The notes: generated by a model not told the origin, from the sequence alone. A stretch of 64,000 nucleotides of DNA from Candidatus Nanopelagicales bacterium (GCA_044375955.1 JBILLS010000001.1:189942-253941); one strand, 5' to 3'; positions 1-64,000 are shown, numbered from the stretch's first letter. A program made the numbers and translations.

Positions 1-393
1 ACCAGTGGGCTGCCGCCCGGACACCAACTGCTCGACGCGGTCCACGGCGAAGATGTCGGACCTGCCGTTGAGGATCCGGTTCTCCGTGCGTTCGAGACCG
101 GTGGCTCCGTAGACGAGGGAGTAGAAGCCGGTCACGGGTGCGTAGAGCGGCCCACTGTCGTACTCCCGCAGGTAGGTCAGGGTGTTCCCGGTCTCGACAC
201 TCCGCGCCACGGGATTCGCGCCGACCAGAATCGGGCCGCGCTCGCGGTCGTATTCGGCGAGCAGGATGCGCTGGTTGCCCGGCCGATCCCGGTAATCGTT
301 GGCATTGACCACCTGGATGAGCGTGAGGTTCACGAGCAGTGCAATGAGGAGCAATCCGAACACGAGCGAGAGTCTGCGGATCTGCCGGGGCAT
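1..393 (-). CDS. pbpA: Penicillin-binding protein PbpA-like (class B PBP), N-terminal 131 codons only; the gene continues past the window start
   Basis: Not in the ORF track because it runs off the window. My own minus-strand translation from ATG 391-393 gives MPRQIRRLSLVFGLLLIALLVNLTLIQVVNANDYRDRPGNQRILLAEYDRERGPILVG..., a membrane anchor followed by PBP N-terminal-type sequence. It lies directly downstream of rodA, as in the conserved actinobacterial operon. Confidence 0.75.
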   Translation of the reverse strand, partial: MPRQIRRLSLVFGLLLIALLVNLTLIQVVNANDYRDRPGNQRILLAEYDRERGPILVGANPVARSVETGNTLTYLREYDSGPLYAPVTGFYSLVYGATGLERTENRILNGRSDIFAVDRVEQLVSGRQPTG

Positions 394-398
394 CCCGG

Positions 399-1781
399 TC
401 ACAGCCGCACCACCTGTGTGGGTGCCTCGTCCATCGCGACCACCTGGGCATCGGGGCGGCGTGCGCGGTCGGACATACGCAGGAGCAGAGCGACAATGAT
501 CCAGTTCGCGATCAAGGACGATCCGCCGTAGGAGAGGAACGGTGTGGTGAGACCGGTCAACGGAATGAGACCGGTGACACCCCCGACGATCACGAACACC
601 TGTAGTGCGAAGGTGATCGACAGACCCGCAGCGAGCAACTGCCCGAATCCGTCACGGACTGTCACCGCGGTGCGGAAACCACGCTCCACGAGCAGTGCGT
701 AGAGCATCAGGATCGCGAACAGTCCGGTCACGCCGAGTTCCTCACCGAGGGCGGAGAAGATGAAGTCGGTGTTCGCGAAGGGAACCAGGTTCGGGAACCC
801 CTGCCCGAGGCCCGCGCCGAGCATCCCCCCGTTGGCAAGCCCGTAGAGCGATTGCACGATCTGGTACCCACCGGTGTCGGAGTAGGCGAACGGGTCCAAC
901 CAGATCGTCACCCGCGACTGCACGTGACTGAACACCTGGTACGCCGCGTAGGCGCCGGCGAGGAACAGCACTCCGCCGATGATCAACCAGGAGCGGCGCT
1001 GCGTGGCGATGTAGAGCATCGACACGAAGAGGCCGAAGAACAGCAGCGACGTTCCGAGGTCGCGCTCGAAAACCAACACCCCCAGCGAGACCAGCCACGC
1101 GATCAGGATCGGACCGAGATCCTTCAACCGAGGCAGGTCGATGCCAAGCACCTTCGTGCGCACCAGCGCCAGTGAATCCCGCGTGACCACGAGGTAGCCG
1201 GCGAAGAAGATGGTCAGGAAGATCTTCGCCATCTCCGCGGGCTGGAAGGAAAATCCCGCGATGCGTATCCACAGGGTGGCTCCGTTCACCGTCGTGCCGA
1301 TCACCGGTGCCAGGGGGAGCACCAACAGCACCAAACCGATGAGCCCGAAGGTGAACGTGTAGCGCTGGAGGCGGCGATGGTCCGGCAGCAGGATCAGCAG
1401 CGCGATGAACAGGATCACCGCGATCGCGAACCAGGTGAGCTGCGAATAGACGTCGGGTGTGGGGGGCGGTGAGTCGTTGAGTTCGGCTCGCCGCGCGGTC
1501 GCGACGTCGATCCGGTAGATCATGATCAAGCCGAGGATCGTCAACAGGGTTGCGACGGGAAGCAGGATCGGATCGGCGTAGCGAGCCCAGACACTCACCG
1601 CCACGTGCATGAGTAGTGCAAGCCCACCGACCACTGCGACCGTGATCCAGAGTCGGCTCGGTGTGCCCTCGCCGGTGGCCGCGCCGACCTGCAGTGTTCC
1701 CAGGACACCGAGGGCCCAGGCGAAGAGCAGCAGGATGAGTTCGACCCACCTGCGCGTGGGTTGGCGGCGAACCACGGTCAT
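399..1781 (-). CDS. rodA: FtsW/RodA/SpoVE family peptidoglycan polymerase (RodA)
   Basis: ORF track 460 aa, polytopic. Family-typical C-terminal block GLGQGFPNLVPFANTDFIFSALGEELG...LTGLTTPFLSYGGSS. Its start overlaps the pstP stop by 4 nt. Confidence 0.9.
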   Translation of the reverse strand: MTVVRRQPTRRWVELILLLFAWALGVLGTLQVGAATGEGTPSRLWITVAVVGGLALLMHVAVSVWARYADPILLPVATLLTILGLIMIYRIDVATARRAELNDSPPPTPDVYSQLTWFAIAVILFIALLILLPDHRRLQRYTFTFGLIGLVLLVLPLAPVIGTTVNGATLWIRIAGFSFQPAEMAKIFLTIFFAGYLVVTRDSLALVRTKVLGIDLPRLKDLGPILIAWLVSLGVLVFERDLGTSLLFFGLFVSMLYIATQRRSWLIIGGVLFLAGAYAAYQVFSHVQSRVTIWLDPFAYSDTGGYQIVQSLYGLANGGMLGAGLGQGFPNLVPFANTDFIFSALGEELGVTGLFAILMLYALLVERGFRTAVTVRDGFGQLLAAGLSITFALQVFVIVGGVTGLIPLTGLTTPFLSYGGSSLIANWIIVALLLRMSDRARRPDAQVVAMDEAPTQVVRL

Positions 1782-3118
1782 TCGACCGCCTCGGTGTTAT
1801 CGAGTGTGCCGGGGCAGCCCTGGGGTGGGAAGGACTTCAAACACTCCGCGGCCCGCGCTTCGAGTTCACTCACGATCCGCTGGGCGTCGGTGAAGTCCGC
1901 TGCCGGAATTCCTTTGCTCACCAACTCCTGGTCGAACACGGGCATCGCACCGACAGCCAGACCGGAATCGGTATCGACCTGCGACAGGGGGAAACCGGCC
2001 AGGGTCCCCTGCACACCGCGATAGATCGCCACGGTTCCCGTGCCCGGGCTGCCGTTGATCGCCACATACCACTGGGAGTCGAGCCATGCGCGCGCACCAC
2101 TGAGTGCCGCCACGGTCACCGCGGCGACAATCGCCACCGCTACGACGAACCCGACGATGCGGCGACGGCGCTGCGTGCGCTCGGCCGCGGCGACGGACGC
2201 CTGCGCTGCATCACGACGTGCCTGCTCTGCCGCCGGAACGATGATGTCCGAATCGATCAAGGGTTGCGGTGCCGTGGTGTCGGCACGGTCAGGGTCACGC
2301 TGGTGGTCCTGGGGGAATCGCACGCGCGGAAGCCGCTGCCGCACGCGGGGCTCACCGGCAGCACCCACCACGACGGGAACACCACCGAAAGGCGCGACGT
2401 CGCCCTCGACGACATCGGCGACCACCACGGTGACGTTGTCCGGTGCACCGCGCTCGAGTGCGGTGTCCACCAGTCGCGTCACGCACCCGGTCGGATCACC
2501 GGTACCCAGGATCCACGCCAGCTCCGAGTCCCGCACCACACCGGAGAGTCCGTCGGTGCAGATCATGTAGCGGTCTCCCACGCGCGCCTCGCGCACGGAG
2601 AGATCGGCCTCCACCGGGTTCAAGCCATCGAGGGCACGCATCAACAGGGAACGCCGGGGATGCACGGCCGCCTCGTCTTCGGTGATACGGCCGGAGTCCA
2701 CCAGGGTCTGCACGAAGGTGTGGTCGTGGGTGAGTTGATGCAGTTCGCCATCGCGGAGCAGATAGGCACGCGAGTCACCCACGTGCACGATCGCGATCCG
2801 ACCACCGAGCCAATACATGCCGGTGACGGTCGTTCCCATCCCGGTGAGATCGGTTTCGAGCGCGATGGTTTCACTGATGGTGGTGCCGACATCGTCGATG
2901 GACGAAGCGAGTGAGGCGAGCACTTCAGACTGGTCGACGTCGTCGAGGTCGAGATTCGCAACGGTGGCCACCGCGATCGCGGATGCGAGTTCGCCAGCGG
3001 CGTGACCCCCCATCCCGTCGGCGACGAGGAGCAGACGCGGTCCGGCATAGCCGGAGTCCTCGTTGCCCTGCCGGACGAGACCGACATCGGAGCGCGCGGC
3101 GTACCGGAGGACAGGCAT
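1778..3118 (-). CDS. pstP: PP2C-family Ser/Thr phosphatase PstP with C-terminal TM segment and extracellular domain
   Basis: ORF track 446 aa. PP2C motifs RQGNEDS, LLLVADGMGGHAAGELAS, ICTDGLS and DNVTVVVADV. One TM segment (IVGFVVAVAIVAAVTVAAL). Confidence 0.9.
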   Translation of the reverse strand: MPVLRYAARSDVGLVRQGNEDSGYAGPRLLLVADGMGGHAAGELASAIAVATVANLDLDDVDQSEVLASLASSIDDVGTTISETIALETDLTGMGTTVTGMYWLGGRIAIVHVGDSRAYLLRDGELHQLTHDHTFVQTLVDSGRITEDEAAVHPRRSLLMRALDGLNPVEADLSVREARVGDRYMICTDGLSGVVRDSELAWILGTGDPTGCVTRLVDTALERGAPDNVTVVVADVVEGDVAPFGGVPVVVGAAGEPRVRQRLPRVRFPQDHQRDPDRADTTAPQPLIDSDIIVPAAEQARRDAAQASVAAAERTQRRRRIVGFVVAVAIVAAVTVAALSGARAWLDSQWYVAINGSPGTGTVAIYRGVQGTLAGFPLSQVDTDSGLAVGAMPVFDQELVSKGIPAADFTDAQRIVSELEARAAECLKSFPPQGCPGTLDNTEAVE

Positions 3119-3121
3119 GGC

Positions 3122-3601
3122 CTACTTCTGCATCTGCAGGGTGGTGCGACCCACCCGGATCGATGTGTTGAGCGGGATAACGGCCGGTGCCGTAATCCGG
3201 GCGCGGTCCAGCCAGGTGCCGTTGGTGGAACCGAGGTCCTCCACCATCCACACACCCTCAGACTCGAATATGCGTGCGTGTCGGCTGGAGGCGTAGTCGT
3301 CGTCGACCACGATGGTGGAGTCCGGTGCGCGGCCGAGGGAGATCTGTGCACCGTCGAGCGGGATCTCCGTGCCGGTCAGTGGACCCTCGGTGATGACCAG
3401 GCGTGTGCCCTTGACCTTCTTCCCGCGCGATGCGCGCGGTGGTTTCGCGGGCTTGGGGGCGCGAGTCTTCACCGCACGCTCGGGCCGAGCGTCGACGGGC
3501 ATGCGGAGGTCGCGCCGCAGCGCCCACACGGTGACGAGCACGAACACCCACAGGAGCCCGAGGAAAGCGAAGCGCAGCAGGGTGAGCGCGAGCTCGGACA
3601 T
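3122..3601 (-). CDS. fhaB: FHA-domain protein FhaB/FipA
   Basis: 159 aa. N-terminal TM segment, then a C-terminal FHA domain (ISLGRAPDSTIVVDDDYASSRHARI...DLGSTNGTWL). Its ATG overlaps the fhaA stop. Confidence 0.85.
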   Translation of the reverse strand: MSELALTLLRFAFLGLLWVFVLVTVWALRRDLRMPVDARPERAVKTRAPKPAKPPRASRGKKVKGTRLVITEGPLTGTEIPLDGAQISLGRAPDSTIVVDDDYASSRHARIFESEGVWMVEDLGSTNGTWLDRARITAPAVIPLNTSIRVGRTTLQMQK

Positions 3602-4341
3602 CAGCCGCTCCGGAAGACCAGCGTGGTTCCGCCCAGTTGGATCGCCGTTCCATCGGTGAGGACGAGTTCGGTCACCCGTGCACCGTTCACCCAGGTGCCG
3701 TTGGTGGACCCGAGGTCGCGCAGCACGATGTCTGTGCCCAACACGATCTCGCAGTGGTGCCGCGAGACTCCAGGGTCATCAATGCGGATGTCGGTGTCGG
3801 TGCCACGCCCCAGGCGGGTGATGGCACGCGCCAACGGGTAGAGCGAGCCGTTGATCTCGAGTTGGGGCTGTGCGGTGGGTGCGCTGCCACCCGAGCCCGC
3901 AACCCCCGTAGCCACACCCTCGGCGGACGGAGAGTTCACCGTGGCAACTGCCGGGACAGCCGAGACCACCTCGGCACGCGATTCTGACCGCACCCGGAAG
4001 ATCCCAGTCTCGAGAGAGTCGTCCTCGGTCATGGTCACCCGCACGGATCCCAGCAGGGTGTAGCGCTGCTCACCCGCGTAGTCGCGCACGAGAGTCGCCA
4101 ATTCGGTTCCGAGGGCATCCTTGAACACGGCGAGGCGCGTGAAGTCGTGGTGGGAGAGCTCGATGTGGAAGATGTTCGGGACCACAGTGCGCTCCCGGTC
4201 GAGCACGCTGGCGCGATCGTTCATCTCACGTTGCAGGGCTGCGGCCAACTCCACCGGCTGGACCTCAGCCTTGAAGGCCTTGGCGAACGCCCCACTGACC
4301 ATGCGGTCGAGGGAGTCCTCGAACTTCTCCAGCAGGCCCAT
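3601..4341 (-). CDS. fhaA: FHA-domain protein FhaA (DUF3662-type N-terminus + FHA)
   Basis: I use the internal ATG at 4339-4341 of ORF 3601..4449 (MGLLEKFEDSLDRMVSGAFAKAF...), because the longer ORF would overlap the end of the upstream gene. C-terminal FHA domain (TRLGRGTDTDIRIDDPGVSRHHCEI...DLGSTNGTWVNG). Confidence 0.85.
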   Translation of the reverse strand: MGLLEKFEDSLDRMVSGAFAKAFKAEVQPVELAAALQREMNDRASVLDRERTVVPNIFHIELSHHDFTRLAVFKDALGTELATLVRDYAGEQRYTLLGSVRVTMTEDDSLETGIFRVRSESRAEVVSAVPAVATVNSPSAEGVATGVAGSGGSAPTAQPQLEINGSLYPLARAITRLGRGTDTDIRIDDPGVSRHHCEIVLGTDIVLRDLGSTNGTWVNGARVTELVLTDGTAIQLGGTTLVFRSG

Positions 4342-4415
4342 GCCTGTGATGGTACTTGCCTGCGAGGAAAACAAGGCGCGAGCGGCGGGAGCGCCGCGTG
4401 CGCAACCTAGAAGTT

Positions 4416-7400
4416 TTAGTCCACCCGGATCACTGACATGTCGATCCACTCCGAGGGTGGCAGACCGGAGTCGTCGATCGCTCGGACCTGGAACCGTGCA
4501 CCGCCGGGGAACGGACCCTGCTGCGAAGCAGCCGACACCGACATCGGGGTGTCGTAGGGGAACAGTGTTGCGTTCGCAGCCGGCGTCGTTGTCGAGCTTA
4601 GGTCAAACAGGAAGCGGGCGAATTCCCACGTGACGCCATCGGTCGAGTATCGGATCTGGTAGGCGCTGCCAGGGAATCGTGTGCTGCGAGAGTTCGTAGG
4701 CGGCGAGACGTTCGTGTAGAGCTCCCCAGTCCGAAAAAGGCCGAATGCAGGCGTCACGCGCGGAGCACCGAGTTGACCTTGAATCAGTAACGGACTCGAG
4801 GCCGCGAAGATCGATTTCGCCTGCGACTTCAACACCGTCCGCACTCGGGCGGTGATCGTCTCCCCGGCACTCAGATTGAGATCCTTCGAGGAGTCGAAGG
4901 CGACCTTGAGCGCGGTTGCTCTCTCCGCCACGGTCACCCACGTCCCGGATGCCGTGTTCTGCACCTGCACCTCGTAGCCGTCGATCAGTTGCGAACGCAT
5001 GTTCGGTGCGGACCAGACAACCTCGCCCCTGCTGCCGCGCACTCCGACGATGACATCACTCGGTGGAGCGGCATCGCTGCGCAACAAGGTCACTCGTTGC
5101 TGGGCGGAGGGGCCCGTAGTTGCTCCCCTGCGCGCTGCAACCTGGAATTCGTAGGTGCCAGGCCCCTCACCGAGGACCATGCTGGCTGTGAAGGTTCCCC
5201 CATCCGACGTGCCGTTCGCGATCACGGAGCAGCGTGCACCCTTGCAGAACGACCAGCTGTAGGAGTAGCCGTCGACGCCCGCCTGCTTCGCGTTGAAGGG
5301 CGCAGCCCACGTTGCCGTGGCGTCCGCCTTGTTGCTGACTCCGTAGGAGAGATCGATATCGACGATCACCGGTGCCACGGGCGAGATTGACGGACCCGCA
5401 GGATCACTGGGAACCGTGGATGTAGGTCCCGCGGTAAGTGGGGGCCCATCGATACGCATCGGCATCGGCCCCACGGAGACGGGTGTGCTGGCGGTGATCG
5501 CGGTGCATGCCTGGAACAGGTCGCACGTCCTCGAGCCGAGTCCGGTGAAGTATCCCGGCGTGGTGGAGAGTGGTGCGGCACCGACATCGCCGGCCCACAC
5601 GATCGAGAAGTTGTTCGCGCCCTTGTTGAATTGGCAGACGGTGACACCCGCCATCGTCTGGAAGCATCGCTGGAACTGCGCACCCACCAGCCAGTCGTAC
5701 GTCACGTTCCAGGCTTGCCGCTCCGAGGGTGTGTTCCGGGTGAATTGGATTCCGAGCTTGTTGTCGCCCGCCTTCGTCCAGACGAACCAGAAGGTGGAGT
5801 CAAAGTCATACCGGACGGAATCGATGTACGTCCGGGAGAGCAGGGTCATCGCATTCGCCCCGGTGATGTCCACCCGTGTCTCGCCGAGTCCGGCGAGGCC
5901 GTAGTTGACCTCGGTGTCGAACACGCGACTCTGCGGGGCCCCAGCCAGGGCGAGCATCGCCCGGAATTGACCGATGCCCTTGAGCCGATCATCGGCACCC
6001 CCCGAGGCGGTGGGGTACGAGTGCACCGAGTAGGCATCGACGGGCCAGCCGAGTTTGCCGAGTGCGGCGAGATAGTCCGGGTAGAAGTTCCCGAAGGAGC
6101 CCGTCGCTCGGCTGGTGGTGTTCGCTGCGACCACGAGGGCGTTCGGGTTGCAGGCACGGATCTCTTCGAAGGCGGCCTTGGTCAGTTCTGCCATCTGCTC
6201 GGCTGTTCCGGTCCAGAACGTCGTGAGGTTGGCTTCGTTCCAGATCTCATACGCCGAGATGGAAGCTCCATATTTCACGCAGACGGACTTCACGTAGTTG
6301 CGCCAGGAGTCCACCTTGGGCGGCGCGGTGATCGCACCATTCCCTGCCCAGGCCGGGGTCCCGCCGAGGACGAGCATGACTCGAGCGTCGAGGAGTTGCC
6401 CCATTTCGATCTGCTTATCGAGGAACCGCCACTGCCAGTTGCCGGGTGTGGGCTCGAGATCACGCCACGTGGTCTGCGTATCCCATAGACGCAGATAGCC
6501 GACGGGGACATTCGGAATCGTCTCCGTCAGGATCGGCCCGTTGAATCCGGTGGCGACATCACTGACCCAGTCCGCCGGAGCGTGCATACCGAACAGGAAA
6601 CGATTGACCGGGGGCCGGATTGGAGTTCCATAACCGGAGAGCACCGCATTGCTCGTAGGGGGCTCCGACGACGCCGTCACAGGGATGATCTTGATCCCGT
6701 AGGCCTCTGCCTGGTTGGGAACGTTGAAGGTGCTTGCGCAGGGGTTAACGGTGGGGAGGATCGTGATCGGCATCGGCCGGCTCATTTTCCCGCTGTTCAT
6801 GTATGGGATGGTCTTGCCGTTGATGCGGACTGAGTTGGACGCCGCGCATTGAGAGATCGTCACCGCGAAGTTCCCAGCCGTCCCTGGGCTCAGACTCAGA
6901 CCCCAGGACTTCGCGTTGAGAAGCGTCGCCACCGTCCAGCTGTCGAAAATCCCGGGATTCCGTGCGCGAAGCAGATTTAACTCTCGCTCGAGGGGATCCT
7001 GGTTGACCGTTCCGGCGTCCATGAGATTGTTGAGCAGGCCGATGTACTTGATGCTCTTTATGGTGAACGCCTGATACTGCAGTGAGTTCAGGTCACCCAC
7101 GTAGATGCCGCGTGTGGACTTCTGTGGCTTGAGGACCGAATCCGCGTAGGCCTTCCGCTGCGCGGGAGTCCATCCGTAGGCACCCTGCGCATACACGTAC
7201 TTGTCCGGGAGTAGCTTCCCGATGCGAACCTGGCTGGCCTGCGTCACCTTGGTCAACCCGAAGTCCGCCATCCACTCCCCACCGGACAAAGCGCACTTCG
7301 CGCCGATCCGTGGCTTCTTCGATGCGAGCGCGATCAGCACCCGGTTACGCCAGGTGCAGCCCCGACTGTCCTTCTTCTTCAGATCCGCGGGTGACAGGAA

Positions 7401-7607
7401 GAGGCCCGGCGTGTAGCCCACCGGGAGTGGTTCGACGATCGGCGTCTCCGCCAGGATCTCCGCTGGCGTTCCCTGGATACGGGCCGGGGACGCCGGGAGC
7501 ACCGTCGACACCGTCGTTGGCGAGACGGGTTCGACCGCCCAGGAGGGTGCCACGAGGCCGCCGAGGGCGAGAGCGCCGACGGCAACGGAGGCGAGGAGCC
7601 TTGTCAC
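4416..7607 (-). CDS. Secreted multidomain glycoside hydrolase: degenerate DUF1524-like N-module, clan GH-A catalytic core, three FN3-like modules
   Basis: 1063 aa, GTG start. Signal peptide MTRLLASVAVGALALGGLVAPSWA. GH-A signatures ISAYEIWNEANL (acid/base NE) and RVFDTEVNYG (nucleophile E). FN3-like repeats (DGYSYSW, IDGYEVQVQ, YQIRYSTDG). Confidence 0.7.
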   Translation of the reverse strand: MTRLLASVAVGALALGGLVAPSWAVEPVSPTTVSTVLPASPARIQGTPAEILAETPIVEPLPVGYTPGLFLSPADLKKKDSRGCTWRNRVLIALASKKPRIGAKCALSGGEWMADFGLTKVTQASQVRIGKLLPDKYVYAQGAYGWTPAQRKAYADSVLKPQKSTRGIYVGDLNSLQYQAFTIKSIKYIGLLNNLMDAGTVNQDPLERELNLLRARNPGIFDSWTVATLLNAKSWGLSLSPGTAGNFAVTISQCAASNSVRINGKTIPYMNSGKMSRPMPITILPTVNPCASTFNVPNQAEAYGIKIIPVTASSEPPTSNAVLSGYGTPIRPPVNRFLFGMHAPADWVSDVATGFNGPILTETIPNVPVGYLRLWDTQTTWRDLEPTPGNWQWRFLDKQIEMGQLLDARVMLVLGGTPAWAGNGAITAPPKVDSWRNYVKSVCVKYGASISAYEIWNEANLTTFWTGTAEQMAELTKAAFEEIRACNPNALVVAANTTSRATGSFGNFYPDYLAALGKLGWPVDAYSVHSYPTASGGADDRLKGIGQFRAMLALAGAPQSRVFDTEVNYGLAGLGETRVDITGANAMTLLSRTYIDSVRYDFDSTFWFVWTKAGDNKLGIQFTRNTPSERQAWNVTYDWLVGAQFQRCFQTMAGVTVCQFNKGANNFSIVWAGDVGAAPLSTTPGYFTGLGSRTCDLFQACTAITASTPVSVGPMPMRIDGPPLTAGPTSTVPSDPAGPSISPVAPVIVDIDLSYGVSNKADATATWAAPFNAKQAGVDGYSYSWSFCKGARCSVIANGTSDGGTFTASMVLGEGPGTYEFQVAARRGATTGPSAQQRVTLLRSDAAPPSDVIVGVRGSRGEVVWSAPNMRSQLIDGYEVQVQNTASGTWVTVAERATALKVAFDSSKDLNLSAGETITARVRTVLKSQAKSIFAASSPLLIQGQLGAPRVTPAFGLFRTGELYTNVSPPTNSRSTRFPGSAYQIRYSTDGVTWEFARFLFDLSSTTTPAANATLFPYDTPMSVSAASQQGPFPGGARFQVRAIDDSGLPPSEWIDMSVIRVD

Positions 7608-7694
7608 TGAAGTAAGTGTGAACCCACCCCGAAATCATCAGCCCGGCGGGGGCTCTGCTCTCGCCTGTATCCTTGGCCAGCCCCCAGGGGCATC

Positions 7695-7781
7695 GCGCGA
7701 GTGGCGGAATAGGCAGACGCGCACGGTTCAGGTCCGTGTACTCGAAAGGGTGTGGGGGTTCAACTCCCCCCTCGCGCACCA
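7695..7781 (+). tRNA. leuT: tRNA-Leu (anticodon CAG at 7729-7731), type II with long variable arm, encoded CCA
   Basis: Hand-folded. Acceptor stem gcgcgag/ctcgcgc. Anticodon stem cacgg/ccgtg with loop ttCAGgt. Long variable arm tactcgaaagggtgt. T arm ggggg-ttcaact-ccccc. Ends in the discriminator a plus cca. Confidence 0.9.
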
Positions 7782-7786
7782 GACAG

Positions 7787-7807
7787 GGCCCCGGCGTTAC
7801 CGGGGCC
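7787..7807. terminator. GC-rich hairpin between tRNA-Leu and the convergent small ORF (possible bidirectional terminator)
   Basis: ggccccgg-cgtta-ccggggcc: 8-bp perfect stem, 5-nt loop, followed by ttcgtcatcttc. Confidence 0.45.
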
Positions 7808-7832
7808 TTCGTCATCTTCAGTGAGCGAACAG

Positions 7833-8087
7833 TCAGTTCGTGACTATCCAGGTCGATCCGCCGGTATTTACGAGATTCCTTCGACAGCCCCAGCCACCAT
7901 GGCCGTTATTGACCCATGGTTCCCAGCCCTTGACCCAGCCCCCGATGGCGAGCGTCCCGTAGCCAGCCTGCTTGTTCGCCTCGGCGGTGATGTCCGTGCA
8001 GGATCCAGATTCAGGCATCGGCAGGGCCTGGTAGTAGGTCGTCCACTGTGACGCATCCAGGGGGTCAGTGGTGGCCACACTGGTCAT
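7833..8087 (-). CDS. Hypothetical small Gly/Trp-rich protein (84 aa), no signal peptide
   Basis: ORF track only. GGWVKGWEPWVNNGHGGWGCRRNLVNTGGSTW, two Cys. I recognise no family. Confidence 0.3.
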   Translation of the reverse strand: MTSVATTDPLDASQWTTYYQALPMPESGSCTDITAEANKQAGYGTLAIGGWVKGWEPWVNNGHGGWGCRRNLVNTGGSTWIVTN

Positions 8088-8223
8088 GACGCGATCGCCA
8101 GTCCCGTTCCCACTCCCGACTCCCCCGGGCGAAGGGTATTCCCTCGCGTCCCGGGCTCCGGTATGCCCCGCTCGGCGGCGCCAGGAGATGACGTCACGTG
8201 GGATCGGGTGCGCAGCAAGACCA

Positions 8224-8251
8224 CAGCCCCCCGAGGGGAATCGGGGGGCTG
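8224..8251 (-). terminator. Hairpin downstream of the fasciclin gene
   Basis: cagccccccg-aggggaat-cggggggctg: 10-bp perfect stem, 20 nt beyond the stop at 8272. Confidence 0.5.
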
Positions 8252-8271
8252 CGGTGGAGGGGTGGGTGCGA

Positions 8272-8913
8272 CTACGGGTTCATCGGCAGGAGCACCGCGT
8301 CGATGCCGTGCGCCACCTGCTTGTTGCCCTTGTTGATGTCGACCTGATCGAGGATCACCTTTGGGTTGGGCAGCTTGGTCGCCCGATCCACCAGGGTGAT
8401 GCTCGGTGCCGAGGTGTTCACCCGGACACCGACCGTCTTGCCGTCGAGTGCGGTCTTGAGCTTGGCACCGTTGGCCTTGAGCGCGGCTTCGGACAGGATC
8501 GCCGGGCCGGGCACCACGTGGTACTGCAGAACCTGCTCGACCGTCGGGATGCCGAGTCCCGCGACGGCCTTGAACGCCGCGTTCTCGGTCGACACCTTCT
8601 TTCCGGTCAACGCCGAGGCCAGGTTGATGAATGCCTGGTCGTTCGGGATGAACGCGGTGACGGCGGTGTTGCCGTCGGCGAGCACCTTGACCGGGGAGTT
8701 CGGCTTGGCCGCGAGGACGGCCTCGACTGCCTTGGTCAGGATGTCGTAGTCGGCGAAGTCCTTATCGAACTTGGCCTGGCCCGCCTTGAGGACGGACGCG
8801 AGAGAGGTGGTGCCGTCTGCAGCCTGGGCCGCCGGGGCGGCCAGGAGCGAGAGGGCAAGGGCGCCCGCGGCAGTGCCGACCGCCGCGGCCCGGGTGATGA
8901 GCGATGTACGCAT
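8272..8913 (-). CDS. Secreted fasciclin (FAS1) domain protein, MPT70/MPT83-like
   Basis: 213 aa. Signal peptide ending AAPAAQA. FAS1 motifs [10 protein letters not shown] and [12 protein letters not shown] aaggag sits upstream of the ATG. Confidence 0.85.
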
Positions 8914-8971
8914 TGCTTCTCCTTATGGATGGCCGCCCGGGTGGGCGGTGTTAACAGGTATTCGCTCGTGG

Positions 8972-8997
8972 GGAACCCCGTGGATGCACCGGCCGTC
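8972..8997 (+). promoter_or_regulatory. Candidate ECF-type promoter upstream of the sigma factor gene
   Basis: GGAAC (8972-8976), 17-nt spacer, CGTC (8994-8997) in the divergent intergenic region. Motif resemblance only. Confidence 0.3.
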
Positions 8998-9136
8998 GAA
9001 ATTCCAACCGGCATCGCTCGATCGTGAGGCGTCAACACCCGTGGAATCTGAAGACGACAAGCGCATCCAAAGAGGCCTCCGGCGCCGAAAGAGGGGTGTG
9101 ACCCCGGCCGGCAGCCCGAGCGTGGCGACACTCGCT

Positions 9137-9724
9137 ATGGCGACGGTCGATCCGGAGGGGGTCAGGAGCGTGCTCGTGGACGAGTGGACCGACGACGCTG
9201 TCGCGGCCCGGTTCGCCTCGGGCGACGAGCGCGCTCTGGAGGAGGCCTACCGACGCTGGTCCCGTCTGGTCTTCACCGTCGCCCAGCGTGCGACGGGGAG
9301 TCCCGACGATGCGGCCGACGTCACCCAGGCGACCTTCGTGAGCGCATGGCGAAGCCGGCAGGGCTTCGACCCCGACAAGGGCTCCCTGCCCGCGTGGCTC
9401 ATGTCGATCTCCCGACGGCGGCTGGCCGACCACTGGAAGGAGCGCAGCCGCGAGATGCGCCGCACCGAAGCAGTCGCCCGCGTCACGGACGACCCGGAGC
9501 ATGAGCCCGTCGACGGGATCGTGGATCGGGTGCTTCTCGCCGACGAGTTGGAACGACTCGGCGAACCGCAGCGACGCATCATGGAGCTCGCCTTCTTCCA
9601 GGATCTGACCCACGTGCAGATCGCGGGGGTGTTGGATCTCCCGCTAGGAACCGTGAAGAGCCACATTCGTCGATCCCTGGATCGGCTACGGACACGATTG
9701 GAGGTGGATGGTGCAGCACTGTGA
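9137..9724 (+). CDS. sigK: ECF (group IV) RNA polymerase sigma factor, SigK-like
   Basis: Internal ATG 9137 of ORF 8771..9724. Region 2 ([28 protein letters not shown]) and region 4 HTH ([24 protein letters not shown]). Paired with an RskA-type anti-sigma gene that overlaps its 3' end. Confidence 0.8.
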
Positions 9725-10406
9725 TGAGGAAGTCCTCGCCCTGATCGCATTGGGCGAGACGGTCGACGCCAGCGACGACGCGCACGTGCAGCAGTGTCCG
9801 CGCTGCCAGAGTCGTGTCGACCAACTCGCTGCCGTCGTCGCCACGACGCGCTCTCTCACCGATGCCGACCGACCCGTGGCACCACCGGAGTCGGTGTGGT
9901 CTGGGATCACGAGTGAGCTCGGTCTGGCTGACCCTGCGCCGAACGTGATCTCCCTTGATCGTGCGCGTGGTCGTCGCCGCACGTGGGTGCTCGCCGCTGC
10001 CGCTGCCGTCGTGGGTATCGCGATGGGATCCGTAGTGACGATGGGCGTGCAGCAGTCCGGGACACAGGCCGAACTCGTCGCGCAGGCATCCCTCGGCCCC
10101 ATCGAGGATTCCGGCTACCAGGGCACGGCGGCGGTGGAGACCGTGGACGGTCAGGCCGTGCTGGTCGTATCCGTTCCCGACCTCCCCGCACTGTCCGGCG
10201 AGTACTACGAAGTGTGGATGGCGACACCGGACACGGCCACGATGGTCGCGATCGGAACACTCAACCCGGGGCAGGAGGGTCGCTTCGTTCTCCCCACCGG
10301 GATGGACATGACCTCGTTCCCCGTCGTGGATGTCTCCGTCGAAGCATTCGATGGAGACACCGGTCACAGCGCGAAGAGCGTGGTGCGCGGTCAACTCGCA
10401 ACCTGA
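9708..10406 (+). CDS. rskA: Anti-sigma-K factor RskA-like (zinc-binding N-domain, TM, extracytoplasmic RskA domain)
   Basis: 232 aa. HxxxCxxC motif (HVQQCPRCQ). TM segment [19 protein letters not shown]-terminal block [28 protein letters not shown], typical of RskA. Overlaps the sigma gene by 17 nt. Confidence 0.8.
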
Positions 10407-10487
10407 CCGCCGCGCGGTGAACTCCGCTTCGATGCTGCACGCGTGTTCTAATGAGCATCCGTTGACGACCATCACTCGGGAGAACAC

Positions 10488-10910
10488 ATGAAGCACATCA
10501 CCGCCGTCACTATGACCGCAGTCCTCGCCTTCGGCGGAGTGTCACTGGCCGCCTGCAGCAGCTCATCCACAGAGGAGTCCGGTGAAATGGTGGGCGCAGA
10601 CCCCGGCACGTGGGCACCGATCGAGGTCACCCAGAGCACGAACGGCACCACGGTCGACATGGTCGTCGGACAGGCCGCGATCTTCACCGACCTTCCCGAC
10701 TCACCGACGGTCATGGTGGAGTCCAGCGACCCGATGGTCGTCGAGGCATCCCAGGCCGAGGGTGAAGGTGATGTGACCGCGGTCGCCGGTCTCGTGGCTC
10801 GCGGTGCGGGAACCGCGACGATCACGGTCGTGGACACCTCGATGGCCGAGGACGCGGGCGGTGCGTCCAACGTGATCATCCAGTTCACGGTGAACGTCAG
10901 CGCGGAGTAA
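10488..10910 (+). CDS. Lipoprotein, function unknown
   Basis: 140 aa. Lipobox VSLAAC after a hydrophobic signal. Beta-rich, Ig-like-looking C-terminus (GTATITVVD...IIQFTVNV). Confidence 0.6.
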   Translation: MKHITAVTMTAVLAFGGVSLAACSSSSTEESGEMVGADPGTWAPIEVTQSTNGTTVDMVVGQAAIFTDLPDSPTVMVESSDPMVVEASQAEGEGDVTAVAGLVARGAGTATITVVDTSMAEDAGGASNVIIQFTVNVSAE

Positions 10911-10915
10911 TCGCG

Positions 10916-11503
10916 TCAGGGTGCGGGGATTGTCCCCAGCACCTCAATGCGCCCCTGCGCATGTGCGCGCACCACGACACCTTCGCCCGGCGCGGGAGCG
11001 ATCCCGGTCAGTTGCGTGATGTTGACCTGGTGACCCACGAGGAGTAGCACACCCTCGCGGCCACTGTGCGCTCGGATGATCCGCTCGGTTGCTGCCTTCT
11101 ACCGCTCGGCCCGCGCCTCGGGCGCGGTGAAGACGGAGTCGAGGGCGGGTGTGGGGATCACGGGTCCGAGGTTCATCAGCCGCGCGGTATCCAGGGCACG
11201 GCACCAGCGGCTCGAGCGAACGGTGGTGACGGGGACGCCTTCCTGCCGGAACCTGGCTCCGATCGCGCGTGCCTGGGTGCGGCCCACCGCGGACAGGTTG
11301 CGCTGGGTCGAGCAGTCGCCGAGCTGGAACTCGGGCGGATCACCGGTGCCGGGTGCCAAAGCGTGACGGAAGAGGACCACGACACCGTCCTGGGTGCGCA
11401 ACTGCTCCCACACCCGGCCGTCGCTGGCATGGGCTGTCGGGAGGGGTGCGGCCAGGGCTAGGGCGGCGACGACCGCAGCGATGATCCGACGCATACCCAG
11501 CAC
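10916..11503 (-). pseudogene. Secreted histidine phosphatase family gene interrupted by an in-frame TAG at 11099-11101
   Basis: ORF track 134 aa (signal peptide, then VVLFRHALAPGTGDPPEFQLGDCSTQRNLS). The same frame continues after the TAG for 60 more codons: KAATERIIRAHSGREGVLLLVGHQVNITQLTGIAPAPGEGVVVRAHAQGRIEVLGTIPAP, ending at TGA 10916-10918. This part holds the second conserved His block (VGHQVN). Confidence 0.7.
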
Positions 11504-11538
11504 TCCATCACAGGCCCGTAGCCCCCGCTACCCGGGAG

Positions 11539-12525
11539 CTACTTCACCTGCTTGGTTCCCGCCGGGCATTTGGTGGCGGTGATGACCTTGGTCTTCTTGC
11601 CCTTCTTGCAGGTGATCTGCTTCGCAGCACCGGCTCCCGAGACGCTGGGGGTTCCGATCACCAGGGTTGCGCGCTCGATGGGGCCGAACTGCCCCATCGA
11701 CATGCCACCGGTGGCGTAGTAGATGCGGAACTGGTTCGGGGCGATCTCGTAACCGGTGGGATCGAGTTTGCTGTTGCCCGCCCCGGTCAGAGCCTGCGGT
11801 GCTGACCAGGTCAACCCATCTGCGGATTCGGAGACGAACAGTTTCTGGTTGCGATCACTCGTGCACCCGATGTCAGCGAGGATCATCAACCAGCTGCCGC
11901 TTTGGGTGCGCAAGATCTCGGTGTCGACGTAACCGTTCTCCAGACGCCACCCGGGCTCCTTCGTGAAGGTGATCCCGTCGGAGGAGATGTAGGAGGCGAT
12001 CTTCTCGGTGCAGATCCCGGGCACGGGTGATTCGACCATGTAGACGCGCACGCGACCATCCGGGAGAACCACGGCATCGGGGACGCCCCAGGCTTTCGTG
12101 GTCAACGCGACGGAAGCACCCGCAGCGATCGGTGTGCGCGCACCGAGGGACAGACAGTCCGCATCCAGGCATGGCGCGGACGACACGGTCTTGGTTCCGG
12201 CACCCGGATTGACGTCGACGAAGTACGCGCGCTTAGCTCCGCTGGGCAGTGTTGCGATGGTGACGTCGTTGATGGGGCCACCGCCCGCGTTGAATGTGAC
12301 CGGAGTGCAGCCAGCGTCGGTGCACAGCGATACCGACGTTCCAGCAGGACCGTCGGAGCGGAAGACCAGGTCACCACGTGCCGTGCGCTCGACGTGCGGC
12401 GAGACACCGCCCATGTTCGTTGCAACGGGCCCCTCGATCTTCCAGCTTGCGGCGTGCGCGGGGGCCACGAGTGAGGCAGTGAGCAGACCGGCGAGAACCG
12501 GGATTCCCAGGTATCGAGTGCGCAT
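11539..12525 (-). CDS. Secreted hypothetical protein with Lys-rich C-terminal tail
   Basis: 328 aa. Signal peptide ...SLVAPAHA. Several Cys pairs. Tail KQITCKKGKKTKVITATKCPAGTKQVK. I recognise no family. Confidence 0.55.
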   Translation of the reverse strand: MRTRYLGIPVLAGLLTASLVAPAHAASWKIEGPVATNMGGVSPHVERTARGDLVFRSDGPAGTSVSLCTDAGCTPVTFNAGGGPINDVTIATLPSGAKRAYFVDVNPGAGTKTVSSAPCLDADCLSLGARTPIAAGASVALTTKAWGVPDAVVLPDGRVRVYMVESPVPGICTEKIASYISSDGITFTKEPGWRLENGYVDTEILRTQSGSWLMILADIGCTSDRNQKLFVSESADGLTWSAPQALTGAGNSKLDPTGYEIAPNQFRIYYATGGMSMGQFGPIERATLVIGTPSVSGAGAAKQITCKKGKKTKVITATKCPAGTKQVK

Positions 12526-12587
12526 CCGGGAATCTTAGGGACGTCCACTCCCCGATGGGCACGAATTGCCGCGAAGTCCCCGAAACG

Positions 12588-12619
12588 TCTGAGGGCCCGG
12601 ACGGAACCGGGCCCTCAGA
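12588..12619 (-). terminator. Strong hairpin just downstream of the DUF4389 gene
   Basis: tctgagggcccgg-acggaa-ccgggccctcaga: 13-bp perfect stem, 9 nt past the stop at 12628. Confidence 0.6.
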
Positions 12620-12627
12620 CAGGTGAG

Positions 12628-13278
12628 TTAGCTGAGTCGGAATGGCGGATACTTGTCCGTCGCAAGCACGAGGGCGTAGGCCTGCACGCGCCAGGTCCAC
12701 CGCATGACGCCCACGACGTAGTCGAACAACCCGCGTGGGTAGCGGCCGGTGAAGATGATGGCGAACCAGGCGATCAGCACGACGACGAACACCGCGATCC
12801 ATAGGAAGAACAGGATCACGTAGTGCGGGATTGCGAGGAACCACTTCACCAGCGGCATTCCGCGCTTGAGGTCGGTCTGCGCGTTGGGGTAGTCGAGTTC
12901 GAGGTGGATGTTCTGCTCGTCCTCCGTCGACGGGTACTTGTCCGTCAACAGCGCGATGTACGCCGAGATCCGAAGTGAGAACCGGTTCAGTGCGAGGACG
13001 AAGTCGAACCACCACTTCGGGTAGCGCTTACGGAACAGGATCAGCAGCAGCGTGACGAGGAACAGGGACCCGACGATCCCGGCCCCGGTGTTGACGGTGT
13101 CCACCACCACCTCGCCGGTCTCGTTGACCGTCTGGATCACGGTGTCACTGCCGCTGGTGAGGATTCCCAGGATGATGAGAATCGGTATCACCAGGATGAT
13201 GCGGAAGATCGTGGTGACGCGACTCAACTTCTCCTGGTAGTCGATCGTTAATCGTGCCGGATACGTGGTGTCCACCAT
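12628..13278 (-). CDS. DUF4389 domain membrane protein (two repeats)
   Basis: 216 aa. Repeated pattern ...FRKRYPKWWFDFVLALNRFSLRISAYIALLTDKYP... and ...FTGRYPRGLFDYVVGVMRWTWRVQAYALVLATDKYPPF. Confidence 0.65.
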   Translation of the reverse strand: MVDTTYPARLTIDYQEKLSRVTTIFRIILVIPILIILGILTSGSDTVIQTVNETGEVVVDTVNTGAGIVGSLFLVTLLLILFRKRYPKWWFDFVLALNRFSLRISAYIALLTDKYPSTEDEQNIHLELDYPNAQTDLKRGMPLVKWFLAIPHYVILFFLWIAVFVVVLIAWFAIIFTGRYPRGLFDYVVGVMRWTWRVQAYALVLATDKYPPFRLS

Positions 13279-13364
13279 GTGCGCTCCCGAGAGTTGAACA
13301 GTGCTGAGACTGTACGGCTGCAGTGACTATGCAAACAAGAAGCCGCGCGGGGGATGTGGATGAA

Positions 13365-14039
13365 CTATGTCCGGAGAATTTGATCCACGAGGGCTGCGAA
13401 TACCGCCGCATCGATGGACGGGAGGAGTCCGTCGGGGTTGTGCTCTGCCAACTCCTGCTCACTCACTGCCCCCGTGGCCACCGCGATCACTTTCACTCCA
13501 CCGGATCGCGCTGCCGTGATGTCCAGGGGTGTATCGCCGATGATGATCGTGTTCGTGAGGGCATCTGAGTCCAGATGGTCCACGGCCTCGGCCACGAGGT
13601 CCATGCGGGTTGCGTGGGTGTGACCGTAGAACCCCGACGGGATGTCGAAGTATGGGGCCAGACCCGCGGATCGCACCTTCGCCTCCGCGCGGCGGGGCGT
13701 ATTCCCGGTCAGCAACAGGTGGCGTGCACCCATCCCGGACATGTACGCCAACGCGTCTATGACACCGGGAAGGGCGCTCGCGGGTGAAGTGAGGAGATCA
13801 CTGTCGGTGATGTCGTCGAGGTGTGCAAGCACATCGACGATCACCTCGTGCGTGGGTTCGGTGTGCGCGGTGAGCAACTCCGTGACGATCTGTCGATCGG
13901 TCTTGCCCACCCCTTGGGGGACCGGAGTCGTAGGGATGCCGAGGACCTGTGTCACCGCGTGGGCATGACGATCCCGCTTCGCGGGCGCGTGTTCGATGAG
14001 TGTGCCGTCAATGTCCCACAGGAGCACCGGACCGGCCAC
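13365..14039 (-). CDS. HAD-superfamily hydrolase
   Basis: 224 aa. Motif I LWDIDGTLIE. Motif IV IIIGDTPLDI. Confidence 0.8.
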   Translation of the reverse strand: MAGPVLLWDIDGTLIEHAPAKRDRHAHAVTQVLGIPTTPVPQGVGKTDRQIVTELLTAHTEPTHEVIVDVLAHLDDITDSDLLTSPASALPGVIDALAYMSGMGARHLLLTGNTPRRAEAKVRSAGLAPYFDIPSGFYGHTHATRMDLVAEAVDHLDSDALTNTIIIGDTPLDITAARSGGVKVIAVATGAVSEQELAEHNPDGLLPSIDAAVFAALVDQILRT

Positions 14040-14063
14040 CAGAGCAGCGTAAACGCCTTTGCC

Positions 14064-14339
14064 TCAGCTACACCGATATGAGCGAGGATCAGGAACTTCT
14101 TCGATAGGTGTGAGTTCTACTCGCGCTACTGCCCGTTGCGCTTCCTGCAATTCTGACCAGGTGTGGGAATCCGCCAGAACTGCAACCGTTTCCTCAAGAG
14201 CCTCAACTTCATCCACGCTGAGAACAACGACTGCTGGCGATCCATTGCGAGTAATGACAACCCGATCTCGAGTCCCGGCGACCAAATCAACAATGTGCGA
14301 GAGGTTCGATTGCACTTGCGAGAGCGGCATGGTGATCAT
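14064..14339 (-). CDS. Phd/YefM family type II antitoxin, no adjacent toxin
   Basis: 91 aa. MPLSQVQSNLSHIVDLVAGTRDRVVITRNGSPAVVVLSVDEVEALEETVAVL matches the Phd/YefM N-terminal fold pattern. Lines in this gene hand-count at about 53-55% GC. Confidence 0.7.
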   Translation of the reverse strand: MITMPLSQVQSNLSHIVDLVAGTRDRVVITRNGSPAVVVLSVDEVEALEETVAVLADSHTWSELQEAQRAVARVELTPIEEVPDPRSYRCS

Positions 14340-14369
14340 GGTGATGATTATGGCGGTATTCGCTGAACG

Positions 14370-14498
14370 TCAGGGCGAGCAGACGCCCCCATCACAGCAG
14401 GGCTGGATGTAGTAGCAACGCGGGCAGAAGTCCTTGCCCCCGCGGCGCTCGAGTTGCACGGATTCGCAGGCCGGGCACGGACCGGGGTCTCCCATCAT
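14370..14498 (-). CDS. Unlisted 42-codon Cys-rich zinc-ribbon-like ORF
   Basis: My own translation: MMGDPGPCPACESVQLERRGGKDFCPRCYYIQPCCDGGVCSP. CxxC...CxxC plus a CC..C tail. 35 of 42 third positions are G/C. ATGA overlap with the FmdB stop codon. Confidence 0.45.
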   Translation of the reverse strand: MMGDPGPCPACESVQLERRGGKDFCPRCYYIQPCCDGGVCSP

Positions 14499-14707
14499 CC
14501 GCAGCCGCACCCCCCACCACAACACCCGCCGCCACTCGGACCATTCGATGGTGCTGCGCTCCGCCCACCTGCCGCACCGATGGTCAGTAGTCGCACAGTG
14601 TCGGTGTGTCCCGTGGGGCAGGTGGAGGGCGCGGAGGATTCCTCCATCGGTCGATCGACCACGTAGGTGGCGCCACATTCCCTGCAGCGGAACTCGTACG
14701 CCGGCAT
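14495..14707 (-). CDS. FmdB-family zinc-ribbon protein with Gly/Cys tail
   Basis: Internal ATG 14705-14707 of ORF 14495..14782. MPAYEFRCRECGATYVV...STCPTGH...GGGCCGGGCGCG. Confidence 0.7.
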   Translation of the reverse strand: MPAYEFRCRECGATYVVDRPMEESSAPSTCPTGHTDTVRLLTIGAAGGRSAAPSNGPSGGGCCGGGCGCG

Positions 14708-14726
14708 GTGCTTCAGGTTACCGGCG

Positions 14727-15173
14727 TCACGCGCTATGGCCCTCAAGATACGTGAGCCAGTCACCACCGGGAATGCGCTCACCCCGGTCCTTCGGCCACG
14801 GCCACGCGCAGAGCAGTGCCTTCCCGAGGATCGGTCCCCCCGGCGAGGCGTAGATGGAGTGCCAGATCAGGTCGTAGCCCCACTCGACTTCGAGGGTGCC
14901 CATGAGATCCCAGAGTTCGTGCGACGGCTGCGCGGTGGCGAGATCGTCCCGCACCCAGTCATCCCCGTGCTCGCGCACCTCGAGCAGGGGCCAGGAACCC
15001 GCCGTGGAGGCGAACATGTGACCGCGCACCCAGGCCGGTGCAGGTTCGCCCTCGATCAGTGACGCGATGCGCGGGAAGTTGCTACCGCCCGGGCGCAAAG
15101 TTCCGTAGGCGAAGAACTCGATGACGTCGCGATGACCGTGCACCGCGTCGATGGGTCGTGCTGGTGGCGTCAT
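14727..15173 (-). CDS. Gamma-glutamylcyclotransferase-like (AIG2/GGACT family) protein
   Basis: 148 aa. N-terminal FFAYGTLRPGGSNF motif. Confidence 0.65.
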   Translation of the reverse strand: MTPPARPIDAVHGHRDVIEFFAYGTLRPGGSNFPRIASLIEGEPAPAWVRGHMFASTAGSWPLLEVREHGDDWVRDDLATAQPSHELWDLMGTLEVEWGYDLIWHSIYASPGGPILGKALLCAWPWPKDRGERIPGGDWLTYLEGHSA

Positions 15174-15877
15174 TGCAGCGCGGAGGCCAACCGATCACCC
15201 AGTGTGTCCGTCATGGCGTCGGCATCTGTGACCTGCTTTGCAGTCAGCGCTTGGCCTCGGGTGCCCTCGCTTTCAATCTGCACGATCTGGATGTACTTGC
15301 CGAAGTGACGAACAGTCATATACGAGTGATCCACGAATCCACCGGGCCCGGGATTGGTTGTGTCGGCCTTCACCCAGAGGAACGCGTCTCCATCAGCGAA
15401 CTTCTTCGTGCCGTTCGTCAACGTGGTCGCGAACGGGCCGGGATCGGCATCATCACTATCCGGCGTTGACTTCTGCTGACCCTCGCACTTCGCGATCTTC
15501 TTCATGATCCCCCGGTAGGCAGCCTTGGCCCGTGCCTCGCTCGCGTACACGTGCAGCTCTTGGCTGAGACCGGTGAGGTCGCCGGTCTTCAGCGACATGA
15601 TCTCCTTGGTAACGAGTGCGGGTGCCCCTTTGCCTTCGACCTCGTTCTCCGCCGAGAGGTCACACAGCCATGGTGCATCCGGTGTTCCCTTATCCGAGGT
15701 CGTGACCCCGAAGGTGCTCATCCGTGGCCCCGTGACGCCGATCTCCGTGGCGTCCGCCTTGGTCACCATGAGTGGGTAGATGGTGGCGACCGTGGACGCG
15801 GAGAGGTCGGAGGCCTGCGCGGGCCCAGCACCGGCAACCAGGAGTGCGGCAGAACCGAGGGCGGCGAGGGAACGGAT
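15170..15877 (-). CDS. Probable secreted protein; start uncertain (possible non-canonical ATC start)
   Basis: The ORF track starts at ATG 15769. The same frame upstream encodes RRIRSLAALGSAALLVAGAGPAQA (signal-peptide-like), preceded by a perfect AAGGAG (15888-15893). No in-frame ATG, GTG or TTG exists there. Confidence 0.5.
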   Translation of the reverse strand: MRSLAALGSAALLVAGAGPAQASDLSASTVATIYPLMVTKADATEIGVTGPRMSTFGVTTSDKGTPDAPWLCDLSAENEVEGKGAPALVTKEIMSLKTGDLTGLSQELHVYASEARAKAAYRGIMKKIAKCEGQQKSTPDSDDADPGPFATTLTNGTKKFADGDAFLWVKADTTNPGPGGFVDHSYMTVRHFGKYIQIVQIESEGTRGQALTAKQVTDADAMTDTLGDRLASALQ

Positions 15878-15935
15878 ACGCCTGGTGCTCCTTACGTGGT
15901 GATCGACATCGAGATTATCTATCTCGACCTTATGG

Positions 15936-16529
15936 TCATGTGGTGACCCAGGTGGTGAACGCCGCGAAGAGCAGGAACCGTGTCAGCCGCCCCAGGAACA
16001 CAGCCGGGTAGAAGATCTTCACCGGGACGCCGAGGGCACCGGATACCACACCCGCCACGTCGAAGGCCGGAAACGGTGGCGCGGACACCAGGAACAACAC
16101 CACGAAGGCGCGCACCGGATGCGCCAGCTGCTTTGCCATCCAGTTCGCGAATTTCGTTCCTTCGAATGTGCCCTTGCCGGCGCGGCCGGCCAGGTACCCC
16201 GATGTCTCACCGAGCGTGGCGCCTGCCGCGGTGGTGATGGCCACCAACCACGGCATCGACGTGGTCTCCATCATCTGCAGGATGATCGGGTTGTAGGGGA
16301 TCGGGACGGCGACGGTGAAGTTGGTGAAGAAGGCCAAGAGGAAAGACCCGAGGAATACGGACCCTTCGAGGCCACGGAAGAACTCCTGGACCGCGGGCAA
16401 CCCGATCACCCAGTAGGCGAAGACATTGAGGGCAAGCAGGGCGAGCAGTGCTGCGCCGAGACGAATCCACGAGCGCTTGCGCCGTTCGACGACGGGGGCT
16501 TCCGACGACGGGTTCTCGTCGGGATCCAT
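15936..16529 (-). CDS. VTT-domain (DedA/YqaA-like) membrane protein
   Basis: 197 aa, polytopic. GATLGETSGYLAGRAG motif, typical of SNARE-associated/VTT family proteins. Confidence 0.7.
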   Translation of the reverse strand: MDPDENPSSEAPVVERRKRSWIRLGAALLALLALNVFAYWVIGLPAVQEFFRGLEGSVFLGSFLLAFFTNFTVAVPIPYNPIILQMMETTSMPWLVAITTAAGATLGETSGYLAGRAGKGTFEGTKFANWMAKQLAHPVRAFVVLFLVSAPPFPAFDVAGVVSGALGVPVKIFYPAVFLGRLTRFLLFAAFTTWVTT

Positions 16530-16538
16530 GGAGCGACC

Positions 16539-16673
16539 CTAGTTCGCGGACTCCACTGCGGTGTCGGCCTCGGCGCGCTGCTCCTCGCGACGGTGCTTCC
16601 ACACCATGCCACCGAGGACGGCCAATGCCGCGGGCATCACACTCGCCCCGGCCTGGATGCATTGCACGCACAT
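16539..16673 (-). CDS. Unlisted 44-codon small membrane protein with N-terminal CxxC
   Basis: My own translation: MCVQCIQAGASVMPAALAVLGGMVWKHRREEQRAEADTAVESAN. The ATG is 1 nt after the lgt stop, with GGAGA 7 nt upstream. Its stop is 9 nt before the next gene start. High GC3. Confidence 0.4.
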   Translation of the reverse strand: MCVQCIQAGASVMPAALAVLGGMVWKHRREEQRAEADTAVESAN

Positions 16674-16674
16674 G

Positions 16675-17529
16675 TCAGTTCTCCGACGTCGTGGAGGGGC
16701 TGGAGGTTCCCACGGCGGCAGCAGCCGCGGTCTCCTCGCGGTGCCGACGCAGGGAGGACCACACAACCCAGATGCCGAACAGGGTCAGTAGGGCCGTCAT
16801 GTACTGGGCCCCGGTGAGTCCGTAGAGCCGCTCGTCGTTGATGCGCACGAAGTCGGTGAGGAAACGCGCGATCCCGTACATGATCGCGAAGCTGCCCGCC
16901 ATCACGCCCGCGGGCACGTTCTTCTTGTCGAGGTAGAGCAGCACCAGGATGATCGGGATCAACCACAGGAACTCGTAAAGCGCAGCGTTGTGGTACGTGA
17001 CGCCCACTTCGAGCGGGCCCTCAATGACGGTGCCACCGGTGTAAGTCCAACCGAGGAAGAAGTCGGTGGGACCACCGAGGTGCTCACCAACCGCGACGCA
17101 GCCGAGTCGTCCGATCATCTGGCCGACCGCGAGACCCAGCACTGCGCCGTCGAGCAGTTCCCAACGCCGATCCTTCGGCCACTTACGCGTGAACAGGGGA
17201 GCGAGCAGGACCGCGGTGACGAACCCGCCGGTGAACTGCAGTCCGCCATCCCACACCGCGATGACGTCGATCGGGGATTGGATTTCCTCCAGGTGGGTGA
17301 CAACCCAGAGCAAACGCGCACCGACGAAGCCGATGCCGACGAGGATGAGCCCGACCTTCTCGGTCTCCGAGCGGGGGATTCCGTACCGCTGGTTACGCCG
17401 CGCCGCGACGTAGATGCCGACGATCACACCGATCGCGACGAACAACCCGAAGGTCATCAGGCGCAGGGGGCCGATCTCGATCGCGGGGAACGTGGGGAAC
17501 GAGATACCGGCCGCGATGCTCATCATCAC
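16675..17529 (-). CDS. lgt: Prolipoprotein diacylglyceryl transferase
   Basis: 284 aa, polytopic. Lgt blocks VWDGGLQFTGG, GQMIGRLGCVAVGEHLG and YEFLW. Confidence 0.9.
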   Translation of the reverse strand: MMMSIAAGISFPTFPAIEIGPLRLMTFGLFVAIGVIVGIYVAARRNQRYGIPRSETEKVGLILVGIGFVGARLLWVVTHLEEIQSPIDVIAVWDGGLQFTGGFVTAVLLAPLFTRKWPKDRRWELLDGAVLGLAVGQMIGRLGCVAVGEHLGGPTDFFLGWTYTGGTVIEGPLEVGVTYHNAALYEFLWLIPIILVLLYLDKKNVPAGVMAGSFAIMYGIARFLTDFVRINDERLYGLTGAQYMTALLTLFGIWVVWSSLRRHREETAAAAAVGTSSPSTTSEN

Positions 17530-17594
17530 TCCAGGGTAGGGGGCCGTCCCCGTGGCGGCGCAGGCCCAGTGCGGGACCCGGGTGGGTCAGTTGC

Positions 17595-17711
17595 TCAGCG
17601 GCAGGTGCACTGGCGCTCAGGCGGCACGTTCGCCATGACCTCGGCCGCGTGCTCGCCACAGCCGGTCCATGTGACTTTGCCGCAGGAACGGCACTGGGCG
17701 GGGCTACACAT
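17595..17711 (-). CDS. Unlisted 38-codon Cys-rich protein
   Basis: My own translation: MCSPAQCRSCGKVTWTGCGEHAAEVMANVPPERQCTCR (6 Cys). Strong SD, gAGGAGtgacgATG. Confidence 0.55.
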   Translation of the reverse strand: MCSPAQCRSCGKVTWTGCGEHAAEVMANVPPERQCTCR

Positions 17712-17731
17712 CGTCACTCCTCATGCTGCAC

Positions 17732-17779
17732 GGTGTCACCATCGAAGTAATCAGCATACCCCATGGGGTATGTGACACC
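17732..17779. promoter_or_regulatory. Nested inverted repeats (terminator of the upstream gene and/or operator)
   Basis: Perfect 18-bp palindrome cataccccatggggtatg (17755-17772), flanked by 8-bp arms ggtgtcac (17732-17739) and gtgacacc (17772-17779). Confidence 0.4.
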
Positions 17780-17809
17780 TGATCATCGGGCGCACCGGAA
17801 TCCTCGCCG

Positions 17810-19612
17810 TTACGGATTCACCCGATAGAAGTAGCGCTCCTTCAGCGGTCCGTACTCCCCCTTCTTCGGTGCCCGCACCAGCACCTCGACACCGACCGGC
17901 TGGTCAGCGTCGACGTCGATGAACGTTCCCTGGGAGTTCACGATGACCGAGCAGCGCGTCCCCACCACACCATCGGCGGGAGCCAGGCGGAGGAGCAGCG
18001 CGCAGGATGCGGTGACCGTGGCGGATTGCTTCGCATTGGTCTTGAGTGTCGCGGGTGCGAAGCGCGTCATGCCCAGCTCGAGTGACTTCGGAGCCTTCCA
18101 GCGCGTGATCACCTTCTGCTCCTTACCGACGACGACGTCCACCGCGACTTCCTTCGTGGCGCCTTCCGGCGTGGTGATGATCACGATGATGCGTTCTTCA
18201 CCCCGGAAACCCGGATCGGGCGTGAAGATGACTTCGCCATTGCGGACTTCCGCGGTGCCGTTCTTCGGCTCTTCGACATCGGTGATGGTTGAACCCGGCG
18301 GAATGTTTGGAATGGCGTTGCGGTCGATCACGGTGGGTCGATCCGCGGGGACTTCTTCAACGGTGTTGGTCGGTGTCGGGGTCGGGCTCGCGGTGGGGGT
18401 CGCAGTGGGGCTTGCCGTCGGTGACGGAGACGCAGTGGGAGTCACGGTCGCTGTCGGTGATGCGGTCACGGTGGGACTCGGAGAGGGACTGCTGGTTGTT
18501 GTGGGAGACGGGCTCGCCGTGGGCGTCACCGATCCGGTGGGTGATGCAGTGGGGCTCGCGGTCGCCGTTGCGGTGGGACTGGCGGTCGGGCTTGCCGACG
18601 GCGATCCTGTGGGTGAGGAAGTCACGGTGGGGGAGGGTGACGCGCTCGATTGGAAACTCAACCGCTCGGTTCCCACTTCGCAGTTGTTGTTCAGGATCGA
18701 TGCGCCGGCGGGCCAGTTCAATCCCTTGAAGCCCTCGAACGGCGGGATGATGTCGCCCCAATTGGGAGCCGGGAACAACCCACCGGTGTGCGAGTCATGA
18801 CCGTTCCGCTGCGTCACGGACTGCGTGCTGACCGTGATCTCGTTGTAGGGATTGCGCGTGCTGCTCGTCGCGTGGCAGATCACCACCTTGCCTTCGGGAG
18901 CTTTGGGAATCGTCGTTTCCGTCGGATCCGGGTCAGGTACATCGGCCGTGGTGATGATGTCTGCGGCGATCCACAATTGATACTGCGGGAACCCGCTACG
19001 GCGCACCTGCGTGAGCGTGATCGACTCCACCTCTTGTGTCGGTGACATCCAGATCGACGCACCATCGGTGTCGCTGCCGTTTCCGATGACGGTGCTCGTC
19101 GTCGCATCCCAGCGCGGGATGTCCGTGCCGGTCGCGGTGTAGTTGAAACCATCGTGCACCCAGTCGTTGGCGTCGACGGTCCGGCCCGACGGCGTCGTGC
19201 CGCTGACCACCACGTCTTCGGCATCGACGTCACCGAGAGCGAATGCCCATGTCCCGGGCACCGGTGGTGAGTCAAAGGTGATCGTGAGTGTGCCGCGGGG
19301 CTTTCCGCTGGCGATCGCACTGGAGAGGTAGGTCTTTCCCGTCGATGATCCGAAGTACGCGCCGAACTCGGAACGCGTGGTGAGTGTGGCACTCCTCGCG
19401 ACTGAGAGTGATGCATCGGTCGATGTGAAGGTGGCACTCGGGAAGATCGTTCCGCTGAATGTGATGAACCCGTTGGTGGGCGGTGAGTTGACCGCGAACT
19501 CCCCGTAGGCGCCGGTGCCGTCGGCCGCGTTCGACAGCGGCATGAGGGCGAGCGTTGCTCCCGCACTTACCGCGGTTGCAGCCAGGAATGTGATCAGGGT
19601 GCGCGACTTCAT
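17810..19612 (-). CDS. Secreted surface protein with Pro/Thr/Ser-rich linker
   Basis: 600 aa. Signal peptide ...MPLSNAA. Conserved-looking block VVICHATSSTRNPYNEITV...GHDSHTGG...DIIPP. A 96-aa SPT linker, then Ig-like C-terminal modules. Confidence 0.65.
   Translation of the reverse strand: MKSRTLITFLAATAVSAGATLALMPLSNAADGTGAYGEFAVNSPPTNGFITFSGTIFPSATFTSTDASLSVARSATLTTRSEFGAYFGSSTGKTYLSSAIASGKPRGTLTITFDSPPVPGTWAFALGDVDAEDVVVSGTTPSGRTVDANDWVHDGFNYTATGTDIPRWDATTSTVIGNGSDTDGASIWMSPTQEVESITLTQVRRSGFPQYQLWIAADIITTADVPDPDPTETTIPKAPEGKVVICHATSSTRNPYNEITVSTQSVTQRNGHDSHTGGLFPAPNWGDIIPPFEGFKGLNWPAGASILNNNCEVGTERLSFQSSASPSPTVTSSPTGSPSASPTASPTATATASPTASPTGSVTPTASPSPTTTSSPSPSPTVTASPTATVTPTASPSPTASPTATPTASPTPTPTNTVEEVPADRPTVIDRNAIPNIPPGSTITDVEEPKNGTAEVRNGEVIFTPDPGFRGEERIIVIITTPEGATKEVAVDVVVGKEQKVITRWKAPKSLELGMTRFAPATLKTNAKQSATVTASCALLLRLAPADGVVGTRCSVIVNSQGTFIDVDADQPVGVEVLVRAPKKGEYGPLKERYFYRVNP
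18362..18649 (-). repeat. Low-complexity (S/T)P(T/S)A coding repeat (aa 322-417 of the surface protein)
   Basis: SPSPTVTSSPTGSPSASPTASPTATATASPTASPTG...TPTASPTPTPT. Imperfect repeats at the DNA level. Confidence 0.8.
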
Positions 19613-19712
19613 GGGGGGTCACGGTAGTCACCCGCACACGGAGCTGATCACCCCCGTCCGAGAGACGTCCCCGGCTGCGGTCACACGCATCCCAGGGGAG
19701 AATGTGGGGATC

Positions 19713-20963
19713 ATGAACGAGATCGGCACGGATGTCCTCGTCGTCGGTGCCGGTCCCGCTGGGTCCGCCACCGCAGCGTGGTGCGCCCGCTACGGACTCG
19801 ACGTGCTGCTCGTGGATGCGGAACAGTTTCCCCGCGACAAGCCCTGCGGTGATGGGCTCACCCCGCGGGCGATCGCGGAGCTCCAGGCCCTGGGACTGTC
19901 CGAGTGGCTCGAGGGTCGTGCCCGCAATTTCGGCCTGCGCGCGGCCGGGTTCGGACAGGAGCTGTATCTGCCATGGCCGGGGGGAAACCTCCCGGACTTC
20001 GGTGGTGCGGCCCCGCGCCTGGAACTCGACGACGCCATCCGCACGGTCGCCCTGGAGTCCGGTGCACGCTCGATGGAGGGGTATCGCGCGACGGATGTGG
20101 TGATCGAGAACGGTCAGGTGCGTGGTGTCGTGTTCGCGACGGCTGCGAAGGAGACGGTCACGATCACCTGCCGCCGGCTCGTGGTGGCCGACGGTGCGCG
20201 ATCGCAGCTCGGGCGCATGCTCGGTCGTGAGTGGCATCGCTCCACTGCCTACGGCGTCGCGGCCCGCGCCTATATCAAGTCCCATCGCAGCGACGATCCG
20301 TGGATCTCCTCGCACCTGGAACTACGCGGGGAGACGCATGAGCTGCTTTCCGGATACGGATGGATCTTCCCGCTCGGCGACGGTGAAGTGAACATCGGTG
20401 TCGGAACGTTGGCCACCGCCAAGAACCCGGCCGATGTCAACCTGCGCTCCCTGCTCACCCACTACGCGTCGCAGCAGCGCGAGACCTGGGAACTCGAGGG
20501 TGACGTGCGGGCGCCGTGGTCGGCGCTGCTGCCGATGGGTGGTGCGGTCAGTGGTGTCGCGGGACCGAATTGGGTGCTCGTCGGTGACGCAGCCGGGTGC
20601 GTCAACCCGCTCAACGGCGAGGGAATCGACTACGGGCTCGAGACCGGCCACCTCGCGGCGCAACTGATTGCGTCCACGATTCCGAATGCCGCCCTCAACT
20701 ACGACGATCGCTGGCCATCCATCCTTCGCGAGAACTACGGCCTCGCCTTCTCCATTGCACGTCGTCTGGCGACCCTGCTGACAGTCCCCGGCTTCCTCAC
20801 CACCTTCGGGCCGGTGGGGATGCGTTCGCGTTTCCTGATGACGATCGCGCTGCGCGTGATGGGCAACCTGGTGACCCCCGAGGACCGGGATGCCACCGCA
20901 CGGCTGTGGCGCACGGCGGGACGGGCCAGCATCCGGTTCGACGACCGGCCACCCTTCAGTTAG
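19713..20963 (+). CDS. Geranylgeranyl reductase family FAD-dependent oxidoreductase
   Basis: Internal ATG 19713 of ORF 19515..20963. DVLVVGAGPAGSATA dinucleotide-binding motif, PRDKPCGDGL, GDAAGCVNPLNGEGI. Confidence 0.8.
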   Translation: MNEIGTDVLVVGAGPAGSATAAWCARYGLDVLLVDAEQFPRDKPCGDGLTPRAIAELQALGLSEWLEGRARNFGLRAAGFGQELYLPWPGGNLPDFGGAAPRLELDDAIRTVALESGARSMEGYRATDVVIENGQVRGVVFATAAKETVTITCRRLVVADGARSQLGRMLGREWHRSTAYGVAARAYIKSHRSDDPWISSHLELRGETHELLSGYGWIFPLGDGEVNIGVGTLATAKNPADVNLRSLLTHYASQQRETWELEGDVRAPWSALLPMGGAVSGVAGPNWVLVGDAAGCVNPLNGEGIDYGLETGHLAAQLIASTIPNAALNYDDRWPSILRENYGLAFSIARRLATLLTVPGFLTTFGPVGMRSRFLMTIALRVMGNLVTPEDRDATARLWRTAGRASIRFDDRPPFS

Positions 20964-20975
20964 GCCGCCCCTCTC

Positions 20976-20993
20976 GTTATCACTTCTGATAAC
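20976..20993. promoter_or_regulatory. AT-rich perfect palindrome, candidate operator upstream of the XRE regulator gene
   Basis: GTTATCA-cttc-TGATAAC in the intergenic region, 64 nt upstream of ATG 21057. Confidence 0.35.
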
Positions 20994-21056
20994 TTCCTAG
21001 AGCCGGGGCACCCGCGGGTGTTGGCGGCCCCGCACATGGGTCATCGGGGGTACGGC

Positions 21057-21500
21057 ATGGTTCTCCGCTTCCGCAACGTGGACGCAGATCCGAGTGACCC
21101 TGTGCGCACGTGGCCATATGAAGCTCTGGTGACAGCAATCGAACGCGGCCTTGTGCCGGACTGGCTTCCGATCTTCGACGAGTTCAAGCGAGACCCGTGG
21201 GGACCTGTCTCACGCAAGGTCGAGCGCTATCTGTCCTACGCACCGAAGAATGGTTTCACAACACTGTTCCGTCTCGCGATCGATCGTGCGCGTAGCAATG
21301 CCGAGAAGCGCGAGCGAGCTGAAGTCGCCGAACGGGTGCGGAAAGCAATCGCATCGAGCGGTCTCACAGCAGCGCAGTTCGCAGAAAGAATCGGAACCTC
21401 GGCGTCGCGGTTGAGCACCTACGCCACGGGATCGGTCATGCCTTCCGCACACATGCTTGTCCGCGTCGAGTATGTGGGGCGCAGAAGCCGCAGGGACTAG
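21057..21500 (+). CDS. XRE-family HTH protein with unknown N-terminal domain
   Basis: Internal ATG 21057 (ggggg SD-like run upstream). C-terminal HTH LTAAQFAERIGTSASRLSTYATGSVMPS. Confidence 0.6.
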   Translation: MVLRFRNVDADPSDPVRTWPYEALVTAIERGLVPDWLPIFDEFKRDPWGPVSRKVERYLSYAPKNGFTTLFRLAIDRARSNAEKRERAEVAERVRKAIASSGLTAAQFAERIGTSASRLSTYATGSVMPSAHMLVRVEYVGRRSRRD

Positions 21501-21871
21501 AGCGCCCAGTCCTCGGTCAACGACTCCTCCTGCAGCGTCATCCGCAGCGGTTGGGTGCGCAGCACCGCTGGGGGTGAGGCCAGGAGCGGGGGCATCGACT
21601 GCATGAGGCCGGCGAATCCGCTCGACGCACGGTGCGCCTCTTCCGCGTCCTCGTCCTTGAACACCTCGAATAACCACACCAGGTTCACGTCATCCGGGTC
21701 GATGGAGATCATGAACACCTCGGTGCCGGGTTCCTCACGGAGGCCATCGGCGTAGGTGTTGAGGTGATCCAACAGCGCGGGCCGCATGCCGTCGTTCGCG
21801 TTCAGGCGCACCAGCAGGGATCGCCGCCCAGGCAGCAGGATCTGCGTCGGCTCCTCATCGAAGTCCGCCAT
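21497..21871 (-). CDS. Antibiotic biosynthesis monooxygenase (ABM) domain protein
   Basis: Internal ATG 21869-21871 of ORF 21497..22138, 1 nt after the fcl stop. MADFDEE...EPGTEVFMISIDPDDVNLVWLFEVFKDEDAEEAHRAS. Confidence 0.6.
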   Translation of the reverse strand: MADFDEEPTQILLPGRRSLLVRLNANDGMRPALLDHLNTYADGLREEPGTEVFMISIDPDDVNLVWLFEVFKDEDAEEAHRASSGFAGLMQSMPPLLASPPAVLRTQPLRMTLQEESLTEDWAL

Positions 21872-21872
21872 G

Positions 21873-22838
21873 TCAGTGGGTCCGCATCGGAAGTGAATCG
21901 ACGTTGTCGACGTACCAGGCGTAGGTCGATGCCACACCGTCGCGCAGGGTGATGGAGGGCCGCCAGCCGAGGGCGTTGATCCGTGAGGTGTCGAGCAGTT
22001 TGCGCGGCATGCCGTCGGGCTTCGACGAGTCCCACTCGATCTCACCCTCGTATCCGATGACCGAGGCGACGGTCTCGGCGAGTTCGCGAATGGGCAGATC
22101 ATCACCCCAGCCCACGTTGATGGTCTCGGGTGAGTCATAGCGGTCGATGAGCATCAAGCAGGCGTGCGCCAGGTCATCGACGTGCAGGAATTCCCGGCGG
22201 GGGGCACCCGTTCCCCACACCGTCACGCTCGACGCGCCACTGACCTTGGCCTCGTGGAATCGACGGATGAAGGCGGGCAGCACGTGCGAGGACTGCAGAT
22301 CGAAGTTGTCATTCGGCCCGTACAGGTTCGTGGGCATCGCGGAGATCCACCGATGCCCGTACTGGGTACGGAACGCCTCGATGTAGTAGATGCCGGCGAT
22401 CTTGGCCATCGCGTAGGCCTGGTTGGTCGGCTCAAGTGGACCGGTCATCAGTGATGATTCCCGGATCGGTTGCGTTGCGTGACGTGGATAGATGCACGAC
22501 GACCCCAGGAATAGGAACCGATCCACTTTTGCCTCGTGCGCTGCATCCATGACGTTTGTCTGGATGAGCATGTTGTCTTTGAGGAAGTCGACCGGGTAGG
22601 TGGAGTTCGCCATAATCCCGCCCACGCGTGCGGCGGCGTCGATCACGACGTCGGGCTTGGCCTCGAGGATCGCGGCGAATGTGGCATCGCGATCGCGCAG
22701 GTCGAGTTCGGAGGATGTGAAGCCGACGACCTCGCCCGCACCGGCGGCAGTGAGCGCACGAACCAGCGCGGAACCTACGAGACCACGGTGACCGGCCACG
22801 TAGACCTTCTTGGTCGACCAGTCAAATGTGTCGGTCAC
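21873..22838 (-). CDS. fcl: GDP-L-fucose synthase (GDP-4-keto-6-deoxy-D-mannose 3,5-epimerase/4-reductase)
   Basis: 321 aa, GTG start. KKVYVAGHRGLVGSAL Rossmann motif, SSCIYP, YAMAKIAG (YxxxK), NLYGPNDNF. Confidence 0.9.
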   Translation of the reverse strand: MTDTFDWSTKKVYVAGHRGLVGSALVRALTAAGAGEVVGFTSSELDLRDRDATFAAILEAKPDVVIDAAARVGGIMANSTYPVDFLKDNMLIQTNVMDAAHEAKVDRFLFLGSSCIYPRHATQPIRESSLMTGPLEPTNQAYAMAKIAGIYYIEAFRTQYGHRWISAMPTNLYGPNDNFDLQSSHVLPAFIRRFHEAKVSGASSVTVWGTGAPRREFLHVDDLAHACLMLIDRYDSPETINVGWGDDLPIRELAETVASVIGYEGEIEWDSSKPDGMPRKLLDTSRINALGWRPSITLRDGVASTYAWYVDNVDSLPMRTH

Positions 22839-22913
22839 TATCGCCTATTCCCTCGGAGTCGCCTTCATCCTCGCATAGTTCACGGGAGGTACGGCCTACG
22901 CTAACCCTGGACG

Positions 22914-24350
22914 GTGACCCGGTGCACTCGAGCACTGCCAGCGGCATCGGAGGTGAGCACACTGGAAGTGAACCGAGGGCTTCGCTACCTCATCCTTGTC
23001 TCCGATCTGATCATCCTGATCACCGCTACGTTCATTGGTTTCGTCACGCGCTTCTCGGTTGCCGAACTCAACACGAGCCTCACGGGCGAGATCCAACTCG
23101 TGGGGACCCTGATCCCGCCGCTCTGGATCATCATGCTCGTTCTTGTCGGTGCTTACGACACTCGAGTTCTCGGGCTCGGCTTGAGTGAATACGGGCGCTT
23201 GATCAAGTCGGCGCTCTGGATGGTGGCGATCGTGTCCCTGGTGAGCTTCCTGGGCAAGTTTGACACCTCGCGTGCCTACGTGCTGATTGCCATCCCTCTG
23301 GGCCTCCTCGGCCTACTGATCGAACGGTGGCTCTGGCGACGTTGGATCCTCCATCAACGTAACCGTGGCAGGGAACTGCAACCGACCATTGTCGTGGGAG
23401 ATCCTGATGAGCGCGGCCGCATCGCGGATGCGCTCGATGATCGACCGTGGGCCGGCTACAGGGTGGTCGGCACGATGACAGGTCCAGCGACGGATCGCCC
23501 CACCGATGTCGATCTGTGGATCGACGAGTTGCTCCGGGTCGTGGATGAGAAGCGGGCGACGTGTATTGCACTCACCAGTTCGACGAACATCGGCAGCGCA
23601 GACGTCCGCGAGTTGAGTTGGCGGATCGAAGGGAGGGGTATCGACCTGCTCATCAGCTCTTCCTATGGCGCTATCACGGGACCCCGGCTGAGCCTCCGCG
23701 TCGCGACGGGTCTTCCCTTCATGCACCTCGACGAGGTGGGCCTCTCTGCGACGGAGCGTGGCCTGAAGCGGTTGATGGACGTTGTAGGCGCTGGAGCCCT
23801 CGTGATCGTGCTGTCGCCGGTGTTGCTCGTTATCGGACTCCTGATTCTGATCACGTCGGGCAGACCCGTCCTGTTTATTCAGCAGAGGGCGGGATTCCAA
23901 GGTGAGTTCTTCAATATGCTCAAGTTCCGAACGATGGTTCCCGATGCCGAAGACCAGCGTGAAGGCTTGCGTTCGGAGATGTCGGAACAGGGACCCACGT
24001 TGAAGTTGAAGGCGGACCCGCGCGTCACGCCCCTCGGAAGGTTCCTCCGACGCTGGTCCCTGGACGAGTTACCCCAACTGTTCAACGTCCTCGGTGGGTC
24101 AATGAGCCTGGTGGGTCCACGCCCACACCCCATCGACGACGTTGAGCGGTATCGGGAGGGGGATACGCGCCGCCTACTCGCCAAGCCTGGGATGACAGGT
24201 ATGTGGCAGGTGGCGGGACGATCGGATCTCAGTTGGAAGGACGCGGTCGAACTTGATCTCATCTACATCGAGAACTGGTCCCTGTTGGGAGATCTCACGA
24301 TTCTCGCGCGCACTTTGCAGGCTGTCGTGAGTCGCCGGGGCGCCTACTAG
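22914..24350 (+). CDS. Polyprenyl-phosphate glycosyl-1-phosphate transferase (WbaP/CpsE-type priming enzyme), copy 1
   Basis: 478 aa. N-terminal TM block. C-terminal bacterial sugar transferase domain PVLFIQQRAGFQGEFFNMLKFRTM...DELPQLFNVLGGSMSLVGPRP. Start uncertain (GTG 22914 or a downstream GTG). Confidence 0.85.
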   Translation: MTRCTRALPAASEVSTLEVNRGLRYLILVSDLIILITATFIGFVTRFSVAELNTSLTGEIQLVGTLIPPLWIIMLVLVGAYDTRVLGLGLSEYGRLIKSALWMVAIVSLVSFLGKFDTSRAYVLIAIPLGLLGLLIERWLWRRWILHQRNRGRELQPTIVVGDPDERGRIADALDDRPWAGYRVVGTMTGPATDRPTDVDLWIDELLRVVDEKRATCIALTSSTNIGSADVRELSWRIEGRGIDLLISSSYGAITGPRLSLRVATGLPFMHLDEVGLSATERGLKRLMDVVGAGALVIVLSPVLLVIGLLILITSGRPVLFIQQRAGFQGEFFNMLKFRTMVPDAEDQREGLRSEMSEQGPTLKLKADPRVTPLGRFLRRWSLDELPQLFNVLGGSMSLVGPRPHPIDDVERYREGDTRRLLAKPGMTGMWQVAGRSDLSWKDAVELDLIYIENWSLLGDLTILARTLQAVVSRRGAY

Positions 24351-24360
24351 GGTCCTGCGC

Positions 24361-25053
24361 GTGTGGTTTCGCACGAAGTCTCCATTACCTCCCGGCAAGT
24401 ACCGGATGGGCGGCGCGCACTTCAAGGACGACGCCGAGTTCATCCGCACTGCCGTCGCCGATGTCACGCGCCTGGAGACATACGCCGGGTTGACGCGTGA
24501 CTCCGCCCTGCTGGATTGGGGCTGTGGTGCGGGGCGGCTTGCGGTGGGAGTCCGCGAGAAGTTCGGACGCATCCGCGATTACCACGGTGTCGATATCCAG
24601 CCGGAGCTGATCGGGTGGGCGTCGAAGCATCTGACCGCGCCCGGATTCCGGTTCACCCTCATCGATGTCGCCAACGAGAGATACAACCCCGACGGCACCG
24701 CCGAACGCACGATTGGAGCGCAGCCGGATTCTGTCGATGTGTTCTACGCCTATTCCGTTTTCTCCCATCTGAACGACGTCGACACCCCGGCCTACCTCCA
24801 CCTCATCGCCCAGGCGCTCACCCCGACGGGGAGGGCGTTCCTCACCTGCTTCGTCGAGGAGGGTGTGCCGGCGTGGGAGGAGAACCCGGCGGGGTACGGG
24901 CCCCTGGAATGGAAGGGCCGGCTGCACTGCACCCGGTTCAACAAGGACCATTTCGAGGAGCACGTGCGCGCGGCGGGATTGCGGGTGGAGCACTTCGAGC
25001 ATGGGGGAGAGACCGACGGCCAATCCCTCTACGTGCTCGCCCGTACCGCCTAG
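24361..25053 (+). CDS. Class I SAM-dependent methyltransferase
   Basis: 230 aa. Motif I LLDWGCGAGRLAVGV. Confidence 0.7.
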   Translation: MWFRTKSPLPPGKYRMGGAHFKDDAEFIRTAVADVTRLETYAGLTRDSALLDWGCGAGRLAVGVREKFGRIRDYHGVDIQPELIGWASKHLTAPGFRFTLIDVANERYNPDGTAERTIGAQPDSVDVFYAYSVFSHLNDVDTPAYLHLIAQALTPTGRAFLTCFVEEGVPAWEENPAGYGPLEWKGRLHCTRFNKDHFEEHVRAAGLRVEHFEHGGETDGQSLYVLARTA

Positions 25054-25094
25054 TCCGCACACCCGAATCCGAACACCCCTGCGGAACCGTGGGT

Positions 25095-25110
25095 CGCTCC
25101 CGCGGGAGCG
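25095..25110 (+). terminator. Perfect 16-nt GC palindrome after the methyltransferase gene
   Basis: cgctcccgcgggagcg, followed by ...ggctagtttcgt. Confidence 0.4.
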
Positions 25111-25160
25111 CCGCCGGTTCGGCTAGTTTCGTAAAGCCACTTCTACGTGAGGATTTCCCC

Positions 25161-26411
25161 ATGCGCCGTGCCCTCGTCACCGCCCTTGCCTGCCTCGCCC
25201 TCACCGCCTCGAGCATCCCGCTTGCCGCCGGTGCGCAGGCTGCGGAGAACCCGGTCAAGCCCACCCAGTTCGGCATGCACGTCATCGAGATCGCCAACGG
25301 TGGTGCGCCCACGGTGAAGTACGGCGCACTGCGTCTATGGGATGCGGGTGTGGCGTGGGGTCAGGTGGAGCAGAAGAAGGGCAAGTACTGGTGGAACGGC
25401 CTCGATGCCGCAATCGCGAATGCGAACAGCCAGAAGGTCAGCACCATGTACGTCTTGGGCAGTTCGCCGAAGTGGGCGGCGCAGAACCCCAATCAAGGGA
25501 AGTACCCGAATATGGGTGCGGCCTCCACACCGAATATGAAGGCGTGGAAGTCCTGGGTGAATGCCGTCAGCCAGCGCTACGGCGCGAGCATCGATGCGTA
25601 CCAGATCTGGAACGAGGCGAACCTCGCGGACTTCTACCAGGGCACGCCGAAGGAGATGGCGCAGCTCACCCGGGAGGCTTACAAGATCATCCGCCGCAAC
25701 GATCCCACCGCGAAGGTTGTGTCCGCATCGTCCACGGTACGCCTCGAGTCGGCCTATCAGCGGTTCTTCCCCGCGTACTTGAAGGAGCTCAAGAAGATGG
25801 GGTGGCCCATCGATGTGATCTCCTTCCACACCTACCCACAGGGCACGGGAACTCCCGCGGATCGTGAGCAGTTCATCGAGCTCACCCGCGCGGACATGAA
25901 GCAGGTCAAGGTGCCGGGGAACATCCCGCTCTGGGATACGGAGATCAACTACGGCATCAGGGGACCGGGCGGTATCGGTGGGCGCCAGATCGGCGGGGAC
26001 ACCGCTGCCGCATGGACCGCGCAGACCTACCTGCAGAACGTGCTCTACGGCATCGATCGCTCGTACTGGTACTACTGGTTCCGGCCGGATGGTCGCCTCG
26101 GCATCGTGATGCAGCCGGGAACCCCGGGCGCGATTGGCTACCAGACCGCCTACAACTGGCTGGCGGGTTCGTTCTACTCCTGTACTAAGGGGGACGTGAA
26201 CGTGTGCCAGCTCGGGGACAACGGAAACCCCGAGGTGGTCGTCTGGAAGTCATCGGGCAGCGGCACCTACACTGTTCCTGCGAACGCCACGGTGCAGTGC
26301 ACCGCCATGAACGTGTGTACACCTGTGGCACCGGGAACATCCGTCAGCGTTGGGAGCATGCCCCTATGGTTCGGGTCAAGCAACAGGAACTTCGTAAATC
26401 AGCAGCCGTAG
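25161..26411 (+). CDS. Secreted clan GH-A glycoside hydrolase (paralog A)
   Basis: Internal ATG 25161 of ORF 24516..26411; the upstream part overlaps the methyltransferase gene in another frame. Signal peptide MRRALVTALACLALTASSIPLAAGAQA. IDAYQIWNEANL and PLWDTEINYG. Confidence 0.7.
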   Translation: MRRALVTALACLALTASSIPLAAGAQAAENPVKPTQFGMHVIEIANGGAPTVKYGALRLWDAGVAWGQVEQKKGKYWWNGLDAAIANANSQKVSTMYVLGSSPKWAAQNPNQGKYPNMGAASTPNMKAWKSWVNAVSQRYGASIDAYQIWNEANLADFYQGTPKEMAQLTREAYKIIRRNDPTAKVVSASSTVRLESAYQRFFPAYLKELKKMGWPIDVISFHTYPQGTGTPADREQFIELTRADMKQVKVPGNIPLWDTEINYGIRGPGGIGGRQIGGDTAAAWTAQTYLQNVLYGIDRSYWYYWFRPDGRLGIVMQPGTPGAIGYQTAYNWLAGSFYSCTKGDVNVCQLGDNGNPEVVVWKSSGSGTYTVPANATVQCTAMNVCTPVAPGTSVSVGSMPLWFGSSNRNFVNQQP

Positions 26412-27667
26412 CGATCCTTGCGGTGGGTGCTCTTGCACTCTCCGCGTGCGGTGGTGGGGGTGGCGACACGCCAGCTCCGGCCGAGGAGACAGCGGCGTCC
26501 GCGCCTGCAGCCGACCCCAACGCAATCAAGCCGACCCTTGTGGGCATGCATATCGAGGGCGTCGAGGGAGGCGCGTGGGCGAGCGCCCCGTTCGGTGCCC
26601 TGCGTCTCTGGGACAACGGCACAGGGTGGTCACAGATCGAACGCGCGAAGGGTGAGTTCAAGTGGGACAACCTCGAGGGTGCCCTGGCGAATGCCGAGTC
26701 CAAGGGAATGACCGAGATCCTGTATGTACTCGGCACCACGCCGGAGTGGGCGGCTACGGAGATCAACGAGAAGGACTACCCACAGCCCGGTGCCGCCTCC
26801 GCACTAAAGAACCTGGAGGACTGGGACGCCTGGGTCACAGCCGTAGTCGAGAAGTTCGGTGACCGGATCAACGCCTACCAGATCTGGAACGAGGCGAACC
26901 TGAAGAACTTCTACAACGGAACGCCCAAGCAGATGGCGGAGATGACCAAGCGCGCCTACGACATCATCAAGGCGAATGACCCCGATGCACTCGTCGTCTC
27001 CGCATCACCGTCCACGCGACTTGCGAGCGCATTCGACCGGTTCTTCCCTGAGTACCTCAATGAACTCAAGGCACTCAACTGGCCGATCGATGTTGTTGCC
27101 ATCCACACGTACCCGGATGGGGCGGGGGATCCCGTGGCACGCGGCGCACTCATCGAGAAGGCGCAGGCGGCACTCACGGCGGCAGGTGCACCCGATCTGC
27201 CGCTGTGGGATACGGAGTTGAACTACGGCCTCGCCGGACCAGGTGATATCCCGCGCACCGAGATCACCGGACCGCGCGCTGCGGGCTTCGTCGTCCGCAC
27301 CTACATCGATGACCTGCGCTACGGCATCGATCGGTCCTACTGGTACATCTGGACTCTGGGGCAATACGACCTGCTCGGAATCCAGGCTTATGCGGGAACC
27401 GACGCCGAGCAGGGGTTCTTCGCGGTCGACAACTGGGTCACGGGCGCGTCTTTCGGTGGCTGCACGGAGAACGCTGGTGCTGTGACGTGCGAGTTCACTC
27501 GCGACGGCACCTCGTGGATCGTGGCGTGGGCCGAGACCGGTGAGGTCCCCTACACCACCCCGGAGAACTCCCAACTGGTCTGTGATCCGCTGTCGCAGTG
27601 CCAGGAGGCGGGACCGGGAACGCAGATCACCCTCACGGAGATCCCGGTCCGCGTTTACCTGCAGTAG
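26366..27667 (+). CDS. Lipoprotein clan GH-A glycoside hydrolase (paralog B)
   Basis: Internal ATG 26366 of ORF 26204..27667. Lipobox ALALSAC. INAYQIWNEANL and PLWDTELNYG. Overlaps paralog A by 46 nt. Confidence 0.7.
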   Translation: MVRVKQQELRKSAAVAILAVGALALSACGGGGGDTPAPAEETAASAPAADPNAIKPTLVGMHIEGVEGGAWASAPFGALRLWDNGTGWSQIERAKGEFKWDNLEGALANAESKGMTEILYVLGTTPEWAATEINEKDYPQPGAASALKNLEDWDAWVTAVVEKFGDRINAYQIWNEANLKNFYNGTPKQMAEMTKRAYDIIKANDPDALVVSASPSTRLASAFDRFFPEYLNELKALNWPIDVVAIHTYPDGAGDPVARGALIEKAQAALTAAGAPDLPLWDTELNYGLAGPGDIPRTEITGPRAAGFVVRTYIDDLRYGIDRSYWYIWTLGQYDLLGIQAYAGTDAEQGFFAVDNWVTGASFGGCTENAGAVTCEFTRDGTSWIVAWAETGEVPYTTPENSQLVCDPLSQCQEAGPGTQITLTEIPVRVYLQ

Positions 27668-27767
27668 CGGGGAGTAGCCAGGCACGCTCCCGGTTGAGGA
27701 CGCACTTCGGAAACGGTCGGAAGCGGTCGTCGCTGGTACTGTGATGTGACGCATGTGGGAGGTGTCG

Positions 27768-29285
27768 ATGGCGAGTGATGAGCTGACCGATACCGGCGCT
27801 CTCCGTAAGCTGGCTTCTGACCCGCATACCAAGCAGGGCTGGATCTCCTCGGATAGGCACCGTGACCGGCCGCACCAGCGCCGTGATCCCCTCCGTGTCT
27901 ATGCGGTACGAGCCATCGCGTTCGATGCCGCTGCGATCATTGTCGCCGCCGTCATTGGTTTCGTTCTGCGGTGGACCATTCCCTACGACCTGAACATCTC
28001 CGACTACACCTATGTTCTGTTCGCACTCGTCGTTGTGGTGTCGTGGATCAGTGCCTTGTTGGCACGTGGGGCCTACGACACTCGGATCCTGGGTGTCGGC
28101 TCGGAGGAGTTTAAGCGGGTCATCACCGCATCTGGTGCGGTGTTCGCGGCCGTGGCCATCGTGGCCTTCGCGTTCAAACTTGATCTGTCCCGTGGTTTCG
28201 TGCTCATCACCTTCGTCGTCGGCCTGCTCCTTCTTCTGTGTGTGCGGTGGTCACTGCGCGCCTGGCTGCGCAATGAAAGGCGTTACGGGCACTTCCTGCA
28301 CCGCACCGTGGTGATCGGGACGGGATCCAGGAGTGAGGGGATCATCGATTTGCTCGATCGTGATCCGGTTGCTGGGTTCACCGTCGTGGACGTCATCCCC
28401 GAACCCGTCGGCGATGGGGAGATGGGCGTGGTGGATGACCCCACGCTGGAGGCATGGCTCGATGAGGTGATGGCGCGGATCTCGATCGTGGATGCGGACA
28501 CCGTGGCGGTTGCAGACAGCCCCAACCTAGGCCAGCGGGTGATCAAGAAGCTCGCCTGGCGGCTCGAGGGTCCGCGCGTGGACCTTCTCGTGGCACCAAC
28601 GCTGGGTGACTTCGCCGGTCCGCGCGTGACAATGCGCATGCAGGCCGATCTTCCGTTGATCCACTTGGACGAGCCGCAGCTCACCGGCTCCAAGCGCGTG
28701 ATCAAGCGCGGGCTGGACATTGTGTTCGGGGTGCTGCTCGCGATTCTGTTCCTGCCGTTCATGGTCGTTGCCGCCATCGGAACGTTCTTCTCCAGCCGTG
28801 GGCCGGTCTTCTATCGGCAGCAGCGCATCGGGCGCGGTGGTGAGACCATCACCGTCACGAAGTTCCGGACCATGTATGTCGGATCGGATCAGCAGCGCGA
28901 GGACGTCATCGGGATGCCCGATGATCGCATCTACGAGCGCTACAAGAACGATCCACGGATCACCCCGTTTGGTCGAGTGCTGCGCAGATGGTCCATCGAT
29001 GAGATGCCGCAGATCGTCAACGTCATTGGCGGCTCCATGTCCCTCGTGGGACCGCGGCCCGTGCTCCTCGATGAGATCCCGCTGTTCGAGGACGACGATC
29101 ACCGCCGTCACTTGACCAAGCCCGGTCTCACCGGCCTCTGGCAGGTGTCTGGGCGAAAGGCGGTGGACTGGGACGAGCGCATGCGGATGGACTTGGACTA
29201 CGTCGAGCACTGGTCGCCGGCCCTTGACCTGGTCATCGTGGCCAAGACGGTCCGGGTCGTCGTCTCGGGCAAAGGCGCCTACTAG
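27768..29285 (+). CDS. Polyprenyl-phosphate glycosyl-1-phosphate transferase (WbaP/CpsE-type priming enzyme), copy 2
   Basis: ORF 27753..29285. ATG 27768 is preferred because GGGAGG lies 5 nt upstream. PVFYRQQRIGRGGETITVTKFRTM...DEMPQIVNVIGGSMSLVGPRP. Confidence 0.85.
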   Translation: MASDELTDTGALRKLASDPHTKQGWISSDRHRDRPHQRRDPLRVYAVRAIAFDAAAIIVAAVIGFVLRWTIPYDLNISDYTYVLFALVVVVSWISALLARGAYDTRILGVGSEEFKRVITASGAVFAAVAIVAFAFKLDLSRGFVLITFVVGLLLLLCVRWSLRAWLRNERRYGHFLHRTVVIGTGSRSEGIIDLLDRDPVAGFTVVDVIPEPVGDGEMGVVDDPTLEAWLDEVMARISIVDADTVAVADSPNLGQRVIKKLAWRLEGPRVDLLVAPTLGDFAGPRVTMRMQADLPLIHLDEPQLTGSKRVIKRGLDIVFGVLLAILFLPFMVVAAIGTFFSSRGPVFYRQQRIGRGGETITVTKFRTMYVGSDQQREDVIGMPDDRIYERYKNDPRITPFGRVLRRWSIDEMPQIVNVIGGSMSLVGPRPVLLDEIPLFEDDDHRRHLTKPGLTGLWQVSGRKAVDWDERMRMDLDYVEHWSPALDLVIVAKTVRVVVSGKGAY

Positions 29286-29335
29286 CGCCCCCGAGGAGCC
29301 CTTGGGGGCCTCACTCGGCGACCTAGACTGACGAG

Positions 29336-31306
29336 GTGTCCGACCGGTCTCTGCGTCCGCGCTGGCCGTTGATCCTCGCTCTCGCCTCCGCTGGCGCCGT
29401 GGGCGCCTTCCTGCTGTGGCTTCAGGCCGGTCTGCTCGCGGGCTTGACCCTGGCCGCCTCGGGTGGTGTCGGATTGCAGAGCAACCTGTCGGCGGCGGCC
29501 GATGACCTGGTTTCCGGTGATTATGCGGCGGGTGAGAGGTCCTTCCAGGAAGCCTCCGTCGCGGCGGAGCGGGTCCTCAAGAGCACGGACCTCGCGCAGG
29601 TCGATCTGATCGAGCGGGTCCCTCCTCTCGAGACCGCGGTGCAGAACTGGAGGAGGGTCGCGGAATCCGTGGTGGGGGTCGCGCAGGGCACGGGGGAGTT
29701 GCTGTCCCTGTATGGCGACTTGTCCGGGAAAGCTGGTGGCGAGCGCATCTTCTCCGATGGCGCGATCAATATCGACATGCTGAATGACCTTCCCGTGCGC
29801 GTGGAGCGGGCTACCGAGCGCCTGGGCTTCGCTGAGCGCAACCTCGCGGCGATCCAGACCACCACACCCTTCACGACACAGCTCGACGCTATGCGTGCGA
29901 CCGCGCTGAAGGAGATGCGACCGGCGCAGGACGCAGTCGCCGCCCTTGCCGATATCGCTCCAGTTCTTCCGAGTGCACTCGGCGCCGACGGTCCACGGCG
30001 GTACCTCGTGGCGATAGGGAATCAAGCGGAGATGCGCGCCTCCGGGGGGGCACCGCTCACGCTGGTCATGGTGGAATTCGATCAGGGACGCATCTCCATC
30101 CCCATCAAGGGCCAGACGAGCACGCAACTCTTCCCGCCACTGAATGCCCCCGTGCGGTGGTACGGCCCCAGCCTCAACCCGTTCTTCTCCGGGAACACAC
30201 GTTTTGCGCCATTCGTCGTCACCAACACCCATCCCAACTTCGTCTACTCGGCGCAGGAGATGGCGGCGAGTTGGACGGGGGGCAACTATCCCCGGGTCGA
30301 TGGTGTGGTGTTCCTCGATCTCACAGCGATCGCTGCGGTGCTCAACGCTACGGGTCCGATCGACTCATCCGTCTACGGCACCGTCACGGGTGACCAACTA
30401 GGTCAGATCCTGCTGATCGACGCCTACGCGACCTTCGGTCAGGAAGAAGCCGACCAACGCCAGGCGGCCAATCAGCAACTGCTCGACGAACTCATGGCAC
30501 GACTGCTCTCCGGCGATGATCTGATCACGGTGGTCCAATCTCTCGCGAGCACGATTCCCGGGCGTCACTTCCAGGTCTGGATGCGGGAGCCGAAACTGCA
30601 ACAGCTTTCCCTCGATGCTGGCACCGCCGGGTACGTTGCCGACCCGAAGACCGGTGACTGGTCCGCGGTCTATACCCAGAACGGCAATCAGTCCAAAGTT
30701 GATGTGTTCCAGCAACGCAACACGCTCATGCAGGTTGCGCTGCGCGAGGACGGATCCGCTGGCATCAACCAGGTGATCACGATCACCAACCAGACCCCTC
30801 CCGATCGCCCCGAGGGCCCACCGGAGCGCATCGGCTACGAGACCATGTGGGTCAAGAACGCCCACATCATCTACATCCCCAATTCCGCTCAGGCATTCCG
30901 TGCCTCCTTCCCGTCCGACTTCAGCATCCGGCCCTTCAAGGGACACTCCCGCCAGCAGGCGGGGAGCGGGTTCGTCTCCGACGGATTCGGCAACCGCATG
31001 GTGCGCGTTGTGGGCTGGACACCCCCCGGTGGAACATCACAGGTCGTGGTGTCCTACGAACTGCCCCCGGGAACTTTCAGCGCGGTCGGTGGATCTCCGG
31101 AGGAGGCCCGGCAACCCGCACTGGTCTACCGGCTCCGAGCGGAGCCCCAGGCGGTCTTCCTCCCTCCTACGCTCTCGGTCACCGTGATCCCGCCTCCGGG
31201 GTACCGGGTAACGCCCTATAGCGGCATGGAGATCACCGGTAACGCCGCTACGGTCAGTGCCGTGCTCGATCGACCGGTGGATGTCGGCATGGAGTTCACC
31301 CGGTGA
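29336..31306 (+). CDS. DUF4012 domain protein (N-terminal TM anchor, large extracytoplasmic domain)
   Basis: 656 aa. RRYLVAIGNQAEMRASGGAPLTLVMVEFDQGRISI block, as in DUF4012 proteins of actinobacterial polysaccharide loci. Confidence 0.7.
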   Translation: MSDRSLRPRWPLILALASAGAVGAFLLWLQAGLLAGLTLAASGGVGLQSNLSAAADDLVSGDYAAGERSFQEASVAAERVLKSTDLAQVDLIERVPPLETAVQNWRRVAESVVGVAQGTGELLSLYGDLSGKAGGERIFSDGAINIDMLNDLPVRVERATERLGFAERNLAAIQTTTPFTTQLDAMRATALKEMRPAQDAVAALADIAPVLPSALGADGPRRYLVAIGNQAEMRASGGAPLTLVMVEFDQGRISIPIKGQTSTQLFPPLNAPVRWYGPSLNPFFSGNTRFAPFVVTNTHPNFVYSAQEMAASWTGGNYPRVDGVVFLDLTAIAAVLNATGPIDSSVYGTVTGDQLGQILLIDAYATFGQEEADQRQAANQQLLDELMARLLSGDDLITVVQSLASTIPGRHFQVWMREPKLQQLSLDAGTAGYVADPKTGDWSAVYTQNGNQSKVDVFQQRNTLMQVALREDGSAGINQVITITNQTPPDRPEGPPERIGYETMWVKNAHIIYIPNSAQAFRASFPSDFSIRPFKGHSRQQAGSGFVSDGFGNRMVRVVGWTPPGGTSQVVVSYELPPGTFSAVGGSPEEARQPALVYRLRAEPQAVFLPPTLSVTVIPPPGYRVTPYSGMEITGNAATVSAVLDRPVDVGMEFTR

Positions 31307-33231
31307 TCGCCCTCGTCGCCTTGGTCGCCTTCTCGTCGATACTGCTGTGGGTGGCTCCTGCGATCGGGGTCGTCGCCACCGCCATCACGATGGCGATCGT
31401 TCCCCCCTGGGGGCGGGGGCTGATCGAACGCGCGGTGATCTCGGCGATCGTGGGCCTGGGGATCATCGCCCTGGTCTTCCCGCGCGCGGGGACTACTCCG
31501 ATTGATCACACCACGGCACGTGGATTACTGATCGGAGTCATGCTCCTCGCTTTGGCGCTGCGCGCCATCCCGTCGCTGCGCCGAGTACGTGTCCCACGGT
31601 TCACCTGGCCGGATGCCTTTGTCCTCGTCACTATCACCCTTGCCGCGTGGTGGCCGATTAGTGCCTACCTCGGTGCCGACGCAGCGCAGACGGTTTCCGG
31701 CCTGCTGTTCTCTGGTTGGGACAACCACGCCCACTACACGACGTTCGCGAACACATACGTCTCGCAGAGCACCACGTGGCCCACGGCGGATGGATCCGAG
31801 GCCTGGAACCAGTGGTACCCGGCCCTGCACACCACCGCGTGGGCGCTGCTCCAGTATGCGGCTAGCAGCTCGGACCTCGGCCGCATTGATCTGCTCCAGC
31901 CGTACGTCGTCTGGTCGGCCGCGACCTTCGCGCTCTGCCTCGGCGCGCTCACCTGGATGGCGGCGAGCGTCGCCGGGCGCTTCACGCGCGGGCGGCTGGC
32001 CCCGATCCTGGCTGCCGCGGGTTTCGCGGTCTTCGCTCTCCTAGGTTCCGTGCAGAACCTCTTCCAGGCTGGCTTCACCAACTTCGTCCTCGCGCTCACC
32101 ATCACCGCGACAGCCAGCTATATCGCGGCGCGTAGTTGGCGATCCGCGCGCACCCTCGGCTGGTTCCTCGTCCCGCTCGCGACCATCAGCGTCATCGGGT
32201 TGTGGACTCCACTCGTGCTGGGTCTGGTGCCCGCCGGTTTCGTCGTCGCCGTGGCTCTGTGGCGCTACCGACGCTCGCTGGGCATCGCCTATGTGATCGT
32301 CGGGGCGGCCGCGGGAATCCTGGTCGCGATCTCGCAGGGTCGGGCGGTCCTCAACGCCAGTGATGTGGGCCTCGTCGAGTTCGGCGAGGTGGTGGGCGGG
32401 ATCGACATCGGTATGGCGCCGTTCAACCTCAGCGCAGGTGTCGCTGCACCGTTGCTCGCGGTACTCATCGGACTCCTGGTCTGGCGCATGGATCGCCCGT
32501 CACCGATTCCCTTCGCTGTGGCGTCGCCCGCAGTTGCCGCCGCGCTGGTGGCACTCTTCTTCGCGCGGGGATCGGTGGTCGCGGGTGTCGATTGGACGGT
32601 GTCCTACTACGTCCTCAAATCACTCAATGCTGCGTACCTCATGGCCGCCCCGATCGTCATCGCTGTTCTTGCCTCCGGCACCGCGCTGCTTGTACGCGAA
32701 CTCCGCGCGCGCACAGGTACGGGTGCGGCATCCCTGGCCGCAGCCATCGTGGCCCTGCTCGCCATCACAGCCTTCGGGTATGTCGGTGTGCTCACTGTGC
32801 CGCTCAACGAGGGTTACCCGGTCGCGCCCGGGATCGCGAACGCGACCGCACGCGCTGAATTCCTCACCCGACCCACGGGTGAACCGATCGTGGCGGGAGC
32901 ACTCGCCACGCAGGGCCGGGAATCGAACACCCCCATCCTGTGGGAGGCGGGCGGGACACTCCCGAACCTGTGGGGGGCGAGCCTGAGCGGCGTGCTCTCC
33001 AAGGAGCAGCAGAGCTTCTACTTGAACCTGCCGGACTTCCCCTACGACGACAAGACCGTCGAGTACCTGAAGTTCCAACTGGGTGAGCGTCCGGATCTCT
33101 CGTTCGATCTGCTGTGGTTCCGGGACTCCTCTGAGGCACTCCTCGCCCCGCTGGCCAACATCAGCGACCGCATCACGGTCACCCGCGTGCCCATGCCCGC
33201 CTCCGACATCTGCCCCGAGTGCATGGGCTAG
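31303..33231 (+). CDS. Large polytopic membrane protein, unknown function
   Basis: 642 aa, more than 10 hydrophobic segments, start overlaps the DUF4012 stop (GTGA). I recognise no motif. Confidence 0.55.
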   Translation: MIALVALVAFSSILLWVAPAIGVVATAITMAIVPPWGRGLIERAVISAIVGLGIIALVFPRAGTTPIDHTTARGLLIGVMLLALALRAIPSLRRVRVPRFTWPDAFVLVTITLAAWWPISAYLGADAAQTVSGLLFSGWDNHAHYTTFANTYVSQSTTWPTADGSEAWNQWYPALHTTAWALLQYAASSSDLGRIDLLQPYVVWSAATFALCLGALTWMAASVAGRFTRGRLAPILAAAGFAVFALLGSVQNLFQAGFTNFVLALTITATASYIAARSWRSARTLGWFLVPLATISVIGLWTPLVLGLVPAGFVVAVALWRYRRSLGIAYVIVGAAAGILVAISQGRAVLNASDVGLVEFGEVVGGIDIGMAPFNLSAGVAAPLLAVLIGLLVWRMDRPSPIPFAVASPAVAAALVALFFARGSVVAGVDWTVSYYVLKSLNAAYLMAAPIVIAVLASGTALLVRELRARTGTGAASLAAAIVALLAITAFGYVGVLTVPLNEGYPVAPGIANATARAEFLTRPTGEPIVAGALATQGRESNTPILWEAGGTLPNLWGASLSGVLSKEQQSFYLNLPDFPYDDKTVEYLKFQLGERPDLSFDLLWFRDSSEALLAPLANISDRITVTRVPMPASDICPECMG

Positions 33232-33830
33232 GTCGAGGACACATCCCGGTACCAGGCAGCACAGGACTCATAGCTTGGCAACATCCCCTGCGCCGCGGCA
33301 TCGGCGAGCAGGGGAGCCGATGCATCCTTGGGCGACAGCACCACATCCACGTCGGTCGGCCACGGTAGACCCAAAGCCGGATCGAGGGGATGCACGCCGT
33401 GCTCGCGGCTCGGTGCGAACGGCGCAGTGCAGAGGTACCCGACGGTCACCGACGGAGTCAACGCACAGAATGCGTGCCCTAGACCCTCTGCGAGAAATAG
33501 GCCACGTCGGGACTCGGAGTCCAACTCCACCGCGCCCCAGGTGCCGAAGGTGGGGGAGCCGACCCGGATGTCCACCACCACATCCAGGATCTTCCCGTTG
33601 AAGCACTGCACGTACTTGGCCTGGCCCGGGGGAACATCGGCGAAGTGGATACCGCGCACCGACCCACGCCGGGACACCGAGATATTCATCTGTTCGAGCG
33701 AGAAGGAACGCCCCAGTACCTCGCGGAAGACCGAGGCCTTGAACGACTCAAGGAAAACCCCACGATCATCAGGCCGCAGGATCGGAGTGAAGGTCCACGC
33801 CCCGTCGATCGAAAGCGGGTTCACCTCCAC
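33228..33830 (-). CDS. rmlC: dTDP-4-dehydrorhamnose 3,5-epimerase
   Basis: GTG 33828-33830 inside ORF 33228..33908. VEVNPLSIDGAWTFTP...DDRGVFLESF...RGIHFADVPPGQAKYVQC..G.ILDVVVDIR.GSPTFG. Confidence 0.9.
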   Translation of the reverse strand: MEVNPLSIDGAWTFTPILRPDDRGVFLESFKASVFREVLGRSFSLEQMNISVSRRGSVRGIHFADVPPGQAKYVQCFNGKILDVVVDIRVGSPTFGTWGAVELDSESRRGLFLAEGLGHAFCALTPSVTVGYLCTAPFAPSREHGVHPLDPALGLPWPTDVDVVLSPKDASAPLLADAAAQGMLPSYESCAAWYRDVSST

Positions 33831-33885
33831 TCGGTGAGGGTAGCAACGGTGACTCGGATGGCCGGGCACCAAGTACGGTGGACAT

Positions 33886-35049
33886 GTGAAGGTGGCGCTG
33901 ATGGGCACCCGTGGGGTCCCTGCTAACTACGGCGGATTCGAAACCGCCGTGGAGGAAATCGGTAGTCGCCTCGTTTCGCTTGGGTTCCAGGTCACGGTCT
34001 ACGCCCGCAATCCCGGCCAACAGGTGGAGGAGTACCGCGGGATGCACGTGGTGAACGTGCGCGCCGTTAGGCATCGGATGACCGAGACACTCAGTCACAC
34101 AGCGTTGAGTGCCGTGCACGCGGTGATCTCGGATCACCCGGATGTCTGCCTGCTTTTCAACGCCGGGAACGCGCCGATGATCCGCCCGTTGCAGACGGCC
34201 GGCATTCCCACCGCCGTCCACCTGGACGGGCTGGAGTCACGACGAGGGAAGTGGCGTGGAGCTGGGGCCCGCTACTACCGGTGGGCGGAACGCTCAGCAG
34301 TTCGATGGGCCGATGCCGTGATCGCGGACTCGCGTGCGATCGCCGAGCACGTGCAGCGCGAATACAACCGCGACGCGTTGTTCATCCCCTACGGTGCCGA
34401 CGTCATCGATCCCGGTAGCGCTCGCCTTGCAGAAGTGGGGGTTCTCAAGCGGGACTACCACCTCATCGTGGCGCGGTTCGAACCCGAGAACCACGTCCTC
34501 GATGCTGTCCACGCCTACCGGATCTCGGATGAGACGCGGCCGCTGCTTGTGGTCGGCTCGGCCCCCTATAGCCGCTGGTACGTGGACCGCGTGCATGAGA
34601 CAGCGCAAGCGGATGAGCGAATCCGATTCCTGGGTGGCGTCTATGACCGGGAGCTCCTCGACCAGCTATATGCGAACGCCCGCACCTACATCCACGGCCA
34701 CTCGGTCGGGGGTACGAACCCGAGTCTGCTGCGGGCGATGGGTGCGGGGGCACCTGTCCTGGCATTCGACTGCGAGTTTAATCGTGAGGTGACAGCGAAC
34801 CAGGCCTTCTTCTGGTCCGATGCCGACGCATTGGTGGGCCTGCTGGATGACATCGCGGGCGGTGAGGATCACGTCTTCGATGTGAACATCGACGCGGACC
34901 TGAGGAAGTTCGCCCAGGCAGGTAGGCAGCGCGTAGCCCAGCATTACCAGTGGGATGCCGTCGCCGACGAGTATGCGAACCTCATCCGTGAGTTGCAGGC
35001 CACGGCATCACTTCAGCGCAAGGACAAGCGCGGGCGGGTCAGCGCTTGA
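33886..35049 (+). CDS. DUF1972-type GT4 glycosyltransferase (RgpA/Cps2F-like rhamnosyltransferase architecture)
   Basis: 387 aa. N-terminus MKVALMGTRGVPANYGGFETAVEEIG. C-terminal GT-B block GHSVGGTNPSLLRAMGAGAPVLAFD. Confidence 0.8.
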   Translation: MKVALMGTRGVPANYGGFETAVEEIGSRLVSLGFQVTVYARNPGQQVEEYRGMHVVNVRAVRHRMTETLSHTALSAVHAVISDHPDVCLLFNAGNAPMIRPLQTAGIPTAVHLDGLESRRGKWRGAGARYYRWAERSAVRWADAVIADSRAIAEHVQREYNRDALFIPYGADVIDPGSARLAEVGVLKRDYHLIVARFEPENHVLDAVHAYRISDETRPLLVVGSAPYSRWYVDRVHETAQADERIRFLGGVYDRELLDQLYANARTYIHGHSVGGTNPSLLRAMGAGAPVLAFDCEFNREVTANQAFFWSDADALVGLLDDIAGGEDHVFDVNIDADLRKFAQAGRQRVAQHYQWDAVADEYANLIRELQATASLQRKDKRGRVSA

Positions 35050-35810
35050 TGCGTATCGCCGCCGTGATTGTGGCCCACGCCGGGTCACCATTCATCGAGG
35101 CGGCACTTGACAGCATCACGAACCAATCACGGCGACCTGACGTCCGGATCGCCGTTTGTGACGCAACATCCCGGGATGTTGATGCGCATCTGCGAGATCA
35201 CGGATTCGATATCCACCGAGCGACCACCTCGTCCAGGGACATCACGACACGGATCGCCCACAACTTCGCCCAGGGTGTCCGCCTCGCGGGTGACACTGAT
35301 CTCGCCGTTCTGGGTGACCACGATGATGTCTGGCACATCGACCGGGTCGGTCACCATGAAGCAGTCGCACGAACGTTTCCCGGGGCGGTGATGCTCGCAT
35401 CCGATGGCAGGCTCGTCGACTCGATGGGAGTGCCGACGAGTGGGACCCTCCGCGACACGTTCCCAGTTCCTCAAGGCTGGAATGGCCTTGACCTTCGCCA
35501 GCAGTGGACTTACGCCTTGCGTCACTCCATCGCCACCGGCGGTGCTTCAGCCGTCGTTCCCGCACGCGCTCTTCGCACACCTATCCCTGCGGGCTGGTTG
35601 CATGATCGCTGGTGGTCCCTCCTGGCCGTCCGCGACCACGGCATGGTGATCGACGATGCGGTAGTGATCGATTACCGCATCAGTGACGATCAACGTGTGG
35701 GGTTGGATACCCAAGGTCAGCACTCCACCGCCTCGTGGCTGCTCACTCGTGCGCGAACGTTGGGGCGCACCGCCCGGCGCGGAATGGACATCGCCCGCCT
35801 GCTCGTCTGA
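35046..35810 (+). CDS. Glycosyltransferase family 2-like
   Basis: 254 aa. IAAVIVAHAGSPFIEAALDSITNQ. The acidic run GDHDD may be the DxD motif. Start overlaps the upstream stop. Confidence 0.65.
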   Translation: MMRIAAVIVAHAGSPFIEAALDSITNQSRRPDVRIAVCDATSRDVDAHLRDHGFDIHRATTSSRDITTRIAHNFAQGVRLAGDTDLAVLGDHDDVWHIDRVGHHEAVARTFPGAVMLASDGRLVDSMGVPTSGTLRDTFPVPQGWNGLDLRQQWTYALRHSIATGGASAVVPARALRTPIPAGWLHDRWWSLLAVRDHGMVIDDAVVIDYRISDDQRVGLDTQGQHSTASWLLTRARTLGRTARRGMDIARLLV

Positions 35811-35813
35811 CGT

Positions 35814-37544
35814 TCACCCCACCCAGGTCAATCGGGTCAGACACGCCACGATCTCACCGGATCCCACCCCGAGGTAGGGCGCCGCAGTGCACTCGAGGTC
35901 CGAGGGCAGCGACCACGGCGGCAGGGATGCGTAGAACCCTTCGATCTGCTCACGATCCGGGGCGTACATCGCGACCGCCGTCGGCCGCATCTGCTCCAGG
36001 CGCGTTGTGGTCTCCCGGCTGAGCTGTGCCTCCTGCGTGCTGAGGTTGTAGTCCCCCCACATCTGCATCGCGGCGACCTCCCGGCCTAGCCCCGCGGGAT
36101 CGGCCCAGATTGCGATCGAGTCATCACGGGTCGTGCGAGCCAGCAGCCACTTCTGGATGTCCATGCGCGACGCGAACTGATCGTCGAACTGGAAGTCCAC
36201 GAAAGCGCTCCGGAAGGGATACTGGCTGTAGATGCCGAGCAGACCGCGACCGTTCTGCCACACCTGAGCGCTGACGAACACCGCACCCATCACCACCACC
36301 AGCGCACCCGCCACCACCGCATTCCACCGGCCACGGACCAGCCATGCCACCAGCCCCAGGGCGAGCACCAGGATCCCCGCGATCGCCCAGGCCACGCCCA
36401 GCGGCAGTACTCCATCGAAACGCCCCGCCCACATGATCAACGGAACGGTGATCGCGATCCCGGCGGCATACACCCACGGATAGCTGGCCCGACCCTCACT
36501 GTGCCCGGGCGAGAGCGAGATGAACACCAGGGCGAGAGACAGCAACGCCCCAGGCCACAGCAATGCCACATAGTGAGGCGCCTCCAACCAGGGTCCAGGC
36601 ATCACAGCCATCAGCACAACGGTCACCAGCACGTTCGTCACGGAGATCACGAGCGCCGCCCACGCCCACCAATTCCTCCGATTTCCTACCGCGGCGACGA
36701 GTGACCCCACGATCGCCAGCACCACGACAATCAGCGCGGTATCCCGCTGCCACGTCGTTGCATCCCCGATGAAGTCGGTGTAGTCGAGCCTCGTATTCCA
36801 CTCGAGATACGTACCCCACCAATCCCGGCCCGGGAAGATCACCAGGCCGGCCAGCCAGAAGACCCCGAAGCCCACGAGCGTGCCTGTGAGACCCGCAAGT
36901 GCATCAATACCCAGTCGTTGCCAACGTCGGGTCGGAACCGCCCAGACCACGAGGAATCGAATGGACAACCACATTCCCAGTCCGAGAATTAAGGCATACG
37001 GGTTGAGCATGAGCAACCAACCGAGCAGCAGACCACTCCCGGCGGCGATGGTCCATCGAGGTCTACCATCAAGTTTGGTTTCTCGGGCACCGCTGACGCT
37101 CAGATAGCTGACGCCGAGGCTCAACAACAGGAACGTGACCGCGATTATGGTTCCCGATAGGTAAGTGTTGCCCACGTACGCCAAGACCACCGTGTTCAAA
37201 CCGACGAACAGCGCGAGTCCCGTGGCAAGCACCAGAGTGCGCCCAGTCGCGTGGGCTACGATCATGACCGCGGCGACGATCATGATGATCAATAGCGCAC
37301 GCCACAGACCGAAGCCCCACCACGGCCCGAGGATCGATACCAGTGCCCGGGCCGGAGCGATATACCCCAGGCGCGTCCAGTAGTACGCCGGCTCCACGGC
37401 ACGATCCGCCACATCCGCGCCATAGAGTGCGAAGGACGCGTAGAACTCGGAATCAGGGGAGTTGAAGCCTGTCCACCACTGGGAGACGAGCAGCACGAGC
37501 GCCGACACCAGCGCACCCATGAGCCACCACAGTCGCTCCCGCAC
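35814..37544 (-). CDS. Large polytopic membrane protein (GT-C-like candidate), unknown function
   Basis: 576 aa, about 12 or more hydrophobic segments, soluble C-terminal domain. No family recognised. Confidence 0.55.
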   Translation of the reverse strand: MRERLWWLMGALVSALVLLVSQWWTGFNSPDSEFYASFALYGADVADRAVEPAYYWTRLGYIAPARALVSILGPWWGFGLWRALLIIMIVAAVMIVAHATGRTLVLATGLALFVGLNTVVLAYVGNTYLSGTIIAVTFLLLSLGVSYLSVSGARETKLDGRPRWTIAAGSGLLLGWLLMLNPYALILGLGMWLSIRFLVVWAVPTRRWQRLGIDALAGLTGTLVGFGVFWLAGLVIFPGRDWWGTYLEWNTRLDYTDFIGDATTWQRDTALIVVVLAIVGSLVAAVGNRRNWWAWAALVISVTNVLVTVVLMAVMPGPWLEAPHYVALLWPGALLSLALVFISLSPGHSEGRASYPWVYAAGIAITVPLIMWAGRFDGVLPLGVAWAIAGILVLALGLVAWLVRGRWNAVVAGALVVVMGAVFVSAQVWQNGRGLLGIYSQYPFRSAFVDFQFDDQFASRMDIQKWLLARTTRDDSIAIWADPAGLGREVAAMQMWGDYNLSTQEAQLSRETTTRLEQMRPTAVAMYAPDREQIEGFYASLPPWSLPSDLECTAAPYLGVGSGEIVACLTRLTWVG

Positions 37545-37639
37545 CGGGACACGGTAGCCGTCACTCAGTCGCTCAAGCCGTTCGGTTGCGATATCGATGA
37601 GTACACAGGTGGATCGTTCGTGCCCGTAGGCTCAGGTGC

Positions 37640-39496
37640 GTGGCGTTGAGCACCGGGGAGTCGCACGAAACTCTCCGCACTCTTCTGGATGTCACCGACC
37701 TGGTCGAATTCCTGGAGCGCGGTGAATCGGTGTCCGGGGTGCAGCGAGTTGTGGCAGAGACTGCGCCGCTTCTCATGGAACGCGAGCACACCTCATGTGT
37801 CCTGCTCGATCGCCGGCGTGGGGTTTTCGTCGAATTGGCGCCGGGGGAGGTCGAAATCCTTATCCAGCACGGTGCGCGCTCCACATCCATCCACTCTCGG
37901 GATGCCGTAGCCGACGCAGCTCGCGGGATGATCAACCGCGCCGGCTCCGCGCCAGCGGTTGTCATTGACGAGCACGTAACGCTGGTATTCCTCGGCGCTC
38001 TCTGGATCAATGACGCGTTGATGATCGCTGCTCGGCAGGCTCATGCGCAAGGTGCACGGATCGTCGACTTTCTCTACGACCTGACCCCGGTCACGGAGGC
38101 TGGCCACACCGCGGCAGTCAACAGACTCTTCGACCGTTACCTCACCCTGATCGCACAGGTTGCGAGCAGGGTGCCCGCGATCAGTCGCTCGAGCAGGAGC
38201 GATTTCGAAGCCTGGACCCGCACGCATGGCCTGCCTACACCCCCCGGAGAGCCGACATGCCTGCCATGCGGCCTCACTCCCGATGGTCGTGACCTTTCCA
38301 TCCGGCCCTGGCCGCGTCCGTACGTGTTGTTCGTGGGCACCGTGGAATCGCGTAAGAACCACGCCCTGGCCTTACGGGCCTGGCGGCAACTCGTCGATCG
38401 ACACGGCGAGCGAAACGTGCCGGACCTCGTGTGCGTGGGACGTCTTGGCTGGAACGCAGGGCCGTTCCTCCGCGAATTCGTTCACTCCCGTGGGCTGGAG
38501 GGGAAGGTCAGCGTCCTCTCCGGCGGTGTCGAGGACGAGCACTTGGCGCGGTTCTACGCGCACGCGGATTTCACTCTCTATCCGAGCGCCCAGGAGGGGT
38601 GGGGACTTCCAGTGAGTGAATCGCTGGCCTTCGGGAAAGTTCCGGTTGTGGCTCGCAACTCCTCCCTGCCGGAGGCCGGCGGGGGTCTGGCTCTCTATTT
38701 CGAGTCCAACGAGCTCACGAGCCTTGTCTGCAGCGTCGAGGAGGCAATGGACCCCGACCTCCGGAGAGAACGTGAGGCACGTATCCGCGAGAGCCCGCCC
38801 TCGGCGTGGACCTGGAACGATGTGGCGCACGTCCTCGCAGGGGAGATCGACTTGGCCGAACGGAGACCACAGGTGTACCCGACTATAGAACTCGGGCGCG
38901 AGTATGTGCTCGCTGTTCCGGGACCTGCACCCGACGAGGGGTATGCAGATCGTTATCGCGACTATCTCGTGCGTGATGGGCTCACCCCGCTCTTGCGGCA
39001 GCCGCGGGGTGACCGTGATTACGAGGTAATCGACGCTGCCGTGATCGGTGCGATCGGCTCGCCGCAGTCCTGGGGGTACGAAGTCCGCCCCGGCCGTTAC
39101 GTGGAGGTGCGGTTCACCCGGCCCACATCGGGACCGCTGGTCGTCTTGATGGCCACGCGTGCGATGCCGGGCAAGGTGTTCGTCGAAATGACAGGACCTG
39201 GTGGCCCGGTTCTCCAGGACCTTTATCTCGGTTCGGTTCTGACCATACTGTGCGGCGATGGACTCGTGGGTGAGCCGGCCCAGGCTCTGGTGCGTGTCGT
39301 CGATGCCTCGGACTCGATCGAGGGATTCCTGGGCATCCGCTCCTTAGTCGTCCTTCGCGCTGACGACAAGGATGCTCGTATCGTCGCCCTCGAATCAGCG
39401 GCGGATGCCCTGCGTCAGGAGTTGGACTTCATCCAGGGCACTCGATCCTGGAAGGTCACTGCACCCCTTCGCAAATGGAAGGGGCGCGGCGCGTAG
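37640..39496 (+). CDS. GT4-type glycosyltransferase with extra C-terminal domain and SW[KR]xTAPLR tail
   Basis: 618 aa. DVTDLVEF...SGVQRV N-terminus. EX7E block SAQEGWGLPVSESLAFGKVPVV. Ends GTRSWKVTAPLRKWKGRGA. Confidence 0.8.
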   Translation: MALSTGESHETLRTLLDVTDLVEFLERGESVSGVQRVVAETAPLLMEREHTSCVLLDRRRGVFVELAPGEVEILIQHGARSTSIHSRDAVADAARGMINRAGSAPAVVIDEHVTLVFLGALWINDALMIAARQAHAQGARIVDFLYDLTPVTEAGHTAAVNRLFDRYLTLIAQVASRVPAISRSSRSDFEAWTRTHGLPTPPGEPTCLPCGLTPDGRDLSIRPWPRPYVLFVGTVESRKNHALALRAWRQLVDRHGERNVPDLVCVGRLGWNAGPFLREFVHSRGLEGKVSVLSGGVEDEHLARFYAHADFTLYPSAQEGWGLPVSESLAFGKVPVVARNSSLPEAGGGLALYFESNELTSLVCSVEEAMDPDLRREREARIRESPPSAWTWNDVAHVLAGEIDLAERRPQVYPTIELGREYVLAVPGPAPDEGYADRYRDYLVRDGLTPLLRQPRGDRDYEVIDAAVIGAIGSPQSWGYEVRPGRYVEVRFTRPTSGPLVVLMATRAMPGKVFVEMTGPGGPVLQDLYLGSVLTILCGDGLVGEPAQALVRVVDASDSIEGFLGIRSLVVLRADDKDARIVALESAADALRQELDFIQGTRSWKVTAPLRKWKGRGA

Positions 39497-39497
39497 G

Positions 39498-40751
39498 TCA
39501 GCGCTTCTTCGGCTTCTTAGGGGCTGCCTGCACGTTGATCGTGTAGGTCGCCTGCGTACCCCCGAGGGTGGACCCATTGCCGACAGACGTCGCCGTGATG
39601 GCGCATGTCCCGGCGCCCAACACCGTCACTGTTCCCCCATCTATGGCGCAGGGGCCTGCCACGTTGAGTGTGACCGGGTTACCGGAGCGCGCAGTCGGAG
39701 TTAGAGCGACGGAACTCCCTGCTGTGAGGGCGCCGACCACCCCCGGTCCCCACGCAGCTGAACCGGCTGGGGTCACGGTGATCGTGTCCGCAGTGGGCGC
39801 CGGTTGAACGGTCACCACTTGGGTGTCCGTCTCGGAGATAGAGAAGTTGGCTGAGGAGTACGACACGCCAACTGTCTGAACTCCCGTTTGGGTGGGGGTC
39901 CACGTTGTGGAGCCGACGCCGTTGGCGATCGGGCGCGAACCACCCATCGGGTAGCTGATGATGCCCTGTGTGTTCAGGTTGAAGGCGACGCTCCCGCCGT
40001 TGGCGGTCTGATAGATCGAGTTGATGACAGCCGAAACCGTTGTAGGGGCGCCGACGTAGATTACCGGCGGCATCTGCAGAGACACCGCCTGGGGTCCGGC
40101 AACCACGGGAAGTTGCGCCGGGGATGTCGAACCGCCGAACGCCGCAGTCGCCGGCGTGTAGGTCGCGGTAAGCGACTGACCGACGGTGGTCGGCGTCCAC
40201 GCGATACTTGCCGACGCGAGCCCGGGGGTGGAGGTCGGAGAGAGCGTTCCCGTTGCCAGGGTGCTCTGGAATTGATTGCGCACCGTGATGGTTCCACTCG
40301 GCGTGATCGCACCCGAGAGGGCCTTGACCTGAGCGGTCAGGGTCGCCTGGGCGTTGTTCTCGACTTCACCGGGAGCGAGGAGCGTCGTGACCGTGGGCAT
40401 TGCGGACACCGTGATGGTGGCCGTGTCGACGGTTGCGCCGCCACTGGTCGCTGTCACTGTCCATGTGCCCGGGAGGTTCGGGGTCCAGTTGAGGTAGCCG
40501 AAGCCGGCGGAGTTCACTGACGTTGAGCCGGCATTGGTTCCCGAGGCCGCACTGCTGAAGGTGATCGTCGCTGCTTGTCCGGCGAGTTTGGGAGCCCTGA
40601 GGATCACAGTCTGCTGGGTACCCACCAGGCCGTTGGGGGTCGCCACCCACGTGTTGCCCGAGAGCGGGCTGCTCGCGGCGGGCGAGACCACGGCAGCGCC
40701 AACAAACACGGCTGCGGCCGCGGATGCGAGGAATACACGGGAACGACCCAC
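39498..40751 (-). CDS. Secreted Ig-like domain repeat protein (copy 1)
   Basis: 417 aa. Signal peptide. About 4 repeated beta-rich modules, with the typical ...LTATYTPATAAFGGSTS block in one of them. Basic tail AAPKKPKKR. Confidence 0.7.
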   Translation of the reverse strand: MGRSRVFLASAAAAVFVGAAVVSPAASSPLSGNTWVATPNGLVGTQQTVILRAPKLAGQAATITFSSAASGTNAGSTSVNSAGFGYLNWTPNLPGTWTVTATSGGATVDTATITVSAMPTVTTLLAPGEVENNAQATLTAQVKALSGAITPSGTITVRNQFQSTLATGTLSPTSTPGLASASIAWTPTTVGQSLTATYTPATAAFGGSTSPAQLPVVAGPQAVSLQMPPVIYVGAPTTVSAVINSIYQTANGGSVAFNLNTQGIISYPMGGSRPIANGVGSTTWTPTQTGVQTVGVSYSSANFSISETDTQVVTVQPAPTADTITVTPAGSAAWGPGVVGALTAGSSVALTPTARSGNPVTLNVAGPCAIDGGTVTVLGAGTCAITATSVGNGSTLGGTQATYTINVQAAPKKPKKR

Positions 40752-40844
40752 GGGAACCTCCTGGGGAAGGGGTTACAGATGTTACTGGAGGGGCAGGGGT
40801 TCTGTCACCTCGCCCTCGAGTCCCTCCCATCAAGGGGCCGGCCG

Positions 40845-42071
40845 CTACCTCCTAGGCCGAACCGGCCTCGGTGAGGACGTGACCGTCACCGTGTAGGTGT
40901 TCGTGTCCGCCGTCAGGGTGCCCGAGCCGAACGAGGTCGCAGTCACTACGCACTGGCCGGCCGCGAGCGTCTGCAGGGTGGATCCATTGATGACGCAGGG
41001 TCCGGATTCACTCAAGACAACCGGCGACCCGGACTGAGCGGTTGCCGAAAGTGCCGTCGAGGTTCCGACGCCGAGGCTAATGGGGAGTCCTGGATTCCAC
41101 GCGGGGGCACCGCCCACCGGGTCCACCGTGATGACGTCACTGGGCTTGGCGGGCTGGATGTTCACCGGCTGCTGGGACGTCCCACTGACCGCCCCGTTGT
41201 TGCTTGAGAACTGGGTGCTGATCACGTGGTTACCCCCGGCAGGCGGCGTCCAGGTCGCCGCGACGCCTCCCGTGGCATTCGTGGGTGTCGAACCAATGAC
41301 GCCGTTGCCATCGAAGAAGAAGGAGGCACTACCCGCGGGCACGCCGGTACCCGTCTGCGCTCCGATCACCGTCGGCGTGCCGACGTAGAGCACGGGTGGG
41401 AAGCGCAGCGCCACGGTCACAACCGACGAGGTGGTCTGTGGTTGCTCAGGGGCGCCGGTCGACGCACCGAACGCGGTGGAGGACGGCAGGTATGTCGCCG
41501 ACACGCTTTGCCCACCCGTCGGGGTCCACTGCACATTCGCGCTGGATGTGGCCCCGGAGAGGGGCGACAGGGTCGCCGAACCAAGGACTGCCTGGTTCTG
41601 GTTGACGAGGGTCACGGTCCCTGCAGGGGGGATGATTCCCCCGAGTGCTGTGACCGCCACTGTGACGTTGTTGGTCACACCCGTCTGGACCTGGTTGGGA
41701 ATGAGGGCTGTGGTGATCGTGGGCATAGGCACCACGGAAATCGTCGTCGAGCCGGATGACACCGCGCTCCCGAGAGCGGAGACCGTCCATGCACCGGCAC
41801 TCGTCGGCGTCCATGCGAGCGACCCCAAACCCTGAGAGTTCAGCGTCGTCTGACCCGCGTTGGAAATCGCCCCGGACGTGAAGCCGATCGTAACGACCTG
41901 GTTCGCGAGCGTCGGTGCGCTGATGACGATCGTCTGCTGCACGCCCACGACCCCGTTGGGTGTTGCGATAAAGCCCGAGGCCGCCTGCGCCGGGCCCGAA
42001 ACGATGAACCCGGACCCAAGTACGAGCAGAGCAGCAGCTGAGAGAGACGCGAGTCGTGAACGTAGATACAT
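40845..42071 (-). CDS. Secreted Ig-like domain repeat protein (copy 2, tandem paralog)
   Basis: 408 aa. Collinear with copy 1 (TPNGVVGVQQTIVISAPTLANQ... versus TPNGLVGTQQTVILRAPKLAGQ...). Basic tail SSPRPVRPRR. Confidence 0.7.
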   Translation of the reverse strand: MYLRSRLASLSAAALLVLGSGFIVSGPAQAASGFIATPNGVVGVQQTIVISAPTLANQVVTIGFTSGAISNAGQTTLNSQGLGSLAWTPTSAGAWTVSALGSAVSSGSTTISVVPMPTITTALIPNQVQTGVTNNVTVAVTALGGIIPPAGTVTLVNQNQAVLGSATLSPLSGATSSANVQWTPTGGQSVSATYLPSSTAFGASTGAPEQPQTTSSVVTVALRFPPVLYVGTPTVIGAQTGTGVPAGSASFFFDGNGVIGSTPTNATGGVAATWTPPAGGNHVISTQFSSNNGAVSGTSQQPVNIQPAKPSDVITVDPVGGAPAWNPGLPISLGVGTSTALSATAQSGSPVVLSESGPCVINGSTLQTLAAGQCVVTATSFGSGTLTADTNTYTVTVTSSPRPVRPRR

Positions 42072-42139
42072 GGCCAGCCCCTTCGGCGAACGTTGCTACT
42101 GAGGGTAGTACCCGAGAGCAGGAAAGTCCTGATTGGCGG

Positions 42140-43498
42140 ATGCGAACCCATTGCCCCGACGGCCCGGGTCTTTCGGGCTGGCTGACCTACGATGCTTGCG
42201 TGCCAGCTCCTAACCGAGTGTCTGTGTCGGCTTCCTGGTACCTGTCTGCCCTGGCGGTAGGGCTCGTGCTCGCCCGTTACGCGGGATACCTCTGGTACGA
42301 GGTGCCGGTGGTCTTCGGCCAGGCGGCCAACATCCTGGTGACCTTCGCCTTTTTCGCTGTAGCCCTACTCCTGTGGATCCCCGTGCGCGCGTCTTCGCGA
42401 GCGCGAGGGGGCCTCGCCTTGTTCCTCGGCCTGATGGCAGTTGCGTGGGTTGCCCACTTGGTCCTCTACCGGTACCACGGGGATTCCTTCAACTACACCG
42501 CTCTCCTATACCTGCCGATCCTCGTCATGGTCTGGTGGAAGCCGCCGTCGGCACGTGAGGCATGGACCGCGGTGTCGGCATTCGCCTGGACGGCCTCTTT
42601 GGTTCTCGTCGTGACCAGAGTTCTCGAGGCGGTGGGGAGCCTGGACATCAAACAGCAAATGCAGGGGGTAATTGCGTTCGACGAGGAGAGGTACTTCCTC
42701 CCCTTCAACGAGGCCCTCGGTATAGATGGTCGATGGCCGGGGCCGTTCGGGCACAACGGCGACACCGCCATGATGGGTGCCCTACTCGTCGTCATCGCGT
42801 TCGCCCACTGGCGCCGTTCCTCCTGGGTCTTTCTCACGGTGGGTGTGGGGACACTGCTCCTCACCGACGGCCGCGCATCGATCGGTGCGATGGTGGCGGG
42901 CCTCGTCGTGATTGCCAGTCTCACCACGTCCGGCCCCTTCGCCAGAATTCCTCGCTGGGTTCGGATCACCGCTGGCAGTGTCGTGCTTGTCGCCGGTGCG
43001 ATCTTCATGGCACTCCGGCCGGCGGGAGTGACGGGGCGGGACAGCATCTGGCCGGCGTTTCTCGACCTGTGGGCCTCCTCTCCGTGGATCGGCGTTGGAG
43101 GAATAGGTATCGCGACCGAGGGAGGGATCGCCCAACAGTTCGGCCATGGGCACAGCCTCTACATCGATGAACTCGCTCGCTGGGGCCTCGTCGGGTTCCT
43201 CACGCAATTCACGGCAATTGCTGTCGGACTCATCATTGCCGCTCGAGCTGCCGGTCGTGGTGTTCCAGGACCCATCGCCGTGATGCTCGCATTCCTCATC
43301 ACGGGCATCACCGAGCCGCGGAACAGCTGGATCGAACCGTCCATGACCGGATTCCTGCTGATCCTCATGACCCTAACCGCATCCGGAATCCTCGACCGCG
43401 GATCCGTGGACGCCGGGAGGGCGTCAGCCGGAGACCTAGACTCGCAGCGTGCTCGGGGAGTTGTATCGACGACGGGCCCTGATCTGGGCATTCGCTAA
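42140..43498 (+). CDS. O-antigen ligase/polymerase family (Wzy_C-like) membrane protein
   Basis: Polytopic. GHGHSLYIDELARWGLVGF block. Start uncertain: GTG 42056 would overlap the neighbouring gene start, so ATG 42140 or GTG 42200 is more plausible. Confidence 0.65.
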   Translation: MRTHCPDGPGLSGWLTYDACVPAPNRVSVSASWYLSALAVGLVLARYAGYLWYEVPVVFGQAANILVTFAFFAVALLLWIPVRASSRARGGLALFLGLMAVAWVAHLVLYRYHGDSFNYTALLYLPILVMVWWKPPSAREAWTAVSAFAWTASLVLVVTRVLEAVGSLDIKQQMQGVIAFDEERYFLPFNEALGIDGRWPGPFGHNGDTAMMGALLVVIAFAHWRRSSWVFLTVGVGTLLLTDGRASIGAMVAGLVVIASLTTSGPFARIPRWVRITAGSVVLVAGAIFMALRPAGVTGRDSIWPAFLDLWASSPWIGVGGIGIATEGGIAQQFGHGHSLYIDELARWGLVGFLTQFTAIAVGLIIAARAAGRGVPGPIAVMLAFLITGITEPRNSWIEPSMTGFLLILMTLTASGILDRGSVDAGRASAGDLDSQRARGVVSTTGPDLGIR

Positions 43499-44249
43499 CC
43501 GCGACTTCGCAACCCGATACCGGTCCTCCATCCTCGGATGGGCGTGGTCGCTCATGCAGCCGCTGGCGACCCTTCTCGTTTATGCGGCTGTTTTCAGCCT
43601 GGTATTCCGCATCCAGGCCCCGCCCCTCGGTTCAGACCCCGACAGGACGAATTTCGCGGCCTTCCTCTTCACGGGCATGGTGGCCTTCAACCTGTTCTCC
43701 AGCCTGCTCATGCTGTCTATGACCCAGCTGAAGTCGAATGGTGAGCTGCTGCGCAAGGTGCACTTTCCAGCCTGGACACCCATCCTGGGCGCCAGCGTGG
43801 TGCAACTTGTCCAGGTTGGACTCGAACTCGTCGTTCTGGTCGGCATGTACCTGTGGCTGGGCAACATCGGCATCAGCTGGTTGCTCGTGCTCCCCGTCCT
43901 CCTTGCTACCGCGCTCTTCGGGCAAGGCGTCGGCCTGCTGCTTACGGTCCTCAATGCCCGCTACGGAGATGTGCAATACATCGTTCAGGTGGTGCTGCAA
44001 GCCCTCTACTTCCTCACCCCGATCCTCTACCCCTTGTCCCTGGTTCAGGGAACTGCGGATTGGCTCGCGGTGATTGTGGAGGCCAACCCGCTCACCTGGT
44101 TCGTCGAGACCATGCACCAGATCATGTATTCGCTCGTGGTTCCCGAGTGGTGGGTGGTTCCGGGGCTGCTTGCGCTCGGGTTCGCAGTCTTCTGGCTGGG
44201 CTTCACCGTGTTCAACCGCACGAGCGAGGACATCGGAGAACTGCTATGA
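43449..44249 (+). CDS. wzm: ABC-2 type polysaccharide export permease
   Basis: 266 aa. N-terminus ...ALIWAFANRDFATRYRSSILGWAWSLMQPL. Six hydrophobic segments. Confidence 0.85.
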   Translation: MLGELYRRRALIWAFANRDFATRYRSSILGWAWSLMQPLATLLVYAAVFSLVFRIQAPPLGSDPDRTNFAAFLFTGMVAFNLFSSLLMLSMTQLKSNGELLRKVHFPAWTPILGASVVQLVQVGLELVVLVGMYLWLGNIGISWLLVLPVLLATALFGQGVGLLLTVLNARYGDVQYIVQVVLQALYFLTPILYPLSLVQGTADWLAVIVEANPLTWFVETMHQIMYSLVVPEWWVVPGLLALGFAVFWLGFTVFNRTSEDIGELL

Positions 44250-45463
44250 GCCAACAGATGGCGGTGCAGCTGACCGGTGTGGGCAAGCGATTCATGCGCC
44301 ACGCCGATCGCCGCAGCACTCTCAAGGAGCGCATAGTCCGAGGTCGTTCCCGCACGACACAGGACTTCTGGGCCGTTCGCGACGTGAACCTGGACATCCC
44401 GCGCGGGAGCGTCTACGGGCTGATTGGCCATAACGGATCGGGTAAGTCAACGCTGCTGAAGCTCATCACCGGCATCTACCGCCCGACCGAGGGACGCATC
44501 ACTGCTCACGGCCGAGTTGCCGCGCTCATCGAGCTCGGTGCTGGTTTCCACCCCGATATGACCGGACGCGAGAACATCCGCCTCAATGGTTCGATCCTCG
44601 GGCTGAGCAGGTCGGAAATCAACGAGGCGATGGACACCATCATCGACTTTTCCGGCCTGCACGAATTCATCGACGATCCGGTCAAGCACTATTCGAGTGG
44701 CATGTACGTTCGATTGGGCTTCTCGGTGGCCGTCCACATGCGCCCCGACGTGCTGCTTGTCGACGAGGTCCTCGCAGTTGGAGATGAAGAGTTCCAACGC
44801 AAGTGCTTCGACTACCTCTACACCCTGCGTAAGGAGGGACGCACGATCATCGTCGTGAGCCACGGTCTGGGTCAACTCGAGGGACTCTGCGACGAAGTCG
44901 CGTGGCTGGACCATGGCGCGGTCCAGGAGATCGGCGCTCCCACATCGGTCATCGCTTCTTACCTTCATAAGGTCAACGCCGATGAAGCGCGCGGCAAGGC
45001 GGGCGCCGCTGCTCACAGGTCCGACGACACGATGCGTGCCGGCAACGGGAGCATCCGCTGCACCGGAATACGACTGATCAGCGCCCAACGCGCCCCCCTC
45101 GATCACGCGGAGACGGGCACCACGGTCGGTCTGTCAGTGGACCTGCGCTGCTTCGAGCAGGTACTCGGCCCGAACATCCGTTTCGCAATTCAGCACGAGA
45201 CGGGTCCGCTGGTCTCGATGGTCAGCAACCATCGCCGAGGGATCGACTTCGGGTATGTCGACGGCAGCCACACCGTGACCGCGTTTCTCACCGACAATCC
45301 GCTGCTCCCGGGCCGTTACCGCGTCCATGTGGACGTCTTCGATCACACGGGCAGTGTGCTGATTGATAACTGGGATGATGCACTCGAGTTCACCGTGCGC
45401 AGTCCTCGAGGCGAGATCGGTCAAGGGGTTGTCGAGTTGCCGTTCACCTACGAGATCACCTGA
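44246..45463 (+). CDS. wzt: Polysaccharide ABC exporter ATPase with C-terminal extension (Wzt_C-like)
   Basis: Internal ATG 44246 of ORF 43853..45463 (ATGA overlap with the wzm stop). Walker A GHNGSGKST, signature YSSGM, Walker B VLLVDEVLAVGD. About 150 extra C-terminal residues. Confidence 0.9.
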   Translation: MSQQMAVQLTGVGKRFMRHADRRSTLKERIVRGRSRTTQDFWAVRDVNLDIPRGSVYGLIGHNGSGKSTLLKLITGIYRPTEGRITAHGRVAALIELGAGFHPDMTGRENIRLNGSILGLSRSEINEAMDTIIDFSGLHEFIDDPVKHYSSGMYVRLGFSVAVHMRPDVLLVDEVLAVGDEEFQRKCFDYLYTLRKEGRTIIVVSHGLGQLEGLCDEVAWLDHGAVQEIGAPTSVIASYLHKVNADEARGKAGAAAHRSDDTMRAGNGSIRCTGIRLISAQRAPLDHAETGTTVGLSVDLRCFEQVLGPNIRFAIQHETGPLVSMVSNHRRGIDFGYVDGSHTVTAFLTDNPLLPGRYRVHVDVFDHTGSVLIDNWDDALEFTVRSPRGEIGQGVVELPFTYEIT

Positions 45464-45465
45464 CC

Positions 45466-47196
45466 GTGCACCTGGCAGAAACCCACCCCCTGATTCGCGC
45501 AAGGCGCCGCGCTGGGCGCATCAAGCGCTGGATCAAGCGACGTTGGTGGGAGCGGCGAATCGGTGAGCAGTACAAGGCATGGCTGGCTGATTCCCGGACA
45601 CGTGAGTCGAGTTCGGTGGATAACGTGATCCCCATCGCAGTGATCGTTCCCGTCTTCAATCCGCCGGTCCGCTTCCTTCACGAGTGCCTGGACAGCGTGT
45701 GTGTGCAGTCGGCTCGAAACTGGCAGTTGATCGTGAGTGATGATGGCTCGAGCGACCCCGACGTGGTCACCTTCCTGGACGAATTCACCCGCACGCACGA
45801 GCAGGATCGGCGGATCGTCGTCATCCGAGCCGCCAATGGGGGGATATCGGCGGCGCAGAATCGCGGACTTGAAGCAGTGACCTGCGACTACTTTGGATGG
45901 CTCGACCACGATGATCAACTCGATCCCCGAGCCATCGAGATGATGAGCGAGGTGATCCACGGGGAGGCTCCTCGCCCACAGGTGGTCTACTCGGACGAAG
46001 ACAAGATCGATTCCGCTGGTCGACACTACGAGCTGTACTGCAAACCCGATTTCTCACCGGAATTGCTCCTGACTCAGATGTATCTGTGTCATTTCACCGT
46101 CTTCGAAACGGCCCTGGTGCGTCGTCACGCAGGCTTCCGCAGCTCCATGGATGGCGCCCAGGATTTCGACCTCGCCCTCCGGTTGCTGCCCGAGCTGACC
46201 CGGGTGACACATATCCCGAAACCGCTGTACCACTGGCGTGCATGGAGTCAGTCGACGGCGCTCACCATCGATGCCAAGCCGTGGGCGCAGTCAGCTGGAG
46301 CAGCAGCACTTCAGGCCTACCTGGACGGCCAGGGCGGCGGTGTTGTTCAGGCCAGCCGATACCCCGGACTCAATGACGTGCACCCGCGTGTCAGCACACC
46401 ACCGCCCGTATCCGTGATCATCCCCACTATCGGGACACGGGATCGCGGTGCGGGAACCCGACTCGTGGACCGTGCGATCGCGACGCTGCGGGCAGCAGAG
46501 TCACACGTTCCTCTCGAGGTGATTGTGGTCACGACCGGTGAGCTCGACGCGATCCACGGTGCCGACTCTCAGGTGGTGTACCTACCCGACGGTGTGTTCA
46601 ACTTCGCGGCAGCGATCAATCTCGGGCGCGCACATGCCCACGGTGAGTACCTACTCCTACTCAACGACGATGTCACCGCGGACGCACCTGCACCGGTCAC
46701 ACGGATGCTCGAGATCGGTCAGCGCCCAGGCGTAGGTGCCGTCGGAGCCAAGCTGACGTACCCCGACGGGCGACTACAACACGCGGGGATCGTGCTTCTC
46801 CCGAGCGGTCCCACACACGTCCACATCGGAAAGCCGGGAAACCACCCGGGTTACTTCGGATCCACTCTCACCCCGCGCAACTACCTTGCCGTGACCGCGG
46901 CGGCCATGTTGACGCCTGTACGCGCGTTCGATGAGGTGGGCGGGTTCGACACCACTTTCGCGCGGGACTTCAATGATGTTGACTATTGCCTGCGCCTGTA
47001 CTCGCATGGGTATCGCGTAGCGTGGACGCCCTACGCACACCTCACCCACCATGAGGGGGCTTCTATCGTGCGCAAGGCAGCCGACCCCGATGAGTTCCAC
47101 GCATTCCAGAAGCGTTGGGGCGGTCACTACCCGGTCGACCCGTACTACTCACCCGCATTGAATCCTCGACTCGAGCGGATCTACGAGGCGCTATGA
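45466..47196 (+). CDS. Two-domain family 2 glycosyltransferase
   Basis: 576 aa. GT2 block 1 IAVIVPVFNPPVRFLHECLDSV...LIVSDDGSSD. GT2 block 2 VSVIIPTIGTRD...LLLNDDV. Confidence 0.8.
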   Translation: MHLAETHPLIRARRRAGRIKRWIKRRWWERRIGEQYKAWLADSRTRESSSVDNVIPIAVIVPVFNPPVRFLHECLDSVCVQSARNWQLIVSDDGSSDPDVVTFLDEFTRTHEQDRRIVVIRAANGGISAAQNRGLEAVTCDYFGWLDHDDQLDPRAIEMMSEVIHGEAPRPQVVYSDEDKIDSAGRHYELYCKPDFSPELLLTQMYLCHFTVFETALVRRHAGFRSSMDGAQDFDLALRLLPELTRVTHIPKPLYHWRAWSQSTALTIDAKPWAQSAGAAALQAYLDGQGGGVVQASRYPGLNDVHPRVSTPPPVSVIIPTIGTRDRGAGTRLVDRAIATLRAAESHVPLEVIVVTTGELDAIHGADSQVVYLPDGVFNFAAAINLGRAHAHGEYLLLLNDDVTADAPAPVTRMLEIGQRPGVGAVGAKLTYPDGRLQHAGIVLLPSGPTHVHIGKPGNHPGYFGSTLTPRNYLAVTAAAMLTPVRAFDEVGGFDTTFARDFNDVDYCLRLYSHGYRVAWTPYAHLTHHEGASIVRKAADPDEFHAFQKRWGGHYPVDPYYSPALNPRLERIYEAL

Positions 47197-48878
47197 CCCG
47201 GACGAGCTCGGTAGGCGGTCGACCTCTGATGATCGTGGGAAATGAGTCGGTACTCACTCCCGATCGGTTGCGGACCATCAACGAGCGTCTCGATCAGGAT
47301 CCCCGCATCGCGAGCGTCTCCGTCGTTGGCCACCCCGATCCCCAGCAACAGTTCCTCCGTGCGACCGCACCCGCGGGTTGCGCCGTCGTGATCGCCACAG
47401 ACGTCATGGCCCTCACCGGACCGGTGACCGCCTCCGCCACGCCAGCCGACCTCGCATCGTGGGCACGCTTAGCATCCGACCGCGGTCTGTGGCACGACTG
47501 GTGGCTGACTCCCGACGTGGATGTCGCTCGCGCACCCGTTGCCTTTCCGATGTCTCCGGTGGACCGGGTCGAGGTCACCGACGTCACCACGGCCCACCAC
47601 CACGCGATCGGCGAACATGTTGCGGATCCCCATGCGGTGTCGATCACCGTCGATGGAACCTGGCTTGGCCCGCACCAAACCGGGGCGCAGGTTCTCACGA
47701 CGGCCGCACTGGAGGCCCTTGCGGTACACCCGAATATCTCCCGCCTGCGCCTGGTGGGGGTGACCCGTCTACCCGCGTACGCGGCGCATCTGGCCGAGTA
47801 CCCGCGTATCGAGATCATCGAGACGGAGCAGGCAGCGGACGAGGAAACGACCGACGTGATCTGGTACCCCAACCAGATCGACCACCGGGTCGATATCTCC
47901 TACGCACGCTCCCTCGGACGCCGCGTCATCACCACCTACCTGGACCTCATCGCATACGACATCCCCCGTTACCACGCCTCCGAGGAGGCATGGGTGGCCT
48001 ATCGCGCCCTGCAACGGCGTATCGCCCTCAGCGTCGATGGCATCACCACGATCAGCGCGGATGTCGCTCAGCGTCTCCTCCTGGAGGCGCCGCGGCTAGA
48101 TCCCGCGCGCGTTCAGCCAATACCCCTAGGTCTGGATCACATCGCCGCAACGGCCACCGAACCCGGTGAAGACCTCACCTCGCTGCTACCCGCACTCACG
48201 GCACGTCCCTTCGTGCTCGTTCTCGGCAACGACTTCGGTCACAAGAACCGCGACTTCGCAATCCAGGTCTGGGAGCAGGTTCTCGACAGAGGGGTGAGTT
48301 GCGATCTGGTCCTGGCAGGCCTCCATGTCCGGTCAAGTAGCTCGAAAGATGCAGAGGATGCACTGTTGCGCCGCCATACGAATCTCCGCGGATCTGTCCA
48401 CCGCCTCGGTCACGTGGACGCAGCGTCAAGAGAGTGGTTGCTCGAACACGCCGGTGCCGTCCTCTATCCGAGCAGTGCCGAGGGTTTTGGATTCGTTCCT
48501 TACGAGGCAGCGGTCCTGGGAACACCCAGCACGTTCGTGGGTTTCGGTCCTCTGGCGGAGATCTCCGGCGTACCCGACCTTCCCACCCACTGGTCGATCG
48601 ACCAATGCGCCGCAGATCTACAGAGTCTCCTCACGGATCCGGAGTCCGCACGGGGCCGTGTTCGCGCACTCGACGATGCACGCGCGCGGCTCACCTGGAC
48701 CCGCTTCGCTGACGCCCTGGCGGAGTTCATCGTGCACATCGACGCCATGCCGCCGGTCGAAGCAGCATTGGTTTCGGGAACCAGCTCCGACACCGCCCGC
48801 CTTACCGCAGTGCTGAACAGCGCCACGTGGCGCATGACCGCGCCGTTGCGCCGACTGGGAAAGCGCAGGAAGCGCTAG
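47193..48878 (+). CDS. GT4-type glycosyltransferase with N-terminal extra domain and SW[KR]xTAPLR tail
   Basis: Internal ATG 47193 of ORF 47115..48878 (ATGA overlap). EX7E-like block [20 protein letters not shown]. Ends [20 protein letters not shown]. Confidence 0.8.
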
Positions 48879-49738
48879 CGACCAAGTAGTCGCAGGAGGT
48901 AGTCCCCGTAGCCGCTCTTGACCAACGACTGGGCCAGAACCGCTAGCCCCTCATCGTCGATCCACCCGTTGCGCCACGCAATCTCCTCGATGCACCCGAC
49001 TTTGGTCCCGGTGCGGTCCTCCATGACACGCACGAACTCCCCCGCGTCCTGGAGCGACCGGAAAGTGCCCGTATCGAGCCACGCAGTGCCTCGCTCCAGC
49101 AAGGTCACACTGAGTCGCCCCTCGTGGAGGTAGTACTCGTTGACCGCGGTGATTTCGAGTTCACCACGCGCGGATGGCGTGATGCTCTTGGCGACATCGA
49201 CCACCGTGGAGTCGTAGAAATACAGGCCGGGTACCGCGAAGTTGCTCTTCGGCTGGGCTGGCTTCTCCTCGATCGAGAGCACCGTCCCCGCAGCATCGAA
49301 TTCCACGACCCCGTACTCCGACGGGTTCGCCACCTCGTAGGCGAAGACATGGCCGCCGGCGACGGAGGTCAGCTCGGAAAGTCGACGTCCCAGTCGCGGC
49401 CCGTAGAAGAGGTTGTCACCCAGGATCAATGCTGCCGAGTCGCCTGCGAGAAACTCTTCCGCGATCAGAAACGCCTGGGCCAAGCCTTCGGGCCGGGGTT
49501 GCACGGCGTAGGCGAGCGACATGCCCAGCGGTGCCCCGTCGCCGAGGAGACGAGAAAAGGCCGGCGAATCCTCCGGTGTGGTGATGACGAGGATTTCGCG
49601 GAGCCCGGCCGCCATCAACGTGGCCAGCGGGTAGTGGATCATCGGCTTGTCATAGACGGGGAGCAACTGCTTGCTCACGCCCTTGGTGATCGGCCACAAC
49701 CTGCTGCCGGTTCCACCGGCCAGGATGATGCCCTTCAC
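48875..49738 (-). CDS. rmlA: Glucose-1-phosphate thymidylyltransferase
   Basis: 287 aa. [38 protein letters not shown]. Confidence 0.95.
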
Positions 49739-50598
49739 GAGCCCAGGCTATCGCTGTTCCGGGGAGCCAATCCGCGAGCGCTCCCGCGCACCTTGGCCCA
49801 CCGATCACCCTCCAGGAGCAGGCCGAGGGACTGATTCACGACCACGCGCCGCATCGTGCGTAGGGCATGACGTGGCGACATCCGAAACTCGGCGGGCAGC
49901 AGCGAAAGTCGATTACGTATCATCGACGCGCGCCGCTCGGGAGAGTGACCGGTGACTAACACATCACGACCGAAAACCGTCACCGAGTTCGCGGCACCGA
50001 GTTGGTGTTCCAGGACCGTTCCCGGAACCAGCCCGATCTGGTATCCACGCTCACGTAAACGCAAGCAGGCAGCGGCATCCACCGCGTCGATTCCTAGTCG
50101 CTCGTCGAATCCACCGACCCGGGAGAGCGCGGCGACGTTCCATGCGGTTCCGGTCTGGATGATCTCCTCAGTGGTGGGCAGGCCATCGAAGTTGCCCGAG
50201 ACGGGATAGTGCATGTTCCCGGAAGTCAGTGATATTCGTTCGGTACCGAGTGCGCCGAAGGTCGAATCACCCACCAATTCGATCGCATTCCGCATCTCGA
50301 CGAGGTAATCGCGTGAAACCTCAGTGTCCTGGTCGAAGGTGAACAGCCACGACGCTCCGATCTCGAGCGCGTAGCGAAGCCCGTCATTGAGTCCGCGTGC
50401 GATTCCTGCATTCGCCCGGTGACGCACGACGGTCACGACATCGGACTCTACGTCTCGTAACACGTCATCACTGCTGCACGGACTCGCGTCATCACTGACG
50501 AGCAGGGGCATGTCCGAAGCAAGCACATCGATCAGCCGGCGAAGTGATGTGTCCTCGGGATGGAATGTGGGAATCACCGCGCACATGCTGGAGAACAC
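49735..50598 (-). CDS. Family 2 glycosyltransferase (rhamnosyltransferase-like)
   Basis: 287 aa. [10 protein letters not shown]...LLVSDDASP...FTFDQDT. Its stop overlaps the rmlA start (ATGA). Confidence 0.75.
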
Positions 50599-50629
50599 GC
50601 GACGATGCTAGTCCCGATACCATCCGAGT

Positions 50630-51748
50630 ATGGCATCGCCGACGTTCTACGTCGCCTCACCATTGGGTGAAAGGACCGCAGGGCCAGAACTCCTCACACA
50701 ACTCGTCGACGCTCTGCGACGGCGCCACCTCGAGGCCTACCTCATCCCGATGTGGACATACCGTGGACGACGCAATCATCCGGAGTACGACAGGTACGAC
50801 TTCGAAGTCGCAGATCGGATCGCGGATCCCGACAACGCCGTCCTGGTTGTGCCCGAGGTCAGTCCCATCGAATCATGGCGTGAACTCGCGAAGGTGCCTC
50901 GGGAGCGAACCTGGATGGGATGGTTCAGCGTCAACAACTCCGCCGACCCCCGCGCCCGGTACTACAAGCCATCGGAGGCAACCGGCTCGATGTATCCGCC
51001 CGGTTTCTCGCCGAGCACGCCCCCGCAGCCTCCGACCGGGGGTCAGCAGCCACTCGGCTCCACCCTGCCGGATCTCTGGCGCGAGGCTCGACGCAGGACC
51101 GGTGAGTTCGGCGGCGGCCTGCGCGCAGCCGCGGTGCAGACGGTGTCGATGCGCTACGCACGCACAGTCATCGAGAGCCCGATTCGATTCATCGCGCAGT
51201 CGTTCTACGCGCAGGGTTTCTGCCGAGAGGTGCTTGGCCGAGATGCGCTGGTGATGACGGACCCCATGCGCGTGGTCGATATCGGTCCGGTGCGCAAAGA
51301 ACGCAATGTCGTGCTCTTCAACCAGGTCAAGGCGAGTTCCCATGCCGAGGCGCTGGCTCAGCGTCTGCCCGACGTGGAGTTCCGGCCACTCGGAGGCAAG
51401 CCCTACGACGACGCTATGCGTGACCTGGCGAGTGCCACGCTCTACATCGAGCTCGGTCATCTCCCGGGCCGCGACCGACTTCCGCGGGAGGCGGCGTTCT
51501 ACGGCACCCCGGTTGTCACCCTCTGTCGAGGCGCTGGGTACCTATGGGCCGATGTCCCGCTCCCGGTCGAGGATCGCATCCCGTATCTCGATAACTGGGA
51601 GACGCCGATGGTCGAGGCCATCCAGCGCGTCATCGCCGATCCGCACGCAGCACTTGAGCGCCAGGCGTCCTACCGAGAGTGGGTCGTGCACGAACCTGAG
51701 CGCTACGAACGCGCAGTCGATGAATGGGTGGCCCTGGCGGTCACGTAG
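50630..51748 (+). CDS. Hypothetical protein, possibly a divergent GT-B fold glycosyltransferase
   Basis: 372 aa. Only a weak GT-B-like C-terminal block (LYIELGHLPGRDRLPREAAFYGTPVVT). Pro-rich internal linker. Confidence 0.45.
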   Translation: MASPTFYVASPLGERTAGPELLTQLVDALRRRHLEAYLIPMWTYRGRRNHPEYDRYDFEVADRIADPDNAVLVVPEVSPIESWRELAKVPRERTWMGWFSVNNSADPRARYYKPSEATGSMYPPGFSPSTPPQPPTGGQQPLGSTLPDLWREARRRTGEFGGGLRAAAVQTVSMRYARTVIESPIRFIAQSFYAQGFCREVLGRDALVMTDPMRVVDIGPVRKERNVVLFNQVKASSHAEALAQRLPDVEFRPLGGKPYDDAMRDLASATLYIELGHLPGRDRLPREAAFYGTPVVTLCRGAGYLWADVPLPVEDRIPYLDNWETPMVEAIQRVIADPHAALERQASYREWVVHEPERYERAVDEWVALAVT

Positions 51749-52670
51749 AGAAAACTTGTTCGCGGAAGCGCCACTCTTCCGTTGGTAGCGGCGCTCCGAA
51801 TAGCCGATGCCGCACGTGACTTGCGGTGACGGATGTCAACGCGCGCGTGATTTCCGGGAGCGAGCTCGGGTGCGCGGCGACATAGCGACCGAGCCACGCC
51901 ATGAGGTGGGCGTCATCGCGGCGGGCGACGGCATCGAACTTTGTGCGGAAGGAGTCCGCCCGGCCGTAGGTCACGATCGTGGGCGTCGACAGTTCCTCGA
52001 CGTAGGAATTCTGAAGTGACGCCGCCGCTGCCATCTCAATGCGCATCCCACTGGGCTTCGTGAAGGGGAAGTCACGCATGCGCAGGAACGTCTCCAGGGT
52101 GGTGATCGCACCACTCATGTTGATGTAGGTCGGTTGCACCAGTTGGTCGGCGATCCACTCGGCTACGGTCATGCGCAAGGGGCCGGGCAAAGGGAAGCTT
52201 GTCCAGGAGTCAAGAACCGATTGGTCGACTCCGCGGCCAAGGTCATCCGGGTCATCGGCTGCCATCGCCCAGGGACCCAGGTAGATGGTTCCTCGGCGCA
52301 GTGGCCAATTCCCATGGGCGTCGACGATGGCGCGGATCCCCGCCGGGCGAAGTTCATCGTCGTGAGCGAACCAGTAGATCCAGGTGTCCCGGCCATAGCC
52401 CATTGCCTCGACCTGGGTCACCCAGAAGTTCTGGTGCTCGATCCACCCGAGTTCCCGACCTGTCAAGACCACGTCACAGCGCGGCAACGACCGTGCAGCG
52501 TCAAGGGCCACGCGATGGTCGGCACTCTCGGGCTCGGAGTTGACGCTGATCACCACACGCTCAAACCAGGGTGCGGCCTCAGGCATCGTGTGCAGCGCCC
52601 GACGAAATCGATCTCCGCCGCGATAGACGGGAAGGATGAGAACGGGACGGACGATGGCCGTCGCGATCAT
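51741..52670 (-). CDS. GT-A-like (family 2-like) glycosyltransferase candidate
   Basis: 309 aa. PVLILPVYRGGDRFRRAL...VVISVNSE...FAHDDE. Confidence 0.5.
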   Translation of the reverse strand: MIATAIVRPVLILPVYRGGDRFRRALHTMPEAAPWFERVVISVNSEPESADHRVALDAARSLPRCDVVLTGRELGWIEHQNFWVTQVEAMGYGRDTWIYWFAHDDELRPAGIRAIVDAHGNWPLRRGTIYLGPWAMAADDPDDLGRGVDQSVLDSWTSFPLPGPLRMTVAEWIADQLVQPTYINMSGAITTLETFLRMRDFPFTKPSGMRIEMAAAASLQNSYVEELSTPTIVTYGRADSFRTKFDAVARRDDAHLMAWLGRYVAAHPSSLPEITRALTSVTASHVRHRLFGAPLPTEEWRFREQVFST

Positions 52671-52738
52671 TTATCGAGGTTAACAGAGCACCTATTGCCT
52701 TGAAGTCGCGCGTGAGACCCCTAGCAGATCCGTGAGCC

Positions 52739-54718
52739 CTAGAGGCCAAGGAGCCGGGCTTGCGCATCGAAGTCCTTGACCGCGGCTCGGACCTCCACGA
52801 AGGTTCCTCGCGCCACGATGTGTCCACGATCAAGGTAGAGGACCTCATCGGCATTGCGCACTGTCGCAAGTCGGTGGGCGATCGTGATCGTCGTGACCGT
52901 ACCCTCGAGCTCTTGAAGAGTCGCGATAATGGCGATTTCCGTCTCGGCATCGAGTGCGCTTGTTGCCTCGTCGAGAACGAGAAGCTTGGGTCGGGTATAG
53001 AGAGCGCGAGCAATCCCCAATCGCTGCTTTTGACCACCAGAGAGTCGAAAACCACGTTCGCCTATCGGAGTATCAAGACCTTCACGCTGATCACGTAGGA
53101 AGTCACTGATGTGCGCGCGTTCAAGGGACTCCCATACGAGGTCGTCACTCACCAGATCACGTGGAAGCCCGAGGGCAACGTTCTCCCGCACACTTCCCTC
53201 GATCAGGGCCACTTGCTGGGGCACGTAGGCGATGGCCCCTGGCCACCGGTCGATGGCGAGCCGTGGATCCAGGCCACCCAAGAGTGCTTCTCCCGAGTTG
53301 GGTGTCACGACTCCGAGGATGATGTCTGCAAGCGTGGACTTTCCCGCCCCCGTCGGACCCACGAGTGCCACCGACTTACCGGCAGGGACGTGGAGCGAAG
53401 CATCCGCCAGAGCAGGCTCCCGTGCTCCGTCATAGGTAAGGGTTGCGTGATAGATCTTCACCGAAGCAACGAAGTCTGGATACCCGGTGTGAATGTGTTG
53501 GCATAAGACTTCCGCCGTCATGCGTTCTCCGGTATCTGCTGCCTGATGTCGATTTACGAATTCAGCCATGTAGAAGGTCGGCTGAGCCATGATGCTGGAG
53601 TTTCGAATTGTGATTCCAGCGCCCTGGAGGCGAAGCAGTGCCGGCATGATCCGCGACCCGGCTGCGAGGAAGAGTGCGACGGTCGAGGCTGCTGCCGCCC
53701 AGTCCTTCGTCAGGAACTGGACCACGCCGAGCACAAGGATCCCAACGTAGAGAGCTACTTCAAGTGCGTACTTGGGTATTTCAGCAATGAATGAGTTTGA
53801 TGCGTAGGCAACCGCAGATCGCTCAGCAAGATTCTGATAACGCTGCGCGTAGAGATCTCGCCGATTCAGGACAGTCGCCTCACGGTACGTGGACAGTGCC
53901 TCAGAGACGGCCGTTAGTGAGTCGATGGAAGCGTTCTTGAGAATGGTGGCATTCCGAGCCGTCCAGCGCCCGAGAATCCGATGCATCACCAGAACGATGA
54001 CGGTGAAAAGTGCGACTGCGCTAATGGTGAGTAAGGGATCAAAGGCGAACAGACTGACGCCGACGATTACGAAGAGGAAGACTTCTGCTGCGATGATGAT
54101 CGCGGAACTCAGAAGCGACACAGTAGCTGCTGACGTGCCAGTTCCCAAAGCGTAGATCGCCTCTGAGGATGTCCAGCGTTGCACGTCGGTGAGGGGGAGC
54201 CTGAGGAATGCGCGAGAAAGTCGAGTCGCCAAGTCGGCCTGCTGGCGGGCGAGGAAGACCGTGATGACGCGAAGCAGGAGAGCTGAGGCAAAGGTTTTTC
54301 CTACCAGTATGGTGACCGCAAGGAGCGCGAGCAGGACACTCAGCTGAGAGACGGTGAGGTCTCCCAGACCTAAGCGATCCAGCAACTGTTGAGCGACAGG
54401 CGGTATCTGGCTGGCACCGATCCCCGACACCGCAACAGCCGCGACGAGACCGATGAGGACTATGCCGATCAGGTCGAGCACACCCATCGAGATCTGAGCG
54501 AAGGCTGCAAGCACGAAGACACGTCTTTTGGGAGAGGGGAGAAGGTTGATCGCCTTTCGCACCGAAGAGATCACACTCTGTTGCGGAAAGTCGACGACAT
54601 TGAGTCCGCCGTGTGCAGCAGGTGGCTCGGGAACACTAGTGGCCTCTGCTGACACGCTCGCTACTCTAGCCGTCATGGATGCACAGTATTTCCCACAAAT
54701 CTCCCCACACACGTACAT
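52739..54718 (-). CDS. Fused TMD-NBD ABC exporter (MsbA/PglK-type half transporter)
   Basis: 659 aa. Six TM helices, then Walker A GPTGAGKST, signature LSGGQKQR, Walker B LLVLDEATS. Start is ATG 54718 or ATG 54676. Confidence 0.85.
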   Translation of the reverse strand: MYVCGEICGKYCASMTARVASVSAEATSVPEPPAAHGGLNVVDFPQQSVISSVRKAINLLPSPKRRVFVLAAFAQISMGVLDLIGIVLIGLVAAVAVSGIGASQIPPVAQQLLDRLGLGDLTVSQLSVLLALLAVTILVGKTFASALLLRVITVFLARQQADLATRLSRAFLRLPLTDVQRWTSSEAIYALGTGTSAATVSLLSSAIIIAAEVFLFVIVGVSLFAFDPLLTISAVALFTVIVLVMHRILGRWTARNATILKNASIDSLTAVSEALSTYREATVLNRRDLYAQRYQNLAERSAVAYASNSFIAEIPKYALEVALYVGILVLGVVQFLTKDWAAAASTVALFLAAGSRIMPALLRLQGAGITIRNSSIMAQPTFYMAEFVNRHQAADTGERMTAEVLCQHIHTGYPDFVASVKIYHATLTYDGAREPALADASLHVPAGKSVALVGPTGAGKSTLADIILGVVTPNSGEALLGGLDPRLAIDRWPGAIAYVPQQVALIEGSVRENVALGLPRDLVSDDLVWESLERAHISDFLRDQREGLDTPIGERGFRLSGGQKQRLGIARALYTRPKLLVLDEATSALDAETEIAIIATLQELEGTVTTITIAHRLATVRNADEVLYLDRGHIVARGTFVEVRAAVKDFDAQARLLGL

Positions 54719-54731
54719 CGAATGCTGCTAG

Positions 54732-55415
54732 ATGTTGTTCCTCACTATTCCCACCGCGGGGTCACGAGCGAATCTGCTCGAGACGATTGTGGATAGGGCA
54801 GGAGTACCGCGCGCGAATGTAGTTCTGATTGCCACCCGACCTCATCTGAGTTTGCCCGCAGGGTGTCATGTGGTCGAGGACCTGGGTGAGATCAACATCC
54901 AGCGGTGGTGGAACAGGGGAATAGATGAAGCGGTGCAGCTCGGAGCTACTGTGGTCGCCGTCCTCAACGACGATGTGCGCATTGCAGATGATGGCCTCTC
55001 GTCCATGTATCGGGCGCTTGTCGAGTCGAGCGCCACGATCGCATCACCGACGCGCCCCGATTGGGGCCCGGGGATCCATAAAGGAAGACTCGTGCCGTAT
55101 CGGCCCGTTCTTTGGGGTGCCTGTTGGCTGCTTGATGTTTCAAGTCCTCTGAGACCTGACGAGAGCTATCGCTGGTGGTACGGGGATAACGATCTCGATA
55201 TTCGCGCACGACGGGATTACGGGGGCATCGTCAGCGTCGACGTTTGGTTCGAAAACGCGAACACGGGCCAAAGCACTTCGGTGAGTGGGGAGCTTCAGGA
55301 CCTCGCTGACGAAGATGCGGCCACTTTCTGGAAGCGGTACGGCCTTCTTCTGCGAACCTCTCGCTTCTTTGAGCGCCTGCCGTGGATAAGGACTGCTCCA
55401 AAGGAAGTCGGGTAG
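54732..55415 (+). CDS. Small GT-A-like nucleotide-sugar transferase candidate
   Basis: 227 aa. FLTIPTAGSRANLLETIV...VVAVLNDDVRI. Confidence 0.45.
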   Translation: MLFLTIPTAGSRANLLETIVDRAGVPRANVVLIATRPHLSLPAGCHVVEDLGEINIQRWWNRGIDEAVQLGATVVAVLNDDVRIADDGLSSMYRALVESSATIASPTRPDWGPGIHKGRLVPYRPVLWGACWLLDVSSPLRPDESYRWWYGDNDLDIRARRDYGGIVSVDVWFENANTGQSTSVSGELQDLADEDAATFWKRYGLLLRTSRFFERLPWIRTAPKEVG

Positions 55416-55420
55416 CAGCT

Positions 55421-57166
55421 ATGCCACGAATGCTGGTTTTCCCCCCTGTTAATGGGCTACACGAGATCGACCTCGACTATTGGGCAGCCATACAAGAGTG
55501 GGACCAGCGGTTTGATGCGCAGGACGGATCGGCCACGATCTGGACGTCGGGGCGGGCGAGTCGAATAGCCGATCGCTATGCCGAGAGTCCAGTGAATATG
55601 GACCTTCGTGCAGGGCTGGTAACGGCCGACCCCGCGGAGGATCTGGAACTTCGGGAGGGATTCGTCGTCACCGATGGTTCGGGGGAGGACGTCCTTTTTG
55701 ATCGCATTGCTCGTGCACTTCGGTTGGCAGCACGGTCGGACATTTCGGCGCGCGAGATCCTTCGAGTGCATCCACCGAGTGAAGTGAACCGCCTGTGCGA
55801 ATCAGGTCCCCTTGATGTTGTGGTCTTCGACCCGCGCGCTGGAAGCCACGAGGCCTTCCTCGGCGTGAATTGGTCCGAACCGCAGCTCCTCGGTACCGCA
55901 TTTGTCGAGCGCGACGTCAGTCCCCTGGTCGTGGAGCAGCTCAACCGACAGATCAGGCGCGGTGGCCTTGTCCCTGCGGGTCGTCTCTTGGGCCCTGCGG
56001 GCTCAACGCGCTTGTATCGGCGCCCCATGACCACACGCGAGCGTGCCGACTTTCTCCTTCGACGAACGAAAGTCCGCACGGGGGAGGCAATCGTTCATGG
56101 CCGTCAATGGATCGAAGGGAAGCGCGCCCGACCGGGAGCTTTGGAATCTCGACGGACTTCGTGGCCCGGTCCGGTGCCGTCGAGCTTGGTGGAGGAGTTC
56201 ATCGATCGAGCAGAGGAGGCGCAAGCCGAGTGGACGATGCCGGACCTGCCGACGGAACCCATTGACGACTTGGCTCGCGAGGCACACGATCGATTCGGTA
56301 TTTACCCGATCTCGTTTAGCCACCCAAAGCCTCGTGAGTTGGGACCTGGCGCGAGCTGGCGGCTTGCTCCGATCATTCCCGGCTTCCCCTACACATTCGT
56401 CGATGAAGAGGAGTACCTAGCCACATATGCCAAGGGACCTCTCGGGCTCACGCACCGCAAGGCGGGTTGGGACTGTTTCAGGCACGTCGAAGTCCTGGCG
56501 GCGGGATCTGTTCCACTCATGGTGGACGTTCAAGACATCCCGCGATTCTCAATGATCCACTATCCGAAGAGTTCACTCACGCTCGTTCTCGATCGCCTCC
56601 GGGAATCCGGGCAGTTGCCGTCGCGCACGACGCGGACTGCGTTCCGCGAATACATGCTCAGGCACCTCACCACGGAGGCGATGGCTCGCTACCTCCTCCG
56701 CCACTCGGGCATTAAGCCGGAGGACACTGTGGTGTTCCTGGACGACAACCTCGGAACGAACCCTGAGTATCAGAGCACCCTTACTGCCATCGGCCTGAAG
56801 CAGGTTCTGGGCCCCCGTTGCGTTGTACCCACCTCGGCTGAGTTCCTCTATTCCGATTCCACATCGGACACATCCCGGTTCTATGGACGTGGCTTCGGCT
56901 ACACGGGGATCCTGGACCCACATCTCAAGTCGACAGACGAGCGACAAGGCAACACTTTCGATCACCGCCCAAAGATCCCGCCCGGAGCCGTCGTAGTTCT
57001 TGGAAGCGTGAGTCGCAACCGAGGCCTCGCCCGAGAACTCCTTGCCGACAGCCAGATCGAGCGGATAGTCATGATCCATGGCGAGGACTCACCACCCGAA
57101 CGCGAGGATCTCGATCTCCTTCGCGGACCGCAGGTGACAGGGTTCGTGCGGGCCATCCATGTGTGA
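55421..57166 (+). CDS. Hypothetical 581-aa protein, unknown function
   Basis: Internal ATG 55421 of ORF 55382..57166. The only hint is the block GWDCFRHVEVLAAGSVPLMVD, reminiscent of GT-B/exostosin-like C-domains. Confidence 0.45.
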   Translation: MPRMLVFPPVNGLHEIDLDYWAAIQEWDQRFDAQDGSATIWTSGRASRIADRYAESPVNMDLRAGLVTADPAEDLELREGFVVTDGSGEDVLFDRIARALRLAARSDISAREILRVHPPSEVNRLCESGPLDVVVFDPRAGSHEAFLGVNWSEPQLLGTAFVERDVSPLVVEQLNRQIRRGGLVPAGRLLGPAGSTRLYRRPMTTRERADFLLRRTKVRTGEAIVHGRQWIEGKRARPGALESRRTSWPGPVPSSLVEEFIDRAEEAQAEWTMPDLPTEPIDDLAREAHDRFGIYPISFSHPKPRELGPGASWRLAPIIPGFPYTFVDEEEYLATYAKGPLGLTHRKAGWDCFRHVEVLAAGSVPLMVDVQDIPRFSMIHYPKSSLTLVLDRLRESGQLPSRTTRTAFREYMLRHLTTEAMARYLLRHSGIKPEDTVVFLDDNLGTNPEYQSTLTAIGLKQVLGPRCVVPTSAEFLYSDSTSDTSRFYGRGFGYTGILDPHLKSTDERQGNTFDHRPKIPPGAVVVLGSVSRNRGLARELLADSQIERIVMIHGEDSPPEREDLDLLRGPQVTGFVRAIHV

Positions 57167-57337
57167 ATCTTCATGCCAGGCTGAGCGCCAGCAGACATCA
57201 TGAGCAACGAGAGAATACTCAGCATCCATGCTCGACTCGATGATTATCCATGGGGCGGGAACGATCACGGTCGGCAGTTGAAATCGGGTAATGTTCCCGA
57301 GAGTTCGACTACGTGCCGTTGACTCGGAGGGAACCTC

Positions 57338-58342
57338 GTGGCTGAAGTGCGGCGGGCATTCATCACTGGCGTGACAGGCCAGGATGGCTCTTACATGGCG
57401 CAGCAATTGCTGGAAAAGGGCTACGAAGTGCACGGCCTGGTGCGACGCTCGAGCACATTCAATCGTTCGCGCATCGATCATCTGCATCATGACGAGCATC
57501 TGCCCGGGAAGAACCTTCACCTGCATTACGGGGACGTGACCGATGCCGCGCGCATGCACCAGCTCGTGTCGGAGCTACGCCCTCACGAGGTCTACAACCT
57601 CGCTGCGCAGTCACACGTGCGTGTCTCCTTTGATGAGCCGCTCTACACGGCGAATGCCACAGGCTTGTCCACGTTGAACCTGTTAGAAGCCATCCGCTCG
57701 GTGGATACCAGCATTCGCTTCTACCAAGCCTCGACGAGCGAGATGTTCGGCGCGTCGCCGCCTCCACAGAATGAGGACACCCCGTTCTATCCACGCAGTC
57801 CCTACGGCGTTGCGAAGGTGTATAGCTACTGGATCACGCGGAATTACCGCGAGGCTTATGACCTCTTCGCAGTCAACGGCCAGTTGTTCAACCACGAGTC
57901 TCCCAGGCGCGGCGAGACGTTCGTCACCCGCAAGATCACCCTGGCGGTCGCGAACATCGTCAAGGGCAACCAGAAAGAATTGTGGATGGGGAACTTGGAC
58001 GCCATCCGCGATTGGGGATATGCCCCCGAGTACACCGACGGCATGTGGCGCATGCTGCAAGCGGATACCCCCGAAGACTTCGTCCTCGCCACCGGCACCG
58101 CATACACCATCAAGGACTTCCTGCACTTCGCTTTCGCGCACGCAGGCCTGGAGTGGCAGGACTATGTAAAGTTCGACCCGAAGTTCCTACGCCCCACCGA
58201 GGTCGACGAATTGATCGGCGATGCATCGAAGGCGAAGAGCATTCTTGGGTGGGAGGCGAAAGTGCTCCCACCGGAGCTCGCCCGGATCATGGTGGACGCG
58301 GACATCGCGCGCCTCGATGGGGCCCCCGAAGGCCAGTTCTAG
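57338..58342 (+). CDS. gmd: GDP-mannose 4,6-dehydratase
   Basis: 334 aa. FITGVTGQDGSYMAQQLLEKGYEVHG, ASTSEMFG, YGVAKVY, FNHESPRRGETFVTRKI. Confidence 0.9.
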   Translation: MAEVRRAFITGVTGQDGSYMAQQLLEKGYEVHGLVRRSSTFNRSRIDHLHHDEHLPGKNLHLHYGDVTDAARMHQLVSELRPHEVYNLAAQSHVRVSFDEPLYTANATGLSTLNLLEAIRSVDTSIRFYQASTSEMFGASPPPQNEDTPFYPRSPYGVAKVYSYWITRNYREAYDLFAVNGQLFNHESPRRGETFVTRKITLAVANIVKGNQKELWMGNLDAIRDWGYAPEYTDGMWRMLQADTPEDFVLATGTAYTIKDFLHFAFAHAGLEWQDYVKFDPKFLRPTEVDELIGDASKAKSILGWEAKVLPPELARIMVDADIARLDGAPEGQF

Positions 58343-58348
58343 TCGCCT

Positions 58349-59344
58349 GTGTCGAGTCGGATGCGTGCGCTCATCACCGGTGCAGCCGGTCAGGACGGCA
58401 CGATTCTCGCCGCACACCTGACTCGTAACGGTGTTTCGGTCACTGGCCTGATCAAGCCGGGAACCGATCGCGATCGGCTGATGCGTTACGCACCGCCGGT
58501 ATCGATGGTTGATGTCGACCTTGCGGATGTCGAGGGTGTCCGAGCCGTGATCCGAGATGTCGAGCCCACGCACATCTGGAACTTGGGCGGATTCACTGCT
58601 CCTGGGGAGTCCTGGGAACACGAGCAGGAGATCCAGCGCATCAACGTAGATGCAGTTGCAGCCATGCTAGAGGCGGCGGGAGGACTGACCACGCCTGCGC
58701 GCTTCTTCCAAGCATCCTCATCTCACATATTCGAGGGAACTGATCGATCACCGCAGGACGAGACTTTCGAGTTGTCGCCCAGCAGCCCGTATGCCCGCTC
58801 CAAGGCCGAAGCCCTCACCCTGGTCCGTCGGTACCGCGAGGAGAAGGGGCTATTCGCGGTCTCGGGGATTCTGTACAACCATGAGTCACCACTGCGAGGC
58901 GAGAACTTCGTGACCCGCAAGGTCAGCATGGCGGTGGCGCGCATCGCTCAGGGGCTCCAGGGCAACTTAGAACTCGGGGACATCGAGGTCGCGCGCGATT
59001 GGGGCTGGGCTCCCGACTACGTGCGTGCCACGCTTCTCATGCTGCAGGCCGACACACCACGCGACTACGTCTTGGCAACTGGCATCTCCCATCGACTGTC
59101 CTTCTTCGTGCAGAAGGCCTTCGCTGCTGTCGGCATCCAGGACTGGCAGTCCTACGTCGTGTCGCGGGAGAGCGATCGCCGGGTGGATACGAACAAGATG
59201 GTGGGTGACTCCCGCTCTGCTTACCGGGATCTTGGGTGGCGACACACTGTCGACTTCGACAGCATCGCCGCCCGCATGGTCGAACACGACCTACGCCTGC
59301 TGCAATACCCCGATGCGCTGTGGTCCGACCCCTGGATGGACTAG
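58349..59344 (+). CDS. Gmd-family short-chain dehydrogenase paralog (candidate GDP-4-keto-6-deoxymannose reductase/epimerase)
   Basis: 331 aa (GTG 58349 or ATG 58361, MRALITGAAGQDG). Keeps YNHESPLRGENFVTRKV and YARSK, but has ASSSHIFEG where Gmd has ASTSEMFG. Confidence 0.7.
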   Translation: MSSRMRALITGAAGQDGTILAAHLTRNGVSVTGLIKPGTDRDRLMRYAPPVSMVDVDLADVEGVRAVIRDVEPTHIWNLGGFTAPGESWEHEQEIQRINVDAVAAMLEAAGGLTTPARFFQASSSHIFEGTDRSPQDETFELSPSSPYARSKAEALTLVRRYREEKGLFAVSGILYNHESPLRGENFVTRKVSMAVARIAQGLQGNLELGDIEVARDWGWAPDYVRATLLMLQADTPRDYVLATGISHRLSFFVQKAFAAVGIQDWQSYVVSRESDRRVDTNKMVGDSRSAYRDLGWRHTVDFDSIAARMVEHDLRLLQYPDALWSDPWMD

Positions 59345-60465
59345 CCGAAGATGCTGCTCATCCACCGGATCAGCAGCCCGTCGTTGGTGGGTTGACCGGC
59401 ATGGTTGAAGCCCCAGAGCAGGATGAACGCCAGTGCCCCGTAGAGCGGCACCTGCATCGGCCTGGTGCGATCCGGCCGGGCCAGAGCGATGAGTGACAGT
59501 TGCGCGACCGCCAGGAAGATCCAGCGGCCGTAATCCCAGCCGATGAAGAACAGGGGTAGGACGGCGACGATCACGATCATGGTGATCAGGCGCTGCCCGG
59601 GCAGGAACCGCAGGGCGAAGAATGGAAGGAGGGCGAGTGCGGCCGGGAGCAGGTAGGCCCAGTACCCGGGGAAGTAGTCGGCCAGTACTCGCGTCATGTC
59701 CGATGCGGACATGCCTAGGGCTTCGAGCGCGCCGCCGCAGTCGTTGATGCCGCGTGCATTCCACGTTTCGCACACCGCGCGGGCCACGGACGGAGTTCCC
59801 GGTCGCAGAATCGCCAGGAGTGCTGCGCCGCCACTGGCAAGGAAGTAGCCACCCACGATCAACCAGCCGCGACGCACCTGGGCTGACGTAAGAGCCAGGT
59901 ACACGAATGCAGGCAGGGTGACCACGAGCGCTTCATGTCCGAAGACCGCGAACGTGAAGATCGGCAGTGCGATCCACAACGTGAGCGAAGCGTGTCGTGA
60001 GCGTGCGCCGAGCGCGGCGATGGCCAACGCGATCAGCGCGATGAGTTCCTTGCGCGTATTGCCGTCGGAGTCGAGAGCAGGGAAGAGCAGGAAGGCGGGG
60101 GAGAGAACAAGCATCATCCACGCGGGACCTCGCTGAGTCCGCCAGTAGAGGACTCCCACCAGGACGTAGAGGGCCGCTGCGAGGAGTGTCTGGGTGAGGA
60201 CCACCATCGTCAGGGGAGTCGAACCCTCGGGCGTGAAGGCGAGGAACACTTCCCCGGTCAACCCGCGGCGGACGATCCCCCCGGAGTAGTCGATCAGCCA
60301 ATCGCCCACCTGCCAGTGGTTGAACGTGGACAACCGTTCCGGAAGTGGGAAGAGGTAGCCGCGGTAGAAGGCATACAGCAGGCCCGCGAACGTGATCACG
60401 GGATATGCGATGGTCTGCACGCGCGCACGCATCGTCCGCGACGCTGTGACGGGTATCGAGCGCAT
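59341..60465 (-). CDS. Polytopic membrane protein, unknown function (polymerase/acyltransferase-type candidate)
   Basis: 374 aa, about 10 hydrophobic segments. No motif recognised. Confidence 0.55.
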   Translation of the reverse strand: MRSIPVTASRTMRARVQTIAYPVITFAGLLYAFYRGYLFPLPERLSTFNHWQVGDWLIDYSGGIVRRGLTGEVFLAFTPEGSTPLTMVVLTQTLLAAALYVLVGVLYWRTQRGPAWMMLVLSPAFLLFPALDSDGNTRKELIALIALAIAALGARSRHASLTLWIALPIFTFAVFGHEALVVTLPAFVYLALTSAQVRRGWLIVGGYFLASGGAALLAILRPGTPSVARAVCETWNARGINDCGGALEALGMSASDMTRVLADYFPGYWAYLLPAALALLPFFALRFLPGQRLITMIVIVAVLPLFFIGWDYGRWIFLAVAQLSLIALARPDRTRPMQVPLYGALAFILLWGFNHAGQPTNDGLLIRWMSSIFG

Positions 60466-60529
60466 CGTTGTACCTGCCTCGCGAGTGTGTGGCCGCAGCC
60501 CCCTCGGCGGGTTGGCCTAGCCTACTGAG

Positions 60530-63500
60530 GTGGTCAGCAGGGTTTCCTACGCCCAAAATGGCGAGGATGTTCGTCTCTGGCACGCCTTCGGGCCCCGCAG
60601 CACGTCATCGACGAACCTCGTGTTCGTCGATGTGGGTGCGAACGAGCCGCGACACATGTCCGTCACCGCGGCACTCAGTGACCTTGGCTGGCGCGGCTTG
60701 CTGATCGAAGCGGATCCGTTGCTCGCCGAGCGACTGCGCAACGAGCGCCCCCAGGATCACGTCGTCGAAGCCGCCGCATCCGATCGATCGGGTGAGATCA
60801 CGTTCTACCGAGTTCCCGGCACCGGATTGGGCACCCTCGACGCGGTCGAGGCCAACGCCGCCCGCGATCGTGGCTTCGACGTCTTCGAGGTCCGCGTGCC
60901 CACCCGCACCCTCGACGACATCCTGGATGACTACACAGCCATGCTCGGCCCCGACATCCACGCGATGACCATCGACGTCGAGGGCGCGGAAGCACAGGTC
61001 GTCGCGGGTCTCACCCGCTACCGACCCTGGGTCCTCTGCATCGAGGCGGTGGAACCCGGAACACCCACGGCCAGCCACCAGCAGTGGGAAGGCGCGGTGC
61101 TCGACCATGGGTACCGATACGTGGCCTTCGACGGCATCAACCGTTGGTACGTGGCCGACGAACACGCGGATGAGGACGTCGGGATCGACGCGGGAGCACC
61201 GACTGGAACCACGATCGCGGAGGCGATCGCCACCCCATTCCACGTCATCGACGCGGGAGCACACGGCTGGACCACCGTCGACACCGCTCACCTACGGGAG
61301 CGTGACAACCGTTCCTACAACCGAGTGGCCTGGCAGCGCGAGCTCACCTGCAACGACCTCGCCTCCCGGGTTCCCACGGAGGAATATGAACGGCAGATCC
61401 ACGAGTTGCGCGCCGCGCTGATCAGCGTGGAAGGCAGCCGTACCTTCGCACTCAGCCGTAACCTCGCCAAGGTGGCGAAGGCCGTGCGAGCCCCGATCCA
61501 GCGATTCATCACCCGTGTCGCCCGTACGCCGTGGGTGACCAGGCAGCGGCACCTGCGTCACGTGACCGTCAACATGGGCCACCTCACCGACCCCGCCTTT
61601 CTGGGGTCGAGCGCGGACCAGCCACCCTCGGACGTCCCAGGAACGATCCCTGGCGTCTTCACGGAGGCGGATCAGCGCTCCGTCCGAGCGTGGCTCGAAA
61701 CCCACTCTGAGGACAGCGATGAGCAACTGTTCGCCCGGCTCGACAACAACAACGACGAACTCGGTCGTCTCCGCGCCGCACTGCGTACGCGGCTCCGTCT
61801 CTCAGACGGCGAGCCCGCCGGAACCCGCCCCGGATCCCAGGTGGCCTTCGATGCGCGGGCGTTGCAGAGCGCTGCCTTTAGTCGCCGGGGGATCGGTCGC
61901 TTCGCGGCGGCCGCCCTCGTCGCCTCGCGCCAGGCGGTGGGTGATGACCGGGTCACGTTGATCGCGGACCCGGGACTCGCTCCGATACCCGAGGAACTGG
62001 CCGGGGCATGTCGTCAGGTGCCACGCATCACCCGGGCACAGGTCCGCGAGTTCGGTGTCGTGATCCAGCCGTCTCCGATGACCCATGCACCGGATCCGTT
62101 GATACCTCTCCTCCAGTCCGATGCCTACAGCGTGGCGATCGTCTTCGACTTCATTCCCCTGCACTATCCCGGCGTCTACCTGCGCAGTGCAGCCGCGAGT
62201 GCCGAATACGCCGCCTGCCTGGACGCTTTGCTTGCTTACGACGACTTCCTCTGCATCTCGCACACCGTCCGTGAGGAGCTCATCCGGATCTGCGAACGGC
62301 GTGGCCGTCCGGCGCCCAGCACTGCGGTCGCCTGGCCCCGAGGGACTATCGCGAATACCCGAGCTGCTCATTCCTCTCGCGGCATAGAAGGAAAACGAAA
62401 GCATGCGACCGGCCCGATAGTCGTCGTCACCGGTGACGATGCTCGCAAGAACACATTCGGTGGGCTGGCCGGCGTCGCCGCGGCAACCTCGAACCTTCCT
62501 CTCCGCGATGTGGTGGTGCTCGGCATGTCCGGACACAACGATCGCGTGCACCACTGGTCCATCGCCGCTGCGATGCGTCCCGGTGAAGCGCGCACCGCGC
62601 AGCGACTCACTGAGGACGAGATGGTCACCCTGCTGGGCTCGGCCGCGTGCGTGGTGGTGCCCACCTTCGACGAGGGCCTTTCCCTTCCGGTGATCGAGGC
62701 GGCCGCCCAGGGCGTCCCGGTGGTGGTCTCGGACATTCCGGCGCACCGGGAACTCGTGGGACGCGGAGCGTTCTCCGCTGACCCCCGCAGTCCCCGCAGC
62801 CTCGCGCGCGCGGTCCGCCGTGCGCGGCGGGATCGTTCGATCGCACAACGCCAATGGCAACGACTCCAGCACCACCGCCATGTGGATCTTGAGGACGCGA
62901 TCACGACTCGACTCCGCGCGCACTCGACATCCCCGATCACCACGGGGGACACCGCCGCGATGCCCTCGCCGACCGACAGCCCGCGTCTGCGGGTCGCCCT
63001 GGCCACCCCGTGGCCACCGCAGCGGTCCGGTGTCGCGGATTACACGGCGGCCACCGGCCGCGCCCTGGCTCGCCTGAGTGACGTCACGGTGTTCACCACC
63101 GCCGATGCGCGGCTCGACTTTGCGGGCGAGGACCGCGATATCCGCGGACAACGATCAATCGAGGAGTTCCTCGCCGATCCCGAGGGCGTCGCCGCCGACT
63201 TCGACGTCGTCGTCGCCGTGGTGGGCAACAGCCACTTTCACCTGCCCTTCATCGACCTCGCCCGCAACGTGGGATGCGTCGTCATCGCGCACGACACCCG
63301 GATGAGCGAGTTCTACCTCGCCCTGCGCGGCCCCGGGGGTCTCGCGAACCTCATGCTGCACAGTGCCGATCCCTCGGCACCGAAGTCCATCACGCCACCC
63401 ATCGATCACCAGGTGGATGACATGCGGCTGTTGCAGAACGCGGCTCTTTGGGAGATCGCCCGGCGCGCCCACACCCTCGTGCTGCACTCGCCCACCTCGG

Positions 63501-64000
63501 CGCAGCGGATCGCAGACCAAACTGATGTATCGCCGGTGGTGCTCACCTTCGCTAACTATCGCGCGCCTGCGAATGGGGATCTCGACCCCGCCGCACGCGC
63601 GGCAGCCCGCGCGCGACTGGGTCTGGTCGCCGAAGGTGACGACGTGATCCAGCTGGGAACCTTCGGGTTCGTGGACACCCGCACTAAGCAGATCGACTCG
63701 GTTCTCGAAGCCGCAGGCTGGTTGACCCAGTGGGGTCACGCGGTCCGGCTGACCGTGGTGGGCTCGGCACCACCCGAGCTCGAAAAGGAACTGCGGGAAC
63801 GCGCTGGTGAACTTGCCCTCGAGGGATTTGAAGTGACCGGCTACCAGGACGAGGAGCACTACCGCGACTGGTTGCTCGCGGTCGACCTCGGGGTGCAGTT
63901 GCGGGTGAGCCCCTACCTCGGTGTCAGTGGACCGCTATCCGACCTGGCGGCCGTGGGCACACCCGCGGTCGGCTCAGCAGGATTGTGCGCGGACGTGGAC
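60530..64000 (+). CDS. Multidomain FkbM-family methyltransferase + helical linker + two GT4-type glycosyltransferase modules; 3' end lies beyond the window
   Basis: Absent from the ORF track because it has no stop inside the window. The frame is open from TAG 60518-60520 to 64000. From GTG 60530: VSRVSYAQNGEDVRLWHAF..FVDVGANEPRHMS..IDVEGAE (FkbM hallmarks). Then FDEGLSLPVIEAAAQGVPVVVSD (EX7E). Then a second GT-B start, RLRVALATPWPPQRSGVADYT. Confidence 0.8.
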   Translation, partial: MVSRVSYAQNGEDVRLWHAFGPRSTSSTNLVFVDVGANEPRHMSVTAALSDLGWRGLLIEADPLLAERLRNERPQDHVVEAAASDRSGEITFYRVPGTGLGTLDAVEANAARDRGFDVFEVRVPTRTLDDILDDYTAMLGPDIHAMTIDVEGAEAQVVAGLTRYRPWVLCIEAVEPGTPTASHQQWEGAVLDHGYRYVAFDGINRWYVADEHADEDVGIDAGAPTGTTIAEAIATPFHVIDAGAHGWTTVDTAHLRERDNRSYNRVAWQRELTCNDLASRVPTEEYERQIHELRAALISVEGSRTFALSRNLAKVAKAVRAPIQRFITRVARTPWVTRQRHLRHVTVNMGHLTDPAFLGSSADQPPSDVPGTIPGVFTEADQRSVRAWLETHSEDSDEQLFARLDNNNDELGRLRAALRTRLRLSDGEPAGTRPGSQVAFDARALQSAAFSRRGIGRFAAAALVASRQAVGDDRVTLIADPGLAPIPEELAGACRQVPRITRAQVREFGVVIQPSPMTHAPDPLIPLLQSDAYSVAIVFDFIPLHYPGVYLRSAAASAEYAACLDALLAYDDFLCISHTVREELIRICERRGRPAPSTAVAWPRGTIANTRAAHSSRGIEGKRKHATGPIVVVTGDDARKNTFGGLAGVAAATSNLPLRDVVVLGMSGHNDRVHHWSIAAAMRPGEARTAQRLTEDEMVTLLGSAACVVVPTFDEGLSLPVIEAAAQGVPVVVSDIPAHRELVGRGAFSADPRSPRSLARAVRRARRDRSIAQRQWQRLQHHRHVDLEDAITTRLRAHSTSPITTGDTAAMPSPTDSPRLRVALATPWPPQRSGVADYTAATGRALARLSDVTVFTTADARLDFAGEDRDIRGQRSIEEFLADPEGVAADFDVVVAVVGNSHFHLPFIDLARNVGCVVIAHDTRMSEFYLALRGPGGLANLMLHSADPSAPKSITPPIDHQVDDMRLLQNAALWEIARRAHTLVLHSPTSAQRIADQTDVSPVVLTFANYRAPANGDLDPAARAAARARLGLVAEGDDVIQLGTFGFVDTRTKQIDSVLEAAGWLTQWGHAVRLTVVGSAPPELEKELRERAGELALEGFEVTGYQDEEHYRDWLLAVDLGVQLRVSPYLGVSGPLSDLAAVGTPAVGSAGLCADVD

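What the first reader, a model, noticed from the sequence alone, without database searches (positions are those of the whole stretch)
60530..64000. Unlisted >1157-codon ORF fusing an FkbM methyltransferase to two GT4 glycosyltransferase modules (candidate cap-and-polymerise enzyme)
The + frame that starts at 60530 has no stop from TAG 60518-60520 to the end of the window. I spot-checked about ten lines codon by codon. The track lists no ORF in that frame across 3.4 kb, which fits one continuous ORF that was dropped because it runs off the window. Domain order: FkbM/Methyltransf_21 hallmarks (SYAQNGEDV, VDVGAN, IDVEGAE) at about 60.53-61.2 kb, then a helical linker at about 61.25-61.83 kb. A GT4 module with EX7E follows at about 61.84-62.88 kb, and a second GT-B module starts near 62.98 kb. 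In ABC-transporter-dependent O-antigen systems (E. coli O8/O9a WbdD with WbdA, P. aeruginosa common polysaccharide antigen), a methyltransferase caps the chain and sets its length, and separate GT4 enzymes polymerise. Here both activities appear in one polypeptide, in a Gram-positive high-GC genome, 15 kb from a Wzt with a C-terminal extension. I know of no characterised example of this fused architecture.
Basis: partly seen in the sequence, partly recalled or inferred. Interest (0 to 1): 0.75.

Follow-up and report, generated by a model that had tools for sequence, protein, structure and literature searches.

The report
Fused methyl-capping and sugar-polymerising enzyme gene
This is a real gene for one large protein that probably both builds a cell-surface sugar chain and methylates its tip to stop growth, but the design is common in databases and single-protein enzymes of this kind have already been characterised, so it is a new member of a known kind.

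Summary
The + frame from GTG 60530 is open to the window's end. The full protein is 1,220 aa and would end at 64192. It has an FkbM methyltransferase (aa 1-250), a conserved helical region (250-426) and two complete GT4-type GT-B modules (437-800, 820-1220).

"Cap-and-polymerise" remains the best reading. The gene is syntenic with wzm, wzt (with Wzt_C cap-binding domain), gmd and an rmd-like gene in many actinobacterial MAGs. Split versions (wzm-wzt-FkbM-multiGT4) occur in Azospirillum and Massilia.

The novelty claim fails. WsaE (methyltransferase + two GT domains, Gram-positive), K. pneumoniae O7 ORF6 and O12 WbbB are characterised single-polypeptide terminator-polymerases. More than 120 database clusters share this exact architecture.

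Direct tests: GT module 1 is homologous to E. coli O8 WbdA (E = 3e-12). The methyltransferase is unrelated to WbdD.

The "coiled-coil ruler" is not supported for this protein. It has no heptad signal and its predicted helices are broken. Sister clades carry a long heptad-rich insert at the same position, so this clade is a short-spacer variant. Helix 304-331 is a conserved cationic amphipathic helix and a candidate membrane anchor.

Verdict: new member of a known kind, modest interest.

The parts
60530..64000 (+). MT-GT-GT gene, first 1,157 of 1,220 codons (the gene would end at 64192, outside the window)
   Evidence: Open frame; 100% identical full-length P0001 and gene call on L023; codon-position GC
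60530..61279 (+). FkbM-family SAM-dependent methyltransferase domain (aa 1-250); proposed chain-capping O-methyltransferase
   Evidence: PF05050 68.2 bits, TIGR01444 59.4 bits; pLDDT about 90 and class I methyltransferase fold hits; invariant VDVGAN and DVEGAE motifs
61277..61585 (+). Helical spacer (aa 250-352): helices 250-259, 264-278, 283-301, 304-331, 334-352; fixed length in the clade; occupies the position of a long coiled coil in sister clades
   Evidence: AF2; no indels in 43 homologues; no heptad window >=0.5 here, but strong signal in P0141 and P0137; collinear alignment with P0141
61439..61522 (+). Conserved cationic amphipathic helix (aa 304-331), candidate in-plane membrane anchor
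   Evidence: Family mean net charge +8 (range 5-10); 18-mer hydrophobic moment 0.66, at the 99th percentile of the protein. Function inferred.
61664..61807 (+). Three-helix N-terminal extension of GT module 1 (aa 379-426). With the preceding RHLRHV segment (from about aa 336) it is retained in natural variants that lack the methyltransferase
   Evidence: AF2 pLDDT up to 92; invariant D395, D397, D405, N406, G412, R413; L010-L013 homologues start at residue 336-337
61838..62929 (+). GT4 module 1 (aa 437-800), WbdA-type, with RGIGR loop, GDDARKN motif and EX7E (E715-E723 = nt 62672-62698)
   Evidence: Pfam 49-50 bits alone; GT-B fold, pLDDT about 90; Foldseek hits to MshA, GlgM, ManT, PimB', WaaG; BLASTP to E. 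coli O8 WbdA module 1, E = 3e-12
62987..64000 (+). GT4-like GT-B module 2 (aa 820-1157 in the window, continuing to 1220); LX7D (L1130-D1138) in place of EX7E
   Evidence: Glyco_trans_1_4 34.0 bits against GA 27 alone; AF2 GT-B fold, pLDDT about 80; collinear with module 2 of the Azospirillum 1,257-aa GT; not a recent duplicate of module 1
57338..58342 (+). gmd, GDP-mannose 4,6-dehydratase (precursor supply)
   Evidence: TIGR01472 476.8 bits against 415; 88-91% identical and syntenic in relatives
58349..59344 (+). Gmd paralogue lacking the catalytic Glu (TSE changed to SSH); probable GDP-4-keto-6-deoxymannose reductase (Rmd-like)
   Evidence: TIGR01472 224.7 bits, below the 415 cut-off, plus an RmlD-like hit; motif comparison; PDB Rmd 2pk3 at 4e-25 but Gmd structures score higher; syntenic
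43449..44249 (+). wzm, ABC-2 permease
   Evidence: PF01061 75.7 bits; ATGA overlap with wzt
44246..45463 (+). wzt, ABC ATPase with C-terminal Wzt_C carbohydrate-binding (cap-recognition) domain
   Evidence: PF00005 and PF14524 50.7 bits; best solved relative is A. aeolicus Wzt including its CBD, 4e-62
45466..47196 (+). Two-domain GT2 protein, syntenic member of the locus
   Evidence: Pfam; 60-64% identical and syntenic
47115..48878 (+). GT4 protein, syntenic member of the locus (start codon uncertain)
   Evidence: Pfam; synteny
48875..49738 (-). rmlA, glucose-1-phosphate thymidylyltransferase
   Evidence: TIGR01207 445 bits against 360.65; synteny
49735..50598 (-). GT2 protein, syntenic
   Evidence: Pfam; synteny
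42056..43498 (+). Wzy_C (O-antigen-ligase-like) polytopic membrane protein; candidate extracytoplasmic glycan transferase
   Evidence: PF04932 34.4 bits against 31.7; about 7 TM-like segments. Role inferred.

Best explanation
The ORF is a genuine 1,220-aa soluble or peripheral cytoplasmic enzyme with three catalytic modules. It works in an ABC-transporter-dependent (Wzm/Wzt) cell-surface glycan pathway of an uncultured high-GC actinobacterium. The proposed mechanism is as follows. A lipid-linked primer is made by other enzymes of the locus (a phosphoglycosyl transferase plus adaptor GTs). The two non-identical GT4-type modules then alternate, each adding one linkage type, to polymerise the chain. 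The donor is most likely a GDP-activated sugar from the adjacent gmd/rmd-like genes, giving a D-rhamnan- or 6-deoxyhexan/mannan-like polymer. The N-terminal FkbM methyltransferase O-methylates the non-reducing terminal sugar. That stops elongation and creates the cap recognised by the Wzt C-terminal carbohydrate-binding domain, which licenses export. A cationic amphipathic helix (aa 304-331) probably holds the enzyme at the membrane. Shown here: the gene, its domains, folds and motifs, its synteny, and its homology to WbdA and to a split Azospirillum operon. Inferred: polymerase activity, terminal (as opposed to internal) methylation, donor sugar identity, cap recognition and membrane binding.
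For: The gene is real, and the same fusion is found in at least 120 clusters from separate assemblies. The FkbM domain and both GT modules pass curated thresholds, and their motifs are invariant in 43 homologues. The AF2 model shows a methyltransferase plus two complete GT-B folds, and the best structural matches are retaining GT4 enzymes that use NDP-sugars, including GDP-Man enzymes ManT and PimB'. The order Wzm-Wzt(CBD)-GT2x2-GT4-RmlA/GT2-Gmd-Rmd-like-MTGT is conserved in many MAGs. Gmd is a true equivalog, and its paralogue has lost the dehydratase Glu. Natural split forms place an FkbM protein and a multi-GT4 protein directly after wzm-wzt in Azospirillum brasilense (42% and 27% identity, collinear) and in Massilia, mirroring E. 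coli O8 wzm-wzt-wbdD-wbdA. GT module 1 is homologous to WbdA (E = 3e-12, shared RGIGR motif). The closest solved Wzt is the A. aeolicus transporter, shown to bind a 3-O-methyl cap on a D-Rha/D-Man polymer. Published precedents for the mechanism in one polypeptide are WsaE, O7 ORF6 and O12 WbbB. No TM segments are predicted. The amphipathic helix is conserved.
Against: There is no biochemical evidence for this family. The methyltransferase is not homologous to the prototype terminator WbdD. This protein lacks the coiled-coil hallmark of characterised terminators, so length control, if any, is unexplained. GT module 2 lacks the canonical EX7E motif. Variants without the methyltransferase exist (L010-L013), one with an acyltransferase in its place, so methylation could be a decoration and not an obligatory cap. 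The Wzt CBD is too divergent to check its methyl-binding pocket. The Rmd-like enzyme is closer to Gmd than to solved Rmd structures, and rmlA is also present, so the donor sugar is uncertain.
Confidence: 0.68

Rival explanations
1. The methyltransferase decorates the chain instead of terminating it. It would methylate many or all residues as they are added, as in the mycobacterial 3-O-methylmannose polysaccharide, and chain termination or export would not depend on it.
For: Fold searches recover M. hassiacum MeT1 and the methylmannose-polysaccharide mannosyltransferase ManT among the matches. Variants without the methyltransferase keep the same GT-GT enzyme. The protein has no coiled-coil spacer to keep the methyltransferase away from short chains. 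WsaE methylation was chain-length independent in vitro.
Against: The locus encodes a Wzt with a cap-recognition-type CBD, and this is conserved with the fused gene. All characterised MT/GT arrangements next to wzm-wzt are terminators. MMP synthesis is cytoplasmic and is not linked to Wzm/Wzt. The fold hits to MeT1 are generic class I methyltransferase matches (TM about 0.4).
Confidence: 0.17
2. The GT modules are not a processive polymerase. They would add only one or two specific residues, such as an adaptor or a terminal disaccharide that is then methylated, while the separate GT2x2 and GT4 proteins of the locus do the polymerising.
For: The locus has several other GTs that are equally syntenic: a two-domain GT2 and a 587-aa GT4. 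More GTs lie downstream. GT module 2 lacks EX7E.
Against: The tandem GT4 modules are collinear with WbdA-type polymerases. They show homology to E. coli O8 WbdA module 1 and to the Azospirillum multi-GT4 protein that follows wzm-wzt-MT. The precedents WsaE, ORF6 and WbbB place the polymerase modules in the terminator polypeptide.
Confidence: 0.12
3. The long ORF is an assembly or sequencing artefact that joins separate methyltransferase and GT genes.
For: Separate methyltransferase and GT-GT genes do exist in some genomes.
Against: The identical 1,220-aa protein is called on at least two contigs. More than 120 clusters from separate assemblies (JGI, ENA, NCBI, Logan) at 48-63% identity have the same length and Pfam set. 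The junction region is well conserved and has no indels. Codon-position GC is uniform across the ORF.
Confidence: 0.01

Closest known systems
WsaE of Geobacillus stearothermophilus NRS 2004/3a (S-layer glycan; Steiner et al. 2008, as reviewed in PMC2943079 and PMC3898925)
   Same: One soluble polypeptide with an N-terminal methyltransferase that caps the terminal sugar and two glycosyltransferase domains that make two linkage types of the repeat. Gram-positive organism. Encoded with wzm/wzt, and in WsaE's case directly after them. The loci also share a WbaP-type initiating transferase and a Wzy_C-type transferase (WsaB there, 42056-43498 here).
   Different: WsaE uses dTDP-L-rhamnose to make alpha-L-rhamnosides, which is inverting chemistry. 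The present modules are GT4-type (retaining) and sit beside GDP-sugar genes. Sequence homology could not be tested because neither the WsaE sequence nor the primary paper was available. The family of WsaE's methyltransferase and GT domains was not verified here.
E. coli O8 (K. pneumoniae O5) WbdD + WbdA
   Same: The logic is the same: wzm-wzt, a methyltransferase terminator, and a multi-module GT4 polymerase using a GDP-sugar. GT module 1 is homologous to WbdA module 1 (24% identity, E = 3e-12, shared RGIGR loop).
   Different: There are two proteins there and one here. The WbdD methyltransferase is a Methyltransf_11/25-type enzyme with no detectable similarity to the FkbM domain (E = 5.7). 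WbdD has a long coiled-coil ruler and a C-terminal membrane helix, whereas this protein has no heptad-rich region. GT module 2 has no significant match to WbdA.
K. pneumoniae O7 ORF6 and O12 WbbB (PMC11231755)
   Same: Both are single polypeptides with an N-terminal terminator, a helical spacer and two C-terminal polymerase GT modules, in ABC-transporter-dependent synthesis.
   Different: ORF6 has a methyltransferase-kinase pair, a CBM, a long coiled coil and GT2 modules, and adds a methyl-phosphate cap. WbbB terminates with a beta-Kdo transferase. Both are Gram-negative O-antigen enzymes. Here the parts are an FkbM methyltransferase, a short non-heptad spacer and GT4 modules.
Pseudomonas syringae CPA 'TET operon' and P. 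aeruginosa CPA (PMC7820976, PMC3560663)
   Same: Shared components are gmd + rmd (GDP-D-rhamnose), wzm, wzt with CBD, a WbdA-like GT4 polymerase and an O-methyltransferase terminator. [quoted passage not shown]
   Different: These are Gram-negative LPS systems. The methyltransferase is annotated only as a generic SAM-dependent enzyme.
Azospirillum brasilense MTCC4039 plasmid p5 operon wzm-wzt-FkbM MT (460 aa)-GT (1,257 aa) (uncharacterised; L024)
   Same: True homologues. The methyltransferase is 42% identical over aa 5-214, and the GT is collinear with aa 536-1150 (27%, E = 1e-29), including the RSG(V/I)ADY and VQLR motifs. gmd is nearby. The O-polysaccharide of A. baldaniorum Sp245 is reported to be a linear D-rhamnan (PMC9962177).
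   Different: It is split into two genes, the GT protein has a third GT4 module, and the organism is a Gram-negative alphaproteobacterium. It has not been studied experimentally, and the D-rhamnan report concerns a different strain and species.

Membership tests
FkbM-family methyltransferase (PF05050 / TIGR01444) | HMM score above the curated cut-off | tested here: met
   PF05050 68.2 bits against 22.7, aa 37-200 covering profile 1-173; TIGR01444 59.4 against 37.7
FkbM-family methyltransferase (PF05050 / TIGR01444) | Gly-rich SAM loop (VDVGAN) and the D-V-E-G-x-E motif, within a class I Rossmann methyltransferase fold | tested here: met
   G36, A37, N38 nearly invariant and D149-E154 invariant in 43 homologues; pLDDT about 90 and Foldseek probability 1.0 to class I methyltransferases including sugar methyltransferases TcaB9 and KijD1
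FkbM-family methyltransferase (PF05050 / TIGR01444) | SAM-dependent O-methylation of a sugar hydroxyl | not testable with these tools
   Needs an enzyme assay
GT4 (GT-B, retaining) glycosyltransferases | Glycos_transf_1 / Glyco_trans_1_4 HMM above the gathering score, for each module separately | tested here: met
   Module 1: 49.7 and 49.1 bits; module 2: 34.0 bits against GA 27
GT4 (GT-B, retaining) glycosyltransferases | Two-Rossmann-domain GT-B fold | tested here: met
   AF2 model shows two GT-B units, aa 437-800 and 820 onwards; Foldseek hits to MshA, GlgM, ManT, PimB', WaaG and BshA, target TM 0.54-0.69
GT4 (GT-B, retaining) glycosyltransferases | EX7E motif in the C-terminal domain | tested here: inconclusive
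   Module 1 meets it: E715 and E723 are invariant. Module 2 does not: the aligned positions are L1130 and invariant D1138.
GT4 (GT-B, retaining) glycosyltransferases | Retention of anomeric configuration; donor identity | not testable with these tools
   Needs product NMR
WbdA-type multi-module O-antigen polymerase | Sequence homology to WbdA GT modules | tested here: met
   Module 1 against E. coli IAI1 (O8) WbdA aa 127-431: 24% identity, E = 3e-12, shared RGIGR loop. Module 2 has no significant match to WbdA but is collinear with the Azospirillum WbdA-like protein.
WbdA-type multi-module O-antigen polymerase | Tandem GT4 modules in one chain, encoded with wzm/wzt | tested here: met
WbdA-type multi-module O-antigen polymerase | Polymerising activity, one module per linkage | not testable with these tools
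   Needs in vitro assays
WbdD-type coiled-coil chain terminator | Homology to the WbdD catalytic domain | tested here: not met
   BLASTP against O8 WbdD best E = 5.7; WbdD hits Methyltransf_25/11/23, not PF05050
WbdD-type coiled-coil chain terminator | Extended coiled-coil ruler next to the terminator domain | tested here: not met
   No 28-residue window with heptad contrast >=0.5 in aa 250-352, whereas the same test gives continuous signal in sister proteins P0141 (233-319) and P0137 (204-387). AF2 helices are broken into segments of at most 28 aa with pLDDT 47-65. Caveat: the heptad test is home-made, and no multimer model or dedicated predictor was available.
WbdD-type coiled-coil chain terminator | Membrane-binding amphipathic helix | tested here: inconclusive
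   Candidate helix 304-331: family net charge +8, hydrophobic moment 0.66. It is internal, not C-terminal, and could instead pair with the acidic helix 283-301.
WsaE-type trifunctional methyl-glycosyltransferase | N-terminal methyltransferase followed by two GT domains in one polypeptide, in a Gram-positive wzm/wzt locus | tested here: met
   Architecture. The locus content includes wzm/wzt, Bac_transf initiators and a Wzy_C protein. The WsaE description comes from PMC2943079.
WsaE-type trifunctional methyl-glycosyltransferase | Sequence homology to WsaE | not tested

The most novel reading that the evidence does not exclude
This clade may be a ruler-less, or minimal-ruler, version of the terminator-polymerase design. 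The coiled coil present in sister clades has been reduced to a short conserved helical module with a cationic membrane helix. Chain length would then be set by kinetic competition or by geometry at the membrane, not by a coiled-coil ruler. The methyl-capped GDP-sugar-derived glycan might be transferred by the adjacent Wzy_C protein onto the neighbouring secreted Ig-like (Big_3_5) proteins. That would be an S-layer-style, ABC-transporter-dependent protein O-glycosylation system in uncultured freshwater Actinobacteria.
Probability: 0.12. Interest if true: 0.55.

Novelty: new member of a known kind. Interest (0 to 1): 0.28.

Why it matters
If the reading is right, a large and so far unstudied family annotated only as "FkbM family methyltransferase" is the central enzyme for a methyl-capped cell-surface glycan in abundant uncultured Actinobacteria. 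The family has at least 120 clusters at 90% identity in this clade, plus sister clades. Such glycans are likely determinants of phage and grazer interactions. The family also offers natural variation for studying chain-length control: spacers of about 250, 320 and 360 aa, forms with and without a coiled coil, and fused, split and methyltransferase-less forms. It does not reveal a new principle, because termination and polymerisation in a single polypeptide are already established (WsaE, WbbB, O7 ORF6).

Tried and rejected
1. Artefactual fusion: rejected. The identical protein and more than 120 full-length homologues come from separate assemblies.
2. GT modules as a recent tandem duplication: rejected. 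There is no significant pairwise similarity and only the donor-site motif aligns.
3. Coiled-coil ruler: a family-averaged and a single-sequence heptad scan found no signal in aa 250-352, while positive signals appeared in sister proteins. The fold search of the N-terminal model returned only methyltransferase hits and nothing for the helical part. Pfam found nothing there.
4. WbdD homology: tested against the E. coli O8 locus and rejected.
5. Checking the Wzt methyl-cap pocket: the CBD alone gave no PDB sequence match, so the pocket residues could not be aligned.
6. Firm identification of the Gmd paralogue as Rmd: only partly successful. It scores higher to Gmd structures than to Rmd 2pk3, and the inference rests on the lost catalytic Glu.
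7. Primary WsaE paper (PMC3258933) and the Mann/Kimber/Whitfield 2019 terminator survey (10.1093/glycob/cwz066): not held.
8. Literature searches for a characterised FkbM-type glycan terminator or FkbM-GT4 fusion: nothing found.
9. Naming the organisms of the sister-clade proteins by cluster look-up: no organism names were returned.
10. The window's own genome is not among the GTDB species representatives; the best locus is 55% identical.

Full report
**1. Observation**

Translation of window 60518-64000 (+) shows TAG followed by 1,160 sense codons with no stop. The start is GTG 60530. At 67% GC the chance of such an open frame is about 3e-12. Codon-position GC is 0.72/0.51/0.79, typical of a high-GC coding frame, and the other two + frames have 19 and 26 stops. 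The ORF tool omits it only because it runs off the window.

A 100% identical protein, P0001 (1,220 aa), exists in the public protein collection. It is called on a JGI metagenome contig (sample 3300034118), where the gene is followed by further glycan genes with an overlapping stop and start. In window coordinates the gene would end at 64192, so only 63 residues are missing.

Pfam and NCBIfam place an FkbM methyltransferase at aa 37-200 (68.2 bits against 22.7; TIGR01444 59.4 against 37.7). They also find group-1 glycosyltransferase domains (Glyco_trans_1_4 75.7 bits in two stretches; Glycos_transf_1 60.4 bits).

**2. Anatomy**

An alignment of 43 homologues (48-64% identity) and two AlphaFold2 models give the following layout. 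The full model has mean pLDDT 81.

| Region (aa) | Feature | Confidence / notes |
|---|---|---|
| 1-250 | Methyltransferase | pLDDT about 90 |
| 250-259, 264-278, 283-301, 304-331 | Helices | pLDDT 47-65 |
| 334-352 | Helix | pLDDT 78-87 |
| 353-378 | Variable loop | low |
| 379-426 | Three helices | pLDDT up to 92 |
| 437-800 | GT-B module 1 | pLDDT about 90 |
| 801-819 | Disordered linker | below 50 |
| 820 to end | GT-B module 2 | pLDDT about 80 |

The N-terminal model matches class I SAM methyltransferases, including the sugar methyltransferases TcaB9 and KijD1 and M. hassiacum MeT1. The full model matches retaining GT4 enzymes: GlgM, MshA, the M. hassiacum methylmannose-polysaccharide mannosyltransferase, PimB', WaaG and BshA. 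Its top hit is a multi-module capsule polymerase.

Each GT module passes the Pfam gathering score on its own. Module 1 has invariant RGIGR, GDDARKN and EX7E (E715/E723) motifs. Module 2 has RSGVADY, FG...RTK and LX7D (D1138 invariant). The modules are not recent duplicates of each other. No transmembrane segment is predicted.

**3. The 'linker'**

This region is not a plain spacer.
- It contains many invariant residues: W247, W268, E285, Y286, I290, L293, S303, R304, R340-H341-L342, D405 and N406.
- It has no indels between aa 241 and 360 in 43 sequences.
- A heptad-periodicity scan finds no coiled-coil-like window in aa 250-352, either family-averaged (maximum contrast 0.39 against a protein-wide 95th percentile of 0.43) or on the single sequence.

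P0141 is a collinear full-length homologue from another cluster (32% identity, E = 2e-137). Exactly at this position it carries a much longer, obviously coiled-coil-like insert.

| Clade | Spacer between the MT-end and RGIGR motifs | Heptad signal |
|---|---|---|
| Window's clade | 240-274 aa | none in 250-352 |
| P0141 / P0155 | 319-325 aa | continuous, 233-319 in P0141 |
| P0137 | 361 aa | continuous, 204-387, with a 133-residue Pro/Gly-free run |

The window's family is therefore a short-spacer variant of a methyltransferase, coiled coil, GT, GT design.

Helix 304-331 is conserved as a strongly cationic amphipathic helix. Its family mean net charge is +8 and its hydrophobic moment of 0.66 is at the protein's 99th percentile. 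I infer that it is a membrane-surface anchor. It could alternatively pair with the acidic helix 283-301.

**4. Context and relatives**

*Locus content in the window.*
- wzm 43449-44249 and wzt 44246-45463, joined by an ATGA overlap; wzt has a Wzt_C domain.
- A Wzy_C protein, a two-domain GT2 and a GT4.
- rmlA and a GT2 on the minus strand.
- gmd, a true equivalog.
- A Gmd paralogue whose T-S-E catalytic motif reads S-S-H. It has lost the dehydratase Glu, so I read it as an Rmd-like reductase.

Two WbaP-type phosphoglycosyl transferases lie further upstream.

*Synteny.* tblastn of these proteins against 22 related loci shows the order Wzm-Wzt-GT2x2-GT4-(RmlA, GT2)-Gmd-Rmd-like-MTGT conserved in many Ca. 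Nanopelagicales and Actinomycetes MAGs. The window has extra insertions at 50.6-57.3 kb and at 59.3-60.5 kb.

*Natural module variants.*
- L010-L013 encode a 933-935-aa GT-GT protein that starts at residue 336-337 of the window protein.
- In L010 and L012 a stand-alone FkbM gene lies a few kb away.
- In L011 an AT3-SGNH acyltransferase sits in the methyltransferase's place.
- In Massilia terrae, and on A. brasilense plasmid p5, the order is wzm-wzt-FkbM protein (409 or 460 aa)-multi-GT4 protein. The Azospirillum proteins are 42% identical (methyltransferase) and 27% identical and collinear over both GT modules (E = 1e-29).
- The O-polysaccharide of A. baldaniorum Sp245 is reported as a linear D-rhamnan (PMC9962177).

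*Breadth of the methyltransferase subfamily.* An exhaustive search with the methyltransferase-plus-helix module finds 1,901 cluster representatives at E <= 1e-30. They range from 167 to 3,928 aa and have many C-terminal partners, including 2xGT4, FkbM+GT4, and DUF4214 with or without GT2. N-terminal FkbM fused to variable glycan modules is a common design.

**5. Comparison with prototypes**

I retrieved the E. coli IAI1 (O8) locus wzm-wzt-wbdD-wbdA-wbdB-wbdC.
- GT module 1 aligns with WbdA module 1 (24% identity over about 300 aa, E = 3e-12), including the RGIGR loop.
- The methyltransferase shows no similarity to WbdD (best E = 5.7). WbdD belongs to Methyltransf_11/25/23, not FkbM.

The polymerase part is therefore a WbdA relative, and the terminator is an analogue of WbdD, not a homologue.

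The closest solved Wzt (4e-62, aligned through much of the CBD) is the A. aeolicus transporter. Its CBD specifically recognises a 3-O-methyl cap on a D-rhamnose/D-mannose polymer. The CBD alone is too divergent to compare pocket residues.

**6. Literature**

[quoted passage not shown] It is encoded next to wzm and wzt in a Gram-positive organism (PMC2943079, PMC3898925, PMC9415975).
- K. pneumoniae O7 ORF6 combines a methyltransferase-kinase, a CBM, a coiled coil and two GT2 modules.
- K. pneumoniae O12 WbbB puts terminator and polymerase in a single polypeptide. The authors state that the strategy is widespread (PMC11231755).

No paper describing a characterised FkbM-GT4-GT4 enzyme was found. 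The WsaE sequence and primary paper were unavailable, so homology to WsaE remains untested.

**7. Mechanism and verdict**

The best-supported model (confidence about 0.68) is a peripheral cytoplasmic enzyme that does three things.
1. Its two GT4 modules alternately extend a lipid-linked glycan, probably from a GDP-activated 6-deoxyhexose or mannose.
2. Its FkbM domain methylates the non-reducing end. This stops growth and creates the cap read by the Wzt CBD before export.
3. Length control is unexplained, because the ruler-like coil is missing in this clade.

The rivals are methylation as an internal decoration (0.17), non-polymerising GT modules (0.12) and an artefactual fusion (0.01).

The finding is real, but it is a new member of a known kind. 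It is abundant in databases under the name 'FkbM family methyltransferase', has characterised architectural precedents and has clear split homologues. Interest is modest (0.28). The most useful angle is the natural series of spacer lengths and of fused, split and methyltransferase-less forms, which could be used to study chain-length control. A second angle is the possible S-layer-like glycosylation context, given the Wzy_C protein beside secreted Ig-like proteins.

Noticed in passing
window 50630-57166: About 6.7 kb is inserted relative to syntenic loci, where the GT2 gene abuts gmd. GC drops to 0.59-0.60. The insert holds an ABC exporter with a fused TMD and NBD (52739-54718, minus strand) and four ORFs with no Pfam or NCBIfam hit (372, 309, 227 and 594 aa). 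Homologues of the 372-aa and 227-aa ORFs occur elsewhere in some related loci.
   Followed up: partly
window 59341-60465 (-): A 374-aa protein with about 6 TM-like segments and no family hit is transcribed divergently from the MT-GT-GT gene, with only 64 bp between the two starts. In most relatives it is absent from this position and the Rmd-like gene abuts the MT-GT-GT gene.
   Followed up: partly
window 39498-43498: Two paralogous secreted Ig-like (Big_3_5) proteins with N-terminal signal-like segments (39498-40751 and 40845-42071, minus strand) lie directly beside a Wzy_C / O-antigen-ligase-like membrane protein (42056-43498, +) and wzm/wzt. The layout recalls the WsaB oligosaccharyltransferase and its S-layer glycoprotein target, so these could be glycan acceptors.
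   Followed up: no
window 4416-7607, 22914-31306: The upstream part of the window has two WbaP-type phosphoglycosyl transferases (22914-24350 and 27753-29285), a DUF4012 protein (29336-31306) and three large proteins with weak GH39/GH5-like hits (4416-7607 minus strand, 24516-26411, 26204-27667). More than one glycan pathway may be encoded here.
   Followed up: no
L023 3957-13861 (downstream of the gene, beyond the window): The gene's stop overlaps the start of a CTP_transf_3 cytidylyltransferase. This is followed by GT4, GT2, DUF2304, an epimerase, DUF8201, GT2, GT4 and a protein with a weak Capsule_synth (KpsC/KpsS-like) hit. That hints at a Kdo- or ulosonic-acid-type component in an actinobacterial locus.
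   Followed up: no
L011 3779-5782; L010 17882-18643: In natural variants that lack the methyltransferase, L011 has an AT3+SGNH O-acyltransferase between the Rmd-like gene and the GT-GT gene, and L010 has a stand-alone 253-aa FkbM protein about 5 kb away. This suggests that chain-end or chain-modifying modules are interchangeable.
   Followed up: partly
P0122 (hit): A 3,928-aa protein with 13 separate FkbM-like stretches (30% identity to the window's methyltransferase). This is an extreme tandem array of methyltransferase domains of unknown meaning.
   Followed up: no
P0137, P0141, P0155 (sister clades; L027 for P0137): Collinear FkbM-spacer-GT4-GT4 proteins whose spacers are 319-361 aa and strongly heptad-periodic. 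P0137 has a 133-residue Pro/Gly-free run. The P0137 contig also carries a mycothiol-type MDMPI gene, so it is probably actinobacterial too.
   Followed up: partly
window 44246-44249: The wzm stop and wzt start overlap as ATGA (translational coupling). The mechanical ORF list extends wzt upstream to 43853, which is not the real start.
   Followed up: yes
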